A stretch of DNA of 64,000 nt from an uncultured virus (IMG/VR IMGVR_UViG_3300043570_003132) (IMGVR_UViG_3300043570_003132:1-64000); one strand, 5' to 3'. Shown: positions 1 to 64,000, counted from the first letter of the stretch. Numbers and translations are program-made. Notes: generated from the letters alone by a model not told the origin.

Positions 1-204
1 GTTAATGAAAAAGGATGGGTAAACTTTCCCGATGCTCAAGGACGAATATACCGTAAAGGTATGAGTTGGTATGGTAAGGTTCACGAACGAATAATAGGTG
101 GTCAGAAATTTTCATCATTACCTTTAGATGAAGAATATTGTATACAACACCATAAGACGATTGATCGTCAAGAAAAACAAAACAATTACTATAGTTCATT
201 ATGA
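1..204 (+). CDS. 3' end of glycosyltransferase family 2-like protein (partial)
   Basis: Frame 1 open from window start: VNEKGWVNFPDAQGRIYRKGMSWYGKVHERIIG...HHKTIDRQEKQNNYYSSL*; W-x-G-K-V-H-E motif typical of GT2 C-termini; stop overlaps next ATG (ATGA). Confidence 0.7.
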   Translation, partial: VNEKGWVNFPDAQGRIYRKGMSWYGKVHERIIGGQKFSSLPLDEEYCIQHHKTIDRQEKQNNYYSSL

Positions 205-815
205 GTTATCAATATCCAAAACATTTTAAGTATCCAGAAGGAGAACGTTATTTCTTTTTAAATCATGTAGATTCGTGGGAGCATTTTTTACCTAACTATG
301 GTAATGAACCAAGAGTATGTTTAGAAATAGGTGCATTGTATGGTGGATCATCAGTTTACATTTTAGATGAATTTTGTAAAAAAGAAGGTTCACATCATTA
401 TATAATGGATATCAATACAAATGAATTTATTGAAAATAATATTAAACCATATAAAGATAAGGTAACATATATTTTAGGTGAATCGGCCGATAGTTTTAAA
501 ACATTTAACCATAATGGTGAAACTAAAGAGTTTTTAGACTTTGTTTACATAGATGGTAATCATATGTGTAAATATGTTTTAGAAGATGCTGTAAATGCAT
601 TTTACTGTTTGAAAGATTATGGTTATATTATCTTTGATGATTACGGTGGAGGACTTGAACAAGATCAATATTTACAAGTTAAAACTGGTGCTGACGCGTT
701 TTATCATGGATATCACAAATATTTAGAAATAGTGTATAACGGTTATCAAGTCATTATGAAAAAAATAAATTATATAAATGAAAATGATTTAAAAGAAAAT
801 TATTATAAAGTATGA
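201..815 (+). CDS. Class I SAM-dependent methyltransferase (Methyltransf_24-like)
   Basis: LEIGALYGGS motif I, DFVYIDGNH, IIFDDY. Confidence 0.85.
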   Translation: MSYQYPKHFKYPEGERYFFLNHVDSWEHFLPNYGNEPRVCLEIGALYGGSSVYILDEFCKKEGSHHYIMDINTNEFIENNIKPYKDKVTYILGESADSFKTFNHNGETKEFLDFVYIDGNHMCKYVLEDAVNAFYCLKDYGYIIFDDYGGGLEQDQYLQVKTGADAFYHGYHKYLEIVYNGYQVIMKKINYINENDLKENYYKV

Positions 816-1807
816 AAATATTAATTACAGGAGTTGCGGGATTGTTAGGTTCAAGATTATCGGATTACATTATTGAAAATCATTCAGATGTTTATATCGT
901 TGGTATTGATGATATGAGTGGTGGATATAGGGAGAATGTTAATCCAAAGGTTGAGTTATGGGAAATGAATTTAGTTAATGGTAATATTAGTGAATGTTTT
1001 GAAAGACATCAATTTGATTATGTTTACCATTTCGCAGCATATGCCGCTGAGGGATTATCCCCATTCATTAGAACATATAACTATCAAAACAATTTAGTTG
1101 CAACGTCGCGCATTATTACACAATGTATTAAACACAATATTAAAAGATTAGTATTCACGTCTACATTGGCGGTATATGGTCACCAGGATGGTAATATATT
1201 TGACGAAATTCAAGTACCTAAGCCTATTGACCCGTACGGTGTTGCTAAATATGGTTGTGAAATGGATATACAGATTGCTGGTGAGCAACATGGACTTGAT
1301 TGGTGTATTATTAGACCACACAACGTTTACGGTGTTAAACAGAACGTATGGGACAAATATAGAAACGTATTAGGTATATGGATGTATCAACATACAATCA
1401 ACGAACCTATGACAATATTTGGTGACGGTACACAAACAAGAGCTTTCAGTTATATTGATGACAGTCTTGAACCATTATGGAAAGCATCACAGGATAAAAG
1501 AGCATCAAAAGAAATTATTAACTTAGGTGGTGTTAAAGAATATTCAATAAACGAAGCTAATGAAATTTTACGTGAAGTTGTTGGTGGAGGTGAGGTAAAA
1601 TATTTTGAAGGTAGACATGAAGTGAAACACTCTATACCAACTTGGCAAAAGTCAATTGACTTGTTAGATTTTGAACATAAGACAGATTTAAAAGAAGGTC
1701 TAACTAAAATGTGGGAGTGGGTTAAAACACAACCAGTTAGAGAGAGATTCGTATGGCCATTCTACGAATTAGATAAAGGAATTTACTCATTTTGGAAAAC
1801 AAAATAA
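812..1807 (+). CDS. NAD-dependent NDP-sugar epimerase/dehydratase (extended SDR)
   Basis: ITGVAGLLGS Rossmann motif, YGVAK catalytic motif, RPHNVYG, GDGTQTRAF. Confidence 0.92.
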   Translation: MKILITGVAGLLGSRLSDYIIENHSDVYIVGIDDMSGGYRENVNPKVELWEMNLVNGNISECFERHQFDYVYHFAAYAAEGLSPFIRTYNYQNNLVATSRIITQCIKHNIKRLVFTSTLAVYGHQDGNIFDEIQVPKPIDPYGVAKYGCEMDIQIAGEQHGLDWCIIRPHNVYGVKQNVWDKYRNVLGIWMYQHTINEPMTIFGDGTQTRAFSYIDDSLEPLWKASQDKRASKEIINLGGVKEYSINEANEILREVVGGGEVKYFEGRHEVKHSIPTWQKSIDLLDFEHKTDLKEGLTKMWEWVKTQPVRERFVWPFYELDKGIYSFWKTK

Positions 1808-1808
1808 T

Positions 1809-2831
1809 ATGAAAAAAGTATTAGTATTAGGTGCAGGTGGATTCATCGGTTCACATTTAGTAAAAAAATTAAAAGAACAAGGATGTTGGGTTAGAGGAGT
1901 TGATTTAAAATATCCCGAATATGAAACAAGTGCTGCAGATGATTTTGTTATCCGTGATTTAAGAGATCCTAAAAATGTTGAGTCTGTGGTAAGATTAGAG
2001 GCATATAAAAATTCTCCTTTAACATATAAATTTGATCTATACCCATTTTCAGAAAGATTACATTTCGATGAGGTGTATCAATTAGCTGCAGATATGGGTG
2101 GTGCTGGTTATATTTTTAGTGGTGATAATGATGCTGATGTCATGCACAATTCTGCAATGATTAATTTAAATGTTGCACATGAATGTTCAAAACAAAATGT
2201 TAAAAAAGTTTTTTATTCCTCATCAGCATGTATGTATCCTGAACATAATCAATTAGATCCCAATAACCCTAATTGTGAAGAATCTTCTGCCTATCCGGCG
2301 AATCCTGATTCAGAATACGGTTGGGAAAAATTATTTAGTGAAAGAATGTTTTTAGCATTTAATAGAAATTATAAATTAGATGTTAGAATCGCCAGATTTC
2401 ATAACATTTTTGGTCCTTACGGAACTTATAAAGGAGGAAAAGAAAAGGCACCCGCAGCCATATGTAGAAAAGTTTCTGAAGTTTTAGATGGTGGTGAAAT
2501 TGAAGTGTGGGGTGATGGAAATCAAACACGTTCTTTTTTATATATCGATGAATGTGTTGAGGGTGTTTTGAGATTAATGGAATCCGATTTCATGGGACCA
2601 ATTAATATTGGTAGTGATGAAATGATATCAATAAATGATTTAGTTAATTATGTTATTGATATTAGTGGTAAAATGGTTAATATTAAACATATTGATGGTC
2701 CCACAGGTGTTAGAGGTAGAAATAGTGACAATACTTTAATTAAAGAAAAATTAAATTGGTCACCAAAACAACCTTTATATGATGGACTAATAAAAACATT
2801 TAATTGGATAAACAAAGAAATTATTAAATGA
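1809..2831 (+). CDS. GDP-mannose 3,5-epimerase-like SDR
   Basis: GAGGFIGSH, QLAADMGGAGYI, SSSACMYP, YGWEK, RFHNIFGP, EKAPAAICRK, GVRGRNSDN are characteristic of the GME family. Confidence 0.88.
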   Translation: MKKVLVLGAGGFIGSHLVKKLKEQGCWVRGVDLKYPEYETSAADDFVIRDLRDPKNVESVVRLEAYKNSPLTYKFDLYPFSERLHFDEVYQLAADMGGAGYIFSGDNDADVMHNSAMINLNVAHECSKQNVKKVFYSSSACMYPEHNQLDPNNPNCEESSAYPANPDSEYGWEKLFSERMFLAFNRNYKLDVRIARFHNIFGPYGTYKGGKEKAPAAICRKVSEVLDGGEIEVWGDGNQTRSFLYIDECVEGVLRLMESDFMGPINIGSDEMISINDLVNYVIDISGKMVNIKHIDGPTGVRGRNSDNTLIKEKLNWSPKQPLYDGLIKTFNWINKEIIK

Positions 2832-3403
2832 AAATAGAATTTATTATACCGACATACAATAGACCTCATCAATTAATGGGTGTGATAAGTTCTATATATT
2901 CACAAACATCACCTAATTGGAAAATACACGTTGTTGCAGATGCTGTTTATGATGGTTATCAAAAAGTAAAAGATTATTTTAACGGTGACGATAGAATAAG
3001 ATTTACAGAATTAAATGGTCCACATAAAGATTGGGGACATACCCCAAGAAATTATGGATTACAACATGCAACGGAAGAATGGGTTGTTATGACAGGTGAC
3101 GATAATTACTATATGCCAATCTTTGTCGAAGATTTTTTAAATTCTGTGGAAAAAAACACACATTTTGTTTATTGTAATATGGTTCACAATTGGGTTAATA
3201 ATCAATACATTGTTTTAAATTCAATTCCTAAATTAGGTGCCATAGACATCGGTAATTTTATGTCTAAAACAGATTTGGCTAAAAATATAAAATTAGATAT
3301 TACATATGAACAATCTGATGGTTTATTTGTTGAGGAGTATCTAAGAAAATATCCTCACGGAACTATTAAAAAAATAAATAAACCACTATACGTACATAAT
3401 TAA
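2828..3403 (+). CDS. Glycosyltransferase family 2
   Basis: IIPTYNRP start, RNYGL, GDDNYY DxD-like motif. Confidence 0.85.
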   Translation: MKIEFIIPTYNRPHQLMGVISSIYSQTSPNWKIHVVADAVYDGYQKVKDYFNGDDRIRFTELNGPHKDWGHTPRNYGLQHATEEWVVMTGDDNYYMPIFVEDFLNSVEKNTHFVYCNMVHNWVNNQYIVLNSIPKLGAIDIGNFMSKTDLAKNIKLDITYEQSDGLFVEEYLRKYPHGTIKKINKPLYVHN

Positions 3404-3406
3404 ATT

Positions 3407-3886
3407 ATGAAACAACAAACAAAACAAGAATTAGAGGATTGGTATAAAAAAAATGATCCTTGGTCATATAAAACAACTAATGATGATATTATTAGAAAAG
3501 AAAAAATATTATCATTATTAGAAAACTATAATACGGCATTAGATATTGGTTGCGGTGAAGGATTTATTACGACAGATTTACCCGCAAACAAAATTTACGG
3601 AATAGAATTATCTGATAATGCGTCCTTAAGATTACCAAATAACATTATTAGATTAATGAAACCAGAGGAAAAGTATGATTTGGTAATGACAACCGGTACA
3701 TTATATAGTCAATATAATAATGAACAAATAAGAAATTGGATTTTTGAGTCATCAAAAAAACACATACTGGTTGGTGGAATTAAAGATTGGATGTTGTGGT
3801 CCGACTATGGTAAAATAATAAAAGAAATAGAATTTAAGTATAGAGAATATACACAAATAATTAGATTATATGAGGTTACTACATAA
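3407..3886 (+). CDS. SAM-dependent methyltransferase, NodS-like
   Basis: N-terminal DPW motif, ALDIGCGEG motif I, YDLVM. Confidence 0.75.
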   Translation: MKQQTKQELEDWYKKNDPWSYKTTNDDIIRKEKILSLLENYNTALDIGCGEGFITTDLPANKIYGIELSDNASLRLPNNIIRLMKPEEKYDLVMTTGTLYSQYNNEQIRNWIFESSKKHILVGGIKDWMLWSDYGKIIKEIEFKYREYTQIIRLYEVTT

Positions 3887-4382
3887 TATAGGAGATATAA
3901 GACATTCAAATTATCACACTCGTGATCAAATTTTAAAATCAAACGAACCATTAGGTTTTGATGGAATATATCTTAATGTTTATGAAAACAAGGATGTGTT
4001 AAAAGAGAAGATCGGAATTTTTTTTGTAATGGGTAATTACATCGGTGGAGACAATTCATTTGATTTAAAATATGTACCGAAGTTAGAAAAATATTGTACG
4101 TGGGAACAAATACATGAAATGTGTGAAGAGTTTGATTTTGAAATAGGTTGGCATACTTGGAGTCATCCAGATTTAAGGACATTATCAAAAGAAGAAATAA
4201 TAAAGGAAATTACTCCCCCATTTCCTATGAGATATTTTGCATATCCATACGGACACTTTAATGATTTAGTTATCGAATGTGTTAAGGAAGTTGGTTTTGA
4301 AAAAGCATGGAGTGTTCACCAAGGTTCAAGAAATCCAAATGAAAAGGATTATAATTTTAAAATATACAGACCATACTTATGA
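3870..4382 (+). CDS. Polysaccharide deacetylase (NodB/CE4-like)
   Basis: FDG, EIGWHTWSHPDL, FAYPYG motifs. Confidence 0.85.
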   Translation: MRLLHNIGDIRHSNYHTRDQILKSNEPLGFDGIYLNVYENKDVLKEKIGIFFVMGNYIGGDNSFDLKYVPKLEKYCTWEQIHEMCEEFDFEIGWHTWSHPDLRTLSKEEIIKEITPPFPMRYFAYPYGHFNDLVIECVKEVGFEKAWSVHQGSRNPNEKDYNFKIYRPYL

Positions 4383-5113
4383 TTAATTTTGAACAACTTA
4401 AGAAAGAATATAACGAAAAAGGTATTATAGTTATGTCAAATGTTTTTACGTCAGAAGAGTGTGACGAAATTAAAAAGAATGCTTATTCTGTGAGAGATGA
4501 GGATATTAAAAAAAGTGGTTATCCACACGTACCAAGTGAAAAGAAAAATGGTAAAAGATTGTTAGTTTTTTTTCCGTCACTTGTTAACGAATATCTGAAT
4601 AAAATTAGAACGGATGAAAGGATGATTAATTTGGTTAAAAATTTTATTGGTGATGATGTTAAACAAATAAATAATCAAATTTATTTTAGAGAAAGTGGTG
4701 ACCAAGATCAATTTGCGTGGCATCAAGACGTTATGTTTAGAGAGGATATAAATTTCAATAACGATGTAGAGGATGATTATTTCCAAACAATAATTGCCGT
4801 TGATGAAATAACAGAGGACAATGGTGCAATTGAGTTTATTGATGGTTCACATAAGACAATGAGGATTCCGCTTCCAAATAATTTACGAGAATTTAAAAGA
4901 GGTGACTTAAGTGGTAAGAAATATACCGCAAATAAAGGTGATGTTTTGATATGGTCAGTTTTATCTGTTCATGGTAGTGAGCCAAATCAATCAAAGAAAG
5001 ATAGAATGACATATATGAATGGATTCTGTAGGTCAAAATCAACAAAAACATATCCTGATTACTTGAAAAATGGTGAAATAATTCGTAATATTAATGTAAA
5101 CCATATACCATGA
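4379..5113 (+). CDS. Phytanoyl-CoA dioxygenase (PhyH) family 2OG-Fe(II) oxygenase
   Basis: WHQD, NGAIEFIDGSH, GDVLIW...HGSEPN...R. Confidence 0.88.
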   Translation: MINFEQLKKEYNEKGIIVMSNVFTSEECDEIKKNAYSVRDEDIKKSGYPHVPSEKKNGKRLLVFFPSLVNEYLNKIRTDERMINLVKNFIGDDVKQINNQIYFRESGDQDQFAWHQDVMFREDINFNNDVEDDYFQTIIAVDEITEDNGAIEFIDGSHKTMRIPLPNNLREFKRGDLSGKKYTANKGDVLIWSVLSVHGSEPNQSKKDRMTYMNGFCRSKSTKTYPDYLKNGEIIRNINVNHIP

Positions 5114-5724
5114 GTACTATAACAGTTGTGATTGCTTCATATCAATATGGACATTTAGCCGCACATTGTATTGAAAGTGTTTTATGTCAATCGAGAAAAC
5201 CTGATAAGATTTTATTTGTAGATGACGGTGTTGGTGATTGTGGTCACCTACCAAAAATATATCCTGAAGTTGAATATGTGTTGAGGGAAAAAAACATGGG
5301 TACTGTTGCAAATTTTCAGGATATGTTGATGAGAGTGACAACCGATAAATGTATGTTTTTAGGTGCAGATAATTGGTTAAGGGCAGATACTTTAGAAATA
5401 TTAGACAAAATTGATGCTGATGTTGTTGTTTATGATATAGTAGTTACCGGCGATTCAAAAAAAGGTTTACATGATAGACACGGGAATGAAATGACATCAT
5501 ATCAAGGGGATTTATATTGGACTAGACATAAACATCATCATGGCTCAATGTTATATAAAACAAAATTAGCACAATCAATTGGTTACAAGGGAACCGGTGG
5601 TAAACATTCAGAAGAAGATTTATATCTTTTTAGAGAAATGAAAAATCGCGGTGCAAAAATGGAATGGGTTAAAGAAGGTCTTTTATATTACAGAAGACAT
5701 AGAGAAAATTTTATAAAAACATAA
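5110..5724 (+). CDS. Glycosyltransferase family 2
   Basis: VVIASYQY, CIESVLCQ, FVDDG, GADN, EEDL, YYRRH. Confidence 0.88.
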   Translation: MSTITVVIASYQYGHLAAHCIESVLCQSRKPDKILFVDDGVGDCGHLPKIYPEVEYVLREKNMGTVANFQDMLMRVTTDKCMFLGADNWLRADTLEILDKIDADVVVYDIVVTGDSKKGLHDRHGNEMTSYQGDLYWTRHKHHHGSMLYKTKLAQSIGYKGTGGKHSEEDLYLFREMKNRGAKMEWVKEGLLYYRRHRENFIKT

Positions 5725-5725
5725 T

Positions 5726-6838
5726 ATGAAAATAAGTTTAGTGCTAGCGGTTTACAATAAATTAGATTTAACAACAGAATGTTATAAAAGATTACGTCAG
5801 TTATATCCCAACGCACCATTAGTTATTAGTAGTGGTGGATCAAGTGATGGAACCAAAGAATGGTTAGAATCGTTAGAAGATGAAAACCTATCTTTCTTTC
5901 ATGATGATGATCGTTTGACATTCTCAGAAACATATAACGCAGGTATTGACCTTGTTGATACTGAAAAAATTGTTCTTATCCATAACGATATGGTTATTGG
6001 TGAAGGTTTCTTAGAGGCAATAGAAAGACTATTAACTGAAAATATGATCTTATCCTACACAACAATTGAACCTCCTATTTTTAAAGGTCATTCAAGACCT
6101 GGTAAAGTATTGTTAGATTTGGGTAGTGGGTTTGATAACTTTGATCAAACTAATTTTAATAATTACATTCAAAAATGGAAAGATACTGATACACTACACG
6201 ATGGTGCGGTCTTCTTTATGTCGGCATATAAGAAAACATTTATTGACTTAGGTGGTTTTGACGGATTTAGTTTTGTTCCATGTTTTTGTGAAGATGATGA
6301 CTTTTTAATCCGTGCGAAACTAAAAGGGTACGAATTAAAAACTTGTGATTCTGCAATTACCTATCATTTTGTTTCGCAGACATCAAGATTCAGTGATGAA
6401 ATGAAAGATGTACGTGGAGCAATTGAAGCTCATTCCATTAGAAACTTTATTAGAAAATGGGGTATTAGTATTCCAATGTTCAATGCAATGGATTATCAAA
6501 CAACAGATAACTTTACATACGTTAAGAAAATTGTTGGTGTTAAATTAAGTAGTACCAAACATATTGAATTATTGGAACCATTCTTTGATAAGATTGAGAT
6601 TGATGAGTTCCCAACGGAATATGTTGAAAAGGAACAAGGATCTACTCGTTACAATTTAACTAAGAAATTTGAAGATGTTAATGATGTTGATATAAAAGTA
6701 TTTGTTACCGATAACTTTAATCAGGATGATTTTAACATGGTCAACGCATTGAGAGTATCTCTTGATGATTACGGACCTGGTGTTTATGAAAATGGTAATA
6801 TAACAGTGTTGATAATAGATAAGGATCAAAAGGCGTAA
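5726..6838 (+). CDS. Glycosyltransferase family 2
   Basis: SLVLAVYN, GSSDGT, YNAGI, HNDM, GGFD...CEDDDF. Confidence 0.85.
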   Translation: MKISLVLAVYNKLDLTTECYKRLRQLYPNAPLVISSGGSSDGTKEWLESLEDENLSFFHDDDRLTFSETYNAGIDLVDTEKIVLIHNDMVIGEGFLEAIERLLTENMILSYTTIEPPIFKGHSRPGKVLLDLGSGFDNFDQTNFNNYIQKWKDTDTLHDGAVFFMSAYKKTFIDLGGFDGFSFVPCFCEDDDFLIRAKLKGYELKTCDSAITYHFVSQTSRFSDEMKDVRGAIEAHSIRNFIRKWGISIPMFNAMDYQTTDNFTYVKKIVGVKLSSTKHIELLEPFFDKIEIDEFPTEYVEKEQGSTRYNLTKKFEDVNDVDIKVFVTDNFNQDDFNMVNALRVSLDDYGPGVYENGNITVLIIDKDQKA

Positions 6839-7461
6839 TTGCCGACGTGTTTAACCATCATACTTAAGTATGTATCAATAAACACTTCATAACCCAACTC
6901 TCTTAACTTACCTAATAAAATAAAGTCTTCACCGAAGTAATCTTCGGTGTCTTCTTTATATCTAAATTCAAAGTATGGTTTTTCTAATTTATCGAACATA
7001 TCTAATTTCATTAACATACATCCCATACCTACTCCCTCCACTTTAACGAGGTCTTCCTGTATTTCCATTGGTAACCAACTATTCCAATCATTTAAATCGG
7101 TGTATGCAACCGTTTTAAGAGGTTTTGAACGTCTCATATAATTACATGCCACAATGTCCTTATTGTGTTCTAAAAGACGTAATGCTGTGGTTGGTGGGAA
7201 CATCATATCACTATCTAACCAAAGGACATAATCTGAATTTACTTCCTTTGCTTTCTTAATAAGATTGTTTCTTTGATTTAATAATATTGTACTTGAATCG
7301 TAGAATAAATAAGCATCTATACCTGCCTCTCTTGTTGTATTAAATAATTGAGTTATACAATAAGAGAACTGACTATGAACAGTATCCCTCGTTGGGACTA
7401 ATATTGATAACTTAAGTGGTTTTACCTCCCACATTGAGCTATTATTGATTGATTTACTCAT
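6826..7461 (-). CDS. GT-A fold glycosyltransferase-like protein
   Basis: ILVPTRD, RNNLI, LWLDSDM, GMGCML, GEDFIL. Confidence 0.75.
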   Translation of the reverse strand: MSKSINNSSMWEVKPLKLSILVPTRDTVHSQFSYCITQLFNTTREAGIDAYLFYDSSTILLNQRNNLIKKAKEVNSDYVLWLDSDMMFPPTTALRLLEHNKDIVACNYMRRSKPLKTVAYTDLNDWNSWLPMEIQEDLVKVEGVGMGCMLMKLDMFDKLEKPYFEFRYKEDTEDYFGEDFILLGKLRELGYEVFIDTYLSMMVKHVGNYAF

Positions 7462-7901
7462 AATCCCGGTATGTTGTCTGTTATGGTGTTATTTTGATAT
7501 GTTATGTTTCTACCCGCTTCAACCATTTCTTCAACCCTTTTAGATATAAGTTGAAAGTCTTTAATTGGGAGATTACTAATCGTTGTATATGTTAATCTTG
7601 AATATGTATTTGTTAGTAAGATATCCACAGCACCAATCCTTGCCCATTTCTCAATAAAACACATTCTTAATATGTTCTCATCCCCACATAATAAACCTTC
7701 AATACGAACTTTATCGTACGTGTTTAATATCTCCGTAAGTATTTGATGTTCCCTTCTGTAATAGGGTATAAAAGATAAAAAATACGTTAATTTGAGACGT
7801 TTAACAAACTTGATGAGTCTTTCTCTATCAAAGTTAATTCCGTTCCATTTAACGTACTGTAATTCGTATTTTGAGGGGTGACACTTATAACGTAAATCCA
7901 T
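7458..7901 (-). CDS. Hypothetical protein
   Basis: 147-aa ORF coupled to downstream gene (ATGA overlap), with its own promoter-like motif. Confidence 0.65.
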   Translation of the reverse strand: MDLRYKCHPSKYELQYVKWNGINFDRERLIKFVKRLKLTYFLSFIPYYRREHQILTEILNTYDKVRIEGLLCGDENILRMCFIEKWARIGAVDILLTNTYSRLTYTTISNLPIKDFQLISKRVEEMVEAGRNITYQNNTITDNIPGL

Positions 7902-7909
7902 ACATTATA

Positions 7910-7937
7910 ATATAATAAAAAAAGGTGAAAATGTAAA
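7910..7937 (-). promoter_or_regulatory. Sigma70-like promoter TTTACA-N17-TATATT
   Basis: Minus-strand ttttacattttcacctttttttattatattataatgtATG; same architecture recurs 8 times in the window. Confidence 0.55.
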
Positions 7938-7938
7938 A

Positions 7939-8157
7939 TTAATATGTACCTGAACCTGATAAACCACCGAAAGATGCTCCTTCAGCACTTTCAGATCCAC
8001 TTGGGATACTAGCAATTCCTGAATATGACCTATTACGACCAACACCTAAAGTTGAATTTAGACCTACTTGTACTTCACCGGATGTTGCTGCTAATCCTAA
8101 AACTACACTAATTCTTCCCATACTTACTTCGGTTCCCGTTGCTGGTACTGTACCCAT
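7939..8157 (-). CDS. Small Gly/Ser-rich hypothetical protein, possibly virion-associated
   Basis: 72-aa ORF directly downstream of the tail fibre gene; composition like structural proteins. Confidence 0.6.
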   Translation of the reverse strand: MGTVPATGTEVSMGRISVVLGLAATSGEVQVGLNSTLGVGRNRSYSGIASIPSGSESAEGASFGGLSGSGTY

Positions 8158-8190
8158 GATATATTTCTTTTAACTAAGTTCTTTGTTATA

Positions 8191-8227
8191 AATACTCACT
8201 ATACTTTTTTAGAATATAGTGAGTATT
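8191..8227. terminator. 13-bp perfect inverted repeat (hairpin) downstream of fibre gene
   Basis: aatactcactata (8191-8203), 11-nt loop, tatagtgagtatt (8215-8227); lies 12 nt after the minus-strand stop at 8239. Confidence 0.5.
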
Positions 8228-8238
8228 GTTTAATGTAA

Positions 8239-9696
8239 TTATTTTATTTTCGCTTCTAAAGCTTCAACACGATTTAATAATTCTTTGTTTGTTTGAATTA
8301 ACAATGCAACTAATTTTTCGTATTTAACAGCCATATAACCGTTGTCTCTTGTTGTTACAATTTCAGGTAAAACTGCGTCAATTTCTTGTGCAATAACCCC
8401 TATATCGTGACCTTCGTTCTCATGAACACCTGGCATTTCCTTCCAATCGAAGTAATAACCATTTATTTGTTTTAAGATATCTAAAGAATTTTCAATTGGT
8501 GTGATGTTTTCTTTTAGTCTTTCATCAGAACCGTAGAATGCAATAACGTCATTTGTTGCTCTAATTAAACCTGTGGTTGTTGGTGTTGATGTACCCACAC
8601 CTAACGCTCCTGCCACATATAGTGTTGTTCCGTTAAATGTTAAATTTGCTTCACTATTTAGGGTAACTCCACCCGCACTTGTCATTACACGGTCATCACT
8701 TGCGTTTGTAATTGTTGTTGTACCAGAAGAACCTGAAGAACCGTTAGATCCTGAAGAACCTGAAGTTCCTGAAGAACCGTTAGCTCCTGAAGAACCTGAT
8801 GTTCCTGAAGAACCACTAGATCCTGATGTTCCTGAAGAACCGTTAGATCCACTAGAACCTGAAGAACCGTTAGATCCACTAGAACCTGAAGTTCCTGAAG
8901 ATCCACTAGATCCTGAAGAACCTGAAGTTCCTGAAGAACCGTTAGATCCACTAGATCCTGATGTTCCTGAAGAACCTGAAGAACCGTTAGATCCTGAAGA
9001 ACCTGAAGTTCCTGAAGAACCGTTAGATCCACTAGATCCTGATGTTCCTGAAGAACCTGAAGAACCGTTAGATCCTGAAGAACCTGAAGTTCCTGATGAA
9101 CCGTTAGATCCACTAGAACCAGAAGAACCTGAAGTTCCTGATGAAGCGGCAGTATATGATGTTCCATTAATGAATAATGAACCAGTCACAACCATACTAC
9201 CACTAACAGCCAAACTACCTGTGATAGATTGACTACCTGTAATATTTTGACTACCTACTATCGTACTTTGACTTGTTCCTATAGAACCTGTTGGAGGAAG
9301 TGCAAGACCTACTGCGGCCAAACTTGCTGAAGTTTGTACAACTTGAGCACCTACTTGTATTGTACCATCAGAGTTTGTACTGATAGCTTTAATTCCACCA
9401 ATAAAGATAGATCCTGTTGATACGTAGATGTCCTTCCACCAATGTGTTGGGTCACCCAAATCGTAAGTATTAGTAACGGCAGGGATTATTGATCCACTAA
9501 TTGTTTGGTTAGCGTTAAATGTGTTACTACCTGTGGTTGCAAAACGAGCGGAACCTGTTGTGTTTAGGGCCGAAGCGTTTGATGTTGTACCACTAATGGT
9601 TGCATTTATTGTTCCGTCTACGGTAAGATCTCCAAAAAAACGAGCCGAGCCCGATACATTTAGTGATCCAGAGACATTTGCGTCAAATATTTTCAT
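8239..9696 (-). CDS. Tail fibre-like protein with Ser/Gly triplet repeat and C-terminal Peptidase S74 intramolecular chaperone
   Basis: YDLGDPTHWWKDIY fibre motif; (S/T)(S/N)G repeats; SDERLKENI...GVIAQEI...VKYEKLVALLIQ...coiled-coil end. Confidence 0.88.
   Translation of the reverse strand: MKIFDANVSGSLNVSGSARFFGDLTVDGTINATISGTTSNASALNTTGSARFATTGSNTFNANQTISGSIIPAVTNTYDLGDPTHWWKDIYVSTGSIFIGGIKAISTNSDGTIQVGAQVVQTSASLAAVGLALPPTGSIGTSQSTIVGSQNITGSQSITGSLAVSGSMVVTGSLFINGTSYTAASSGTSGSSGSSGSNGSSGTSGSSGSNGSSGSSGTSGSSGSNGSSGTSGSSGSNGSSGSSGTSGSSGSNGSSGTSGSSGSSGSSGTSGSSGSNGSSGSSGSNGSSGTSGSSGSSGTSGSSGANGSSGTSGSSGSNGSSGSSGTTTITNASDDRVMTSAGGVTLNSEANLTFNGTTLYVAGALGVGTSTPTTTGLIRATNDVIAFYGSDERLKENITPIENSLDILKQINGYYFDWKEMPGVHENEGHDIGVIAQEIDAVLPEIVTTRDNGYMAVKYEKLVALLIQTNKELLNRVEALEAKIK
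8722..9144 (-). repeat. 9-bp-unit coding repeat: 47 X-Y-Gly triplets (SSG/TSG/SNG)
   Basis: Counted from the translation; includes a perfect 81-bp tandem duplication (8930-9010 = 9011-9091). Confidence 0.95.
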
Positions 9697-9756
9697 AGGT
9701 TATATTGTTATACCCTTATAAATACTTTGAACTTTCAAATTGTATAAAAAATATGT

Positions 9757-11886
9757 TTAAATTGGTAGAAGTTTTTCGAGTTTTTCTATAACTTCTCCTC
9801 CTGTGATAGTTTTTGAACATTCAAACTGATTTTCTGTCTTCTCATGAATGGGACACCAATTCCAATTACCTGGATCAAATTCATGGTTAGACCAACAACT
9901 ATTACATACATTTTTATTGATTACCCTTGTTACACCGTCTAATGGTTCTAAATCTACGTCAGTAAAACCTGAAATAATTACTGTAGGGGTTCCTGACGCC
10001 CAAGATAACCAACTTAATCCACTGCTTATACCTATAAATAATTCAGACTCTTGTAAAACTTTTATGATATCGGTCAGTTTACTCTTAGGTTGTACCGTAA
10101 TTCCTTTAGGATGTTTGTTACCCATGTAACCATCTTCCTCACGAGATAAGAGTCTAACTTCATAATTCTTAGCTTTAAGATAATCTACCACCTCCTGCCA
10201 ACCAGTCGGGTTATTCCAATATTTACATTGAGCTGTTGAATGAATAGCAATTGAAACCAATTTTTTCTTCTTCTTACCTAATTTCTTTAATTTAGGTTTA
10301 AGTTCCAAATAATCTAATCCAAGAATGTCGGACGCCACTTTCATTAATGGTTCCCTTTTAGGATCGTTGTAATGTTTTGTGTTATCAATTTTACGATCAT
10401 TGGTATAAAATAAACCTAAACGATACAACGCATGTATATTATTTACATTTGATCCAGGTAAAACGAACTCAATATCGGGATACTGATCTTTGAATAGATC
10501 GTTATTGAATGATGAACAAATTACTTTACATTTATTATCTGTTCTAAATTTCTCAACATATGGTATCCAAGCCAAACTATCTCCTAATGATTTAGATTCA
10601 AAACATATCATTACTCTTTTATCCGTTAAATCAAAATTATACTCTTGGTAGAAATTATTATCAACGCCTTTAATTTTAATTAACCAATCTACATAGTATT
10701 TTTTAGACGACCTAACCCAATGATTACTCTTTAAATTAAACTCAAATTCTAATTTACCATTTTTCTTATCTATAAATTTAACATTATAAAGATAATCACC
10801 TTCTTCTAATACCTCAACAAATGGACCATCAACAAAATGTATGTTAGTTCTTCTATTTGTGTTAACATTATTTCTTGATAGTTTATTCTTTCTTCTAAAC
10901 TCATTCATTTCATCTTTAAGTTCCTGTGTGAATATTTCCAATCCTTGATGACGTACTTCAACTACTTCATTTTGTTTATATTCACCGAGTCTTTCTAATT
11001 TGTATTCACCCTTTTTAACTGTATGGAATTTTTTATATGTTCCATAGTTAACTTCAATTAAATAATCCTTATCGGCTGGTTGTTCTGAAAATCCGGATAT
11101 AAAATGAATAAACAATTGTCCCGCATCATCAACACCTAAATAAGTTTGTAAACGTGCACCATTTTTTAATATACCATTTCTGTTCCATACCGCAAACATA
11201 TTAAGTTCATTATCATTAGGGATATACTTACTAACAAATATACTATTGGTAACCTTCTTAATTGATTGGTATAATTGTTTTTCTAATTGCCATCTATCGG
11301 GTTTACCCTTGAAGTATTCTTCTTTACTATTAATAAGACTAATCATCTTTAACGCAACATCGGTCTTAATTGAAAAGATATAAGCTGAACTATATGGATT
11401 ACTTTCTTTTGTTGATCCTTCTGAATACTCGTAAACCACGGCATCATTACTTCTAATATATTCCATAAATGCTTGACGATACTGAATTTCATCTGGTAAG
11501 TTATCATACTCTAAGAAATGAATATATTGTTTACCTAATTGTTTAACAAGATTGAAAGCATTTTTCATTGTCAACCAAATTGCATAGTCGTGATGAAAAT
11601 CTATTTTATTAGTTATCTTATATGAACCCATATCGGTCCATCTATCACTATTAATACCATACTCAGCAAAATCCTTTTCTAATAATATGTCGTTATTACC
11701 ATCATATAGATAGTAATCTGCTAACACTTGTATCTCAGGTGAAACTGCATAATGTCCACATAATATAATGGGACAGTTATAAACCTTTAAACTTATAAGT
11801 AATTTCTTTAAAACATTTTCTTTATCTTTATTATCAGGCCAGCAGTCAACTACAAAAACATCATCATTAAATTGTGTATATCCCAT
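9757..11886 (-). CDS. Autotransporter O-heptosyltransferase-like (TibC/AAH type) C-terminal domain with N-terminal GT-like extension
   Basis: SKSLGDSLAWIPY, HSTAQCKYWNNPTGWQEVVDYL, FIGISSGLSWLSW, four-Cys motif CNSCW...WCPIH...FECSKTI. Confidence 0.8.
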   Translation of the reverse strand: MGYTQFNDDVFVVDCWPDNKDKENVLKKLLISLKVYNCPIILCGHYAVSPEIQVLADYYLYDGNNDILLEKDFAEYGINSDRWTDMGSYKITNKIDFHHDYAIWLTMKNAFNLVKQLGKQYIHFLEYDNLPDEIQYRQAFMEYIRSNDAVVYEYSEGSTKESNPYSSAYIFSIKTDVALKMISLINSKEEYFKGKPDRWQLEKQLYQSIKKVTNSIFVSKYIPNDNELNMFAVWNRNGILKNGARLQTYLGVDDAGQLFIHFISGFSEQPADKDYLIEVNYGTYKKFHTVKKGEYKLERLGEYKQNEVVEVRHQGLEIFTQELKDEMNEFRRKNKLSRNNVNTNRRTNIHFVDGPFVEVLEEGDYLYNVKFIDKKNGKLEFEFNLKSNHWVRSSKKYYVDWLIKIKGVDNNFYQEYNFDLTDKRVMICFESKSLGDSLAWIPYVEKFRTDNKCKVICSSFNNDLFKDQYPDIEFVLPGSNVNNIHALYRLGLFYTNDRKIDNTKHYNDPKREPLMKVASDILGLDYLELKPKLKKLGKKKKKLVSIAIHSTAQCKYWNNPTGWQEVVDYLKAKNYEVRLLSREEDGYMGNKHPKGITVQPKSKLTDIIKVLQESELFIGISSGLSWLSWASGTPTVIISGFTDVDLEPLDGVTRVINKNVCNSCWSNHEFDPGNWNWCPIHEKTENQFECSKTITGGEVIEKLEKLLPI

Positions 11887-12554
11887 TATCTTTTTCTTAT
11901 TAAAATTATTCCATTAAGGAAGGTTATTGATTCTATATCAGTTCTACAATCAGGTTGTACTTTATTTGAATATGGTATTAGTTTATCTTCTCGTCGATCC
12001 CATACTGCGGCTTGATCATCTAAGTTCTCAACACCTCTAAAGTTAATATCATCCGTTAATTTCTTGAAGTATTCCATCATACTCTTAGGGTCATTTAAAC
12101 CTCCACCGTACCAAGGGAAATAGGATGTTGCAACATCTTCAACAATGTACATGCCACCCGATTTAACGTATTGAAATAGTGTTTTAAATGAATAAATAAC
12201 ATGTTCATTCAAATGTGATCCGTCATCTAATATAAAATCAAATGGACCATATTCATTTGAAATTTGATTTAAAAACTTATCATCATCTTGTGAACCTATT
12301 TCAACAAAAATTCTATCTTCCTCATATTTTTTACAATCAGGATTGATGTCAATACCTAAAATATTAGAACGATAATAATAATCCTTCCAAGTTAATAGTG
12401 ATTTACCATCTAAGACACCAATCTCCAATATGTTTAATTTATCATATCTGTTAAATGGTAAATACTTTTCATATTTAACACAATAATTGTGATTGTCGGA
12501 AGACTTATCAGTTCCGTATACTTTAGCCAAATTATCTAATGTACTCATTTCCAA
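11886..12554 (-). CDS. Class I SAM-dependent (sugar O-)methyltransferase
   Basis: YGTDK, LEIGV, GIDI, GSQDD, FDFILDDGSH, GGMYIVED. Confidence 0.85.
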   Translation of the reverse strand: MEMSTLDNLAKVYGTDKSSDNHNYCVKYEKYLPFNRYDKLNILEIGVLDGKSLLTWKDYYYRSNILGIDINPDCKKYEEDRIFVEIGSQDDDKFLNQISNEYGPFDFILDDGSHLNEHVIYSFKTLFQYVKSGGMYIVEDVATSYFPWYGGGLNDPKSMMEYFKKLTDDINFRGVENLDDQAAVWDRREDKLIPYSNKVQPDCRTDIESITFLNGIILIRKR

Positions 12555-15280
12555 AAATATATCATTTGTAAACTGTTATTATTACCCATAAATAATAGAT
12601 ATGAATTGAATCCTAATCCATTCATTTTATTTATAAAATTTGTTCTTAATTCATCATCAAAATCAAAATGACTATGATGATATTCCATTGCTATGGTTTT
12701 AACTTTTTGTAAGTTCTCATCACTGATACCCGCAAATGCTGCATGTTCTGCTCCTTCAATATCGACCTTAAGGAAATCAATATGATCCACCAAACCACTT
12801 TCAAAAAGATAGTTTAATGTATATGTTTTAACACTATATCCTTCCTGACCTTCAATACCAAAAACATTTGATCCTCCTAAGTGAGTACTCTCATATAAAT
12901 TCAATTCTCCAATTTCATGTGCAGCAGCCGCATTAAATAATATTGAACGTGGGTCAGCATTAAGTGACAGTAATTTAAAATATCGTCTATCTGGTTCAAA
13001 TGAAATTACTTTACTTGCACCTTGACTATACGCCCATCTATTAAAGATACCCATATTACCTCCCAAGTCAACAACAATATCACCTTCATTTATTCTTCTT
13101 TCATTACCACCCTTATAATAATCATGTAAATTGAATATCTCATGATAGATTGCTCTTGCCCATCCATATTTGTCCGCAATTTCTATTGTTCCACCCTCAA
13201 CATCTTTGATGTCACCTAAGTTCTCTAACTTATATGTATTAACATCTAATGATGTATAAAATTGTTCTGATTTATAAAAACTATTATCACGTTTCATCTT
13301 AATGAAGTCCATCATAAAATCGGACATCTGTGCATTCTTATTACCGTGGAAATAAAGAATTTGATTCTTATCTTTTGGTATTGCTTGGTACCCAAATATT
13401 CTATTGAAGTTTTGTGGTCCTTCTTCATTCCAAAACTTTAAGAAATGATGTTGTGTTTCATTTGTCATTCCATCATCTCCGTCGTAAGATGATGTGTCAA
13501 AATTAGATAGTGGTAAATGTTTTTTAAAATTATATTTCCATCTCATTGCATTATCAATACCCTCATCGTTCCATAGGTATAGTCGTTTGTAATCTTTACC
13601 TCCATCTTTCATTACTTCCACATAATGATTAAGGATCTCTTCAAACCACCATTTACATTCTTTATTATAGACATACATACAAACATGCATATAAGGTTGT
13701 TGTTTTTGAACTCCCCATTCTTTTGCAACTTGTTCGTTGAATAGTTGTGAATTTTTTCCATCATCATACCAACCAAAGAATTCTTCCTGAACATGTACAT
13801 CAGATATTGGATAGTTCTCAATCTCTTTGAAATAAGATTTAATATTATCTACGTTGTAGTTTACGACAACATCACCATCCATCCAAACGTAATTATCAAA
13901 TCCTTCATTAATAGATTCAATACATGCCATTTGTTTCCAATACCATTTATCGTGTTCAGATATCTTTGGTGTTGTTATCGTTCTTTTGATAATATTTGGA
14001 TAGTCAAATGGAACCTCACAATCAATACCATATACTATAATCTTACGTTTAGAAAATTCTAATAATGATTGAACTAACTTTTCAATAACCGGCATGTATC
14101 CGATATTACCAGTTGTGATGAAAGCAAAGTCATCAAATTTATTTTCAAGTATATCTGAAGCACCCTTTGCAACAGTACTCCAATTAAACTCTTCATGTAT
14201 TTCTTTTGATTCAGCCACAGCAAATGATTTATGTCGTTTATATTCGTTAAATGCACTTAACATTTGTTCTCCCAAATTATTCCAATCAGGTTCACAATAT
14301 TCACCAGGGAAATCTTTATGTTCCACATTAGCAGGTCTTAATCCATCTATCTTTACAGGAATACCTTTACCTTCCGCAAACTGTAATTGACCTCCCCAAT
14401 CTGAGTAAATTGACGGTGTTCCACAAGCCATAGCTTCAATCAACGGTAAGTTCCATCCTTCACTACGTGCACATGTAACAAACACATCACCCTCTTGCAA
14501 ATATTTTACATATTCTTCCTGTGGTGTGAATTTTATAAATTTAATGTTCGTTGTGTCTATATTGTGATGTTTAACCCTATCTTCAGTTGTTTTAAGTCCG
14601 TCAAATGGATAAGGGTTTTCAACTGATGCAATTAACTCCACATCATCCCTATCTTTAAATGTCTTACTAAACGCACTTAAAACCTCTGTAGTTCCCTTTC
14701 TATAATCCCATCTACCAAAATGTAAGAACCTAAATTTGTCCTTCTTTGATGTCTTAGTTAACGGTTTAAATGTATCTACATCAACTCCCTCAGGAACTAT
14801 TGATATTTTATGTGATGGATAACCCTGTTCAACCAAACAATCAAATTGCCATTGTGTTGGAACCCATACCTCGTCAAAGTAATGTAATCTTTTAAAGAAA
14901 TTATCGGGATAACGTGTTGATTCCCAAACATTATAAGCTATTTTATAACCATCATAGTCATCATAAAAATAACGATTGTTAGTATCAACCAAAACAATAT
15001 GAACGTCAGGTTTATAACCACCATCATATCCATAGATTGGGTAATCCGACCTACTACCATCCGAATTATTAAGAGTTTGAAGAATTAACATATCCTTCAT
15101 CTCATCTGTAATATAAGGTTCATTATCGTGTGGGGTATCATTCATACCCTTCCAACCCCCACCTATAGTGGAGTTTCTAACCTTTACTGTGTGGTATTTG
15201 TTCAGAGCACAAAAAAAGGACTTTGCGTGGTTAGCATATCCTGTTACTCCAATAAAACATGTATGTACAAGTATTTTCAT
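12545..15280 (-). CDS. Three-domain fusion: GT4 glycosyltransferase + GT-A-like domain + FkbM-family methyltransferase
   Basis: GRWDYRKG and RSEGWNLPLIEAMACGTP (GT4); WMDGDVVV (GT-A DxD); VVDLGGNMGIF, SFEPD, LKVDIEGAE (FkbM). Confidence 0.85.
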   Translation of the reverse strand: MKILVHTCFIGVTGYANHAKSFFCALNKYHTVKVRNSTIGGGWKGMNDTPHDNEPYITDEMKDMLILQTLNNSDGSRSDYPIYGYDGGYKPDVHIVLVDTNNRYFYDDYDGYKIAYNVWESTRYPDNFFKRLHYFDEVWVPTQWQFDCLVEQGYPSHKISIVPEGVDVDTFKPLTKTSKKDKFRFLHFGRWDYRKGTTEVLSAFSKTFKDRDDVELIASVENPYPFDGLKTTEDRVKHHNIDTTNIKFIKFTPQEEYVKYLQEGDVFVTCARSEGWNLPLIEAMACGTPSIYSDWGGQLQFAEGKGIPVKIDGLRPANVEHKDFPGEYCEPDWNNLGEQMLSAFNEYKRHKSFAVAESKEIHEEFNWSTVAKGASDILENKFDDFAFITTGNIGYMPVIEKLVQSLLEFSKRKIIVYGIDCEVPFDYPNIIKRTITTPKISEHDKWYWKQMACIESINEGFDNYVWMDGDVVVNYNVDNIKSYFKEIENYPISDVHVQEEFFGWYDDGKNSQLFNEQVAKEWGVQKQQPYMHVCMYVYNKECKWWFEEILNHYVEVMKDGGKDYKRLYLWNDEGIDNAMRWKYNFKKHLPLSNFDTSSYDGDDGMTNETQHHFLKFWNEEGPQNFNRIFGYQAIPKDKNQILYFHGNKNAQMSDFMMDFIKMKRDNSFYKSEQFYTSLDVNTYKLENLGDIKDVEGGTIEIADKYGWARAIYHEIFNLHDYYKGGNERRINEGDIVVDLGGNMGIFNRWAYSQGASKVISFEPDRRYFKLLSLNADPRSILFNAAAAHEIGELNLYESTHLGGSNVFGIEGQEGYSVKTYTLNYLFESGLVDHIDFLKVDIEGAEHAAFAGISDENLQKVKTIAMEYHHSHFDFDDELRTNFINKMNGLGFNSYLLFMGNNNSLQMIYFWK

Positions 15281-15287
15281 TAATGAT

Positions 15288-15315
15288 AATATAATGAAAA
15301 TATGTGAAAAATCAA
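15288..15315 (-). promoter_or_regulatory. Sigma70-like promoter TTGATT-N16-TATATT
   Basis: Minus-strand tttgatttttcacatattttcattatattatcattaATG. Confidence 0.55.
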
Positions 15316-16124
15316 ATCAAATTTTGTTTATTTTTTGGTAAATAATTTATATAACTTGGGAAATTTTTTGATATAAAATCATGTAGTTTATTTGCATAGG
15401 TCTTATTATGGTTAGGCCCTGGATGTCCATTATCCACACCTAAATCTAAATATTTCCCATAATCACCATCAAATCTGTTGAGTTCATTATGATCTATCGA
15501 TGTTATTTCTCTAACATTCCAACCATTCCATACCCAATTACAATTTTTAGATTCTAAAAAATATTTTATTAATAAATGATTTTTATACCAATTTACGGTA
15601 TCCTCATTATAATTTTGTAAATAAGTTAAATATTCTTGTGTTTTAATACCATCATCAGTTTCTTTTAAATAACCCCAAGAAGCCGTTGGCATGAACGGTT
15701 CAATACCACAATCTTTAGTATATATTTCTCTTCTTAAAGGTGAAGGATACATTATAAATATTAAATCAGGTTTTATTACATCATAATACGTTAATAAACA
15801 TCTAACAATGAAATCATTACTTCTACCGCCAGCACCAAAATTAAAATTAACACCATTTGGTATCAATGATGTGAATTGAGCTGGCCAAGTTTCATGATCA
15901 TTAACCGCAACACCTTCGGTATTTGAACATCCAAATGACATAATTTTAAACCCTTCTCTTTTAATACTATCACCTCTAAATCCTAATTCATTATATGTGT
16001 ATGTACATAAACCTGTGTTGTCTGTACCTGATGTTTTAAATATTTTGTTTTTTCGTTCACCTAATTTAAACTTGTACGATGAGATTTCAAATTCATTAGG
16101 GTCCCAATATTTTAGTGGATTCAT
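15312..16124 (-). CDS. SGNH/GDSL-like hydrolase or acyltransferase
   Basis: YNELGFRGD, FGCSNTEG, NFGAGGRSND, D-x-x-HP (DNGHPGP). Confidence 0.7.
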   Translation of the reverse strand: MNPLKYWDPNEFEISSYKFKLGERKNKIFKTSGTDNTGLCTYTYNELGFRGDSIKREGFKIMSFGCSNTEGVAVNDHETWPAQFTSLIPNGVNFNFGAGGRSNDFIVRCLLTYYDVIKPDLIFIMYPSPLRREIYTKDCGIEPFMPTASWGYLKETDDGIKTQEYLTYLQNYNEDTVNWYKNHLLIKYFLESKNCNWVWNGWNVREITSIDHNELNRFDGDYGKYLDLGVDNGHPGPNHNKTYANKLHDFISKNFPSYINYLPKNKQNLI

Positions 16125-16621
16125 ATTAATTTATTTGTTTCTATTTTTATATGTTCGTTTTCTAAAAACCATAATAAAGAATATCGTACACCTTCTAAAA
16201 TTGGTGTTATTTCATGGTCTATTCTTACATCAAATAAATATGTATTCCCAATAACTTTATCTAATGTAATTTCATTTGGGTTATACAATTTAAAGTCACC
16301 TCCTTCAAAATCACCATTTAATAAAACTCCCACTGCATATAATCTATTATTTCTAATATCATTATGTTTTCCAAACCAATCACCTTTTACAAATTTATGA
16401 AAATGTATAACTTCTTTATTTTTTTTTATCCGTATGTTTGATTGTTCTTCAAAAAATGTTTTAAGTTTATCAAACAACCATTTCGTTTCCAACGAATATG
16501 TAATTGATTGTGAATTATATTTTCTATCACTCATTATCCAATTTTTAATATGGGTGTCGTTATACGATATTATAGATTCACACTCCTCTTTATTAAATAA
16601 GACTTGTTCCTTTATTAACAT
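16121..16621 (-). CDS. 2OG-Fe(II) oxygenase (prolyl hydroxylase-like)
   Basis: KHND, LNGDFEGGDF, HEITPILEGVRYSL. Confidence 0.85.
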   Translation of the reverse strand: MLIKEQVLFNKEECESIISYNDTHIKNWIMSDRKYNSQSITYSLETKWLFDKLKTFFEEQSNIRIKKNKEVIHFHKFVKGDWFGKHNDIRNNRLYAVGVLLNGDFEGGDFKLYNPNEITLDKVIGNTYLFDVRIDHEITPILEGVRYSLLWFLENEHIKIETNKLI

Positions 16622-17153
16622 TTATTCTATATTTTTCTCCGTAAGGAAAATTTTTATTTTCTAATTCAACCATATTTAAATAATCTAATATTTTTTGAAA
16701 ACCATTATTGTAATATAGTTCTTCATATGATATATTAAAATAATCTTTATTTAAATAATTTTCTTTTAATCCGTTTTTGATTTGATTAAAATATGATACA
16801 TCTCCGTCTTTTATTAAATTTTCTTTAAATACCCATGCTTTATCCCAATTATTTGTTTTATTAGCATTTAACCAAGATTCACTTTGTTCACTTATATTTT
16901 CTCTATATAAAATAATTACCTTATCTGATATTTCTATTAATTCTGAAAAATCTGTTTTAATATCATATGTTTCTTTAATTAAAATGTGTGGTGTTTTATA
17001 TTCCCACAATTTTGGTGATACACCATGTTTATACCACTTCCAATTTGGACTTGTTATGGGTTCAAATAATGTGGTAAAATTTTTATTACTAAAAAACCAA
17101 TTAGTTAAGTTGGTTGATCCACTTCGTGGTTCTGCTAGTATTGTTATAACCAT
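16593..17153 (-). CDS. Sulfotransferase-like protein
   Basis: PRSGST 5'-PSB-like loop, LFEP, ILYREN, SYEEL. Confidence 0.7.
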   Translation of the reverse strand: MVITILAEPRSGSTNLTNWFFSNKNFTTLFEPITSPNWKWYKHGVSPKLWEYKTPHILIKETYDIKTDFSELIEISDKVIILYRENISEQSESWLNANKTNNWDKAWVFKENLIKDGDVSYFNQIKNGLKENYLNKDYFNISYEELYYNNGFQKILDYLNMVELENKNFPYGEKYRINVNKGTSLI

Positions 17154-17239
17154 TATTAAAAAATTGATGTTGTTAAAGCTCTCATATTAATTTATTTTAT
17201 AATTTTAATTATATGTTAAAAATTTATTACATAATAAAA

Positions 17240-17821
17240 TTATAATAATGTATTTTTTTCTTTTACATTAGAAACATTAAATTTAAAATTACCAGCAATT
17301 ACAATTCTATCTTTAGTTGAATTTGGGGAAATTTCAGGTTTGTGAAGTATTTTTGACGAAAATAAAAATAATTCGTCTTCTTCAGGTAAAACTGAAAATT
17401 CATTTTTATCAAAACTATATGAGAACATACCTTCATTACCATTTAAATTATTTGGCATTTGTACATAATAAGTGAAGGTTAAATCAGTTATAATGGAATT
17501 TTTATATTTTCCTCCCATTTTTAAATGGTCATGCCATAAAGATTGTTTTGTTTCATTTCTTGATATAAAAACCCAAGTCTCTAAACAATAATCTATAACC
17601 GTATCAATTATACCATTCTTTTTGAGATAATCAATTGCCTTTTTAGTTGCTATTTCTTTTATGAAAGTGATTTCCTTTGTGACCAATCCTAATGGAGTTT
17701 GTATACCAGGAGAATCATAATCACCTGTTTGGGATGAATATAAATTAATATTTTTTTTAAGTTGACTAATTAATATTTGTTTATCGTATGGATAATCTAT
17801 TTTATATTTTTCTATTTTCAT
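17240..17821 (-). CDS. Putative 2OG-Fe(II) oxygenase
   Basis: WHDH, TFTYYVQMP, P-EE-DELFLF...LHKP...RIVIAGN. Confidence 0.75.
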   Translation of the reverse strand: MKIEKYKIDYPYDKQILISQLKKNINLYSSQTGDYDSPGIQTPLGLVTKEITFIKEIATKKAIDYLKKNGIIDTVIDYCLETWVFISRNETKQSLWHDHLKMGGKYKNSIITDLTFTYYVQMPNNLNGNEGMFSYSFDKNEFSVLPEEDELFLFSSKILHKPEISPNSTKDRIVIAGNFKFNVSNVKEKNTLL

Positions 17822-18444
17822 ATTATACTTTTATTATTTTTAAAATCTACAATTGGTTCATCTATATTTAAAAGTTTATGTAGTTTAACATAAAAATCAT
17901 GGCACCCTTTCCAACCTGGATGCCAATCTATTGGGTCACCTCCTTCATCTGCAATAGAAGTTACTTTTATTAATTCTATAAACTCTTTTGTTTTTTCATA
18001 AAACTCATCGTTCCATGTTACAAATATTGGTTGGTGGTGGTTATAAAACATTTTTATTTTCTTAAGAAATAAAATTTCATCGTCTCGTTCACCATTTAAC
18101 CAACTATTTGTTTCTTTAATTCGTAATTCAAACAGTTTTTTTGCAAATAATTTATCCTTATACCATTCCCAATTTAAATATTTTGAATTATGATTTATTT
18201 CTCTTTCCCCAAAATATCTTCTTGGGAATCTTGATGGGGATGTAAAAACTATTATGATTCTATCACCATTTGTATAATTTGGTATATTTCCTGTTTGGTA
18301 TAATATAGAGTGATTATCAGCTCCAAATTTTCCAAATTTAATTACGTTATAATGATTGGATAGATAGTCCGTCCAATGCATTTTAGGTACTTCCCAATCA
18401 ACAAAACTATCACCACAAATATATAAATTAGATTTTTGTTTCAT
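17818..18444 (-). CDS. SGNH-like protein
   Basis: ICGDSFV, GKFGADN, DWHPG. Confidence 0.7.
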   Translation of the reverse strand: MKQKSNLYICGDSFVDWEVPKMHWTDYLSNHYNVIKFGKFGADNHSILYQTGNIPNYTNGDRIIIVFTSPSRFPRRYFGEREINHNSKYLNWEWYKDKLFAKKLFELRIKETNSWLNGERDDEILFLKKIKMFYNHHQPIFVTWNDEFYEKTKEFIELIKVTSIADEGGDPIDWHPGWKGCHDFYVKLHKLLNIDEPIVDFKNNKSII

Positions 18445-19127
18445 TACACTAATCTCATATTTTTGGTGAAGGGCTTTTCAAAAACATCCCAAACCCATTT
18501 TTTTAATTCATCATTAACTTCAATTTTATTTTTTATTTTTGATGTTCCATTCATTTTTTTAATTTTTAATACTACACCAAATTTTTCATATATTAAATTT
18601 TTGAATTTATCTATTTCGGAAATATCAAATTCATAATCACATTTTGTGTTATCTGTCCAATAATTCTTACATGCAAATATCGATAACGTATCGGGTAAGT
18701 TTTTATTTATTACATTAAAAAATTTACTATATTCTTTTTGTATTTTATATTCATTATCACAATATATTGCATCTGCTAAATTTTTATTAAAATATTCATA
18801 AATAAAGTTATTATCAATATCCGACCAATTATATTTTAATTCGTTTCTATGAAGATGATTTGATATTTCAAAAAAATATTCCAATGCACTATACCATCTG
18901 TCAAACCAATTTCTTGTGATACAACAAGTTTTTTGAAAACCAAATTCTTCTAATAAGAAGTTTTTTCTAAAATGAAAATGGTGGTTTGTATTTATATTGG
19001 GGTAGGGTTCTTTAGATGTTAGATTTATTTGTAATTGATTATTATTTTTTAATGAATCTTCTATTGAGACAGACGCACATCTTGGAATTGAAACCCAAAT
19101 AAGTTGATTGTTAATAAGAATTGACAT
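18444..19127 (-). CDS. Sulfotransferase family 2-like protein
   Basis: WVSIPRCASVSI (cf. HIPKxAGTS), ITRNWFDRWYSA (cf. RxPxxRxxS). Confidence 0.7.
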   Translation of the reverse strand: MSILINNQLIWVSIPRCASVSIEDSLKNNNQLQINLTSKEPYPNINTNHHFHFRKNFLLEEFGFQKTCCITRNWFDRWYSALEYFFEISNHLHRNELKYNWSDIDNNFIYEYFNKNLADAIYCDNEYKIQKEYSKFFNVINKNLPDTLSIFACKNYWTDNTKCDYEFDISEIDKFKNLIYEKFGVVLKIKKMNGTSKIKNKIEVNDELKKWVWDVFEKPFTKNMRLV

Positions 19128-19411
19128 TAAATAATTTTTTCATTATTTAATTTTTTTGCAAAAAACAACTTGTCAACTTCTTCCCATTTTCCAATCGGGC
19201 ATGGATTGTTATTTTTAGAATAAATTTTTTTCATTAATGGACATCCACATAAATCACAAACTATACCTAATTTAAATTTTTTTATACGTTCTTTTTTGTG
19301 TTCACAAGAATTACAAATTTCTGAACGTTTTTGTGCAAGGGACGCTTCTGCGTCAGATGGGTTTGCTGCTGTTATCCATGCGGATACTATTTCTAATAAA
19401 TCTAAACTCAT
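19127..19411 (-). CDS. Small Cys-rich metal-binding protein (DUF6171-like)
   Basis: R-x-x-ICNSC...CDLCGCPL..K......CPIGKW. Confidence 0.7.
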   Translation of the reverse strand: MSLDLLEIVSAWITAANPSDAEASLAQKRSEICNSCEHKKERIKKFKLGIVCDLCGCPLMKKIYSKNNNPCPIGKWEEVDKLFFAKKLNNEKII

Positions 19412-19449
19412 TGATTAAATATAACTAATTAAACGATAGGTGTAATTTT

Positions 19450-19536
19450 TTAAGAATTTTCGTTAATAATTAATGCACCGATTTGGGTCATTAAATTATT
19501 CATTTCTAATATTTCTTGTTCTGTTATTGTATTCAT
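19450..19536 (-). CDS. Unannotated 28-aa ORF
   Basis: MNTITEQEILEMNNLMTQIGALIINENS*; fills the gap between the Hint gene and the Cys-rich gene; amphipathic helix pattern. Confidence 0.5.
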   Translation of the reverse strand: MNTITEQEILEMNNLMTQIGALIINENS

Positions 19537-19557
19537 AATATAAATTTTAATAGTTTT

Positions 19558-21093
19558 TTAGAGTTGTAGACATCTATTTGAATAATATCCACAAGCACCT
19601 GTTGCCGAACAAACTTCATACATCTTATCACATCCACCAGACCCTACTCCAATTGAATTACATGGTGCACAATATGAATTGTGTTCTACTGCGATATATG
19701 ATGATACGGTTGCAGAATCACCATCTGTTATGGTTAGGAAAATATGTTCGTCTTGTACACCTATTATATATCCACTTAATACTTCGGTTTCGTCTTGTAT
19801 AGATATCACAGTTTTTTCATTAAATGAAATAGTATCATAATTACCAACATTTATTAATAATAATATATCCCCTATTTGTAAATTTGATGTAGTTTGTGTG
19901 TTTATATCTTCCCCAATTGTTGCCCACATAACATTGTTATTTCTTTTTATTAAATAAACAGAATTTGATGTATCTTTCCAATTTGTTTCGTCACTAAAGT
20001 TTAGTGTTGTTAATTTAACTGAAACATCAATTCTTTTTTTAAATGTTATTACATTGGTACTAAATGATGAATTTGAAAGAAGTTCATTATAATCAACGTT
20101 ATATGTCCTCAATTCGTTGGCCTCAGTTATGTTAGGTTGATTTTCATATAGTCTAATTGTTTTAACAGTATCACCAACCTGTAAATCTTGCCCTGTTTTA
20201 AAACTACCATCTGCCATTACAACTAAATCCGTATCAAGTAATTTAGGTTTCACCAACCTTTGTGTCCCTGTTAAGTATCCGTTTCTATCTACATTAGAAA
20301 TTTGATGTGTTAGACTATCATATGAGTTGTCATTTAATTCTTGCATAACCTTTAAATTACCATATTTTTTGTATGCACAGATAGGAATCGATTCTAATGT
20401 TGGTGGGTATAAGATATTTAAGGAACGAATAATTGTAATACGTCCTTCGTTTAATTTTTCCTCATTAAACAAATATTCCATTAAGAAATAATCTTCATTT
20501 ACATTATTTGTAATAACTTCATTTAATTCTTCAATATTTGAAACTTTAAAAAATTTTGGGTATACTTCCCTATCATATATTGGAAATCTTGCTTTTAAAA
20601 TAAAGTTTGGGTGTATACCATTATTAGGTATGGTCGTTATATTTGATATAACTTGTGAAGTTTCATCCATATATGCAAACTTAAACCCAAAATTTTCATT
20701 CTGAAACAGTTTTAAAAAATTTACTTTATCTTTGCAGTAAGTTTCGTCAACGATTGCTGAAACATCGTAGGCACTTCTTACAATTAAGTGATTATCACTA
20801 TCTTCAATATATGGAATTGTAATACCCCCTAAAGTTTCAATAAATTCATATTCTACCCCCAAATTAACACAAGCCTCATTAAATTTTTCACTTACTTGTG
20901 GAATTCCACCGATAAATGTGACCTTTACAAAATTGTTGTTTGATACAAAGCTTATAAATTGTGTCAAATTTATGGCCCCCTCAGTCTCAGCCGCTAATCT
21001 CACATCCCAACCAATATTGGTGTTTATCTCAATTGGTCTTAAATCACCATTTGAATTGTATGCAAAATCTGTCCCTAATAGCAATGTTCTCAT
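19558..21093 (-). CDS. Circularly permuted ATP-grasp-like domain + Hint domain + C-terminal 39-aa six-Cys peptide
   Basis: GTDF...GDLRPIEINTN at N-terminus, then FILKARFP, FLMEYL, IIRS; Hint start KLLDTDLVVMADGSFKTGQDLQVGDTV; Hint end YIAVEHN followed by SYCAPC...RCLQL. Confidence 0.75.
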   Translation of the reverse strand: MRTLLLGTDFAYNSNGDLRPIEINTNIGWDVRLAAETEGAINLTQFISFVSNNNFVKVTFIGGIPQVSEKFNEACVNLGVEYEFIETLGGITIPYIEDSDNHLIVRSAYDVSAIVDETYCKDKVNFLKLFQNENFGFKFAYMDETSQVISNITTIPNNGIHPNFILKARFPIYDREVYPKFFKVSNIEELNEVITNNVNEDYFLMEYLFNEEKLNEGRITIIRSLNILYPPTLESIPICAYKKYGNLKVMQELNDNSYDSLTHQISNVDRNGYLTGTQRLVKPKLLDTDLVVMADGSFKTGQDLQVGDTVKTIRLYENQPNITEANELRTYNVDYNELLSNSSFSTNVITFKKRIDVSVKLTTLNFSDETNWKDTSNSVYLIKRNNNVMWATIGEDINTQTTSNLQIGDILLLINVGNYDTISFNEKTVISIQDETEVLSGYIIGVQDEHIFLTITDGDSATVSSYIAVEHNSYCAPCNSIGVGSGGCDKMYEVCSATGACGYYSNRCLQL

Positions 21094-21143
21094 ATGTTTT
21101 GTTTATACTTTTTTATAAATGATATATCGATTATTTTTATTTA

Positions 21144-21172
21144 AATATACAAATAATTATTCAATTTATCAA
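21144..21172 (-). promoter_or_regulatory. Sigma70-like promoter TTGATA-N17-TATATT upstream of Hint gene
   Basis: Minus-strand ttgataaattgaataattatttgtatatt. Confidence 0.5.
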
Positions 21173-21198
21173 ATCTATTTTACTTTATCTATAAATAG

Positions 21199-21419
21199 TT
21201 AATTTTTCTCTTTTAGTTCATATTTTATTCATTTATACCAAATTATCTCATATATATAGTATTAAGTGGGGTTTACATACTAATTTCACAACCTTTTTTT
21301 GGGGGGGTCTCAATCTTAATAGATCCACTTTATCCACCATATTGTTAAGAATTAGGTTAAAATACTTATAAGACGATATAAAATAGTTTTGAATATATGT
21401 CTATTTTTTATACCGTCAT
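21199..21419 (-). pseudogene. Decayed copy of the DUF2061-like gene at 23134-23361
   Basis: Aligns by eye over its length (caatcttaat.gatccactt..ccaccatatt.ttaagaa; tacttataa.acgatat; catttataccaaatt) with internal stops and frameshifts. Confidence 0.8.
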
Positions 21420-21895
21420 AATAATCTTTTATTCTTTGTGATCCAAATGGCCATAATTTCTCTACAACCCGATGTTATTTCTTTAACCTCATGTTGTTCG
21501 GTTTGACCATTAAAGTTAACTAAATCTCCCTTTTTAAAATTTACCAATTCATTATTAACATATAATTCACCTCCTTCAAAACTATCGTTTAACATAATCA
21601 AATACGTTTTACTTGACTTTACATCTATATGATTTCTAGCATAATAACCTGTCTCATATTTAATATAATGTAATGAATATATAACCTCATCTTCCTCCAA
21701 TTTTATATATTTTATTATAGTACTAACTAATATTTGATTACTTAAATCACAATAAAATATTTCTTTTAAATGAACTATTTTCTCAAAAGACTTACCATGA
21801 TATGATATTACATCATTATTTTGATTACCAAAATTATAATATTTTAATATTATATCAATATCGTCTTGACTTATATAATTTTTAAAAATATTCAT
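21416..21895 (-). CDS. 2OG-Fe(II) oxygenase
   Basis: NHID, LNDSFEGGEL, HEVKEITSGCRE. Confidence 0.85.
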   Translation of the reverse strand: MNIFKNYISQDDIDIILKYYNFGNQNNDVISYHGKSFEKIVHLKEIFYCDLSNQILVSTIIKYIKLEEDEVIYSLHYIKYETGYYARNHIDVKSSKTYLIMLNDSFEGGELYVNNELVNFKKGDLVNFNGQTEQHEVKEITSGCREIMAIWITKNKRLL

Positions 21896-21898
21896 TTA

Positions 21899-22459
21899 TT
21901 AAATTAAATTTAATTTTTGAATTATTTGACTTTTTTCAATTGGCATCACAATAGACCATCTTTCCCCATTTGTAATTTCTTTTATTTCGTGCCATATTCT
22001 ACAATGATATCCCAACGCCGTACCAGGTTCTTTATTTATTATAATCTCGTTACCGGAATCATCCCACGTAATGTATTCACCACCATCATAGTCATCATTC
22101 AATTGTATCCCTAAATTATATCTTCTTTCTTCGTATCCTTTAATTAAATCTATATGCTTTGTAAAATGGTCGCCAATTGTATATCTATGCAAAGTACATA
22201 TAAGTGTTTTAAAAGTTTTGTCAATTTTAACTTCACTAACTTCACTAAACCAATTAATTAATTTATCATAAAACCAATTGGTTTCATTATTATTTAATAT
22301 GGTGTACACTTCATATGACATTAAATTTTGATTACTTTTTATTCTCTGTCCATCGATAAGTTTTGACGGAAACCAACCTTCTAATTCTGTATATTTTTTG
22401 TGGTATTGTATTATAGTTTGACATTCCTCTTTTGTAAATATTTTTTCTTGGTAAATCAT
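21899..22459 (-). CDS. 2OG-Fe(II) oxygenase
   Basis: KHID, LNDDYDGGE, HEIKEITNGERWSIV. Confidence 0.85.
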   Translation of the reverse strand: MIYQEKIFTKEECQTIIQYHKKYTELEGWFPSKLIDGQRIKSNQNLMSYEVYTILNNNETNWFYDKLINWFSEVSEVKIDKTFKTLICTLHRYTIGDHFTKHIDLIKGYEERRYNLGIQLNDDYDGGEYITWDDSGNEIIINKEPGTALGYHCRIWHEIKEITNGERWSIVMPIEKSQIIQKLNLI

Positions 22460-22477
22460 ACATACTACTTTAATTTA

Positions 22478-22506
22478 AATATACAATAATTTTTTGTAAT
22501 TACCAA
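22478..22506 (-). promoter_or_regulatory. Sigma70-like promoter TTGGTA-N17-TATATT
   Basis: Minus-strand ttggtaattacaaaaaattattgtatatt. Confidence 0.5.
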
Positions 22507-23066
22507 TTCTTTCCATTATAATGTGGTTCTATCATTAGTTTAAGCCACTTCTCCTCTTCACTAATCAATTTTTCTAATTGAATAGAGTGTTCGTGTGGTA
22601 AGGTACTTAATGCCGTTTCTATGGAATTGTATTTAGTTGGTAGTTTAAATTCATATTGGGTCGGTGACCATTGTAATTTGGAATCAGTTGGAGTAAGTTG
22701 AGACAGATCTCGAAGTTTATAAAATGAAAATCCTAACTTTTTATGTAATGGATAAAGTTTTTTATATAGATACGGATACCAATGTACGGAACCACCTTCT
22801 ATCATATTGGTTACAATATCAATTACGTCCAATTGAGGTTTGAATGATAAATCAGTTACTGTACCAGATAGAAAATGTTCCATTATAGGTCTATATATAA
22901 AAGTAGTACCACTATGTATATGTTTCTCTAAATCAGTTATGTCAAATCCAAAAGTATCTATACGATTTTTCACATCTAACCCCTCTAACCAACGGGTACC
23001 ACATTTTAAAGGTGCGATTATATCTAATCCGTTTTTATATATACAACGTTTAAGTCTAATTTTCAT
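22500..23066 (-). CDS. Hypothetical protein, possibly sulfotransferase-like
   Basis: APLKCGTRWL and FIYRPIMEHFLSG resemble degenerate 5'- and 3'-PAPS-binding motifs. Confidence 0.5.
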   Translation of the reverse strand: MKIRLKRCIYKNGLDIIAPLKCGTRWLEGLDVKNRIDTFGFDITDLEKHIHSGTTFIYRPIMEHFLSGTVTDLSFKPQLDVIDIVTNMIEGGSVHWYPYLYKKLYPLHKKLGFSFYKLRDLSQLTPTDSKLQWSPTQYEFKLPTKYNSIETALSTLPHEHSIQLEKLISEEEKWLKLMIEPHYNGKNW

Positions 23067-23133
23067 TATAGGTTAGTTACAGTATAATACTTTTATTTGT
23101 AATTCCCCCCACCATTTCTTTATACCATTATAA

Positions 23134-23361
23134 CTATGTTTTGGATTTTTTGAAATCTTTTAATCCAAATTTTATCCATTTATACCAAATTCTTTCGTGA
23201 ATATAGTATTGGATGGGTTTATATATTAATTCTACTACCCCAAAAGCCGTTCCAATCTTAATTGATCCACTTACCCACCATATTATTAAGAACCCAATAA
23301 GGGTACTTATAATACGATATGATATGGTTTTAGCGATGTGTCTCTTCCTTTCTACTATCAT
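23134..23361 (-). CDS. DUF2061-like small membrane protein
   Basis: RHIAKTISYRIIST...YYIHERIW. Confidence 0.8.
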   Translation of the reverse strand: MIVERKRHIAKTISYRIISTLIGFLIIWWVSGSIKIGTAFGVVELIYKPIQYYIHERIWYKWIKFGLKDFKKSKT

Positions 23362-23909
23362 AATAATGTTTTAGATTTTTTGGAATTGTTTTTATCAATA
23401 ACTTTCCAATCAATTAATAAATGAATTCTATCAGTTTCTCCATTATTGATAACCGAATGTGGTTTATCACTATTATTTATTTCCCAAATCTCACCTTGTT
23501 TCATATTAATCTCTTCACCATCAACTTCAAATATGCACATATCGTTGGTTACAATTGGAATGTGTATTCTGTTTCTAGAATCAAAATATATATGTGCATC
23601 GGTATGTGGTTTTATTTTTTTAGATTTTGGTAAATTTATTAGAATTGCAGTTTCAATATGACCTTCTCCTATTTTTGTTGTTAAAATATCACCGATACTA
23701 TCCAAATCATTTTTAAAAATATTATAATCTTTCCAATATTTTAATTGTGTTTTTTCGTTATCCCATAAAATCGGAATTGTAAATGTTTCCGCGTGGACAT
23801 GATACGATTCTTGTCTAAATGTAAATTCATTCCAATCTAAATCTTTTAGATGATTTGATATATTGCTAACATCATATCTTTCGTAATATTTAAAATTAAA
23901 ATCTATCAT
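23358..23909 (-). CDS. Aspartyl/asparaginyl beta-hydroxylase-like oxygenase
   Basis: IKPHTD, RIHIPIVTN, GEIWEINN, HSVINNGETDRIHLLID. Confidence 0.85.
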   Translation of the reverse strand: MIDFNFKYYERYDVSNISNHLKDLDWNEFTFRQESYHVHAETFTIPILWDNEKTQLKYWKDYNIFKNDLDSIGDILTTKIGEGHIETAILINLPKSKKIKPHTDAHIYFDSRNRIHIPIVTNDMCIFEVDGEEINMKQGEIWEINNSDKPHSVINNGETDRIHLLIDWKVIDKNNSKKSKTLL

Positions 23910-24292
23910 TTATCATTCATATTAGGATATTCGATAATATCTCCGTTAGAGTCAATATACCCGTTTCTGATACTTGTACCACTAATTTTAGCAACATCTT
24001 CAGGTGGTTCGTGGTAAATAACATCATACCCAACCCCTCTACCATAATTGATACTTTCAATATCGGGAATAATAGATATATTAATTTTATGTGAATTTTC
24101 CTTAAAAAACGGTTCGTCCGCCAAATCCATCATAACCTGTTGAGCGGTTTTTGGGTTATTCTCATCTGTCTCCACATTTCTAATGGCTACCCACACATTC
24201 TTTCCTTTCTCTAATTGTTGATTAAGTAACCACTCGTGACCCTTGTGCCAATTCTGCCATCTGCCCACATACATCGCATATTTTTTATTCAT
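23906..24292 (-). CDS. HxGH nucleotidyltransferase (cytidylyltransferase-like)
   Basis: GRWQNWHKGH, ISGTSIR. Confidence 0.8.
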   Translation of the reverse strand: MNKKYAMYVGRWQNWHKGHEWLLNQQLEKGKNVWVAIRNVETDENNPKTAQQVMMDLADEPFFKENSHKINISIIPDIESINYGRGVGYDVIYHEPPEDVAKISGTSIRNGYIDSNGDIIEYPNMNDK

Positions 24293-24726
24293 AGTGTTAA
24301 TTTTTTTAATATTTCATAATAAGAATCTACTTCGGTTTTACCTGTTGTATCCAAATCTATAAAGTTTTCGGTCGGTGGTTCGTAGTTCTCCACATGAAAC
24401 TGATTTCTACCTCTATCCTCTGTCGTGTGTACATAAACCTCAATAACGTCTTCTCTATTCTTAAAGTCCTCCCTTTGGTCTTTATATGGTGAAACTAAGG
24501 ATACCAAGACCGTAAACCCCTTTTTATTCAAAAATTGAGCAATGTCTTGTGCTCTTTCAATATTTTTTCTCCTTCCCACCTCAGAATAGTCCTTATTTTG
24601 GAAGATATCCCTCAAATCGTCACCATCTATAATAATAGTGTTCTCCTTACCAAAATGGGTTAGGAGGTTGTTTACTAACGTAGTCTTACCTGATGCGGGT
24701 TGTCCGGTGAACCAATATATTGACAT
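24289..24726 (-). CDS. cysC: Adenylylsulfate (APS) kinase
   Basis: WFTGQPASGKTT P-loop, IDGDDLR, YSEVGRRKNI, LVSPY, YEPP. Confidence 0.88.
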   Translation of the reverse strand: MSIYWFTGQPASGKTTLVNNLLTHFGKENTIIIDGDDLRDIFQNKDYSEVGRRKNIERAQDIAQFLNKKGFTVLVSLVSPYKDQREDFKNREDVIEVYVHTTEDRGRNQFHVENYEPPTENFIDLDTTGKTEVDSYYEILKKLTL

Positions 24727-24734
24727 AATACTAT

Positions 24735-24763
24735 AATATAAAGAAAGTTTTTTAAAAAACCAA
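24735..24763 (-). promoter_or_regulatory. Sigma70-like promoter TTGGTT-N17-TATATT
   Basis: Minus-strand ttggttttttaaaaaactttctttatatt directly before cysC ATG. Confidence 0.55.
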
Positions 24764-24764
24764 A

Positions 24765-24881
24765 TTAATGGTTATAGATAAATGGATCTCTTTTACGTAA
24801 TTCTTCTAATTTCTTTTTAAATTCCTTCTTTCTCTTTTTGTCGGCAAAGTATTTCTTTACCCAATTGATTAGTTTTTTCAT
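24765..24881 (-). CDS. Unannotated 38-aa basic protein ending RDPFIYNH
   Basis: MKKLINWVKKYFADKKRKKEFKKKLEELRKRDPFIYNH*; starts 3 nt after the carbamoyltransferase stop. Confidence 0.7.
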   Translation of the reverse strand: MKKLINWVKKYFADKKRKKEFKKKLEELRKRDPFIYNH

Positions 24882-24884
24882 ATT

Positions 24885-26552
24885 TTAATTTTTATACATA
24901 ACATAATTACCCATTACTAATATATCCATATCAGTATCAAAGAAAGTATCGACAGCATCTTTTGGCGTTAATACCATTGTTTTATCTTTAACATTGAATG
25001 AGGTATTCAGTAAAATTGGATAACCACTTAATTTTTCAAATTCCCTTAATAAATCATGAATTACGGTGTATTTGTAAACTGTTTGAACTCTTGCACTACC
25101 ATCTACGTGTGTAACCGCCAGTAGTTTATCACGATATTCTTCCTTTACTTTAACAACTTGATTCATATATGGAACATCGTCTGTCATCTCAAAGAATTGA
25201 TCTTGTTTCTCTTTGGTTACCATTGGGGCAAATGGTCTAAAACCTTCTCTTTTCTTAATCACCTTATTAATTCTATCTTTCATATTAGGTAATGTTGGAT
25301 TTGCTAATATTGATCTATTACCTAACGCCCTTGATCCAAATTCTATATGACCATTAAACCATCCAACAACTTTACCTTCAAATAATTTTTGTGCAATATG
25401 TGTTCTTAATTTATTTTCAGATTCAAACTTTTTAAAGTTCTTGGTACCAATTGCATGTCTAATATCATCTAAATAATATTCGGGACCTAAAAATGGATTT
25501 CTTGTAATTTTACTTCTTACTTTACGTTCTTTAACCAAATAATGAACCACAGCACCTATTGCCGACCCTGCGTCAGATGGTGCAGGTGGAATCCAAAGGT
25601 GTGTAAAATGTGATTTGTCTATAATCTTGCCATTCGCCGTTCCATTATATGCACATCCACCACTTAATGTTAAGTTTGAACTTTTACTTACGTGTCTAAT
25701 TGATTTGATAATTTCAAATAATACCTCTTCGTATCTTAATTGAACCGCTGCCGCCAAATCTTTGTGTGTTTGTTCCAATGTTTCTTCCGGTAATCTTTGT
25801 GGGACGCTTAATAGTTCCGCAAGTTTTTCGTTGAACATGGATTTATCGGTCTTATTCCAACAAAATACATCCATATTACACACCAACTTACCACTTTTAA
25901 ATGAAATCAAATCACGTACCTCTTTAATATACTTTTGAGGGTCACCATAGGACGCCAATCCCATTACCTTATACTCACCTTCGTTCGGTCTAAACCCTAA
26001 ATAAGAGGTTAATGCGGAGTAATAAAGACCCATTGAATGTGGATACTTTGCAACTGAACTGTACTTAATTCCATTGTAATCGGCAACCCCTAACGACACC
26101 GTATCAATTTCACCTACACCGTCAACGGATAAACAAGTAGATTCCTCAAAATGAGACGTATAATGTGCATAATACTGATGAGCCTCGTGATGTGTTGAAT
26201 AAAATACCGTGGGACAAATCTCTTTTAATTTCTTATCAATTTCTTTTATGTTATTACGTATTTTCAAATACGACTTTAACGAATATATGGGATTCTTAAA
26301 CCATTGAGGTTTGATGTTTTTCATTACTCTTTGATACTTTAATTGGGGATCTTCGTAATAACAAACCGCCTGTAAGTTCTTAGGTGTAATCTTATATTGT
26401 TTATAGATATATTCCAACGCTTTGGTTGGAAACGAATCATCATGTTTAATACCTGTGAATTTTTCTTCCTCGCAAGCAAATATTAATTGGTTATCTCTGA
26501 ATAAACAAACAGAGGAGTCATGATAAAATGCTGAAATTCCTATAATATACAT
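24885..26552 (-). CDS. O-carbamoyltransferase (NodU/CmcH family)
   Basis: GISAFYHDSS, HHEAH, DGVGE, EYKVMGLASYG, SGGCAYN, DAGSAIGA, EFGSRALGNRSILA, HVDGSARVQTV, LLNTSFN. Confidence 0.95.
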   Translation of the reverse strand: MYIIGISAFYHDSSVCLFRDNQLIFACEEEKFTGIKHDDSFPTKALEYIYKQYKITPKNLQAVCYYEDPQLKYQRVMKNIKPQWFKNPIYSLKSYLKIRNNIKEIDKKLKEICPTVFYSTHHEAHQYYAHYTSHFEESTCLSVDGVGEIDTVSLGVADYNGIKYSSVAKYPHSMGLYYSALTSYLGFRPNEGEYKVMGLASYGDPQKYIKEVRDLISFKSGKLVCNMDVFCWNKTDKSMFNEKLAELLSVPQRLPEETLEQTHKDLAAAVQLRYEEVLFEIIKSIRHVSKSSNLTLSGGCAYNGTANGKIIDKSHFTHLWIPPAPSDAGSAIGAVVHYLVKERKVRSKITRNPFLGPEYYLDDIRHAIGTKNFKKFESENKLRTHIAQKLFEGKVVGWFNGHIEFGSRALGNRSILANPTLPNMKDRINKVIKKREGFRPFAPMVTKEKQDQFFEMTDDVPYMNQVVKVKEEYRDKLLAVTHVDGSARVQTVYKYTVIHDLLREFEKLSGYPILLNTSFNVKDKTMVLTPKDAVDTFFDTDMDILVMGNYVMYKN

Positions 26553-26555
26553 TCT

Positions 26556-27302
26556 CTACTTTTTAAATAAAACCTTTTTTAATAATTCTGGTTCAATATA
26601 TTTTATTGGGTAATGGACACCTAATGGGTTTGGTGAATAAACGTCTTCCATACTAAACCGTTTAGCGGTTTCAATATCTGCAACACCTCGACCTTTAAGA
26701 TACTTCACAAAATAAATATCTTCCCAAATAACTTCTTTAATTTTATTCGTTACAGATATTTCTAACATTACATTTCGAGTTCTTAATGATAATCCACCGT
26801 TACCCACATACGACCCTTCTTTGGGTTTTCTCCAAGGTGCTCCGATGTAATCATAATCTAAAAACTCGTCAATTCCACTCCTTAATAATATAGAATCCAG
26901 TTGAAAAGTAAAGACCTTGTCACCTTTTACTGTTTTCCAAAATTCAACATCTCTAAACAAGACATTATATTCTATTTTTGTTAGACTCGGCATTTCTAAA
27001 TTAATAACAATTACCTCTCCCCAATCTTTTACCATATCTTTAATGTGCTCGTGATTATCACACCCACAAAAAATCTGTAATCCCCATTTAATATTGGAAT
27101 CTGTCTCATTAAGATAATACATACAAGTTTTCATAGTGATATATAAATCTTCATGATGTCTCGGTTCAAGTGTCATTGCGTAATGAGTTGTCCCGCTTTT
27201 TATATTTGGGGTATACCACTCCAATTCCTTTTCCATATTTCTAAGATGCTCATTCCATATGGGAATGTTTATCTCGTTATATTTTTTTTCTAAGTTTTCC
27301 AT
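26556..27302 (-). CDS. DUF5672-like GT-A-related protein
   Basis: FQLDSIL, YDYIGAPW, VGNGGLSLR, WEDIYF; start re-called at MENLEK (27302). Confidence 0.75.
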   Translation of the reverse strand: MENLEKKYNEINIPIWNEHLRNMEKELEWYTPNIKSGTTHYAMTLEPRHHEDLYITMKTCMYYLNETDSNIKWGLQIFCGCDNHEHIKDMVKDWGEVIVINLEMPSLTKIEYNVLFRDVEFWKTVKGDKVFTFQLDSILLRSGIDEFLDYDYIGAPWRKPKEGSYVGNGGLSLRTRNVMLEISVTNKIKEVIWEDIYFVKYLKGRGVADIETAKRFSMEDVYSPNPLGVHYPIKYIEPELLKKVLFKK

Positions 27303-27900
27303 ATATGTAATTAGCAATCACTTTATACCCATCTAAATTTGGGTGGTAGTCTCCTTCATAAAAATTCTTCTCATCGTTCCATACACTTCTACTCCCGTAC
27401 TCCCAAACACCGACATCGTTCTTTATTTCATATTCTCGTAATATATCTGAAACGCATCCATCTGGATTTATAAAATACTCTGGTAATTTTTTTGTATCAA
27501 CATCCTCTTCTCTAAACGACGGATAAAAAGAATTAAAGTAAAAATGTTTATATCCCTCCAATAATTCTTCCATTAATAGATATATTTCAACCACATTGTG
27601 AATGTCTTTTGATTTATAACGATATGGATAAGATAACATTATTATAACAACATCATCTTTATCGATAAATCCGTTTTCAATCGTTTCTCTCAAATCTCTT
27701 AAAATATATTCATTACCATAACCACAAACACCTAAATTAATATATTCACATTTTAATTTATCTGAAACCCATCTTGGCCATGAGTTCATGTCTCTTAATT
27801 TTTGTATGAACATGTGGGGAAATGGTTCTTCTTTATATTTTACGTCAGTTTCAACCCCGTGTCCGGCAGTCCAACTGTCACCAAATGTTATTAATCTCAT
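27277..27900 (-). CDS. SGNH-like protein
   Basis: FGDSWTAGHG, NLGVCGYGN, DYHPNLDGY. Confidence 0.75.
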   Translation of the reverse strand: MRLITFGDSWTAGHGVETDVKYKEEPFPHMFIQKLRDMNSWPRWVSDKLKCEYINLGVCGYGNEYILRDLRETIENGFIDKDDVVIIMLSYPYRYKSKDIHNVVEIYLLMEELLEGYKHFYFNSFYPSFREEDVDTKKLPEYFINPDGCVSDILREYEIKNDVGVWEYGSRSVWNDEKNFYEGDYHPNLDGYKVIANYIYGKLRKKI

Positions 27901-28628
27901 TGTATATATTTTAAAAATAAATTTGCCAAGACCTCATGTCCTGAAGATGCCATATGATCGTCAATAATAACCTCATTAGTTTCGTCTATTATTCGTAAAC
28001 CACCATTTTCTTTTACGATTTCTTGATATGGTTTATCATATTTTAAAGTATTGGATAATAACCATCTATTATTAATATCGTTAATTTCATCTATTTTATA
28101 CTCAATAATTTTTTTATCTATCGTCCAATAATAAACACGTAATCCTATACTATCGGCAAGTTTATTGATTAAAATTTGATACTTAAATAATTCTTCAATC
28201 CATAAAACATATGTTCTATTAACAAAAATAGATTCAATAACATTTTTATCATATTCAATTGGTATTTGATTAGGTGTTATTGTTGTTATCCTATTAGTTT
28301 TATGATCCGCCCATTTAAATCTTTCCATGTGTGTCCATTCAATGATGACAATATCTCCCCTTTGGAAATCTTTACTTGCCATACATATATTATTAAAAAT
28401 TGAAAAGTTACAGTTTCCTTCCATTCCAGTTTTACCGGTTATACCATCTATTCCACCGTGATTTCTCAATTTCATGTTTAATTGTTCAGACATAATCTGT
28501 GGCCAACTTTTTGGTATAATACCGTTATGATAATTCATGATATAATCGTAACGTGTTGTACCTGGATATTTTATAAATGGATCAAAATTTTCAGTAAAAC
28601 TACATCCAAACGTATATAATGTATTCAT
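27897..28628 (-). CDS. SGNH-like protein
   Basis: FGCSFT, GNCN, DDHMASSGH. Confidence 0.7.
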   Translation of the reverse strand: MNTLYTFGCSFTENFDPFIKYPGTTRYDYIMNYHNGIIPKSWPQIMSEQLNMKLRNHGGIDGITGKTGMEGNCNFSIFNNICMASKDFQRGDIVIIEWTHMERFKWADHKTNRITTITPNQIPIEYDKNVIESIFVNRTYVLWIEELFKYQILINKLADSIGLRVYYWTIDKKIIEYKIDEINDINNRWLLSNTLKYDKPYQEIVKENGGLRIIDETNEVIIDDHMASSGHEVLANLFLKYIQ

Positions 28629-29380
28629 TATTTATTTAATATTTTTGAGTGTCTTTTTATGTGTTTATAAAAATATTCCATTTGATTAATATGTCCATAT
28701 TCTCCCATATGATCATCAATAACTTCGCCGTTTGTTTCTTCCACAATTCTCGCTTTTAAAAGTCCATCAAAAAATTTTGGTAAGTTTAAATAACCCATTA
28801 AACTTGTTTTAATGCTTTCAGGATCATCAATAACGATAAATCTTTCATCAATAAATTTACTATGTTGATTAAATAAAGTGTCATCACTACACCAATGGTA
28901 CACTTCAGCACCTTTTTCCTTAACGACCATGTTAATTAATTTAATCCAATCTAAAACTTCATTAATCCATAATGGATGAGATCTGTTAACAATAATTTCT
29001 TCCAATGTAGTTTTAGAATAACCCGTGTCACTATAATTTGTGGCATTTGGTAATAGTTCAATGACTATATTCTCATTTAAATTAATTACAGGAAATCTAA
29101 GCATACTAGTCCAACCAAATATTAATATATCACCTTTTTTTATTAAGTCACACACATTAATATATTGTCTAAAAATACTATAATTTGATGATCCTCCGAC
29201 ACCACAATTCATGGTTTGATATTCAATTTTTTTACCCAATAATTCAGACCAAACTAACGGAAGTTTTCCACCCTTAAATTTCTTATACCGATCGTATTGA
29301 TTTTCAAATGGATGATAAACACCTTCAATTGGATTATATTCAGCGGTAAAACTACATCCAAACGTCCAAAGTCTATTCAT
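28628..29380 (-). CDS. SGNH-like protein
   Basis: FGCSFTA, NCGVGGSSN, DDHMGEYGH. Confidence 0.7.
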   Translation of the reverse strand: MNRLWTFGCSFTAEYNPIEGVYHPFENQYDRYKKFKGGKLPLVWSELLGKKIEYQTMNCGVGGSSNYSIFRQYINVCDLIKKGDILIFGWTSMLRFPVINLNENIVIELLPNATNYSDTGYSKTTLEEIIVNRSHPLWINEVLDWIKLINMVVKEKGAEVYHWCSDDTLFNQHSKFIDERFIVIDDPESIKTSLMGYLNLPKFFDGLLKARIVEETNGEVIDDHMGEYGHINQMEYFYKHIKRHSKILNK

Positions 29381-29978
29381 TATTAATATAATTTAAAAAT
29401 ACGTCAACCGCTTTATTGTGTCCATTTATACCTAAATGTGTGTCGGGAATTTTTCCCTCTGTTTCATCATACATCGATAAACAATTATTTTGTTTTAATG
29501 TTTGATTGTTTAATTTATGATTTAATCTAAACTCTTCTCCTGACCAAAAATATACATTAAAATTTTTAGATTTGGAAAATGTTTTAATTAAATTTTCCCA
29601 ACTATATATTTCCTCAACCCATTTATCTTGATTTCTATCAGATATAATTTCATTATCAACACCATTTAAGTTAGGGTATACATTTTGAAACTCATTGTTT
29701 TTAACTTTTCTAAATTTAGAAACCAATCCCCAACCAATTATAACAATATCTTTTTCGTTAATTAAATGCGACACATCACAAAAATCTTGAAATATTTGAT
29801 AATTGGAACTACCTGCAATTGCTAAATTTTTAATGTTTGAATTTAATTTTTCCGCCAATAGGTTTGGCCACGATACAATTTCTAATTGTTCCACCATATT
29901 AAGATATTGTCTATGATTATCACTTAAATCTTTTATATTGGCAGTAAAGCTATCTCCAAATGTCCAAAGTGTTCTCAT
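29373..29978 (-). CDS. SGNH-like protein
   Basis: FGDSFTA, NLAIAGSSN, DTHLGINGH. Confidence 0.7.
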   Translation of the reverse strand: MRTLWTFGDSFTANIKDLSDNHRQYLNMVEQLEIVSWPNLLAEKLNSNIKNLAIAGSSNYQIFQDFCDVSHLINEKDIVIIGWGLVSKFRKVKNNEFQNVYPNLNGVDNEIISDRNQDKWVEEIYSWENLIKTFSKSKNFNVYFWSGEEFRLNHKLNNQTLKQNNCLSMYDETEGKIPDTHLGINGHNKAVDVFLNYINNE

Positions 29979-31252
29979 TTACATAAATTTTCAAAAAAAA
30001 GATAATCATCATCAACTATCGTTAAAAGATCTAAAACTTTTTGTTTATTACTTTCAAATCGTTCCTTGTTGTTTTTATAAAAATTTATTAGTTCTTCTTT
30101 TATATTTGATAACCTTACAATTTCATCTACAAACATACCCAAACGTTTTCTTTGGTCTGGTTCCTCATCATAACTATGATTCAAAATATCATCGTAGAAA
30201 TCTAATTTATATTTTTCCTTTACCATCTTAATGTGGTTATGTGTTGATAAAATAACAGGCATTTGGTAATAGTAAAATGGTTTAAATGATTTTTCAGATA
30301 TGTGTATATTATTGTTTGAATCTAAAAACATTGATTCCGTTATAATATTAACATATGTGTTCTCATAATTTTTAGGATATTCAGGTGTATGCATCCATAT
30401 CGGAAAATCTTTATTATTAACCTCACTAAATTCGTGAAACCAATCTTTTTCAACCTCGTAATCACTTTTCTTAAAGTGTAATTCATTGAAGTATTTCATC
30501 TCCTCTTCCAACATAACTCTATCCTCTTTTGAAAATAATGGGTAGTAATAACTTTCTATTGGTCTACAGTCATATCCGGGTACTAATGACCAATTAATAT
30601 CATCCAATAAATTATATTTTTTTAAGAAACACAATAAACCATATCTGTGAATTTTAGGGGATTTGTTAAATAATTGAAAGAACTTACCCTCTTTTATCGG
30701 TTCAAAATCACAACCGCCCACTTTTTTCAAGACCTTTGTGGATGAATGTGGAACAAATCTTATTGTGTGTACATTTATTTGTGATTGATGTTTTTCTTTG
30801 TATTCGGGTAATTTATAATTGTTATTTACGATGTAAATTTGTTTCTCGTTTATACCTATTCCTCGAACAAAATCTAAAATTTTCTTAAAACTTTCTTCAC
30901 AATCAGGTTCGTGTTCGGTTAGGAACATAACAAAGAAATTTGTACATTTTTTTAAACAATCAACGACACCGTCATTAAAAGGTGTTATACCATTCTCAAA
31001 AAAATCACTAATAAATTCTCCCCCATGATTTATAATATAATAGTAATTTTGTGTTGGGTTATTACTCACTTCAGACATTGTACAGGTTCTTTGTATAAAT
31101 TTATCACCATATGATGTATCATCTATAAAATGTTTGATTAAATTCCTTGAATCACAAACTCCTCTTTTTGGATAACGAAATATTATATTGGGAATTGGTT
31201 CTTCGGTGTATTCATCAAAATTATCATAAACCAAATTTAAAACTTTCTGCAT
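29975..31252 (-). CDS. Uncharacterised family protein (NIITES...ISEKSFKPF motif), possible GT-B glycosyltransferase
   Basis: NKSPKIHR, YVNIITES, HISEKSFKPFYYYQMP, HSYD; paralogous to 3 other genes in the window. Confidence 0.6.
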   Translation of the reverse strand: MQKVLNLVYDNFDEYTEEPIPNIIFRYPKRGVCDSRNLIKHFIDDTSYGDKFIQRTCTMSEVSNNPTQNYYYIINHGGEFISDFFENGITPFNDGVVDCLKKCTNFFVMFLTEHEPDCEESFKKILDFVRGIGINEKQIYIVNNNYKLPEYKEKHQSQINVHTIRFVPHSSTKVLKKVGGCDFEPIKEGKFFQLFNKSPKIHRYGLLCFLKKYNLLDDINWSLVPGYDCRPIESYYYPLFSKEDRVMLEEEMKYFNELHFKKSDYEVEKDWFHEFSEVNNKDFPIWMHTPEYPKNYENTYVNIITESMFLDSNNNIHISEKSFKPFYYYQMPVILSTHNHIKMVKEKYKLDFYDDILNHSYDEEPDQRKRLGMFVDEIVRLSNIKEELINFYKNNKERFESNKQKVLDLLTIVDDDYLFFENLCK

Positions 31253-33789
31253 TATATTAAATTTTCAAAAAACGAATAATCTTTTTGGATGTACTCCAAT
31301 AAATTTATAATTATTTTTTTATTATTTTCGAATCTATCTTGATTATTTCTATAGAATTCAGTAAATAAATCTTTATTGTCATTTATTCTTTTTATTTCAT
31401 CAATAATCATTATGAGTCTTTTTTTGTGGTCAGATTCACCATCGTAACTATGATCTATAATATCATCAAAAAAATCTAATCCATATTCTTCTTTCATTTG
31501 TTTTACATGTCCTTTAGAGGCAACAAATATTGGAAACTGATAATAAAAAAATGGTTTAAAGGATTTTTCTGAGATATGAACGGTATTTGGTAATCTATTG
31601 AATACAGATTCTGTTGTAATATTAACGTATGAGTTTATATATGTATCCACAATTTCAATCTCAGTTAATTTTTGTGATAAATTACGCTTTTCATTATCAT
31701 CATCTTTATTATAAGTAAACATATTATTTTCATAATCACTTAATTTATAATTAACTTCTAAAAGATATTTAAATAAATTTTCTAATTCTTTATCTTCATT
31801 TATAACGTCTTCCATAAAATCAGGATGAATTGTTTCGTTCTTATTTGGAATAAATGACCAATTAACATGATCTATTAAATTATATTTCATTAATAAACAC
31901 AATAACGCCGTTCTATGTGGTTTAATTGATTTATTAAATGTCATAAAAAATTTACCTTGTTTATTTGTCGTAAATTCACATCCACCTCCGTCTCTCATAT
32001 CCCTAATTTTACAAAAAAGTAAAAAATTAATCTTATAAACATTAATATCACTATTATATTTCTTTTTATATTCTTCTAATTTTGAATTGTTATTGATACA
32101 ATATATTTGAGACAAATTTACATTTTTTTTAATGAAGTAATTGTTGATTAAAACAAATACATTTTCATCAATAGGTTCATGTTCAGTGATTAATAATAAC
32201 TTAAAATTTTTATATTGCTTTAATTTTTCAATTACCTCATTAGTTATTACAAAATCTTCATTTTCTTTAGTTATAAAAGTGGGGTTAATGTGATGATTAA
32301 TTATGTAAAAAAAATTACCATATTCATTAATTTCATTTAATTTATATTTTTTTATTAAAAATTCTCCCTTTTTTACATTTACTAAAGTATGATTTAATAA
32401 ACTATCTCCATCGTTAAAGGCCCATTTATTATCGTAGTATATTGAACCATTTGAAATTGGGTTATTGTTTTGCCAAACATCGTATACCAAATTAAATGAT
32501 TTTATATTAAGGTCCTTCCAAACATTGTTGATCAAATTTGATATTTCTTTATTAATATTGTTTGATCCATATTTTAATCCATAAAGTCTTATAAAATTTT
32601 GTTGGTTATGGTTACAAACTTCTTTCATTTCTTCTCTAATTGAAGATAATTCTTCTTTAGATTTTTGGCTATAATCAATTAATATTTTAATAATTTTATT
32701 AATTCTAATAGTTTCATCATTGTCGTTGTCATAATCTTCGTTAAACCATTTATCAAAGGTTTTATACCCAATTGATTTAAGAAATTTTAACGTTCCTTTA
32801 TTTCCTAATATTATAAATGGATGACCAACCATAATTGGTTTCCAAGTTTTTTCTGATATGAATAAAGTGTCTTCATATGTTAACGTTTCAGATATTACAG
32901 AAATAAATGTTTTATCATAATCTTCCGTTGTTATATTACATGCCAAATTATAATGTAAATTTGGTGCCGATTCAATGTGAATTGGTGAATTATCTTTTAA
33001 AAAATTAAAATGATTAATATCATTCTCAGATATTAAATAAATTTCAGGATCGTACATATTAACATCCCCTAAACTCACAAATCCTCTATTAAAAATATTA
33101 TTTTTTAGTAATTCAATTAAAAATCTAACTCTGTGTGGTCTTGGGTTTCTATTATACATTAAAAATAAATTTCTATCATCAATAGTTTTATACTCAACAA
33201 TTTTCTCATATGAAAATTTATTCCACGCCTCAAAATCTAAAATAGGTTCAACATTTATATGTAATTCTTTATTTCTTACAATTTCTTTACTCAACAAATT
33301 ACCACACGCATAATAGACCGAAAATGAAGGTAAATTAGATTCCTTTCTCCATTTTTCTATTATTTCAAAATCATCGTTTCCTTTAGAACCTGAATATCCT
33401 TCATATGTTAAAAATAATAATATTTTACATTTACCATTTCTAACGTCCTCCAAATATTTCTCAGATACACATTTAAACCCAATATCATAATTATCCCTAA
33501 AAAAAGACATATTATAAATATTTATTATGTATATGTGTTTATTGTTACCTATTTTATCTATTGTCAGATATGTAATATTATGGTTATATATTGAGGGGCA
33601 CACTTTACCTTTGAAGAAATCCGAACTAAACATTTCACCATTTTCAGAAAAAATATCCCAATCTCCCCACATAAGGGGTCTTGATATTCTTTTTAATTCT
33701 TTGATGTACCAACTTTTAGAAGATCCATTAGGTCTATAAAAATCTAATATACTATCCCATTCTTCTAAACTACATATAATTTTGTCCAT
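31252..33789 (-). CDS. Tandem two-domain member of the same SEKxxKP family
   Basis: Two copies: NRNPRPHR...ISETL...FISEKTWKP and NKSIKPHR...NITTES...HISEKSFKPFFYYQFP; start re-called at MDKIIC (33789) because the longer start overlaps the promoter. Confidence 0.65.
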   Translation of the reverse strand: MDKIICSLEEWDSILDFYRPNGSSKSWYIKELKRISRPLMWGDWDIFSENGEMFSSDFFKGKVCPSIYNHNITYLTIDKIGNNKHIYIINIYNMSFFRDNYDIGFKCVSEKYLEDVRNGKCKILLFLTYEGYSGSKGNDDFEIIEKWRKESNLPSFSVYYACGNLLSKEIVRNKELHINVEPILDFEAWNKFSYEKIVEYKTIDDRNLFLMYNRNPRPHRVRFLIELLKNNIFNRGFVSLGDVNMYDPEIYLISENDINHFNFLKDNSPIHIESAPNLHYNLACNITTEDYDKTFISVISETLTYEDTLFISEKTWKPIMVGHPFIILGNKGTLKFLKSIGYKTFDKWFNEDYDNDNDETIRINKIIKILIDYSQKSKEELSSIREEMKEVCNHNQQNFIRLYGLKYGSNNINKEISNLINNVWKDLNIKSFNLVYDVWQNNNPISNGSIYYDNKWAFNDGDSLLNHTLVNVKKGEFLIKKYKLNEINEYGNFFYIINHHINPTFITKENEDFVITNEVIEKLKQYKNFKLLLITEHEPIDENVFVLINNYFIKKNVNLSQIYCINNNSKLEEYKKKYNSDINVYKINFLLFCKIRDMRDGGGCEFTTNKQGKFFMTFNKSIKPHRTALLCLLMKYNLIDHVNWSFIPNKNETIHPDFMEDVINEDKELENLFKYLLEVNYKLSDYENNMFTYNKDDDNEKRNLSQKLTEIEIVDTYINSYVNITTESVFNRLPNTVHISEKSFKPFFYYQFPIFVASKGHVKQMKEEYGLDFFDDIIDHSYDGESDHKKRLIMIIDEIKRINDNKDLFTEFYRNNQDRFENNKKIIINLLEYIQKDYSFFENLI

Positions 33790-33802
33790 AATATTATATA
33801 AT

Positions 33803-33860
33803 AATATAAATAAAAAAAATCGTAATAACAATTTGTAATTAGAGATTTTTTTAGTATATT
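33803..33860. promoter_or_regulatory. Back-to-back divergent sigma70-like promoters
   Basis: Minus: TTGTTA-N17-TATATT (33831-33803); plus: TTGTAA-N16-TATATT (33833-33860). Confidence 0.6.
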
Positions 33861-33866
33861 TTATAT

Positions 33867-34838
33867 ATGAAAATATTAATTACGGGAGGTGCTGGTTATC
33901 TTGGTTCCGTTATAACGGGTAAGATGTTATCTGAAGGTCACGAGGTGGTAGTTCTTGATAAGTTAATCTTTAATCAAGTATCTTTATTATCTTATACTTC
34001 AAACCCAAATTTTAAGTTTATACATGGTGATGTTCGTAATGAAGTATTATTAGAGAGATTATGTAATGAGGTTGATGTTATTATACCATTAGCTGCAATT
34101 GTGGGATTTCCCGCATGTGCATCTGAACCTGAATTGGCTAAAGAAATTAATTTTAGTCAAATTGTTAATATCGTAAAATACTGTAACGGTAAAGGTAAAA
34201 AAATATTATATCCAAATACAAATAGTGGTTACGGTTTAGGAACAGGTCAACTTGAATGTGATGAGGAATCACCATTAACACCAATATCTGTTTATGGTCA
34301 AACTAAATGTGAGGCTGAAAATTTCTTAAGGACCTCCACTGACGCCATTGTTTTTAGATTAGCCACCGTATTTGGTGTGTCTCCTCGTATGAGGACTGAT
34401 TTATTAGTAAATGATTTTACATATAAAGCAATAACAGACAAATATATTGTTGTGTTTGAAAAATCATTCAAACGTAATTTTATTCATATTCAAGACGTTG
34501 CAAATGTATTCTTGTTTATGTTGACTAACTATGAACAATATAAGGGTGAAGTCTTTAATGTTGGTTTAAGTGATGCTAATTTAAGTAAACAAGAATTATT
34601 AGAAAAAATTCAATCTCACGTTAAAAACTTTGCGGTATCATATAATGACTATTACGAAGATCCCGACAAAAGGGATTACATAGTATCAAACACTAAAATA
34701 GAGTCGACTGGATGGTACCCAAAATGGACTATAGATATGGGTATTAAAGAATTAATAATGGCCTACCAAATGATAGTACCAAGAATGGGTGCTGAATTTA
34801 GAAATGGTTTTCCTTTAGGATACGCAAATCAAACATAA
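33867..34838 (+). CDS. NAD-dependent NDP-sugar epimerase/dehydratase
   Basis: TGGAGYLGS, LAAIVG, YGQTK, RLATVFGVSPRMRTDLLVN. Confidence 0.9.
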   Translation: MKILITGGAGYLGSVITGKMLSEGHEVVVLDKLIFNQVSLLSYTSNPNFKFIHGDVRNEVLLERLCNEVDVIIPLAAIVGFPACASEPELAKEINFSQIVNIVKYCNGKGKKILYPNTNSGYGLGTGQLECDEESPLTPISVYGQTKCEAENFLRTSTDAIVFRLATVFGVSPRMRTDLLVNDFTYKAITDKYIVVFEKSFKRNFIHIQDVANVFLFMLTNYEQYKGEVFNVGLSDANLSKQELLEKIQSHVKNFAVSYNDYYEDPDKRDYIVSNTKIESTGWYPKWTIDMGIKELIMAYQMIVPRMGAEFRNGFPLGYANQT

Positions 34839-34839
34839 T

Positions 34840-35385
34840 ATGAGTAATAAATGGGATGAGTTCATAGAAACTCCGTCAAAAAAATTCGGGTATCAAGTAC
34901 CCATATTTACACCTTCAATTTATAGAGAATATAGAGGTGAGATATTCACGACATTTCATAGTGAGGAACATCCTGTAATGAAACACATTCATTATGAGAA
35001 ATCTGAAATTAGTATTCACGGTAGATTCTCAAAATCATATAAAGGTGTATTAAGAGGATTACATTATGATAATAAAACTTGGAAATTGGTACAAGCTGCA
35101 GTCGGTGATATATATTTAATAGTGTTAGATATGAGACCAACGTCGGACACCTTCGGTGAATGGGAATCTTTTATGATAACTGAAAAAGATAGGAACCAGG
35201 TATTGGTACCACCAGGATTTGCGAATGGACATTACGCACTAACCGATTGTATGTTTCATTATAACTTATTTTACAAAGATGGTTATGTTGATGCTAACGA
35301 ACAAGGTGTTGTTAAATGGAATGATCCTGAATATCAAATGGAATGGCCAACAGATAAACCAACATTACAAAAAAGAGACAGATGA
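34840..35385 (+). CDS. rmlC: dTDP-4-dehydrorhamnose 3,5-epimerase family (cupin)
   Basis: RGEIF, SYKGVLRGLHY, KLVQ, DMRPTSDTFGEW, VPPGFANGH, WNDP. Confidence 0.85.
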   Translation: MSNKWDEFIETPSKKFGYQVPIFTPSIYREYRGEIFTTFHSEEHPVMKHIHYEKSEISIHGRFSKSYKGVLRGLHYDNKTWKLVQAAVGDIYLIVLDMRPTSDTFGEWESFMITEKDRNQVLVPPGFANGHYALTDCMFHYNLFYKDGYVDANEQGVVKWNDPEYQMEWPTDKPTLQKRDR

Positions 35386-36017
35386 TTAAAAATTTAGTAG
35401 ATGAATTACCAATGGTCAATAATCCGTTATGGGATAAAGCTGGTTTAATTCAATTTGAAAGAAAAATGGCGGATCATTGGGAATCCGGTAAGGTAAAAGG
35501 TCCAATACACTTAAGTGGTGGTAATGAAGATGAATTAATTGAAATATTTAAATACATTAAGAAAACAGATTGGGTATTCTCAACTTGGAGATCTCATTAT
35601 CATGCACTACTTAAAGGTATTCCATCTGAATGGTTAGAAGAAGAGATACTTGCTGGTCGTTCTATTACTATAGTTAGTAAAGAACATAAGTTTTATTCAT
35701 CAGCAATAGTTGGTGCGATTATTCCAATTGCAACAGGTGTTGCACTCGCAAATAAGAGAGATGGTAAGGATGATAAAGTTTGGTGTTTTATTGGTGATAT
35801 GGCATTTGAAACTGGTGGTTTTTATGAAATGCACAAATACGCTCAACGTTATGATTTACCAATACGTTTTGTTGTTGAGGATAACGGTGTATCTACAAAT
35901 ACACCTACGGAAGAAACTTGGAATGGAATAAAAAGAGAAGTACCTAATGATGTTATTTGGTATAATTATAAAAAAGAGTGGCCGCACTACGGAACAGGAA
36001 AATGGGTGATTTTTTAA
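35382..36017 (+). CDS. TPP-dependent dehydrogenase E1 alpha-like subunit (short)
   Basis: GPIHLSGGNE, STWRSHYHALLKG, SAIVG, GDMAFETG...VVEDN TPP motif. Confidence 0.85.
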   Translation: MIKNLVDELPMVNNPLWDKAGLIQFERKMADHWESGKVKGPIHLSGGNEDELIEIFKYIKKTDWVFSTWRSHYHALLKGIPSEWLEEEILAGRSITIVSKEHKFYSSAIVGAIIPIATGVALANKRDGKDDKVWCFIGDMAFETGGFYEMHKYAQRYDLPIRFVVEDNGVSTNTPTEETWNGIKREVPNDVIWYNYKKEWPHYGTGKWVIF

Positions 36018-37264
36018 ATGTAGTTTACGATAATTGGGATGAGAATGTTAATCCCAAACCAAATTTAGAAAATATGTTTGGTCAAAATAAATTCAAAGTT
36101 GTAAATGGACTTTTTCGTTATTATGAAATGATGTTTAAAGTAAGATTATGGAACATATTAGATGTTTATAATAATCCAAATGAAAATTTTTATTATTTTA
36201 TTAATCCAATAGGTAATAGTTTATACCTATTTCATGAATATGGTGATATACCATTACCAGATGACGTTAAAGAATGTTTTTTAAAATGTAAAAATTTTAA
36301 CATAGTTTTCTTAAACGAACATGAATATGAAGAATTTGAATATTTGGAATTTATACATAATAAATCATTAAAACACGGATTTGACCACTCTAGAATTTTT
36401 GTTTTAAATAATAATTCAAAATTAAAATTATATAAAGAACAAATAGGTACATCAATTAATGTTTATACTTTAGAATTCTTACTTAATTTTATTTCAGGTC
36501 ATATGTTAGAATATATTAGTGAACATAAACCTATAAAAGAAGGTAAATTTTTTCTTTGCCACAATAGATCGCCTAAACCACATAGATATTCTCTTTTGGT
36601 TTTACTAAGAAATAATAATTTATTGGATCAAGTAGATTGGTCATTAATAATGGGGTGGAATAGAAAACAAAATTTAGTAGGTGGTGATGTTTCCAAAAAT
36701 TTCTTTTCTCGATTTTTTAATTTTATCGAATATGAAAATCTTAAAGACGATATAGATTTTTTTGAAAATATAGGTATTAAAAAAAGTATATATGAGAATG
36801 AAACAAATTGGTTTAGTGAAGGTGACTTATCCCCTAATTTTAATTGGAAAGATATTTATGAATTACGATCTTTTCATGAGAGTTATGTAAATGTTGTAAC
36901 AGAGTCTAATTTTTTTAGTGATAGTGTTCATATAACTGAAAAATCAATAAAACCATTTTATTTTTATCAGCTACCCATTTTTCTATCGGGGGTTGATCAT
37001 GTGAAATTTTTAAAAAATAAATATGATTTTGACTTTTTTGATGAAATTATAGATCATAGTTATGATAATATTAAAGATAACAAAAAAAGATTATTTGCTG
37101 TTTTTAATGAAATAAAAAGGCTTTTTAGTAATAAAGAAGAAATTATTAATTTTTATATAAATAATAAAGATAGATTTGAAGAAAATAAAAATAAAGTGAT
37201 TAAAATTAAAAAGGTCAATTCTGATGTAGATTATTTTAACTCATTAATAAATAAAACATTTTAA
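36002..37264 (+). CDS. SEKxxKP family protein (paralog of 29975-31252)
   Basis: HNRSPKPHR, YVNVVTES, HITEKSIKPFYFYQLP, HSYD; start re-called at MGDFLN (36002). Confidence 0.6.
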   Translation: MGDFLNVVYDNWDENVNPKPNLENMFGQNKFKVVNGLFRYYEMMFKVRLWNILDVYNNPNENFYYFINPIGNSLYLFHEYGDIPLPDDVKECFLKCKNFNIVFLNEHEYEEFEYLEFIHNKSLKHGFDHSRIFVLNNNSKLKLYKEQIGTSINVYTLEFLLNFISGHMLEYISEHKPIKEGKFFLCHNRSPKPHRYSLLVLLRNNNLLDQVDWSLIMGWNRKQNLVGGDVSKNFFSRFFNFIEYENLKDDIDFFENIGIKKSIYENETNWFSEGDLSPNFNWKDIYELRSFHESYVNVVTESNFFSDSVHITEKSIKPFYFYQLPIFLSGVDHVKFLKNKYDFDFFDEIIDHSYDNIKDNKKRLFAVFNEIKRLFSNKEEIINFYINNKDRFEENKNKVIKIKKVNSDVDYFNSLINKTF

Positions 37265-37265
37265 A

Positions 37266-38915
37266 ATGAAAAACGTGTTGATAACCGGTTGTTCTGGTTT
37301 ATTAGGAACATATTTAATAAAAAAATTCTTAACAATTCAAAATTCGTATAAAGTAATTGGAGTTGATATTGTTGACACTAAATTAAATTTTAAACAGCCT
37401 AATTTTGTTTTTGAGAAATTAGATTTAACTGATGAAAAAAATATAAAATATCTTTTTGATAAGTATAAACCTGATTTAGTAATCAATTCTTTTGGAATTA
37501 AAGGATCTCCATTGAAGGCTAAAAATCAACCTGTTGACTTTTTATACCCATCATTAAAAATTAATACTGAAATAATTAATCAATCATATAAAAATAATAG
37601 TTGGTTAATATTTGTTAGTTCGGTTGGGGTTTACTCTCCTGCTGAGAAATTTGTCGAAGATGATGTATGGAAAACTTTACCTTCTGAGAACGATTGGTAC
37701 CCTTCTTGGTCAAAAAGGGTTGGTGAACTTTTATTAGAGTCATATAAAGTGCAATATGGTTATGATAAATGGTCCATCATAAGACCCGCAAACATATTTG
37801 GTGATTATGATGATTTTAGTGGTAATGGTACCGTAATATCAACTACAATTAAGAAAATATGGGAATCTGAAGGGACAATGGAATGTTGGGGAGATGGTAG
37901 TCCAACTAGAGACTTTGTATTTGGTGATGACGTTGCGGACGCAATATATAAAATGTATGAAAATAAAATTAATGATATTGTAAATTTTGGTTCAGGAGAA
38001 GAAATTACTATTAAATCGATGATAGAAGATTTAATATCCATTAGTAAAAAGAATATTTCGATTACTTGGGATTCTTCAAAACCTAATGGTGATTTAAGAA
38101 GACAAATGGATACCACAAAACAAGAAAAATACGATTTATTACCAACAACTTCATTTAAAAGAGCGTTAGAAAGGACATATTATTACTACATTTCCCAATT
38201 TAAAACCGAAGAATTATCTTTTTTAAAAAGAGATTTGTTTGATAATGGATTTTATGTTGGTAAATTAGACGAAATTTTTACTGATATAAATACATTAAAT
38301 GGTAAAATAGAAGAATTAAAATCATTATCAAAAACTAAAGAATACTATAGTGCTAGATTTGATTACAATTTAAGTGATAACGAACCTAGATATAAAATTA
38401 GTTTAAATGAAGAAGAATATGAAGAAAGGAAAAAATTTGTAAAAGAAAATAATAAAAAAGTGGTTCAAAAATGGTGGGAAAGCACAAGTCCTGTTTTTAA
38501 CGAATTAAAAAATTATTTTAATGATGAAGTAGTAAAATGTTTAAAGAAAATTTATCCTGAATCAATTGGTAATGAATTACATAATTCTAATTTTACATTA
38601 TATGAAAATGGAGATTTTATCACCCCACATAGAGATGGATTTAATATATCAAGATATTGTGTTATATTAATTTACTTATCAGATGAAAAAGACTACAATA
38701 ATGGTGGTGGTGAATTAGTTATAATTGAAAATGGAGTAGAAGTTGTGGTCCCTCCTATAAAAGGTAACTTCGCAATATTAGACTTTACAAGAAATAACGC
38801 AAATCACGCAGTTAATCCAGTTAAAAATGATTTCGTAAGATATACGTATATTAATTTTTATCAAAATGAAAAAATACATTTAGAAGAAATGGAAAAAAAT
38901 ACAAAATATAAATAA
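37266..38915 (+). CDS. Fusion: GDP-fucose-synthase-like SDR + 2OG-Fe(II) oxygenase
   Basis: TGCSGLLG, RPANIFG, WGDGSPTRDF, KPNG; C-terminal PHRDG, GGGELV, HAVNPV...RY. Confidence 0.8.
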   Translation: MKNVLITGCSGLLGTYLIKKFLTIQNSYKVIGVDIVDTKLNFKQPNFVFEKLDLTDEKNIKYLFDKYKPDLVINSFGIKGSPLKAKNQPVDFLYPSLKINTEIINQSYKNNSWLIFVSSVGVYSPAEKFVEDDVWKTLPSENDWYPSWSKRVGELLLESYKVQYGYDKWSIIRPANIFGDYDDFSGNGTVISTTIKKIWESEGTMECWGDGSPTRDFVFGDDVADAIYKMYENKINDIVNFGSGEEITIKSMIEDLISISKKNISITWDSSKPNGDLRRQMDTTKQEKYDLLPTTSFKRALERTYYYYISQFKTEELSFLKRDLFDNGFYVGKLDEIFTDINTLNGKIEELKSLSKTKEYYSARFDYNLSDNEPRYKISLNEEEYEERKKFVKENNKKVVQKWWESTSPVFNELKNYFNDEVVKCLKKIYPESIGNELHNSNFTLYENGDFITPHRDGFNISRYCVILIYLSDEKDYNNGGGELVIIENGVEVVVPPIKGNFAILDFTRNNANHAVNPVKNDFVRYTYINFYQNEKIHLEEMEKNTKYK

Positions 38916-38916
38916 A

Positions 38917-39891
38917 ATGATAAATAAAAATTCAAGAATATTAATTACCGGTGGTTCGGGATTAGTAGGTCAAAACTTAACCGAAAGATTACTTAAAGAA
39001 GGTTACACTAATTTAAGAATAAATTTACACAAAAGAGGTGTTAGAAAAATTCATGATGGTGTTCATTACACATATCACGATTTACAAACTTACGAAGGTT
39101 GTTTAACTGCAACTAAAGATGTGGATGTAGTATTTCACGCCGCAGCGTCAACATCTAATGCGGTAGATACTGTTGTTGATCCGTTAGCTCACGTTACACC
39201 TAACGTCGCAATGAATAACTTCTTAATTGACTCCAGTTGGAGAAATAAGGTTCAACATTACATCTTCTTATCATCTAACACAGTTTATCCACCAAAAGGA
39301 GATGAACCCGTTGTTGAGACTGATTTCTTATTTAATGAACCATATCCTGTTTACTTCCCTGTGGGTTGGATGAAAAGATATGCTGAGATTCAATGTGAAT
39401 TGTATGGTAAGTATTTACCTGTTAAAATGAAATGTACCGTTGTTAGACCAGCCAATTTATTTGGTCCTCACGATAAGTATGATTTCAATAAATGTCACGT
39501 AACTCCAGCAACTATTCGTAAAGTGGCCGATAAAATGGATCCAATTCCAGTATGGGGTGATGGTAGTGAATTGAGAGATTTATTATACATTGAAGATTTT
39601 GTTGAGGCATTACAAGTTATTATGGAAAATGAGACTGAAATGTTTGAAGTTTATAATGTTGGGTCTAATAAAGTTTATTCCGTATTAGAAGTATTAGAAA
39701 TGATGAAAGTAATTGCTAACCATGACGCTCCAACTGAATTTATTAGTGGAAAACCTTCCATGATACCAACTCGTAAAATTGATTCAAATAAAATTAAAGA
39801 AAAATTAGGGTGGGAATCTAAAACATCATTAACAACAGGTTTATCCTTAGCTTACAATTGGTATACTGAAAATAAAAACGAATTTAATTAA
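38917..39891 (+). CDS. GDP-L-fucose-synthase-like epimerase/reductase
   Basis: TGGSGLVG, RPANLFGPHDKYD, WGDGSELRDLLY. Confidence 0.85.
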   Translation: MINKNSRILITGGSGLVGQNLTERLLKEGYTNLRINLHKRGVRKIHDGVHYTYHDLQTYEGCLTATKDVDVVFHAAASTSNAVDTVVDPLAHVTPNVAMNNFLIDSSWRNKVQHYIFLSSNTVYPPKGDEPVVETDFLFNEPYPVYFPVGWMKRYAEIQCELYGKYLPVKMKCTVVRPANLFGPHDKYDFNKCHVTPATIRKVADKMDPIPVWGDGSELRDLLYIEDFVEALQVIMENETEMFEVYNVGSNKVYSVLEVLEMMKVIANHDAPTEFISGKPSMIPTRKIDSNKIKEKLGWESKTSLTTGLSLAYNWYTENKNEFN

Positions 39892-39892
39892 T

Positions 39893-40720
39893 ATGAAAGG
39901 ATTATTATTTGGTGGTTGTTCATTTACATGGGGTCAAGGTCTATATTTCTATTCGGACTTACCTAAACAAAAATACCCATTAAATGAATTCACATATCGA
40001 CGTGAAGAATTAACCGACGCACATCTAAGATTTAAAGATACATTAAGATTTCCTCGTTTAGTTGCAAATCACTTTAATACTTTTGAATTAGTTAAAGGTC
40101 AGAATGGTGGGAGTGAAGATGAAACATTTGATTTTTTACGTACAGTTTTTAAACATAAAATTAATGAAAAGCACGACCATTATGTAAGTGATAACATAGA
40201 ATATGGGGATATTGAATATATAATTATTCAAACATCTCAAATTTGGCGTAATAAATTCTATTTTACATTAAATGGTAAAGAAGATTATGCTATGATTTCA
40301 TTGAATAATAATCATCACGGTTATAATTGGGATAACCTTTATAAATGGTTGATTGAAAATAATGAAACAATTGAAAATGTTGTAAAATCTCATTTAAAAA
40401 TACAATTAGATAGATTTGAAAATGAAGTGAAGTTTTATGAGGATAAGGGTATAAAAGTAAGATTTCTATGTTGGGAACCTGATTTCTATTATGAATTGGA
40501 TAAATACCCATATCTTAGAGAGAGATTCGTACCAATTTTTTACAATGATGTAAGATATAATACAATACGTAAAATGCACGATGAGAATCCACATTTAAAG
40601 ATCAAGGGTGATGTTGTATTTTTCGGTGATAATATTCCCGATGATCATCATCCATCAAAAGAATGTCATAAGGTGATTGCTGAAAGTATAATTAGAAGAC
40701 TTGAATCTGAAATAAAATAA
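39893..40720 (+). CDS. SGNH-like protein
   Basis: FGGCSFTWGQGL, DHHPSKECH. Confidence 0.7.
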   Translation: MKGLLFGGCSFTWGQGLYFYSDLPKQKYPLNEFTYRREELTDAHLRFKDTLRFPRLVANHFNTFELVKGQNGGSEDETFDFLRTVFKHKINEKHDHYVSDNIEYGDIEYIIIQTSQIWRNKFYFTLNGKEDYAMISLNNNHHGYNWDNLYKWLIENNETIENVVKSHLKIQLDRFENEVKFYEDKGIKVRFLCWEPDFYYELDKYPYLRERFVPIFYNDVRYNTIRKMHDENPHLKIKGDVVFFGDNIPDDHHPSKECHKVIAESIIRRLESEIK

Positions 40721-41496
40721 TGAAAGGTATAATATTCGCCGGTTGTTCGTTTACTTGGGGTCAGGGATTGTATTATTATTCCACTATGAAAAATGTGGTT
40801 AATCAAGGAAATCAATTTAAACCTAATTTATTAACAGATGCACACATTCGTTATAAAAATATATTTAGATTTCCAAGATTGGTGGCTAATCATTTTAATG
40901 GATTTGAAATTGTTAGAGAACCGAATGGTGGTAATGATATAACGTCAATCGATTTTGTTAACAACTTATTCGATAAATATAAATTTAATGATGGAGGTAA
41001 ATATGATTATTCGGAAATTGATTATATTATATTACAAACATCTCAAATTGTTAGGAACCATTTTGATGTTGGGGTGGGTGGTAAATTAAAAACATTATCC
41101 TGTAGTCAAAACGATTCTAAGTTAACAAAATATTTAGTAGAAAATAACATAACATTTAATGAATGGTTTAATATATTTACAGGACAAGTATTTCAAAAAA
41201 TAAAAGATTTTATTATATTCTACGAAAATAAAGGTATTAAAACTAAGATATGGTGTTGGCAAGATGATTTATTAAAATATATTAAAACAGATTCTTATTT
41301 TTCAGATAAATTTATTAAATTTGAATATGAAGGACAAACATATGATTGTTTAGATTATATGATAAATTTGAATGAAAATTTACTTATATCAAATGATAAA
41401 ATTAATTTTACAGAATTGATACCGGATCAACATCCATCTAAATTATGTCATGAAATAATTGCCAAAAATATAATAAAAAATATAGAAAATAAATAA
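40720..41496 (+). CDS. SGNH-like protein (tandem paralog of 39893-40720)
   Basis: FAGCSFTWGQGL, shared RFPRLVANHFN, DQHPSKLCH. Confidence 0.7.
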   Translation: MKGIIFAGCSFTWGQGLYYYSTMKNVVNQGNQFKPNLLTDAHIRYKNIFRFPRLVANHFNGFEIVREPNGGNDITSIDFVNNLFDKYKFNDGGKYDYSEIDYIILQTSQIVRNHFDVGVGGKLKTLSCSQNDSKLTKYLVENNITFNEWFNIFTGQVFQKIKDFIIFYENKGIKTKIWCWQDDLLKYIKTDSYFSDKFIKFEYEGQTYDCLDYMINLNENLLISNDKINFTELIPDQHPSKLCHEIIAKNIIKNIENK

Positions 41497-41498
41497 TT

Positions 41499-42044
41499 AT
41501 GAGTTCACCAGAATATACCCCATATAAGGACGCACTAACAAATTCAATGACTTACCTTGGTCAACAGGAAGATACTGTATTTATAGGTCAACAGGTTCTT
41601 TGGCACGGTAATCCAATGAGTACGACCATTGGTGATGTTCCTAAAGAAAAACTAATTGAACTTCCCGTTATGGAAGAATCTCAAATGGGTATGTCATTAG
41701 GAATGGCTATGGCTGGTAAGTTTGTCGTTACATTCTACCCTCGTTGGGATTTTGTAATATGTTCAACAAATCAATTAGTTAACCATGTTGATAAAATTGG
41801 ATTAATGAGTCAAGGTAAATGGCAACCTAATATGATTATTCGTTTAGGTAAGGGTTCTGATAAACCGTTAGATCCAGGTCATCAACACAGAGGTAATTAC
41901 TTTGAGGAATTCAAATCCATGTGTCCTAATATTAATTTTATTGATTTAAAGGATTGGAACGATATTGAATTACATTATAAAAACGCATACGAAAAAGGTG
42001 GTATTCATGTAATTGTGGAATATCCTGAATTATATTATATTTAA
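41499..42044 (+). CDS. TPP-dependent E1 beta / transketolase pyrimidine-binding domain (no C-terminal domain)
   Basis: FIGQ, ELPVMEESQMGMSLGMA, NQLVNH, GHQH, VEY. Confidence 0.85.
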   Translation: MSSPEYTPYKDALTNSMTYLGQQEDTVFIGQQVLWHGNPMSTTIGDVPKEKLIELPVMEESQMGMSLGMAMAGKFVVTFYPRWDFVICSTNQLVNHVDKIGLMSQGKWQPNMIIRLGKGSDKPLDPGHQHRGNYFEEFKSMCPNINFIDLKDWNDIELHYKNAYEKGGIHVIVEYPELYYI

Positions 42045-43112
42045 TTTTTTATTAACTAAATGATGGAAATTATGTGTAACAATTTTCTTTTTATTTATAT
42101 AATATAATTCATTCATGAATGAATTAAAAAATGGATGATCTTCTTTAAAAACTTGTATTTTTTTAACTTCTTCTTCGGTGTATGCACCATCTCCCCAATG
42201 TACATGTTGTGTATAATTAATATGTAATTTAAAACTACTACTTTTAAAAATATCTGTCATTATATTATAAAACATTCCCATTTCTAAATAATTTTTCTCA
42301 CTTACAACAAAAGACAATGTTAAATAATTAATAGTATCAATTGTACTTATAAATTTGAGATTACCTAATAACATATCCCAATCACCATTTAATCTGGTAA
42401 TATTTTCGTAAGTATATTTAGTTCCCGCATCTATACTAATTTCAATAGATCCTATATATTTTTTCGCTTGTAATGAATTCCACATTTTTTCATTTAACAT
42501 TTTACCGTTAGTAATAATGTTTATATATTGTAAATTTGGATATTTTTTAATATCAAAATTAATTAAATAGTTTCTATAAATTTTAGAATAAAATGGATCT
42601 CCACTACCAGTTATTAATATTGTTTTTATATGACTGGCAAATTTAGTCTCAATTTCATAAAGAGTTTTTAATTTATCTTGATGTTTTTTAGAATTTTCAT
42701 CATCATTTGAAACTAAGTCCAATCTACAAGATGGACATTTAAAATTACAACTTCTATCAAAACCAAATAAAACGTTCTCAGGATGGGTTTCTATTTTTTC
42801 AACATCTTCGATTGAGTTAATTTTATGATAGTTTAGAAATTTTTCTTTTTCTATGAAATTAATTGGTATTTCGTTTGTGTTTAATAATCTATTTAAACTA
42901 GGACACACATTATGATCACAATGTCTATATGTTCCATCTAATACTGATTTCCGTATATCAATTGCCGTATTAGTATCCCACTCTATTTCTTCTTTGCCGT
43001 CTCTAATACTTGTTGGACACCATGAGGGGCAACAAACATACACTTGATATGGTTGTAAGTCCATATAACTAAACGGGTTAGTACAAACATATTTATTTAA
43101 CTTATCCTTCAT
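42030..43112 (-). CDS. Radical SAM protein with N-terminal Cys-rich (twitch/SPASM-like) region
   Basis: CNFKCPSC, TGSGDPF, ITNG, ISIDAG; N-terminal CTNPF...VCCPSW...C; start re-called at MKDKLN (43112). Confidence 0.85.
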   Translation of the reverse strand: MKDKLNKYVCTNPFSYMDLQPYQVYVCCPSWCPTSIRDGKEEIEWDTNTAIDIRKSVLDGTYRHCDHNVCPSLNRLLNTNEIPINFIEKEKFLNYHKINSIEDVEKIETHPENVLFGFDRSCNFKCPSCRLDLVSNDDENSKKHQDKLKTLYEIETKFASHIKTILITGSGDPFYSKIYRNYLINFDIKKYPNLQYINIITNGKMLNEKMWNSLQAKKYIGSIEISIDAGTKYTYENITRLNGDWDMLLGNLKFISTIDTINYLTLSFVVSEKNYLEMGMFYNIMTDIFKSSSFKLHINYTQHVHWGDGAYTEEEVKKIQVFKEDHPFFNSFMNELYYINKKKIVTHNFHHLVNKKLNII

Positions 43113-43530
43113 TTTCTTCTTTTGTTGGCCAACTAACTTCCCAATCTTTAAAATCAGCCGCAATACAATCAATTTTATAATCTTTTCTTCCACCAACAAC
43201 TTCTTGTATTTTATTCTTGGCGGTATTTCTTATACCATTTAATCCGTGAGTTAACGATAACATACTTGGTCCTTCTTTTCCACTTCTTACATTAGATTCG
43301 TTATGCCAAATGTGTAAATTCATTTGTGCACATACAATAACCGCTCTCAACATCTCACCAGTTATAACAACATCTTTCTCACTTAAAATAAGTTGTATGT
43401 CGTGTGTGATATCAGCAATTTCTTTAGCGTATTCTTCTTTATGTTCAGTTATAAACACTTCTTTTAATTGTACAATCGAAAGTCTATCAATTAACTCCGA
43501 TAATGTTGGTAAAAATCTTCTTTGTTCCAT
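43102..43530 (-). CDS. Hypothetical helical protein (ELIDRLSI motif)
   Basis: 142-aa ORF coupled to neighbours. Confidence 0.65.
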   Translation of the reverse strand: MEQRRFLPTLSELIDRLSIVQLKEVFITEHKEEYAKEIADITHDIQLILSEKDVVITGEMLRAVIVCAQMNLHIWHNESNVRSGKEGPSMLSLTHGLNGIRNTAKNKIQEVVGGRKDYKIDCIAADFKDWEVSWPTKEENEG

Positions 43531-44495
43531 TATATTAATTTGTTTTGTTTTTTTATTTCTGATAAATAATCATTTTTTATTATAAAATCATACATAGTTT
43601 TTGCAATCTCAGTATGAGCTTTTATTGACGGGTGTGCACAGGGTGTTATATATCCACCTTTTGACATTTTTTTATTTGAGTACGCGTAATCGTAATATTT
43701 TGCCGATGATTCTACACCTATTAAATCGTCTCTATTCTCTAAATGACATAACATGTCAGCAACACAAGAAAAACCTCCTGGTTTGAGGTAACTATCCCAA
43801 TTAACCATAGTCATCAATTCATTAAGATAATGAATATTACCATAAAGATAGTTTTCCTTTGTTTTTTCTCCTCTTATTTTTTTATAAAATGATTCATTGT
43901 TATAATCTGTTGAGAAAGCACTTGTTAATATTAATTTTGCATTATTTGCTTTACACCATGTTTGAGCTTCATGAATGTTCAATATTAATTCTATTGTTGC
44001 GGATCTATCTGAATAGATATGAGTAAGATACTCATTCCATAAACCTCTTTCATCTCCGACATGTGAATCGGTTGGCCACATTGTTTTAAAATGAATATGT
44101 TGATTTAAATTTTTATGTACAAAATCAAATCTCTCCATACCTGTTAACATGAAAATAACTATTTTTTCTTTTATATTTTCAAATTTAAACGCGGGGTGCA
44201 TTGATAATTGTTTAACAGATGCTCGATTACCTCTACCTACCATACCTAAATTAATCGACATATAATCTGTTAAATGGTTTTTACATAATTGATTTACCCA
44301 TGAGTTTTCATAAAAGATTGTATCCACGATTTTTTCGTCGGATTCAGGAACATTTTTCATATCCCAATTATATTTTTTCCATATATCTTCACTACAAGCA
44401 CCTTGTCCTTGTGTAAAACTATCTCCAATACCAATTATAACTTTAGAATCTGTAGTTAATTTTCTAATTAAATCGTATTTATACCAATCAAACAT
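43530..44495 (-). CDS. SGNH-like protein
   Basis: IGDSFTQGQG, NLGMVGRGN, CAHPSIKAH. Confidence 0.7.
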   Translation of the reverse strand: MFDWYKYDLIRKLTTDSKVIIGIGDSFTQGQGACSEDIWKKYNWDMKNVPESDEKIVDTIFYENSWVNQLCKNHLTDYMSINLGMVGRGNRASVKQLSMHPAFKFENIKEKIVIFMLTGMERFDFVHKNLNQHIHFKTMWPTDSHVGDERGLWNEYLTHIYSDRSATIELILNIHEAQTWCKANNAKLILTSAFSTDYNNESFYKKIRGEKTKENYLYGNIHYLNELMTMVNWDSYLKPGGFSCVADMLCHLENRDDLIGVESSAKYYDYAYSNKKMSKGGYITPCAHPSIKAHTEIAKTMYDFIIKNDYLSEIKKQNKLI

Positions 44496-45781
44496 TAAAT
44501 TAAATTTTTAATTTTATTTGTATGATTACAATAATTTTTTAAATTGGTATACGCTTCAGGTAATTTAAATAATTTACCAACCAATACTGATTGATTATAT
44601 TTTATAATTTCTTCCATAGAAGAAAACCATTTTAATTTATCTTGAATATCATCAACTTTTTTAATTGACTCAATAATATATTGTAACCTTTCATGTGTCG
44701 GTAAATGATCATATCCCTCATCTATAAAACCATCAAATGTTTTATATCCAATTTTTTTCATCATTTCCATACTATCCTTATTCCCCATTATAATAAATGG
44801 ACTATTACATGCAATAACTTTAAATGTTTTTTCACTTAAAAACATGGTTTCGTCACTATCACCACAATGAGCTTCACTAATAACCGTCATAAATGTATCT
44901 AATGAAATTTGATTATTGAATCTTCTAATATAGAAATTATCATCAAATTCATCGTTACTTTTTTCATGTACTAAAAGTGGTAATCCAACTAATATTTCGT
45001 CTATACGTTCTTTACTTATTTCTTGTCCTTCAAATATATAACCATGTTTATCGAATGAGTTCATACTAACTAATCCCTTGTTAATTAATCCCGCTTGATG
45101 TAAGTAATTATAAAACCAAACTCTTTGTAATCTAATTCTTTTATTTAAACAAGCGAAAGTTTTAATATGAGATATATTTTCTGTTTTATGTGTGATGTGA
45201 TCTTCAAATGTTGGTAATGGGTGGTTATCTCTGATTTTTTCATAACACATCATCCCCATATCTAATTCAAAATGTGAATATGGTATAACTTTAATCTTTT
45301 CAATTACATCATTGTCTTTTGTCCATTTTTCATATGTTTCATCGGCAATCATATTACCAGTAACATAAATGATACGTGTTGGTGAAACATTCCATTCTTT
45401 ACATTCTTTATGAAACCACTCCCATAACCAAGGTGTTTGATACCCCTCTAAACTTTGATCCAACATAACATAAGCTTTATTATTTCTTAAGTCAGTTAGA
45501 TATTTTTCATTAAGATAAAAGAAAAAACTTTTAACCCTAGGGTCATACCCTGTCCAATCATCGGGACTATGGTTTACTGATGTTGGGATTATATACTCTT
45601 CATCAATTATTTCATCTACCGAATAATAATTTAACTCTCCATTAATATTTGATAATTGGCAATTAATGTTTGTTGCGGTTAATAATGGTGATATACCAAA
45701 CCTATTAATCCCTGATCTATTAATATCTTTACAGGAAGTAAAATTAGCCAGATTAAACTTATCTTCAAAAACAAAATTCAT
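44495..45781 (-). CDS. SEKxxKP family protein
   Basis: CLNKRIRLQR, TVISEA, FLSEKTFKVIACNSPFIIMG, GYKTF...DEGYD. Confidence 0.6.
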   Translation of the reverse strand: MNFVFEDKFNLANFTSCKDINRSGINRFGISPLLTATNINCQLSNINGELNYYSVDEIIDEEYIIPTSVNHSPDDWTGYDPRVKSFFFYLNEKYLTDLRNNKAYVMLDQSLEGYQTPWLWEWFHKECKEWNVSPTRIIYVTGNMIADETYEKWTKDNDVIEKIKVIPYSHFELDMGMMCYEKIRDNHPLPTFEDHITHKTENISHIKTFACLNKRIRLQRVWFYNYLHQAGLINKGLVSMNSFDKHGYIFEGQEISKERIDEILVGLPLLVHEKSNDEFDDNFYIRRFNNQISLDTFMTVISEAHCGDSDETMFLSEKTFKVIACNSPFIIMGNKDSMEMMKKIGYKTFDGFIDEGYDHLPTHERLQYIIESIKKVDDIQDKLKWFSSMEEIIKYNQSVLVGKLFKLPEAYTNLKNYCNHTNKIKNLI

Positions 45782-47229
45782 TATTTATTGTAATTTTCTT
45801 TATCTGACACATAAACTCCAGGTTCATAGTGTGTTATTCTACCATCAGTAATTTTTACATCTTGTATTGTGTTGTCAATCACTAATGAATTATACCAATC
45901 TTCTAACTCAGGGAATGTCTCCACGAAATTCTTGTTTCTACGAATATCATATTGAACATAGAAGCTTTTAAAGTCATGATATTGTATTGACATGTCCATT
46001 TCACTTGTATTATGACCTCTATTAACAACTTCAATATAATCAATCAATCTTTGAATTTGAGCACCTTCATGCATATTGATTAACGGATTCTTTTTATGTT
46101 TTCTCCACCACATTGATAACTTACCGTGTAAATCGTGTTTAATATCGTCCGGTAATGTAAGTGGTGACATAAACGCCGGCCATCTTAAAATGTTAAAGTC
46201 AACAATTGGTTTATGTGTTCCGTATTTCTCTTTTAATTTCAACATATCATCTAAAAATTCAGTAATACTAAATAAACACAAACTATTAATTGTCATCATA
46301 ATAACAACTTGTCTAATTTTAGCACTCTCAATTACTTTAACTAAATTACTTCTCCATAGTTCATAATTTAAACCATCCCTAATATATTCCGCTTGCTCAC
46401 CATAAGCTTCACAACTTGTATACAAATCGAATTCTTTGATGTCTAATTCGTGAGATATACTAATTAACCTATTCACCGTCGTTTCGTTAAGACCTAGGTT
46501 AGAATTGACTGCAAGTCGTAAATTAGGGGACGGATATTGTTTCATTGTATCCATGAACTGCCAAAAATTACGAGATTGTGATGGTTCTCCACCAGTTACA
46601 CGTATTTCCATTAATTTTTGTGACAATTCAGGCCACCATTTTAAGAAAGCATCAACATATGGATTGTTCTCATTGTATTTACCGTAAATCTCAGACCAAG
46701 ATCCGTCAGCATAATATGCCCCCGCACTTGTTGTTTTAAATTTCTGATATGGACCATTATCTTTAATGTCTTTACCCCATGTTGTTGAGTATCCTGAATT
46801 ACAATATGAACAAGCAAAATTACATGTTCTATCAAAAGATACCTCGATAGTCTGTGGTACAATATCCGCATCCCAAGGTAGTTCTTTTAATGCCGCAATA
46901 TCTTCAGAACTATAAATTTGACTTTTATATATACGATCCGAAATATTATTTCTACCGATATCTTCAATCTTCCAACAGTAAGAACATTCCGCCGGTTTAA
47001 CACCTTCTAACATCATTTTACGAATTTCTTTCTTAAAATCAGTATTATGTAATGCTGCTGGATTTGTTTTTATTGCTTCAACATCAATGGGATGTGGTAA
47101 TGGTAAATGACACGAGTTTGTAAATCCATGACCTAAGTGTAAACTAACATTTAACCATTTAGCCGCACAAAAACTACAACTTACTTTATTTAAATGTTCA
47201 TCTCTCCAGTTTGCTAATTGTTCTGACAT
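45781..47229 (-). CDS. Radical SAM protein (twitch-domain type)
   Basis: FCAAKW, SCHLP, ECSYCW, CNFACSYC, TGGEP. Confidence 0.88.
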   Translation of the reverse strand: MSEQLANWRDEHLNKVSCSFCAAKWLNVSLHLGHGFTNSCHLPLPHPIDVEAIKTNPAALHNTDFKKEIRKMMLEGVKPAECSYCWKIEDIGRNNISDRIYKSQIYSSEDIAALKELPWDADIVPQTIEVSFDRTCNFACSYCNSGYSTTWGKDIKDNGPYQKFKTTSAGAYYADGSWSEIYGKYNENNPYVDAFLKWWPELSQKLMEIRVTGGEPSQSRNFWQFMDTMKQYPSPNLRLAVNSNLGLNETTVNRLISISHELDIKEFDLYTSCEAYGEQAEYIRDGLNYELWRSNLVKVIESAKIRQVVIMMTINSLCLFSITEFLDDMLKLKEKYGTHKPIVDFNILRWPAFMSPLTLPDDIKHDLHGKLSMWWRKHKKNPLINMHEGAQIQRLIDYIEVVNRGHNTSEMDMSIQYHDFKSFYVQYDIRRNKNFVETFPELEDWYNSLVIDNTIQDVKITDGRITHYEPGVYVSDKENYNK

Positions 47230-47263
47230 TTTTATATTTTTATTAATGTAATTAAAATTATTG

Positions 47264-48010
47264 TTATTTCATATATTGTATTGGTACTTTTTCTAAAAAG
47301 TTACAATTTTTTGATTCATCATAAATTATATCTAAATTGTTAATAATCTCAAAATCGTATAAACAAATAAGATCTTCATAATAATATTTTTCTACTAAAC
47401 CTACTAATTCAGATTGATATAAATCTTTTGCATCATTTATATCTGACGACTTCATTAAAATAGAAAAATGATTTAAGTCCATTTCCCCATAATATCTTTG
47501 TTCTTTCAACCCGCAATCAGGACTCGAACACCCTAAATATAAACCGTCCGACCTATAATCTTCAATTAATTGTCCTTCAAATGTTAGTTCATTTACTTCG
47601 ACAAAGTTTTTATATAATATAAATTTATTTAATTTTCTAATAACAGATAGTGTTACACCATTTTCAACGTCCTTCTTATCCACATCTTTAAAATGTATAT
47701 ATTTAAATTCATCTTCTCCATTGTCTTTTCTTACCCAAAATTCCCAAGCAACATCGTTAGTTTCACTATTATATGATAATCCCATATTTTTTCCAGGTTT
47801 ACCGTATATCATACAAATTTTATCAATTTTATATTTTTCTTTAATTGTAAAATTACAGGTAATTATAAATTTTTCTTTATGTTGAAAATCATACACATTA
47901 TAATTTTTTTCTTTATCAAAAATAGTAACGTATTGATTATCGTGATGTTCACTTAAATCCCAATTATATTTAATCCAATAAGGGTGTTTATATTTTATTC
48001 TCATATTCAA
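47264..48010 (-). CDS. Stand-alone LamG/concanavalin-like domain protein, paralog of the N-terminus of 47988-50087
   Basis: GKPGKNMGLSY..WEFW vs GVPGKNFGISY..FEFW; LYLGC; HFSI. Confidence 0.6.
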   Translation of the reverse strand: MNMRIKYKHPYWIKYNWDLSEHHDNQYVTIFDKEKNYNVYDFQHKEKFIITCNFTIKEKYKIDKICMIYGKPGKNMGLSYNSETNDVAWEFWVRKDNGEDEFKYIHFKDVDKKDVENGVTLSVIRKLNKFILYKNFVEVNELTFEGQLIEDYRSDGLYLGCSSPDCGLKEQRYYGEMDLNHFSILMKSSDINDAKDLYQSELVGLVEKYYYEDLICLYDFEIINNLDIIYDESKNCNFLEKVPIQYMK

Positions 48011-50087
48011 TTTTCTTTATAAATTTAATCAATTCTGGAAAATATTCTTCGCAAACATAACCTCTTCTAATTTCATATTCTCTAATAAATTTTACAAAAT
48101 CTAATTTGTCTTTATTAAATGAATTAGAATCAAGTTCTGAATCACTAATAAAAATATCTCTCAATCTAGATATTTTTTCAATTTCTTGTAATGAAAAACC
48201 AACATCTTTAATTTCTTGCATTTTATGAAAATTTAAACTTCTAAAACTTGTGTTAAATTTCATAAATTTTATACATCTATCAAAATAATCAATTTTAACA
48301 TAATCTTTTAATATCCTAAAACTTAAAAACGGTGGATGTCTTAAATATGATGTGTCCAAAATAATTGCCGAATTCCAATATCTTTCATCATTAAAATGTT
48401 TAATTTTCATTTTATATATTCTTTTTATTAATCTCTCATAAGAAAATACACTAAATATATTAAATGTTGCCATAACGACAATAGTTACTTTCGGTAATAA
48501 AGTTAGAATTTTATCTATATTTTTAAATAACATATTAAAATCTAAACCATACCTAGTGTATTCGGCTTGTTTTCCGTCAGCTTCACAAGATGTAAAAATA
48601 ATTATTTCTTTTACTCTTTTTTCGTCAATTATAATTGTTAACTTTTCAATTAATTTATCAACTAAATCATCAGGTATACCTAAATTACTATTAATTGATA
48701 ATTTTAAATTTTTATTTGGTTCCTCAGTTTCAATAATGTAATCTAGTACTTTCCAAGTATCTTTAGATAGCAATGGTTCTCCTCCGGTAATTCTAAACGT
48801 ATCTAAACTACTATATAATTCGGGAAACCACGTCCAAAAAGCTTGGACGTATGGATTTTCTTCAGAATGTTTATATGGTACCGTATTTCGTTCTTCCATT
48901 CTTTTTGTACCATTATAATCATATGAAAGTCTATATGGTCCATATTGATTAATTTCTTCCATCCATTTAGATGAATATTCAGGTCCACAATATGCACATT
49001 TAAAATTACAAGTATTGGAAAAACTAACTTCAGCATACTTTGGGTTAAAATCATCTCTCCAATTTGATTTAGATATATCATGAAAATATGGTTCTGACCA
49101 AGGTTCCGATGATTTAAAAATTCTATCTGAAAATGATTTTACAGTTGTGTCTTCAACATTCCAACAATATTGACATTCGGATGGTCGTTCTCCTTCCAAC
49201 ATTTCTTTTCTAGCTTGTTTTTTTATTAGACTATTATGTAATGCCGTTGGATTTCTTTTAATTTCATTTAAATTTACTTTATGTGGTTCTGGATGGTGAC
49301 AACTATGTGTTGTTCCATTATGTAAATGCATGGTTACTTGAGTCCATTTAGCCAAACAAAATCCGCAACCAACACCATCTAATTTTTCCTTCATTAATTC
49401 GAATCCAACGTTAGACATTTTATTTTTTTTCTTTAAAAATGTCTTATCTTTTAACTCGTCCATTATTAAAAACTCGTCATTTTTATCCTCCAAATCATAA
49501 TAACAATATAATGTATCAAAATCATATGAATTTTTTAATTCAGTACTATCTGTTGAATATTTTTCTAACTTTTCAATATCAATATCCTCAGAATATATAC
49601 TTAAATGTTTTAACTCCATTTCGGTTAAACATTTATGTCTAATATTTGTACTATCAATATTATGACATCCAATATATATTGGTTCATTAATATAATCACT
49701 AACCAATTCACCTTCACTTTCTATTGTGTCGATTAATTTAAAATCTTTATATAATTTAAATGTTTTTTTATTGTAGGTAATTGACAATGTTAATCCACTC
49801 GATAAAGTGGAGTTATTTAAGATGTCATAAGTATAACAATTAAATTTTTCTTCTCCGTTTTCTTGTACTGTCCAAAATTCAAATACAAACAAATCAACTT
49901 CATAATCATAACTAATACCAAAATTTTTACCAGGTACACCTAAAAATCCAATTTTGTAGTCTTTTTCAAAGTCTTTACCTATTTTAAATGAAATATTAAT
50001 ACTAAAACTACCTTGAGTAATTATATTACTTTGTATTTCATGTAATTTTGGTTTTAGGAACCACGGTTTCTGATATTCTATTCTCAT
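47988..50087 (-). CDS. LamG-like domain fused to radical SAM protein
   Basis: N-terminal beta-rich domain; FCLAKW, SCHHP, ECQYCW, CNFKCAYC, TGGEP. Confidence 0.85.
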   Translation of the reverse strand: MRIEYQKPWFLKPKLHEIQSNIITQGSFSINISFKIGKDFEKDYKIGFLGVPGKNFGISYDYEVDLFVFEFWTVQENGEEKFNCYTYDILNNSTLSSGLTLSITYNKKTFKLYKDFKLIDTIESEGELVSDYINEPIYIGCHNIDSTNIRHKCLTEMELKHLSIYSEDIDIEKLEKYSTDSTELKNSYDFDTLYCYYDLEDKNDEFLIMDELKDKTFLKKKNKMSNVGFELMKEKLDGVGCGFCLAKWTQVTMHLHNGTTHSCHHPEPHKVNLNEIKRNPTALHNSLIKKQARKEMLEGERPSECQYCWNVEDTTVKSFSDRIFKSSEPWSEPYFHDISKSNWRDDFNPKYAEVSFSNTCNFKCAYCGPEYSSKWMEEINQYGPYRLSYDYNGTKRMEERNTVPYKHSEENPYVQAFWTWFPELYSSLDTFRITGGEPLLSKDTWKVLDYIIETEEPNKNLKLSINSNLGIPDDLVDKLIEKLTIIIDEKRVKEIIIFTSCEADGKQAEYTRYGLDFNMLFKNIDKILTLLPKVTIVVMATFNIFSVFSYERLIKRIYKMKIKHFNDERYWNSAIILDTSYLRHPPFLSFRILKDYVKIDYFDRCIKFMKFNTSFRSLNFHKMQEIKDVGFSLQEIEKISRLRDIFISDSELDSNSFNKDKLDFVKFIREYEIRRGYVCEEYFPELIKFIKKIEYENKI

Positions 50088-51517
50088 TTCATTTTAACAT
50101 TTATAAATTTTGTATTAGGGTATAATGTATCATCAACATTATCAACATCTAACACTTCTAATATTTTATTAAGTCCATCTTTTTTATAATCTATCTTTTT
50201 TTGTTGCATTTCAGTAACAAATCTTTTCTCATTTCTTGCGGTCGTTTCTCCCTTTTTCCATTCACCATTAATAAATCCTTCGTCTTCATGAAACATACAA
50301 TTAAAATTACCTTCTCTTCTTATTGGAATTATATTATCGATAACTTCAATATCTTCTTTAGTAATTTCAGTATTAAGATTTTCACATATTATATTATTTA
50401 CCTTATCTAAATAACCATTCTCAAAATCCATATGTAAAACCAAACTTTTTTCTTTACTAACCGACATTTTTATATTTTTATAACACTTGTCATATATTTT
50501 AACTTCAGCAATTTGGCCTTTAAAATATGTTTTTTGGTTGCTACAAAACCCTAATATAAATGGATTGGTGTTATCGTGTTTTTTAAGGTTTTCTCCAATC
50601 ATAAATGATTTATTCTCTTTAACATCGTTTACGTTAGTGACTAATTCATTATTAACAAAGAAATACATTTCTTTTGTTTTATTATCAAATGAAACTGTTA
50701 CCCACGTCCATTCATTTTCAAATTTCTTAACCCAATTATTATGATAATTTTCGTTTTTATCAAAAACTGTCATGTTAACCGTCCTTGAATTATTAAAGGA
50801 TAACCCCCATGTCCAAGATTCGTGTTTTCTTAATATTGGGTATTCAATAAATTTCTTTTCTTTGTCACCAACCAACCAAATAGGCACTTTCTCTTGTTGT
50901 TGTTCTGCTTTAAATAATACAGAAATAGTATGATTACCAGATAAACATTTACTTATCTTTTCGTTTGTTGGTATAACCACTAATGAATCATCTCCATTAA
51001 AATTTACAACCGATTTTTCTTTATGTGATTTAAAAATCTTACCATCTTTATAACCCTCAAAATAACACCTCCAAAAAAGATCATCATCTTCTTGACCCCA
51101 ATCCCAATATTCGTTTGAATAACCATTGGTTTGATACGCTTGTTCTTTGGTAAATAAAACAACACCTCCAAAGTATTGATCATACCCTAATGTGTAATTA
51201 TACTTTGATAATTTGGTTGCAATATGAACTGGTGATTTTTCAGGATAGGAGTAATCACAAATTAAATTATCTTTATCGATTGCTAACATATCCACGTCGT
51301 GCCAAGCTACATAATCACAACCATCTTCAAACGCATAATGTGCTGCAATGTTTTTTGTTGCACCTCTATTAAATAATTTATCATCAACTTGATGTCCAAC
51401 ATAAAATTTATGTTCTATTCCTTTTTCATTTAAATATTTTGATAAATGTGGTATCAAATTCTCAATGTGTTCCTTTCTATTTCTGTACGGTATACAAATA
51501 CCTAATTTATGACTCAT
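50084..51517 (-). CDS. GT7 (beta-1,4-galactosyltransferase-like) with inserted LamG domain
   Basis: IPYRNR, FNRG, WHDVDM, YFGGV, NGYSNEYWDWGQEDDD; then FNGDDS...WTWVTV...FKGQIAEVKIY; then H...RNEKR...DGL. Confidence 0.85.
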   Translation of the reverse strand: MSHKLGICIPYRNRKEHIENLIPHLSKYLNEKGIEHKFYVGHQVDDKLFNRGATKNIAAHYAFEDGCDYVAWHDVDMLAIDKDNLICDYSYPEKSPVHIATKLSKYNYTLGYDQYFGGVVLFTKEQAYQTNGYSNEYWDWGQEDDDLFWRCYFEGYKDGKIFKSHKEKSVVNFNGDDSLVVIPTNEKISKCLSGNHTISVLFKAEQQQEKVPIWLVGDKEKKFIEYPILRKHESWTWGLSFNNSRTVNMTVFDKNENYHNNWVKKFENEWTWVTVSFDNKTKEMYFFVNNELVTNVNDVKENKSFMIGENLKKHDNTNPFILGFCSNQKTYFKGQIAEVKIYDKCYKNIKMSVSKEKSLVLHMDFENGYLDKVNNIICENLNTEITKEDIEVIDNIIPIRREGNFNCMFHEDEGFINGEWKKGETTARNEKRFVTEMQQKKIDYKKDGLNKILEVLDVDNVDDTLYPNTKFINVKMK

Positions 51518-52929
51518 ATTCCAACTGTTACAAATGTTATGTTATTTTCGTTTGTTATTCCGTGTTCTACAAAATTTAAATCTGATAATCCATCGTTATA
51601 TAATAATTCGTGATTTGTAGATACTTCATTTATAAATCGTAGTTGATTCCATCTAGTAGATTGATCTTTCCATTTGTTATCTAAAAATCCATTTTCTTCG
51701 TGAGGTAAACTTTCAAATAGAGATTTTCTCCTATGTGGAACATATAATTCGTATATACTATCTACTATTAAGTCTGTAATTTCACAATTAATGATTTCAC
51801 CATCATTATTATTTCCTGATAAATCTTTTAATTTATAACCTTTTATTATCTTAGTGTCATAATATAATTTAAGGGAATCCGCAGATTTGTAATCACCAAA
51901 ATTTTGTGTTAAACCCTTAAATTTATTTTTTGATATTTCCATTATTTCATTATCATCTAAAACGATATCATAAACGGCAAAAGCATCAAAATATCCTTTA
52001 AAATATTTTGGTTCATATTCATTGTTAAGGTCACCTGTTCCAATATAAAAAAATGGTTGTTTTTGGTATTGATGTAGTTTTCCTGAAAATTCTACTTTAC
52101 CAATAATATCCCCGTCTTGGTATACTTTAATAATCTTATCTGTGTCGTTAATTGTAATGGAAATATTTGTCTTATAATTTTTCTTTATTTTAGAATTAAC
52201 ATAAAGTACATTATGTTTATTATCAAAAGTACAAATATTATATCTGGAAAATGAGTTGAATGATATTGAAAAATCATATCCTGGTATTGTAAATATATTA
52301 AATTGATCCACTTCTTTTGTATGGTCACATATTATATCATCAGGATAAAAGGAAATAAATAATGTAATATCCTTATTAAAGTTAAGATTATTTATACCTT
52401 TTACGTAAGCATCTTTTCCATTAAATTTTAATACAGAACCTGATGTTCCCATATTATCTAAGTAAAGTGTATTTAAATCTAAATCATTCACAACACACCT
52501 TAAAAGTAAATCAGTATCTTCATAACCCCATCCCCAATACTTGTTAGAATACCCGTTTATTTTTTTAAAATCTTTAACATTAAACATGGTCACTCCTCCA
52601 AAATATGTGTCAAATATTTCTCTATCTTGGTTTGAAAAATTGGTAGCTAAGTGTGTGGGTGTAATAGAATAACTGTAGTCTACGTCGATCGGTAACATAT
52701 CTATATCATGAAAAACAACATACTTACATTTAAGTTTCTCAGCATAAGTAAATCCTATATTTAATAACATTCCTCTATTGAACAATTTAGCATCATCTTG
52801 TTCAACTATGATAATCTCATACGGAATATTCTTTTCACTAAGATATTTTGTAATTCTCTCTTTAAAAATATCAAGCTGTTCGTATCTATTTCTAAATGGA
52901 ACTATTATACCTACTTTTCTATTGTGCAT
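51514..52929 (-). CDS. GT7 with inserted LamG domain (paralog)
   Basis: VPFRNR, FNRGMLLNIG, FHDIDM, YFGGV, NGYSNKYWGWGYEDTD; FNGKDAYV...FKGYFDAFAVY...DLSGNNNDG; DGL. Confidence 0.85.
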   Translation of the reverse strand: MHNRKVGIIVPFRNRYEQLDIFKERITKYLSEKNIPYEIIIVEQDDAKLFNRGMLLNIGFTYAEKLKCKYVVFHDIDMLPIDVDYSYSITPTHLATNFSNQDREIFDTYFGGVTMFNVKDFKKINGYSNKYWGWGYEDTDLLLRCVVNDLDLNTLYLDNMGTSGSVLKFNGKDAYVKGINNLNFNKDITLFISFYPDDIICDHTKEVDQFNIFTIPGYDFSISFNSFSRYNICTFDNKHNVLYVNSKIKKNYKTNISITINDTDKIIKVYQDGDIIGKVEFSGKLHQYQKQPFFYIGTGDLNNEYEPKYFKGYFDAFAVYDIVLDDNEIMEISKNKFKGLTQNFGDYKSADSLKLYYDTKIIKGYKLKDLSGNNNDGEIINCEITDLIVDSIYELYVPHRRKSLFESLPHEENGFLDNKWKDQSTRWNQLRFINEVSTNHELLYNDGLSDLNFVEHGITNENNITFVTVGI

Positions 52930-53161
52930 TTTTCTTTACTTTCTTATCGTCAGTTTTAATTTCTTCTTCTACATCATCACCCTTTACTATTTTATTATGA
53001 AATTCGGCAAGATAATATTGGACTCTTTGTCCCCACTCATCTTTATCGATTTCTTCAAACCACACAGTTAATGCGTCTAATGAATTGGCAATTTTTTCTA
53101 ATGCTTTTATTTTTCTCGTTTCGAGAGCTAATTGCTCATCTTTTTCTGTTTTTACACTCAT
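52919..53161 (-). CDS. Hypothetical protein
   Basis: 80-aa ORF overlapping both neighbours. Confidence 0.6.
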   Translation of the reverse strand: MSVKTEKDEQLALETRKIKALEKIANSLDALTVWFEEIDKDEWGQRVQYYLAEFHNKIVKGDDVEEEIKTDDKKVKKNAQ

Positions 53162-54015
53162 ATTGATATGATTTTTTTAATTAATTTATTCCAATTTTTA
53201 TAATGGTTATATTCTGGTTTATTTAATCCTAATTCAAACATAAAATCAGGATTTAATAAATTTATTTTAAAATTTGTCTTTTTTAATTCTTTATACATTT
53301 GAAAATATTCACTTGAAAACGCATAATCTTCATTTAGGTTTGCAACATTCGATACTCTATCTATTGATGTTGAGTCCCATTTAAAGTGATGAACTTGTAC
53401 TGAGTGTGTATCCACTGGTGCAATTAATGGATGACTCCACCCTTGCCATCTCCATGTTGTGTGGTCGTCAATTTTAGCATAATGTTGTCCTGCCGTTACA
53501 TCAACATATCCTTTCATAATACAAATCTTATTTGGACATGCGTTACTCATTGGATATCTAAAAAAACCAGCATTAGGAAATTGTTCCCATATAGATACGT
53601 CATTAACTAACTCAGTAAATTCGCCCCCTGTACCAATTCTATCAATAAAACCACCTCTTACAATATCCCAATTATTTTCTTGACAATCATATATTATTTT
53701 ACGTAAATCATCATTAGGATATAAATGAAATTCATCAATATCAGCAATAACATACCAACTATCTTTTCGTTTTGATTTAACAAAATTATAAAGTTGCGTT
53801 ACTTTTTCCCAATCAAATACTCTTTCTTGTATAGTTATAACAACATTAACTTTTTCGTAGTTTTTAATTACTTGATTAATTTCTTCGGTTAAATTTGGAT
53901 GTAATTCGGTTTCGTATACGGCAATATTAATTTCATCAACATGTTTTTGATAATGTTCAATGAAATGTGGAAGTAAGTTAATTCCGTGACCTATAACTGT
54001 TAATAATTTAACCAT
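53158..54015 (-). CDS. Glycosyltransferase family 2-like protein
   Basis: LLPHFIEHY, WYVIADIDEF, GQH, VHHFKW. Confidence 0.75.
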   Translation of the reverse strand: MVKLLTVIGHGINLLPHFIEHYQKHVDEINIAVYETELHPNLTEEINQVIKNYEKVNVVITIQERVFDWEKVTQLYNFVKSKRKDSWYVIADIDEFHLYPNDDLRKIIYDCQENNWDIVRGGFIDRIGTGGEFTELVNDVSIWEQFPNAGFFRYPMSNACPNKICIMKGYVDVTAGQHYAKIDDHTTWRWQGWSHPLIAPVDTHSVQVHHFKWDSTSIDRVSNVANLNEDYAFSSEYFQMYKELKKTNFKINLLNPDFMFELGLNKPEYNHYKNWNKLIKKIISI

Positions 54016-54739
54016 TTTTCTTATTAATTACCGTAATACCACTAGATGACGGTTTATTAGGTAATATACCAAAATTAAATAGATTAATCAAATTAAAAGA
54101 TGGGTTTTTTTCTAATTCTTTAATAAACTTTGATGGTCCATCGAATCTATGATGATCTTTTTTTGCATCTTCAGAAACTATAAGTTTTTCCTCATAATCT
54201 GAATCCGTATCGTGGATAACGATAATACCTTTATCTGTTAATAGTGTTGAATATAACTCAAAATCTTTCTTGACTCCTTCATATGAATGGTCACCATCTA
54301 TAAAGATAAAATCTAATTTAATATCTTGTAAAACAAAGAAATTATAATATGCGTCTTCTGATGTTGATTTAATCAATCTGGGATGAAATTTATAACGGAA
54401 ATATGAATTCTCATCCTCTAAGTCGTTAGGTCCTCCTACCCCATTACAAGCGTCAACCAGGTAGGTTACTCCAATGTCTCCCCAACTTAAATTATCATCT
54501 CCCTCAAATATTCCTTGTTTGTGTAAATCAATTCTTGCTTGTGTCATAATACGGGGTATAAACCCACCTCCAGACCCGATACAGACACAGGTTTTTGCTC
54601 TCATATGTTGTATCAGTGAATAAACAACAAGACCGTCACCCATATGTTCTGTCGTTGCACCATGTGTCCATCTATAAGGGACTGGATCACCTCCATTTGT
54701 TGTGATATTTCCTGTTATGAAATCTTGATTGGTAATCAT
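54008..54739 (-). CDS. Class I SAM-dependent methyltransferase (Methyltransf_24-like)
   Basis: CIGSGGG, DFIFIDGDHSYEGVKKDF, IVIHDT. Confidence 0.85.
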   Translation of the reverse strand: MITNQDFITGNITTNGGDPVPYRWTHGATTEHMGDGLVVYSLIQHMRAKTCVCIGSGGGFIPRIMTQARIDLHKQGIFEGDDNLSWGDIGVTYLVDACNGVGGPNDLEDENSYFRYKFHPRLIKSTSEDAYYNFFVLQDIKLDFIFIDGDHSYEGVKKDFELYSTLLTDKGIIVIHDTDSDYEEKLIVSEDAKKDHHRFDGPSKFIKELEKNPSFNLINLFNFGILPNKPSSSGITVINKKNG

Positions 54740-54745
54740 TAAGAT

Positions 54746-54774
54746 AATATAAGAAAAATATTTCTATAAACCAA
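54746..54774 (-). promoter_or_regulatory. Sigma70-like promoter TTGGTT-N17-TATATT at the start of the enzyme operon
   Basis: Minus-strand ttggtttatagaaatatttttcttatatt before ATG 54739. Confidence 0.55.
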
Positions 54775-55477
54775 ACCTTCCCTTTTGTATGTTGTAATTT
54801 AATAATACTTCCGTAGATGATAGTGTTCTATCATATAGTTGTACATTTCCTAAATACGCATTATGATATGTAGTATCTATTGCATATGAACAAAGTCTAG
54901 CTACCGTTGTTGCATTAATAGTACCTGTATTACCTGCACTTGACGCCCAAGATGTACCATTTCTATATATTACCATTGCCCCCGTAGATGTATTTTTAGT
55001 AAAACACCAATAATTCCATCCTAAATAAGTTGAACCAGCTGCTTGAGACAATCTATCACCACCGCAATCAAAATAAATAGTTCCATCTGCCCATGGTAAA
55101 TGTATATTTAATGTTCTAGCACCTGCTATATCTCTAGATTCAACAACCGATGATTGTTGTGTAGTAATTCCGTAATTCCAAACACAAAAACTTATTTGAT
55201 TTCCAAATGGAATTGATGATGGTGAAACTGTAACATTCTGATTACTACCATTAAATATTAAATACCCACCATTGAATCCGCTAAATGTTGGGCTATTATT
55301 TAAAGTTGTAGTGATTCCGTTATAACTTAGATCATACCAACTGGTTCCTGAACCTGGGTAAGATGAAATATTAGCGGTATCCAAATGTAATACTAATCCA
55401 TTTAATATAATATCATTAGTTGCAAATAATTTTGCACTTGAAGAATTTATTTCATATCCGCCAACATTTACACCCAT
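54764..55477 (-). CDS. LamG/concanavalin A-like domain protein (putative virion adhesin)
   Basis: GLVLHLD...SYPGSGTSWYDLS, FNGSN, YDRTLS..EV..NY. Confidence 0.85.
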   Translation of the reverse strand: MGVNVGGYEINSSSAKLFATNDIILNGLVLHLDTANISSYPGSGTSWYDLSYNGITTTLNNSPTFSGFNGGYLIFNGSNQNVTVSPSSIPFGNQISFCVWNYGITTQQSSVVESRDIAGARTLNIHLPWADGTIYFDCGGDRLSQAAGSTYLGWNYWCFTKNTSTGAMVIYRNGTSWASSAGNTGTINATTVARLCSYAIDTTYHNAYLGNVQLYDRTLSSTEVLLNYNIQKGRFGL

Positions 55478-55490
55478 AATTATTTATTAT

Positions 55491-55688
55491 TTAATCGTAA
55501 TATACTTCTTTTATTGTTAATGTAACACCAGAATAAATAGAATATCCATTCATTTGATTTATTTTATTTTCACATTCTTCTACAGTATTAAATTCATATA
55601 TTCCATCACCTATTATTGGTGGATGTAATATTAATGGGTCTCCAACATGTTCTATTTTTTTCTTTAATATTTGATATTTTATTGTCAT
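55491..55688 (-). CDS. Hypothetical protein
   Basis: 65-aa ORF in operon spacing. Confidence 0.55.
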   Translation of the reverse strand: MTIKYQILKKKIEHVGDPLILHPPIIGDGIYEFNTVEECENKINQMNGYSIYSGVTLTIKEVYYD

Positions 55689-55694
55689 ATAATA

Positions 55695-56414
55695 TTATTT
55701 TATAAACCACATATGATAATGTTGTCCACTACCACCTGCACATTCTACTTTATATTTTAAGTCGGGATTAGTTCCACTTCCTAATAATACCCAATATAAT
55801 TTTAATACACTCATATCAGGTTGTGCACTACAACATGCATTTACAAAATTACCATCTCCCCAAGTACACATTCCACTACTTGTAAAAGAACCAGCGTAAA
55901 CAGGACCACTATAATATCCAGAATCCGTTCCACCCCAAATAGCTGAACACTGTCCTATTGTAGATATTCTATGCATTAACATCATTGTATTAGTATATGA
56001 GTATCCATAATCATTTGGATTTTTTAATGTATATTGACTCGTCGTCCAACCACCACCACATCCCACTTCCACTACATTTACATTTAATATTTGTGGATTA
56101 TTTTTTTGTAATCTACCAGAACTATTCGTTTCCCAAGTTGCAGATGTATTTGAATTTGATGATTGTGGGCATAGGTCAGAAGTTACTCCCATCCAACCTC
56201 CACCATTAATTCCTGTATCCATTATACAATAAACTCTTTTAACTCCAAATGTTCCAAATTTAATGTAATAATAACCATCAGCAACTCCTGGATTTGCAGA
56301 CATAATTGCTGAAGCACTAGACGCTGCCAATGATGGTATTGTTCCCAATTTTTTATTTAATTCGGACGATACTATTGTACCACTATACACATAACCACCT
56401 ATATTAAATCCCAT
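55695..56414 (-). CDS. Cys-rich protein with fibrinogen-C-like N-terminal motif
   Basis: DGYYYIK...VYCIMDT...GGGWM. Confidence 0.7.
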   Translation of the reverse strand: MGFNIGGYVYSGTIVSSELNKKLGTIPSLAASSASAIMSANPGVADGYYYIKFGTFGVKRVYCIMDTGINGGGWMGVTSDLCPQSSNSNTSATWETNSSGRLQKNNPQILNVNVVEVGCGGGWTTSQYTLKNPNDYGYSYTNTMMLMHRISTIGQCSAIWGGTDSGYYSGPVYAGSFTSSGMCTWGDGNFVNACCSAQPDMSVLKLYWVLLGSGTNPDLKYKVECAGGSGQHYHMWFIK

Positions 56415-56426
56415 AATTTTTTATTT

Positions 56427-57194
56427 TTATAAACCAAATCTTGATTTTTGTATATTATAATTTATTAAAACTTCATCCTCCGATAATTGTCTATTATATG
56501 CTCTAACTACTGCAATTTTTCCATTTAAAGGTACTATATAATTTGGGGTGTCAAAGTCTATACCAATTATAAGTGGTCTACTACTATTACATACCTCATT
56601 TATATGACTACCATATAAATAATTAGTATAAGATTGTGAAACTCCATTTTTATATAATTTCATTTGGGTATATCCACCAGAACCTTTTGAAAAAATTAAA
56701 TGATTCCAAACTCCAGTTGTTACTACGCCGGTTGATGATAATGCTCCTTCTAAACAACTTCCGTAACTTTGTGATGAGTAATATCCAACAAATTTTCCAG
56801 TATTATCAACATACATTGATATTGCCGGCCAATAATCATTTTCGGTATTTTTTTTCATAATACAATTATTAGAATTAAATGCTGTAAAATATACCCAAGT
56901 TTCTAAAGTAAATTCTGCTGTACTACCAAAGTCAACATCTCCCGTCGTAACATAATCATTAGTTCCGTCAAATACAATACAACCACTATTTACACTACTG
57001 TAGGTTGGTCCATTTGTTAATGTACCATTATAGAGATTTCCTGTTAAATCATACCAACCCGTTCCACTACCCACATATGAACCTGTAGATGAAGCGTCTA
57101 AATGTAATTTTAATCCTCTATTTATAATATGTGTAGTTTGTATTGATTTTACTAATGTACTATCAACAACACTACCACTTATATTTAATGGCAT
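56427..57194 (-). CDS. LamG domain protein
   Basis: GLKLHLDA, WYDLTGN, FDGTNDYV, FTLETWV, WNHL, YNRQLS. Confidence 0.88.
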   Translation of the reverse strand: MPLNISGSVVDSTLVKSIQTTHIINRGLKLHLDASSTGSYVGSGTGWYDLTGNLYNGTLTNGPTYSSVNSGCIVFDGTNDYVTTGDVDFGSTAEFTLETWVYFTAFNSNNCIMKKNTENDYWPAISMYVDNTGKFVGYYSSQSYGSCLEGALSSTGVVTTGVWNHLIFSKGSGGYTQMKLYKNGVSQSYTNYLYGSHINEVCNSSRPLIIGIDFDTPNYIVPLNGKIAVVRAYNRQLSEDEVLINYNIQKSRFGL

Positions 57195-57212
57195 ATCTTA
57201 TTATTTTCCATA

Positions 57213-57572
57213 TTATTGTTTATCCCATTTTAATTCTTCTTCATTCCAAATATAAAGATTATTTGTATCAGGATATGATATTGGTGGTTCCCATAAACAT
57301 GTTTCTTCATTTAATATCCAACTATTAAATGGTTTTGGTGCAATAAATGCATCTCTAATAACATCATATGTATATCCAATTCCTGCAAAGTTTTTTCTAA
57401 AAGGACTTCCACCATTTATATGTGTTCCTCCTAATGTATTAAATGATGTTCGTTTACATAATTGAGCACGAAAATCACCATAATGTCTTTCCCAATCAAA
57501 GTTAGTTTCATCTTTACCTACTATTACTTCCGTAACAATATAATTTTCATCTAAAAAAGCATAATGTGCCAT
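57213..57572 (-). CDS. Conserved phage fibre-associated hypothetical protein
   Basis: MAHYAFLDEN..VTEVIVG, RKNFAGIGYTYD...DAFIAPKPFNSW...WEPP; typical partner of glycine-rich fibre proteins. Confidence 0.7.
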   Translation of the reverse strand: MAHYAFLDENYIVTEVIVGKDETNFDWERHYGDFRAQLCKRTSFNTLGGTHINGGSPFRKNFAGIGYTYDVIRDAFIAPKPFNSWILNEETCLWEPPISYPDTNNLYIWNEEELKWDKQ

Positions 57573-57581
57573 AATTTTTTT

Positions 57582-58613
57582 TTAAGTAAATGTTACTGTT
57601 CCAGTACCTGCTGTTATTTGATATATTTTATTTAATCCAGATGTAATAGTTGTAACGGTTAAACCATTACTAAATGTTCCGATATAAGAATTAGGTACAC
57701 TAATAATTACTACACCACTTCCACCTGCGCCACCTGCACTAGTACCTCCACTAGTAGTTGATGCACCACCACCTCCACCACCTGTGTTAGCCGTGCCGGC
57801 AACACCGGGATTGTTTAAATTCGGAGTACCACCTGCACCACCACCTCCCAAACCACCTGTACTTGCTGTACCAGGAGGGTTATGACTACCACCACCGCCA
57901 CCGCCACCAATATAATAATTACCTCCTGAATTTTGACCTATAGTACTTCCTGATATTGTGTTTTGAATACCAGCACCACCATTACCACATGCATCTTGTG
58001 TTCCGGTTCCGCCAACGGCTCCTGCACCGCCACCTCCACCATGATTGTACGCCGCTGTACTGGTACATGGTCCACCATCATAACCTTGTCTAGTTGCACT
58101 TATATAAGATGATCCGGGGTATATTCCATATCCATTTGTTTTTGATTCAGCGGCACCACCACCACTACCACCATTACCACCATTACCACCATCAAAACTA
58201 GAACCACCACCACCACCAACTGCGGTAGATGATCTAAATATTGTGTCTGATCCATTACCACCAACATTTGGATTTCCTCCTGCACCACCTGCACCTACCG
58301 TAATACTATAAGTATTGTTTATACTTAGGGTATCTGTTCCACTTATATACCCACCGGCACCACCACCCGCACCATGTCTATATCCACCACCACCACCTCC
58401 AGCAACAAGTAGAAATTGAGCATTAAAATTTGGTGATTTAACAGTTTGCCAAATTGCACCGGTACTATCATACCACTCAGGTTCTCCTATTGTACTATTA
58501 AATCTAAACATACCCGCACTTGGTGATGCTGGTCTTTGTGCTGTTGTTCCACTAGGAAGTTTTAATGATCCAGTTCCCGACATTATAATATCACCTAATG
58601 TATTTATTCCCAT
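57582..58613 (-). CDS. Glycine-rich tail-fibre-like protein
   Basis: LPSGTTAQRP module, LVAGGGGGG, ITVGAGG, NTGGGGGG, GGSGVVII. Confidence 0.8.
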   Translation of the reverse strand: MGINTLGDIIMSGTGSLKLPSGTTAQRPASPSAGMFRFNSTIGEPEWYDSTGAIWQTVKSPNFNAQFLLVAGGGGGGYRHGAGGGAGGYISGTDTLSINNTYSITVGAGGAGGNPNVGGNGSDTIFRSSTAVGGGGGSSFDGGNGGNGGSGGGAAESKTNGYGIYPGSSYISATRQGYDGGPCTSTAAYNHGGGGGAGAVGGTGTQDACGNGGAGIQNTISGSTIGQNSGGNYYIGGGGGGGSHNPPGTASTGGLGGGGAGGTPNLNNPGVAGTANTGGGGGGASTTSGGTSAGGAGGSGVVIISVPNSYIGTFSNGLTVTTITSGLNKIYQITAGTGTVTFT

Positions 58614-58640
58614 ATTGATAAATATTTGTTTTATTGTGTT

Positions 58641-59459
58641 TTAACAATGTGTACAACTTGGATCATAATTATAAAGTGCACATCCACTACCGCAATCAAA
58701 CCATTGCTCAAACTTTTCTCTTGTTGCTTGATAATTTTGTATAATTTCAGTTGAGGTTAATGGTCTATTATATATCATAACAATAGATAAGTTACCGTCT
58801 AAATATTCTGCAGTTCCTGGTGAAACCCCTATAATTGTACTACCTGTCTTTGTTTTTAATTGACCTCCTGAGGAATGTGCAGAACTAGTGAATAATGCAC
58901 CGTCGAGATAAGTTTTTAATGTTGTATTGTCATATGTTCCACTATAAAAATGCCATTGAGAGAGTGGAGCATTTGTTACAATTCCTGTTGTAGCGCTAGA
59001 TGAATTTGTAATGTTAAAATATAAACTAGTACCATTATTTGTACCACCGGCATAATTTTCTCTTCCATATCTAAATTCAAAACCACCAATTCTATCATCA
59101 CTAACACCATTGGTTACAACACCTCTATATGGACCTGTTCCACCACCATTCTTATGCCAAACACAAAGAGTTATACCATTAGTATATGAATAGTTTTCCA
59201 TACCAGTTGTTGTAACATAGTTATTTGAATAATTGAAAGCAAAATTACTAACATATGAATTACTAAAAGTTGGACTATTAATTAATGTTCCATTATAGGC
59301 GTTACCACTTAAATCAGTCCATGCAGTTCCAGTGCCAGAATATGAATTACCATCAGTAGCATTTAAATATAAAAGTAAACCGTTGGTGACTACATTACTT
59401 GATGATACAATATTTGCACCTAACGTACTGAATAACTCACCATTTATATTAAATGCCAT
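58641..59459 (-). CDS. LamG domain protein with C-terminal four-Cys tail
   Basis: GLLLYLNA, WTDLSGN, WHFYSGTYD, YNRPL; ends DCGSGCALYNYDPSCTHC. Confidence 0.85.
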   Translation of the reverse strand: MAFNINGELFSTLGANIVSSSNVVTNGLLLYLNATDGNSYSGTGTAWTDLSGNAYNGTLINSPTFSNSYVSNFAFNYSNNYVTTTGMENYSYTNGITLCVWHKNGGGTGPYRGVVTNGVSDDRIGGFEFRYGRENYAGGTNNGTSLYFNITNSSSATTGIVTNAPLSQWHFYSGTYDNTTLKTYLDGALFTSSAHSSGGQLKTKTGSTIIGVSPGTAEYLDGNLSIVMIYNRPLTSTEIIQNYQATREKFEQWFDCGSGCALYNYDPSCTHC

Positions 59460-59469
59460 AATTAATTTT

Positions 59470-60150
59470 TTATACTCCCAATCTATTTCTAAAAACTTGA
59501 TAATTTTGTAAAATTTCCGCCGCTGTTAATTCTCTATTATAAACTAATAAAAATGAAACATTACCATCAGAAAATTCACTAGAACCTAAATGACCACCTA
59601 ATGAAAACCCATTAGGTCCTGCGGTTCCGGTAGTATTAGTTGTGTTTAATGCACCATTAATATACAATTTATATGTTCCTCCAATTACACCCGTTCCAGC
59701 ATATATTCTCCAATTTGTATCGGAACCACCTTGTGCTTCATTAGTTATCCATCCCGCAGAATAATATGCCGCCACGCTATTACCCCAATGACCTAATAAC
59801 CAATTATTATTTAACGCAGATATTATTCTTCCAGAACCATTCGCATATCTTGATGCTCCAATAACAGTAAAATTAGATGAAGTTAAATTTATACTACTAT
59901 TTCTAAAATGTGCACCAGCCGCGGTAGTTACCATCCTTCCTCCTGTTGTTAAACTCCAAGTTGGACTACTATTAAATGTAAAATTATTACCATTACCACT
60001 TAAATCGTACCATGTTGTTCCGGTACCAGGATATGAATTTGAATTAGCGGCATCTATATAACAAATCAAATTAGTTGTAACTATATTTTTATAATTAAAG
60101 TATTTTGTCCCGTTTGATGTTAATATATTTCCGTTTACGTTTAATGGCAT
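59470..60150 (-). CDS. LamG domain protein
   Basis: YIDAANSNSYPGTGTTWYDLSGNGN, LYINGAL, YNRELT..EI.QNY. Confidence 0.85.
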   Translation of the reverse strand: MPLNVNGNILTSNGTKYFNYKNIVTTNLICYIDAANSNSYPGTGTTWYDLSGNGNNFTFNSSPTWSLTTGGRMVTTAAGAHFRNSSINLTSSNFTVIGASRYANGSGRIISALNNNWLLGHWGNSVAAYYSAGWITNEAQGGSDTNWRIYAGTGVIGGTYKLYINGALNTTNTTGTAGPNGFSLGGHLGSSEFSDGNVSFLLVYNRELTAAEILQNYQVFRNRLGV

Positions 60151-60153
60151 TTC

Positions 60154-60447
60154 TTAATATTTTTGTATTATATTTTCAATCCAATTTATCACATCACTCT
60201 CTAACCATTCATCACCAACTAATGGCCCAAATGGTGTTAAATTATGTATCATTATTGCCCTATTTTTTATATCATCCACAGTCACTTCAATTAAACTATC
60301 TGGAATAAAATAATTTCTATCTTCCTCATTTGGTATAAAGGCAATATTTGTACCATTATCCATATCTAATGGAAGTGGAAATTCAATAAAATCAGGTTTT
60401 AAACTATCTTTTCCTATTCTGTGATTTTTATATTCGTAAAATGGCAT
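60154..60447 (-). CDS. Hypothetical protein
   Basis: 97-aa ORF in operon spacing. Confidence 0.6.
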   Translation of the reverse strand: MPFYEYKNHRIGKDSLKPDFIEFPLPLDMDNGTNIAFIPNEEDRNYFIPDSLIEVTVDDIKNRAIMIHNLTPFGPLVGDEWLESDVINWIENIIQKY

Positions 60448-60450
60448 AAT

Positions 60451-61629
60451 TTAATTTTTAAAATATAATGATGCTGCAGTTGATGATGATCCCCATTGTA
60501 CGCTACCAGCAGACGCTGCGGAGTTACCCGTCCACGGATGTAAATTTGTATACCAAGATGACGCACCTACCGTCCAACATATTGGATATCCAGCACTTGA
60601 TGTTTTAGTTCCCAACAATAAAGTGCTACCTGAACCAACTGGTGAATTGTGATCACTTATCCATATTGAAGTTGTATGAGCACATCTACTTTGTTCTGTT
60701 GGGACATACCGATATCCATAATCCCATGTACCGTCATTTGCGGCATCAACATAAATGTCATATGGTTGTGATGTAGTTGGTAGTGCATCTGTACCCCAAT
60801 TAGGTAATGATGAAAAGATTATTTTTAATGCACCCGCACCATAGTTCATAAGTGGATCCGCACTACCGGTAACTCTCCATAATGTTGTAAGTGAACTTTT
60901 TAAAATATTAATATCTGTACTTGGTATTTTTCCTGCAGATAAACCAATTTGACTTGACGTCCAAGAACCACCAGCATTTACACCTCCAGCACCTGATAAA
61001 TCAGTTGTATTATACCATTGAACTGCTTTAACCCATGGACCATCTGGTTTATCAAAGATAATATACGCTTGAAATGCTGTGTTAGAACCTGATACAAATT
61101 TTAACCAATAAACACCATTTGGTGCCGCCGGATTAAGTGCTTTTATCACACTTGCAGAAGGTGCCGCAGTTTCAGCAGATGAACCATTTAATGCTGACAT
61201 ATAAATCCAATCGGTTCCTGTATAAACTTCAGCTAACCCAACACTTGTGTTAAATCTAACCATACCTGACAATGGTGATGATGGTCTTTGACCTGTTGTT
61301 CCTTTTGGTAACGTTAATGATCCCGTACCAGATAAAATCATATCTCCATTAAAATTAGAACTACCGTCAGAATGGCAAAGATTTATTTTAGCTAGTCCTC
61401 CTCCAATAAATGCGGTGGAATTGGCTTTCACATCAACTGCACCTGCAACTGTTAATGTTGTATCAATATTTCTATTATAAATTCCCCAAATTGCAGCATC
61501 ACCCCAATTCATTAACCAACAATCATTATTATTATCATTTGATTTAATAATTGCATTATCAACTGATGTGTTTCCAACATAAGTTTGAACGTTTGCCCCT
61601 GAACCTAAATGTGATGAGTTTACTCCCAT
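60451..61629 (-). CDS. Mosaic tail-fibre/adhesin protein
   Basis: LPKGTTGQRP module shared with 57582-58613; AAPSASVIKALNPAAPNGVYWLK shared with 55695-56414. Confidence 0.7.
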   Translation of the reverse strand: MGVNSSHLGSGANVQTYVGNTSVDNAIIKSNDNNNDCWLMNWGDAAIWGIYNRNIDTTLTVAGAVDVKANSTAFIGGGLAKINLCHSDGSSNFNGDMILSGTGSLTLPKGTTGQRPSSPLSGMVRFNTSVGLAEVYTGTDWIYMSALNGSSAETAAPSASVIKALNPAAPNGVYWLKFVSGSNTAFQAYIIFDKPDGPWVKAVQWYNTTDLSGAGGVNAGGSWTSSQIGLSAGKIPSTDINILKSSLTTLWRVTGSADPLMNYGAGALKIIFSSLPNWGTDALPTTSQPYDIYVDAANDGTWDYGYRYVPTEQSRCAHTTSIWISDHNSPVGSGSTLLLGTKTSSAGYPICWTVGASSWYTNLHPWTGNSAASAGSVQWGSSSTAASLYFKN

Positions 61630-61632
61630 CTC

Positions 61633-63999
61633 TTATGATTTTTTAGGTGTTGCAATATTAGGGTTAACTTCAGTTAAAGCAAACTTATATACTTTACCCT
61701 TCTTATTATTATATAAGAATAAATCATCTTCACCTTCCACTATTGTCCAATCACCAATTCCGTTGTTTAAGGATAAATCCGACGTATAAACTGTACTCCA
61801 ACGATATGTTGCCGAACCTAAATCTCTTGTTCCATTTGCTTCAGGTAAAACGTTACCTGCTACCGTTAATGTTGAACCGTCAAATGTTAAATTGGCTTCA
61901 GCATTTAATGTAACTCCACCGGCACTTGTCATTATTCTATTGTCAACAGCATTTGTAATTGTTGTTGTACCACTGGAACCTGAAGAACCGTTACTACCAC
62001 TAGAACCTGATGTTCCTGAACTACCGTTAGAACCTGAAGAACCACTAGTTCCTGATGACCCTGAACTACCCGATGTTCCACTAGAACCTGATGAACCGTT
62101 AGATCCACTAGAACCTGATGTACCACTAGACCCTGAAGAACCATTTGAACCTGATGTTCCTGAAGATCCACTAGTACCTGATGTTGCTGCAGTATATGAT
62201 GTTCCGTTTATTGATAATGAACCAGTTATACTTAAACTACCTGTAACTTGATGTGTGTCATCTAATGTATCACCAAATTTTGTTGATCCTGAAGAATACA
62301 TAACAGATGATGTAACATATGTCATGAAAAGTTCGTCAGCCGTAATTGCCCCTTTAACTTTTAATGAACCTGTAATCTCAACATTTTTAGTTGCCGACCA
62401 TATAGACCCTGTTTGTGCGAATATTGAATCTCCCGATGAACCACTTGAACCATTGGAACCTGAACTACCTGATGTTCCACTTGATCCTGAAGTACCTGAA
62501 GTACCGCCTGATCCAGATGATCCTGATCCACCGCTAGAACCTGATGTACCTGATGTTGCGGACGTATATGATAGACCACCAATTGTAACTCCATTTGTAA
62601 AATTAGCTGAACCCGATACGATAATATCGTCACCAAAAACAACACTATTACCACCTGAACTTAATATTTTAGATCCGTCTTGTAGTACAATATTTCCTCT
62701 AACATCAACCGAACCCGTCGTTGGGTCAATTAATATATTACCTCCACCCGATGACTTTAATTGAATATCTCCATCCACAGTTTGGAATGTGATTGTATCT
62801 GTACCTTGTTCTAAAATCTTAATTGATTGACCGTTGTCGGTTGTAATCTGTAATTCTTGGTTTGTACTACCTAAAACTTTTTGTCCGTCAATGTATAATG
62901 ATGCACTTGATAAGTATAAGTGTCTAAATGGATTTGACTCACTACCCAAATCAAATGAACCACTACCTACAGGTACAATTGACCCACTGAATGTTTGAGT
63001 TCCTTTAAACGTATTTGAACCTGTGATTGCAAAACCTAAATTTGTTCCTTGAACACTTGAACTTACAATATTACTACTTAATAGAGCTGAAGATAAATCC
63101 ACCGCTCCACTAACCATATGTCCACCTCTAACTACATTCACACTACCTGAAACTGCAAGTGGGAAATAAACATTAAGATTATTATTATCAACAGATTCTA
63201 TTCTACTTGGTATGATTATACTTCTACTATCGTCCCAAACCGTAACAACAGGGAAATCAATACCTAAATTGTGGAATACCGACCATGTTGCTAATGATGC
63301 GAATGTTTGTGTTGCTCCACCTATTCCATCTCTACCACTTGTTCCTGATGTACCTGAAGTACCACCTGAACCTGATGAACCCGAACCACCACTGGTTCCT
63401 GAAGAACCATTAATACCACTTGTTCCTGAAGAACCATTAATACCACTAGTTCCTGATGAACCACTAGTTCCAGATGAACCACTTGTACCTGATGTACCCG
63501 CAGTTCCCGCTCCACCTACAGTTACACTTATTGTTCCCTCTTGTGCAAATGGGAAATATACACTTATATTATTTGTGTCTGTTGAAATTATTTCACTTGG
63601 GATTACAATACGTCCGTCATTATCAAATACTTGAACTGATGGATATCTAACACCCATTTGGTGATTAAATGACCATGTGGCTGCTGCAACACTAACGTTT
63701 TGTGTTTTTGTTTGTCCATTTAATACAACGGCGTTTAAAGCATGTGATGCCGTTAATGCGTATGATGAACTTGCAATTGTTGTTGTTGAACTTGATACGT
63801 ATGAATTAAACCATGACTCATCTAACTTACCTGTTCCAACAACTGCACCATTAACGTATAATGATCCAGTAATCTTTACAGATCCAGTAAAATTATGATT
63901 ATCGTCAAATGTATTACCAAATGCTGTTGAACCTGATTCAAATAATACTGAAGACGTAACTAATGCCGTATGAATTTCTTTTGCTGTAAGTGTTCCTGT
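61633..63999 (-). CDS. Large tail fibre-like protein with Ser/Gly triplet repeats (5' end outside window)
   Basis: Frame stays open from 63657 to the window edge (TGTLTAKEIHTALVTSSVLFESGSTAFG...); three X-Y-Gly tracts; DLGS motifs; C-terminal GDWTIVEGEDDLFLYN..GKVYKF. Confidence 0.85.
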   Translation of the reverse strand, partial: TGTLTAKEIHTALVTSSVLFESGSTAFGNTFDDNHNFTGSVKITGSLYVNGAVVGTGKLDESWFNSYVSSSTTTIASSSYALTASHALNAVVLNGQTKTQNVSVAAATWSFNHQMGVRYPSVQVFDNDGRIVIPSEIISTDTNNISVYFPFAQEGTISVTVGGAGTAGTSGTSGSSGTSGSSGTSGINGSSGTSGINGSSGTSGGSGSSGSGGTSGTSGTSGRDGIGGATQTFASLATWSVFHNLGIDFPVVTVWDDSRSIIIPSRIESVDNNNLNVYFPLAVSGSVNVVRGGHMVSGAVDLSSALLSSNIVSSSVQGTNLGFAITGSNTFKGTQTFSGSIVPVGSGSFDLGSESNPFRHLYLSSASLYIDGQKVLGSTNQELQITTDNGQSIKILEQGTDTITFQTVDGDIQLKSSGGGNILIDPTTGSVDVRGNIVLQDGSKILSSGGNSVVFGDDIIVSGSANFTNGVTIGGLSYTSATSGTSGSSGGSGSSGSGGTSGTSGSSGTSGSSGSNGSSGSSGDSIFAQTGSIWSATKNVEITGSLKVKGAITADELFMTYVTSSVMYSSGSTKFGDTLDDTHQVTGSLSITGSLSINGTSYTAATSGTSGSSGTSGSNGSSGSSGTSGSSGSNGSSGSSGTSGSSGSSGTSGSSGSNGSSGTSGSSGSNGSSGSSGTTTITNAVDNRIMTSAGGVTLNAEANLTFDGSTLTVAGNVLPEANGTRDLGSATYRWSTVYTSDLSLNNGIGDWTIVEGEDDLFLYNNKKGKVYKFALTEVNPNIATPKKS
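61969..62184 (-). repeat. 24 X-Y-Gly (Ser/Thr-rich) triplets
   Basis: 9-bp periodic coding repeat; further tracts at about 62431-62556 and 63320-63515. Confidence 0.9.
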
Positions 64000-64000
64000 A

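Follow-up and report, generated by a model that had tools for sequence, protein, structure and literature searches.

Unrelated tailoring enzymes of a T4-like jumbo phage modification island share a C-terminal tail

Gene content of the island

The window, a stretch of 64,000 nucleotides of DNA from an uncultured virus, belongs to the genome of a T4-like jumbo phage and contains part of its modification island, which is bordered by glycosyltransferase and sugar-modification genes. All genes described here lie on the minus strand. The 270-aa enzyme encoded at 15312..16124 has no Pfam family and ends in ..PKNKQNLI (tail codons 15315-15335), with an L-I end also present in 8 of its 12 orthologues (loci L002-L011). 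It is followed by a 166-aa 2OG-Fe(II) oxygenase (16121..16621), which carries ..IETNKLI on an extension of ~15 residues beyond the catalytic core, and by a 186-aa protein (16593..17153; family tagged in 9/9 cases), the ..NKGTSLI end of which is encoded within 29 nt that overlap the start of the next gene. The 193-aa protein at 17240..17821 (..KEKNTLL), with a weak 2OG-FeII_Oxy_3 match (E=0.017), is separated from the next gene by an 86-nt gap. Proteins of 208 aa (17818..18444, ..KNNKSII) and 227 aa (18444..19127, ..TKNMRLV) follow, the latter from a family tagged in 9 of 11 cases, and in 51 of 53 in a larger survey. A 94-aa CxxC..CxxC protein (19127..19411, ..LNNEKII) is encoded directly downstream of the ATP-grasp/Hint gene described next; 38 of 52 members of its family are tagged, and others end in KTLF or KTLY.

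This gene (19558..21093, "Family 3"), here termed the hub, encodes an untagged 511-aa protein with an ATP-grasp region (~1-275), a Hint/BIL region (~284-472), and a hypervariable Cys-rich peptide (473-511). Next to it lies a decayed DUF2061 copy (21094..21415), its frame broken by stops, which is outside the tagged set. The 2OG-Fe(II) oxygenase of 159 aa (21416..21895, ..TKNKRLL) is 322 nt away from the next gene, and a second one, of 186 aa, is encoded at 21899..22459 (..IQKLNLI). The 188-aa protein at 22500..23066 and the DUF2061 membrane protein at 23134..23361 (family tagged in 0/24 cases) are untagged, and the 183-aa Asp/Arg beta-hydroxylase-like protein at 23358..23909 ends in ..KKSKTLL. 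Beyond it, at 23906..24726, lies an untagged pair consisting of a 128-aa nucleotidyltransferase-like protein and an APS kinase (families tagged in 0/29 and 0/24 cases), which likely supplies PAPS.

Four tagged genes lie further away: an 845-aa protein (31252..33789) with the hydrophobic end ..FFENLI but no K-rich part (family tagged 7/9), a 360-aa radical-SAM protein (42030..43112, ..NKKLNII; family tagged 33/36), and proteins of 321 aa (43530..44495, ..KKQNKLI) and 428 aa (44495..45781, ..NKIKNLI). The preliminary description had quoted these four tails and ten at 15312-23909, and had noted that the sugar operon at 1-6.8 kb and the structural genes lack them; all fourteen tails were found in the translations, and the operon and structural genes were indeed tail-free.

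The tail is concentrated at real gene ends

Counting confirmed that the shared tail is real. Gene calling followed a crude rule that took ATG starts and the longest ORFs first. A small number of spurious ORFs may therefore dilute the counts; the choice of start codon has no effect on the C-termini. An [LI][LIV] end after a K/N-rich stretch was present in 10 of the 13 called genes of 15312-23909, compared with 5 of the 110 called in the rest of the 118.7-kb record (Fisher p=5e-9). The exceptions were 19558-21093 (..RCLQL), 22500-23066 (..NGKNW), and 23134-23361 (..KKSKT). Inside the same genes, the [LI][LIV] dipeptide class occupied 95 of 2607 positions (3.6%; binomial p=1e-12). At pseudo C-termini, i.e., codon pairs preceding out-of-frame stops in the same DNA, it was found in 40/508 cases on the plus strand and 41/552 on the minus strand (7-8%, versus 77% at real gene ends). 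This comparison with a composition null, suggested by the preliminary description, shows that AT bias is not the cause. Start/stop overlap does not explain the tails either, because the 98 tagged genes are spread over all six gene-junction classes; the ATGA overlap was also present in 30 untagged genes.

The motif and its codons

The 415 unique tails collected from relatives give the consensus K-x-K-[T/S/K/N]-L-I-COOH, which forms the end of a 10-15-residue extension past the catalytic fold or its last core strand. The last two residues are L/I and then I/L. The position two before the last residue is Thr (131) or Ser (77) in 208 of the 415 tails (50%), with Lys (76) and Asn (57) among the others; the fourth-last residue is Lys in 202/415 and Asn in 101/415, and the fifth- to seventh-last positions are K-rich.

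Codon use in the tails matched that of the gene bodies. Leu at the second-last position was encoded by all six codons at body frequencies (p=0.77), Ser was drawn from both the TCN and the AGY boxes (p=0.31), and all three stop codons followed (TAA 279, TGA 93, TAG 43). Synonymous sites in the tail vary as freely as in gene bodies and Ser occurs in both codon boxes, so that conservation is lower in the DNA than in the peptide. These codon patterns point to selection at the protein level, in agreement with what had been proposed from the window.

Distribution of the tail among families and lineages

Among 50 families with at least 5 members, 11 were tagged at ≥70% and 32 were never tagged. The tagged set comprises 2OG-Fe(II) oxygenases, an Asp/Asn beta-hydroxylase-like enzyme, radical-SAM and radical-SAM/SPASM proteins, a Trp-halogenase, sulfotransferase-like proteins, and several unassigned families. 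That the tail marks one functional set therefore held up: tailoring enzymes are tagged, and nucleotide-sugar, PAPS, and structural genes are not.

For the 2OG oxygenase at 16121-16621, an L[IL] end was present in 120/120 close orthologues, and 98 of 125 full-length representatives, with identities as low as ~28%, had the tail. Outside the clade, the tail was not found in bacterial homologues (4 loci), in phage homologues from S-RSM4 and one marine virus, or in pelagiphage HTVC008M (0/15 genes) and Syn9 (0/20). The expectation that cellular homologues lack the tail was thus borne out for the bacterial loci, and it extends to the cyanophage and pelagiphage homologues. The motif is thereby shown to be real, family-specific, conserved across lineages whose proteins have drifted below 30% identity, and missing in homologues elsewhere. 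Judged from these comparisons, it appears to be specific to this phage clade and to have been acquired by about a dozen unrelated tailoring-enzyme families.

The ATP-grasp/Hint hub

With the tagged enzymes as bait, the hub gene was found once in each of 15/15 tag-array loci from five lineages (our own grouping by bait and identity), and it was the only untagged family common to all 15. In the reverse search, which started from the hub, 609 of the 1626 ORFs lying within 8 kb were tagged, and 74 of 79 loci had at least three tagged genes. No locus had zero; where counts were low, KTLF, KTFL, or KTLY tails still adjoined the hub. This co-occurrence partly reflects shared descent, because all loci come from related phages. 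A tblastn search detected no hub homologue among 50,697 GenBank phage records, the tag-free HTVC008M and Syn9 included.

The AF2 model of the hub (pLDDT 81) was compared with known structures using Foldseek. The N-domain had no sequence match in Pfam or NCBIfam, and its structural matches were YjfC (7uk6, E=1.7e-6), 8fbz (6e-6), 7uk8, 2hgs, 2io9, 2vps, and 3n6x, among them glutathione synthetases, with a probability of 0.99-1.00 yet a TM-score on target of just 0.21-0.37. The model thus places this domain in the ATP-grasp fold, in the glutathione-synthetase/glutathionylspermidine-synthetase (GspS)/YjfC-YgiC class. Across 72 sequences, E22-x-N24, D9, R106, D110, K123, K167, and R223 are invariant and are candidate Mg/ATP-binding residues. 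Because the catalytic-type residues E22, N24, R106, K123, and K167 are among them, the hub is probably an enzyme with its own substrate rather than a passive scaffold.

Residues ~284-472 are modeled as a Hint/bacterial intein-like fold ending in His-Asn, with matches to BIL2 (6y75, E=3.7e-8, TM 0.73), DnaB inteins, and hedgehog (1at0). H471-N472 is invariant or nearly so, and ..EHN precedes the Cys-rich end in 109 of 120 homologues, as read by eye. No Cys/Ser/Thr nucleophile is conserved at Hint position 1, where the fold, its start placed by eye, begins with P-K-L-L-D-T-D. One hub variant (L036) has three additional Hint repeats, and these start with Cys. The C-terminal end of the hub is Cys-rich and hypervariable among homologues, and the arrays contain rSAM/SPASM, halogenase, and hydroxylase genes near it.

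Discussion

Clusters with the same enzyme mix and the same predicted substrate, a peptide or collagen-like protein, have been described by Iyer et al. 2010 (PMC2938197), who reported multi-dioxygenase/halogenase/sulfotransferase/PAPS clusters in phages and bacteria, with Syn9 as an example; no tail common to the C-termini is mentioned in the portion of that paper considered here. Unlike the present arrays, the Syn9 cluster is untagged, and tblastn against the GenBank phage collection, Syn9 included, gave no hub homologue.

Short C-terminal peptides serve a single protein partner in other systems, among them encapsulin cargo-loading peptides and the capsid-targeting tail of the HK97 prohead protease. 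As in those cases, a short peptide on unrelated folds marks one set of proteins. However, the phage motif is different and shorter, the S77 prohead protease is untagged, and the capsid is of gp23 type; Pfam revealed no encapsulin shell among the ORFs covered by the scans, the gp23 major capsid protein being the only HK97-class capsid gene found. In T4, the C-terminal tails of gp43, gp33, and gp55 bind the sliding clamp. That arrangement is similar in that unrelated proteins of a T4-type phage dock on one hub through a shared hydrophobic C-terminal peptide, but the motif differs, the T4 proteins act in replication and transcription rather than in tailoring, and no link to the clamp was seen here.

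PDZ class I ligands have the form [S/T]-x-hydrophobic-COOH. The tails with Thr or Ser two before the hydrophobic last residue may resemble them in this respect; half of the tails have Lys or Asn there instead. Bacterial PDZ proteins are mostly periplasmic, whereas the tagged enzymes look cytoplasmic. No PDZ family match was obtained for the window ORFs (70 at E≤0.01; 12 at E≤1e-3) or for 36 further ORFs of G000 (E≤1e-3) and 104 of G001 (E≤1e-4), one 1944-aa ORF being outside the scans. The PDZ and TPR scan covered 228 kb of DNA from the phage alone, about two thirds of its genome. The preliminary description had regarded the tail as a docking, sorting, or degradation signal of one enzyme set, with a PDZ, TPR, or ClpX-like partner to be sought. 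Of this, selection on the protein and the marking of a single enzyme set are supported. As to the partner, ClpP and a ClpC-like ATPase are encoded, and no PDZ or TPR reader was found in the 228 kb.

We infer that one partner reads the tail as a handle common to the tagged enzymes. The candidate reader is the hub, the sole universal untagged protein of the island, and our leading but tentative proposal, which we hold to be less likely than not, is that the tail recruits the tagged enzymes to it. Members of its ATP-grasp class bind the free C-terminal carboxylate of a peptide. The tail could thus dock each small single-domain enzyme on the hub, so that all would reach one substrate, which may be the Cys-rich peptide prior to its release from the Hint domain or a protein bound at that site. 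The four tagged genes at 31252, 42030, 43530, and 44495 are 10-25 kb from the hub, which does not favor reading by this protein; the probable status of the hub as an enzyme acting on a substrate of its own, and the shared descent behind part of the co-occurrence, also count against it.

The main rival, unlikely but a serious contender because the phage encodes both ClpP and a ClpC-like unfoldase, is a degron: the basic-then-hydrophobic C-terminus would be read by a Clp-type unfoldase, and the tailoring enzymes would be turned over on schedule. The reader could be the phage ClpC-like ATPase, which lacks the N-domain, with the cellular-type ClpP, or host ClpXP or ClpAP. That the conserved phage Clp system could read such tails counts against the hub as reader. 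The phage ClpP (Pfam E=1.4e-54; 235 bits for the NCBIfam ClpP model versus 66 bits for the head-maturation type) is distinct from the prohead protease proper, which is the separate S77 enzyme. The Clp ATPase (689 aa) is two-ring, with a UVR-like motif and a VGF loop. Among three long relatives (63-100% complete), ClpP was present in 3/3 and the ATPase in 2/3. Other tag-bearing fragments yielded neither gene (ClpP 0/8, ClpC 0/4), which is not decisive because these fragments are at most 49% complete.

However, the Clp genes lie 70-180 kb away from the island, and a degron leaves unexplained why only the tailoring enzymes around the hub are tagged. Clp degrons are also not known to need so strict a preference for T/S two positions ahead of the last residue and for Leu directly before it. 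An ssrA-type C-motif-1 end (LAA or Ala-rich) was not found, Ala being outside the seven commonest residues at each of the last ten positions. At their free C-terminus the tails do combine a basic cluster with a hydrophobic residue after it, as in the MuA C-motif-2 degron ..NRRKKAI (tag CILEQNRRKKAI), the sequence used in PMC12723719. That degron is read by a host machine, ClpX, through the free end. Both form the very end of a phage protein, where the basic cluster leads into a small or hydrophobic residue and then Ile-COOH (..RRKKAI versus ..KxKTLI). MuA is a single protein, whereas here ~12 families share one motif with conserved T/S-L-I.

We consider it quite improbable that the tail is a peripheral membrane anchor, in which the polybasic stretch, together with two hydrophobic residues, would keep the enzymes on the anionic inner membrane near glycan- or lipid-linked substrates. 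K-rich tails with hydrophobic residues do bind membranes, the C-terminal helix of MinD being an example, and glycosyltransferase and sugar-modification genes surround the island. But each tail has just two hydrophobic residues, the glycosyltransferases themselves are untagged, and the conserved L-then-I identity, preceding T/S, and extreme-end position would be superfluous for a non-specific anchor.

Still less probable is a by-product of cassette shuffling, with the tail DNA acting as micro-homology for gene swaps between phages and the peptide having no function. Gene content and order of the arrays do vary among relatives, and the KKSKT end of the DUF2061 protein at 23134-23361 matches the adjoining tag KKSKTLL, which hints at recombination at this junction. 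The codon freedom of the tails, their persistence at ~28% protein identity, and the untagged families within the same arrays argue against it. The possibility raised in the preliminary description that AT bias or overlap sequence produces the tails was refuted by the controls with out-of-frame stops, junction classes, and the AT-rich HTVC008M and has a negligible chance of being right, even though genome GC is 31%, A-ending codons are mildly favored close to gene ends, and ATA encodes the last Ile more often than expected (178 cases versus 130), in line with ATA-TGA overlaps.

Returning to docking on the hub, two further groups of known systems offer a comparison. RiPP pathways use leader-peptide recognition, and pretoxin-HINT polymorphic toxins have a Hint domain before a variable end. 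The hub resembles the former in its variable C-terminal peptide behind a conserved N-terminal part and in its radical-SAM/SPASM, halogenase, and hydroxylase neighbors, and the latter in its Hint domain with ..HN ahead of a variable end. It differs from RiPPs in that the recognition element appears on the enzymes and not on the substrate, and in that the "leader" is a 470-residue ATP-grasp and Hint protein. If docking on the hub is correct, it would invert the usual logic, in which each enzyme recognizes a leader on the substrate.

In an improbable variant, the tails would themselves be substrates: the ATP-grasp domain of the hub, whose fold class activates the terminal carboxylate of peptides, would activate the free Ile/Leu carboxylate of each tagged enzyme and ligate it to an amine. 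The acceptor could be a polyamine, a lysine, or the N-terminus that the Cys-rich peptide gains on its release by the Hint domain. If true, the phage would encode a system for C-terminal protein ligation, akin in spirit to tubulin tyrosination or pupylation and coupled to the production of Cys-rich peptides that are hypervariable and heavily modified.

Distribution of the C-terminal tail in the phage genome

All ten C-terminal tails that the preliminary description had quoted were reproduced by translating the ORFs at 15312–23909 of the window, as were the four outlying tails at 31252, 42030, 43530, and 44495. Terminal dipeptides were then compared with the remainder of the 118.7-kb record (31% GC), which opens with the 64 kb of the window. 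Our own, crude ORF calls placed 13 genes in the range, 10 of them with [LI][LIV] ends, against 5 of 110 genes in the rest of the record (Fisher p = 5e-9). The three genes in the range without the tail are located at 19558–21093, 22500–23066, and 23134–23361. Within the same genes, this dipeptide class occupied 95 of 2,607 internal positions (3.6%; binomial p = 1e-12), and it was found in 7%–8% of the "pseudo C-termini" that precede out-of-frame stops in the same DNA (40/508 and 41/552). The same DNA is also contained in a 217-kb IMG/VR contig (G001; CheckV 65% complete), and in the remaining 110 kb of this contig 7 of 111 ORFs had a two-aliphatic end, at most three of them tag-like.

Gene junctions were classified for 98 tagged genes, which ended in an ATGA overlap (17), TAATG (19), a longer overlap (5), or a gap of 0–15 nt (29), 16–60 nt (14), or >60 nt (14). 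The 227 untagged genes showed the identical set of junction classes, and this comparison ruled out that the tail arises from a Shine-Dalgarno sequence or an A-rich leader belonging to the following gene. At 16593–17153, the tail is encoded where this gene and the following one overlap by 29 nt. An origin in AT bias or in stop/start overlaps, which the preliminary description had named as its refutation, failed on both the out-of-frame stops and the junction classes. Composition or junction sequence is excluded as the source of the tail.

Constraint on the tail at the protein level

IMG/VR relatives carry the same island, and the motif is even clearer there. Two tail sets were analyzed, the first of 85 and the second of 415 unique tails. 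In the larger set, the fourth-last residue was Lys in 202 tails and Asn in 101, and the third-last was Thr (131), Ser (77), Lys (76), or Asn (57); these counts are independent of the tail-selection rule. The second-last (Leu 309, Ile 88) and last residues (Ile 272, Leu 120) are partly fixed by that rule.

Codon use in the 415 tails matched that of the gene bodies, which bears out the earlier claim of selection on the protein. For the second-last Leu, observed and expected codon counts were 218 and 209 (TTA), 33 and 36.5 (TTG), 26 and 26.6 (CTT), 26 and 29 (CTA), 4 and 3.5 (CTC), and 2 and 4.5 (CTG), with an overall p = 0.77. Both TCN and AGY codons were used for Ser (p = 0.31), and all three stop codons were found after the tails. 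At the nucleotide level, the sole bias was that codons ending in A were slightly more frequent than expected (ATA, 178 versus 130; ACA, 86 versus 65; AAA, 195 versus 178), in keeping with ATA-TGA overlaps and with gene ends that are rich in A. Codon freedom in the tail ruled out a DNA motif of promoter-like or late-promoter-like type.

Protein families that carry the tail

The 1,259 unique ORFs from 79 loci yielded 50 families with at least five members. The tail was never found in 32 of these families and was present in at least 70% of the members of 11, with a smaller set in agreement. Tagged members were counted among the oxygenases (100/115), the 229-aa family (51/53), the radical-SAM proteins (33/36), the 186-aa family (33/34), and the 176-aa family (19/21). 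The never-tagged families included the hub, a 511-aa protein encoded at 19558–21093 (minus strand) (0/58), the 128-aa nucleotidyltransferase-like proteins (0/29), carbamoyltransferase (0/26), APS kinase (0/24), and DUF2061 (0/24). Tagged proteins of recognizable family are 2OG-Fe(II) oxygenases, an Asp/Arg beta-hydroxylase-like protein, and radical-SAM proteins in the window, and a radical-SAM/SPASM protein, a Trp halogenase, and a TibC-like heptosyltransferase in the relatives. The untagged neighbors make nucleotide sugars and, probably, PAPS. The tail is confined to tailoring-enzyme families, and the proposal that it marks one functional set was upheld by this count.

The 166-aa 2OG-Fe(II) oxygenase (16121–16621, minus strand) ended in L[IL] in 120 of 120 close orthologues and in 98 of 125 full-length representatives with identities down to ~28%; the other representatives mostly ended in LF, FI, or TI. 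When 29 diverse members were aligned, the catalytic core was seen to stop at R146-x-S and one strand, with the tail closing an extension of ~15 residues.

The DUF2061 gene at 23134–23361 (minus strand) ends in ..KKSKT and the preceding gene at 23358–23909 (minus strand) in ..KKSKTLL; DUF2061 proteins of relatives end in ..GLKDKK or ..YGLKK. From its sequence, the shared end looks like a junction copied via recombination at tail-coding DNA. The 322-nt "gap" at 21094–21415 (minus strand) is a decayed second DUF2061 copy, with its frame broken by stops and a C7A7 run. Relatives keep an intact DUF2061 gene at this site, which is immediately upstream of the hub gene.

Homologs outside the phage group

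Cellular homologs had been expected to lack the tail, and in the small sample available all four bacterial GTDB loci ended in ..GPQFR or ..GPHFR; the genome scan, made with a 7-sequence alignment, returned only these four loci, all distant. The tail was absent from cyanophage S-RSM4 and one marine virus, and from the dioxygenase/halogenase clusters of HTVC008M, an AT-rich pelagiphage (0/15 genes), and of Syn9 (0/20). No matches in GenBank phages were obtained with the region in megablast or, across 50,697 phage records, with the hub protein in tblastn, and no Rfam family was found in the window. A literature search found no account of a shared tail on phage tailoring enzymes. Parts of Iyer et al. 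2010 (PMC2938197) describe peptide- or collagen-modifying clusters with an enzyme mix matching that of the island, and a shared tail is not mentioned in those parts.

Association of tagged enzymes with the hub gene

With tagged enzymes as bait, the hub gene was found exactly once in each of 15 non-redundant loci from five lineages (our own grouping), and the hub was the sole untagged family found in all 15, although all loci come from related uncultured phages and their counts are therefore not counts of independent events. Six loci were excluded from this count, namely L003, L005, and L006, which duplicate L004, and L012, L013, and L015, whose arrays are cut by the contig end. Hub identity drops to 22%–31% across the five lineages.

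A search that used the hub as bait retained 80 of 210 relatives, and 79 loci (L041–L119) were examined, L011 having been counted earlier; the set includes the window's own DNA (L041) and some near-duplicate loci. Within 8 kb of the hub gene, 609 of 1,626 ORFs were tagged, or 462 of 1,285 after removal of identical genes. At least three tagged genes were present in 74 of the 79 loci, and no locus had none. Five loci had lower counts, among them a second copy of the hub in one contig; neighbors in these loci still end in KTLF, KTFL, KTLY, or KSLI, so an aromatic last residue is allowed. Tagged genes tightly accompany the hub gene in an unusually clear-cut pattern: roughly one in three of its neighboring genes carries the tail, on about twelve folds and in hundreds of environmental phage contigs.

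Architecture of the hub protein

Searches of the hub against Pfam and NCBIfam gave no significant families, and profile comparison with the PDB yielded nothing beyond a weak match to Ataxin AXH (E = 0.09). ESM Atlas provided leads only, to ATP-grasp clusters (0.89) and a viral Hint cluster (0.86). An AF2 model built with 9 sequences was too poor for use (pLDDT 57), and a confident model with 72 homologs (pLDDT 81, pTM 0.78) was used instead. In Foldseek, residues ~284–472 matched the Hint/bacterial-intein-like fold (6y75, E = 4e-8, TM 0.73; also DnaB inteins and hedgehog). The N-terminal ~275 residues matched ATP-grasp ligases of the type represented by glutathione synthetase, glutathionylspermidine synthetase, and YjfC/YgiC, with low TM-scores of 0.21–0.37 (7uk6, E = 2e-6, and others). 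YgiC and YjfC are reportedly peptide-spermidine ligases, a finding attributed to Pederick et al. 2023.

The Hint part closes with an invariant His-Asn (..EHN), after which 30–45 residues with about six Cys follow that differ in nearly every one of 120 homologs. Because the Hint fold was not seen to begin with a conserved nucleophile, this domain is predicted to perform C-terminal cleavage only. The arrangement resembles a pretoxin-HINT module bearing a knottin-like payload. No description of this kind of protein was found. In a 910-aa variant (L036:5138–7870), three Hint domains in tandem come after the ATP-grasp domain, and every one starts with Cys and ends in ..HN; other variants have an S74-chaperone-like end.

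The phage and its candidate tail readers

Pfam matches identify a T4-type myovirus (gp23 capsid, gp20 portal, gp25, gp19, sheath, S77 prohead protease, family-B polymerase, and gp32), of which a 335-kb relative is rated complete. Of the partner types suggested for the tail, PDZ and TPR proteins were not found in the scanned ORFs, which cover about two thirds of the genome, and candidate Clp-type partners were. A cellular-type ClpP is encoded at 84025–84699 of G001, equivalent to 95490–96167 of the 118.7-kb record (G000), and a 689-aa two-ring ClpC-like ATPase that lacks an N-domain and has both a UVR-like motif and a VGF loop, at 193485–195554 of G001 (L034:10485–12554). ClpP was present in three of three long relatives and the Clp ATPase in two of three (identity 79%–93%); no Clp genes were found in the other tag-bearing fragments searched, each at most 49% complete. 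A role of ClpP as head-maturation protease was ruled out by the separate S77 protease and by the far higher scores of cellular ClpP models.

Genes for a glutaredoxin, a thioredoxin, and a 360-aa classical AAA ATPase (unknown N-domain) adjoin at 81558–83234 of G000 (L018:17558–19234) and may be relevant to folding of Cys-rich products. G001 also encodes ribosomal protein S21 (182922–183113; L033:18922–19113), Hsp20 (192985–193341), and PhoH (166207–166725), and G000 encodes NusG-like (83578–84102) and sigma-70 (92782–93591) proteins. Two G000 proteins (65472–68348, 958 aa; 109438–114801, 1,787 aa) share the identical C-terminus ..KSFCAEAP, and three paralogues in related contigs end in ..SSGHCGWR[TA]; these other shared, Cys-containing ends likely belong to structural proteins. 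Very long collagen-repeat fiber proteins, one with an S74 chaperone end, are encoded at 8239–9696 and 61633–63999 of the window and at 70839–81480 of G000, adjoining P4H-type oxygenases and GT7-like galactosyltransferases. The tagged enzymes may instead act on these fibers.

Possible functions of the tail

The identity of the protein that reads the tail is wholly predicted. We tentatively favor recruitment to the hub, in which the tail would bring the tagged enzymes onto the hub protein. Such recruitment would account for the presence of the tag on only these enzymes and for the way minimal single-domain enzymes reach a hypervariable substrate. It also fits the fact that the sole constant untagged partner has a fold class that binds peptide C-termini. 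Co-folding of hub residues 1–472 with the 166-aa oxygenase gave a score of 0.00 in two runs without controls, which speaks neither for nor against docking. A somewhat less likely alternative is that the tail is a degron for Clp machinery; its likeness to the MuA C-motif-2 tag, as described in PMC12723719, and the phage's own Clp system argue for this, but it leaves the choice of tagged proteins unexplained. Explanations by membrane anchoring, by hitch-hiking in recombination, or by AT bias are weaker.

Terminal peptides that gather unrelated proteins on one partner are a recurring theme, as in degrons, cargo-loading peptides, and clamp-binding tails. The tail described here is a bioinformatic marker of one functional set, which includes several families without known function. 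It points to a compact system in which hydroxylases, a halogenase, radical-SAM, and sulfotransferase-like proteins surround the ATP-grasp/Hint protein and its hypervariable Cys-rich peptide. If recruitment to the hub is correct and the tail is a docking handle, it would be a portable seven-residue tag for enzyme recruitment; if it is instead a degron for the phage Clp system, the phage would time its own enzymes.
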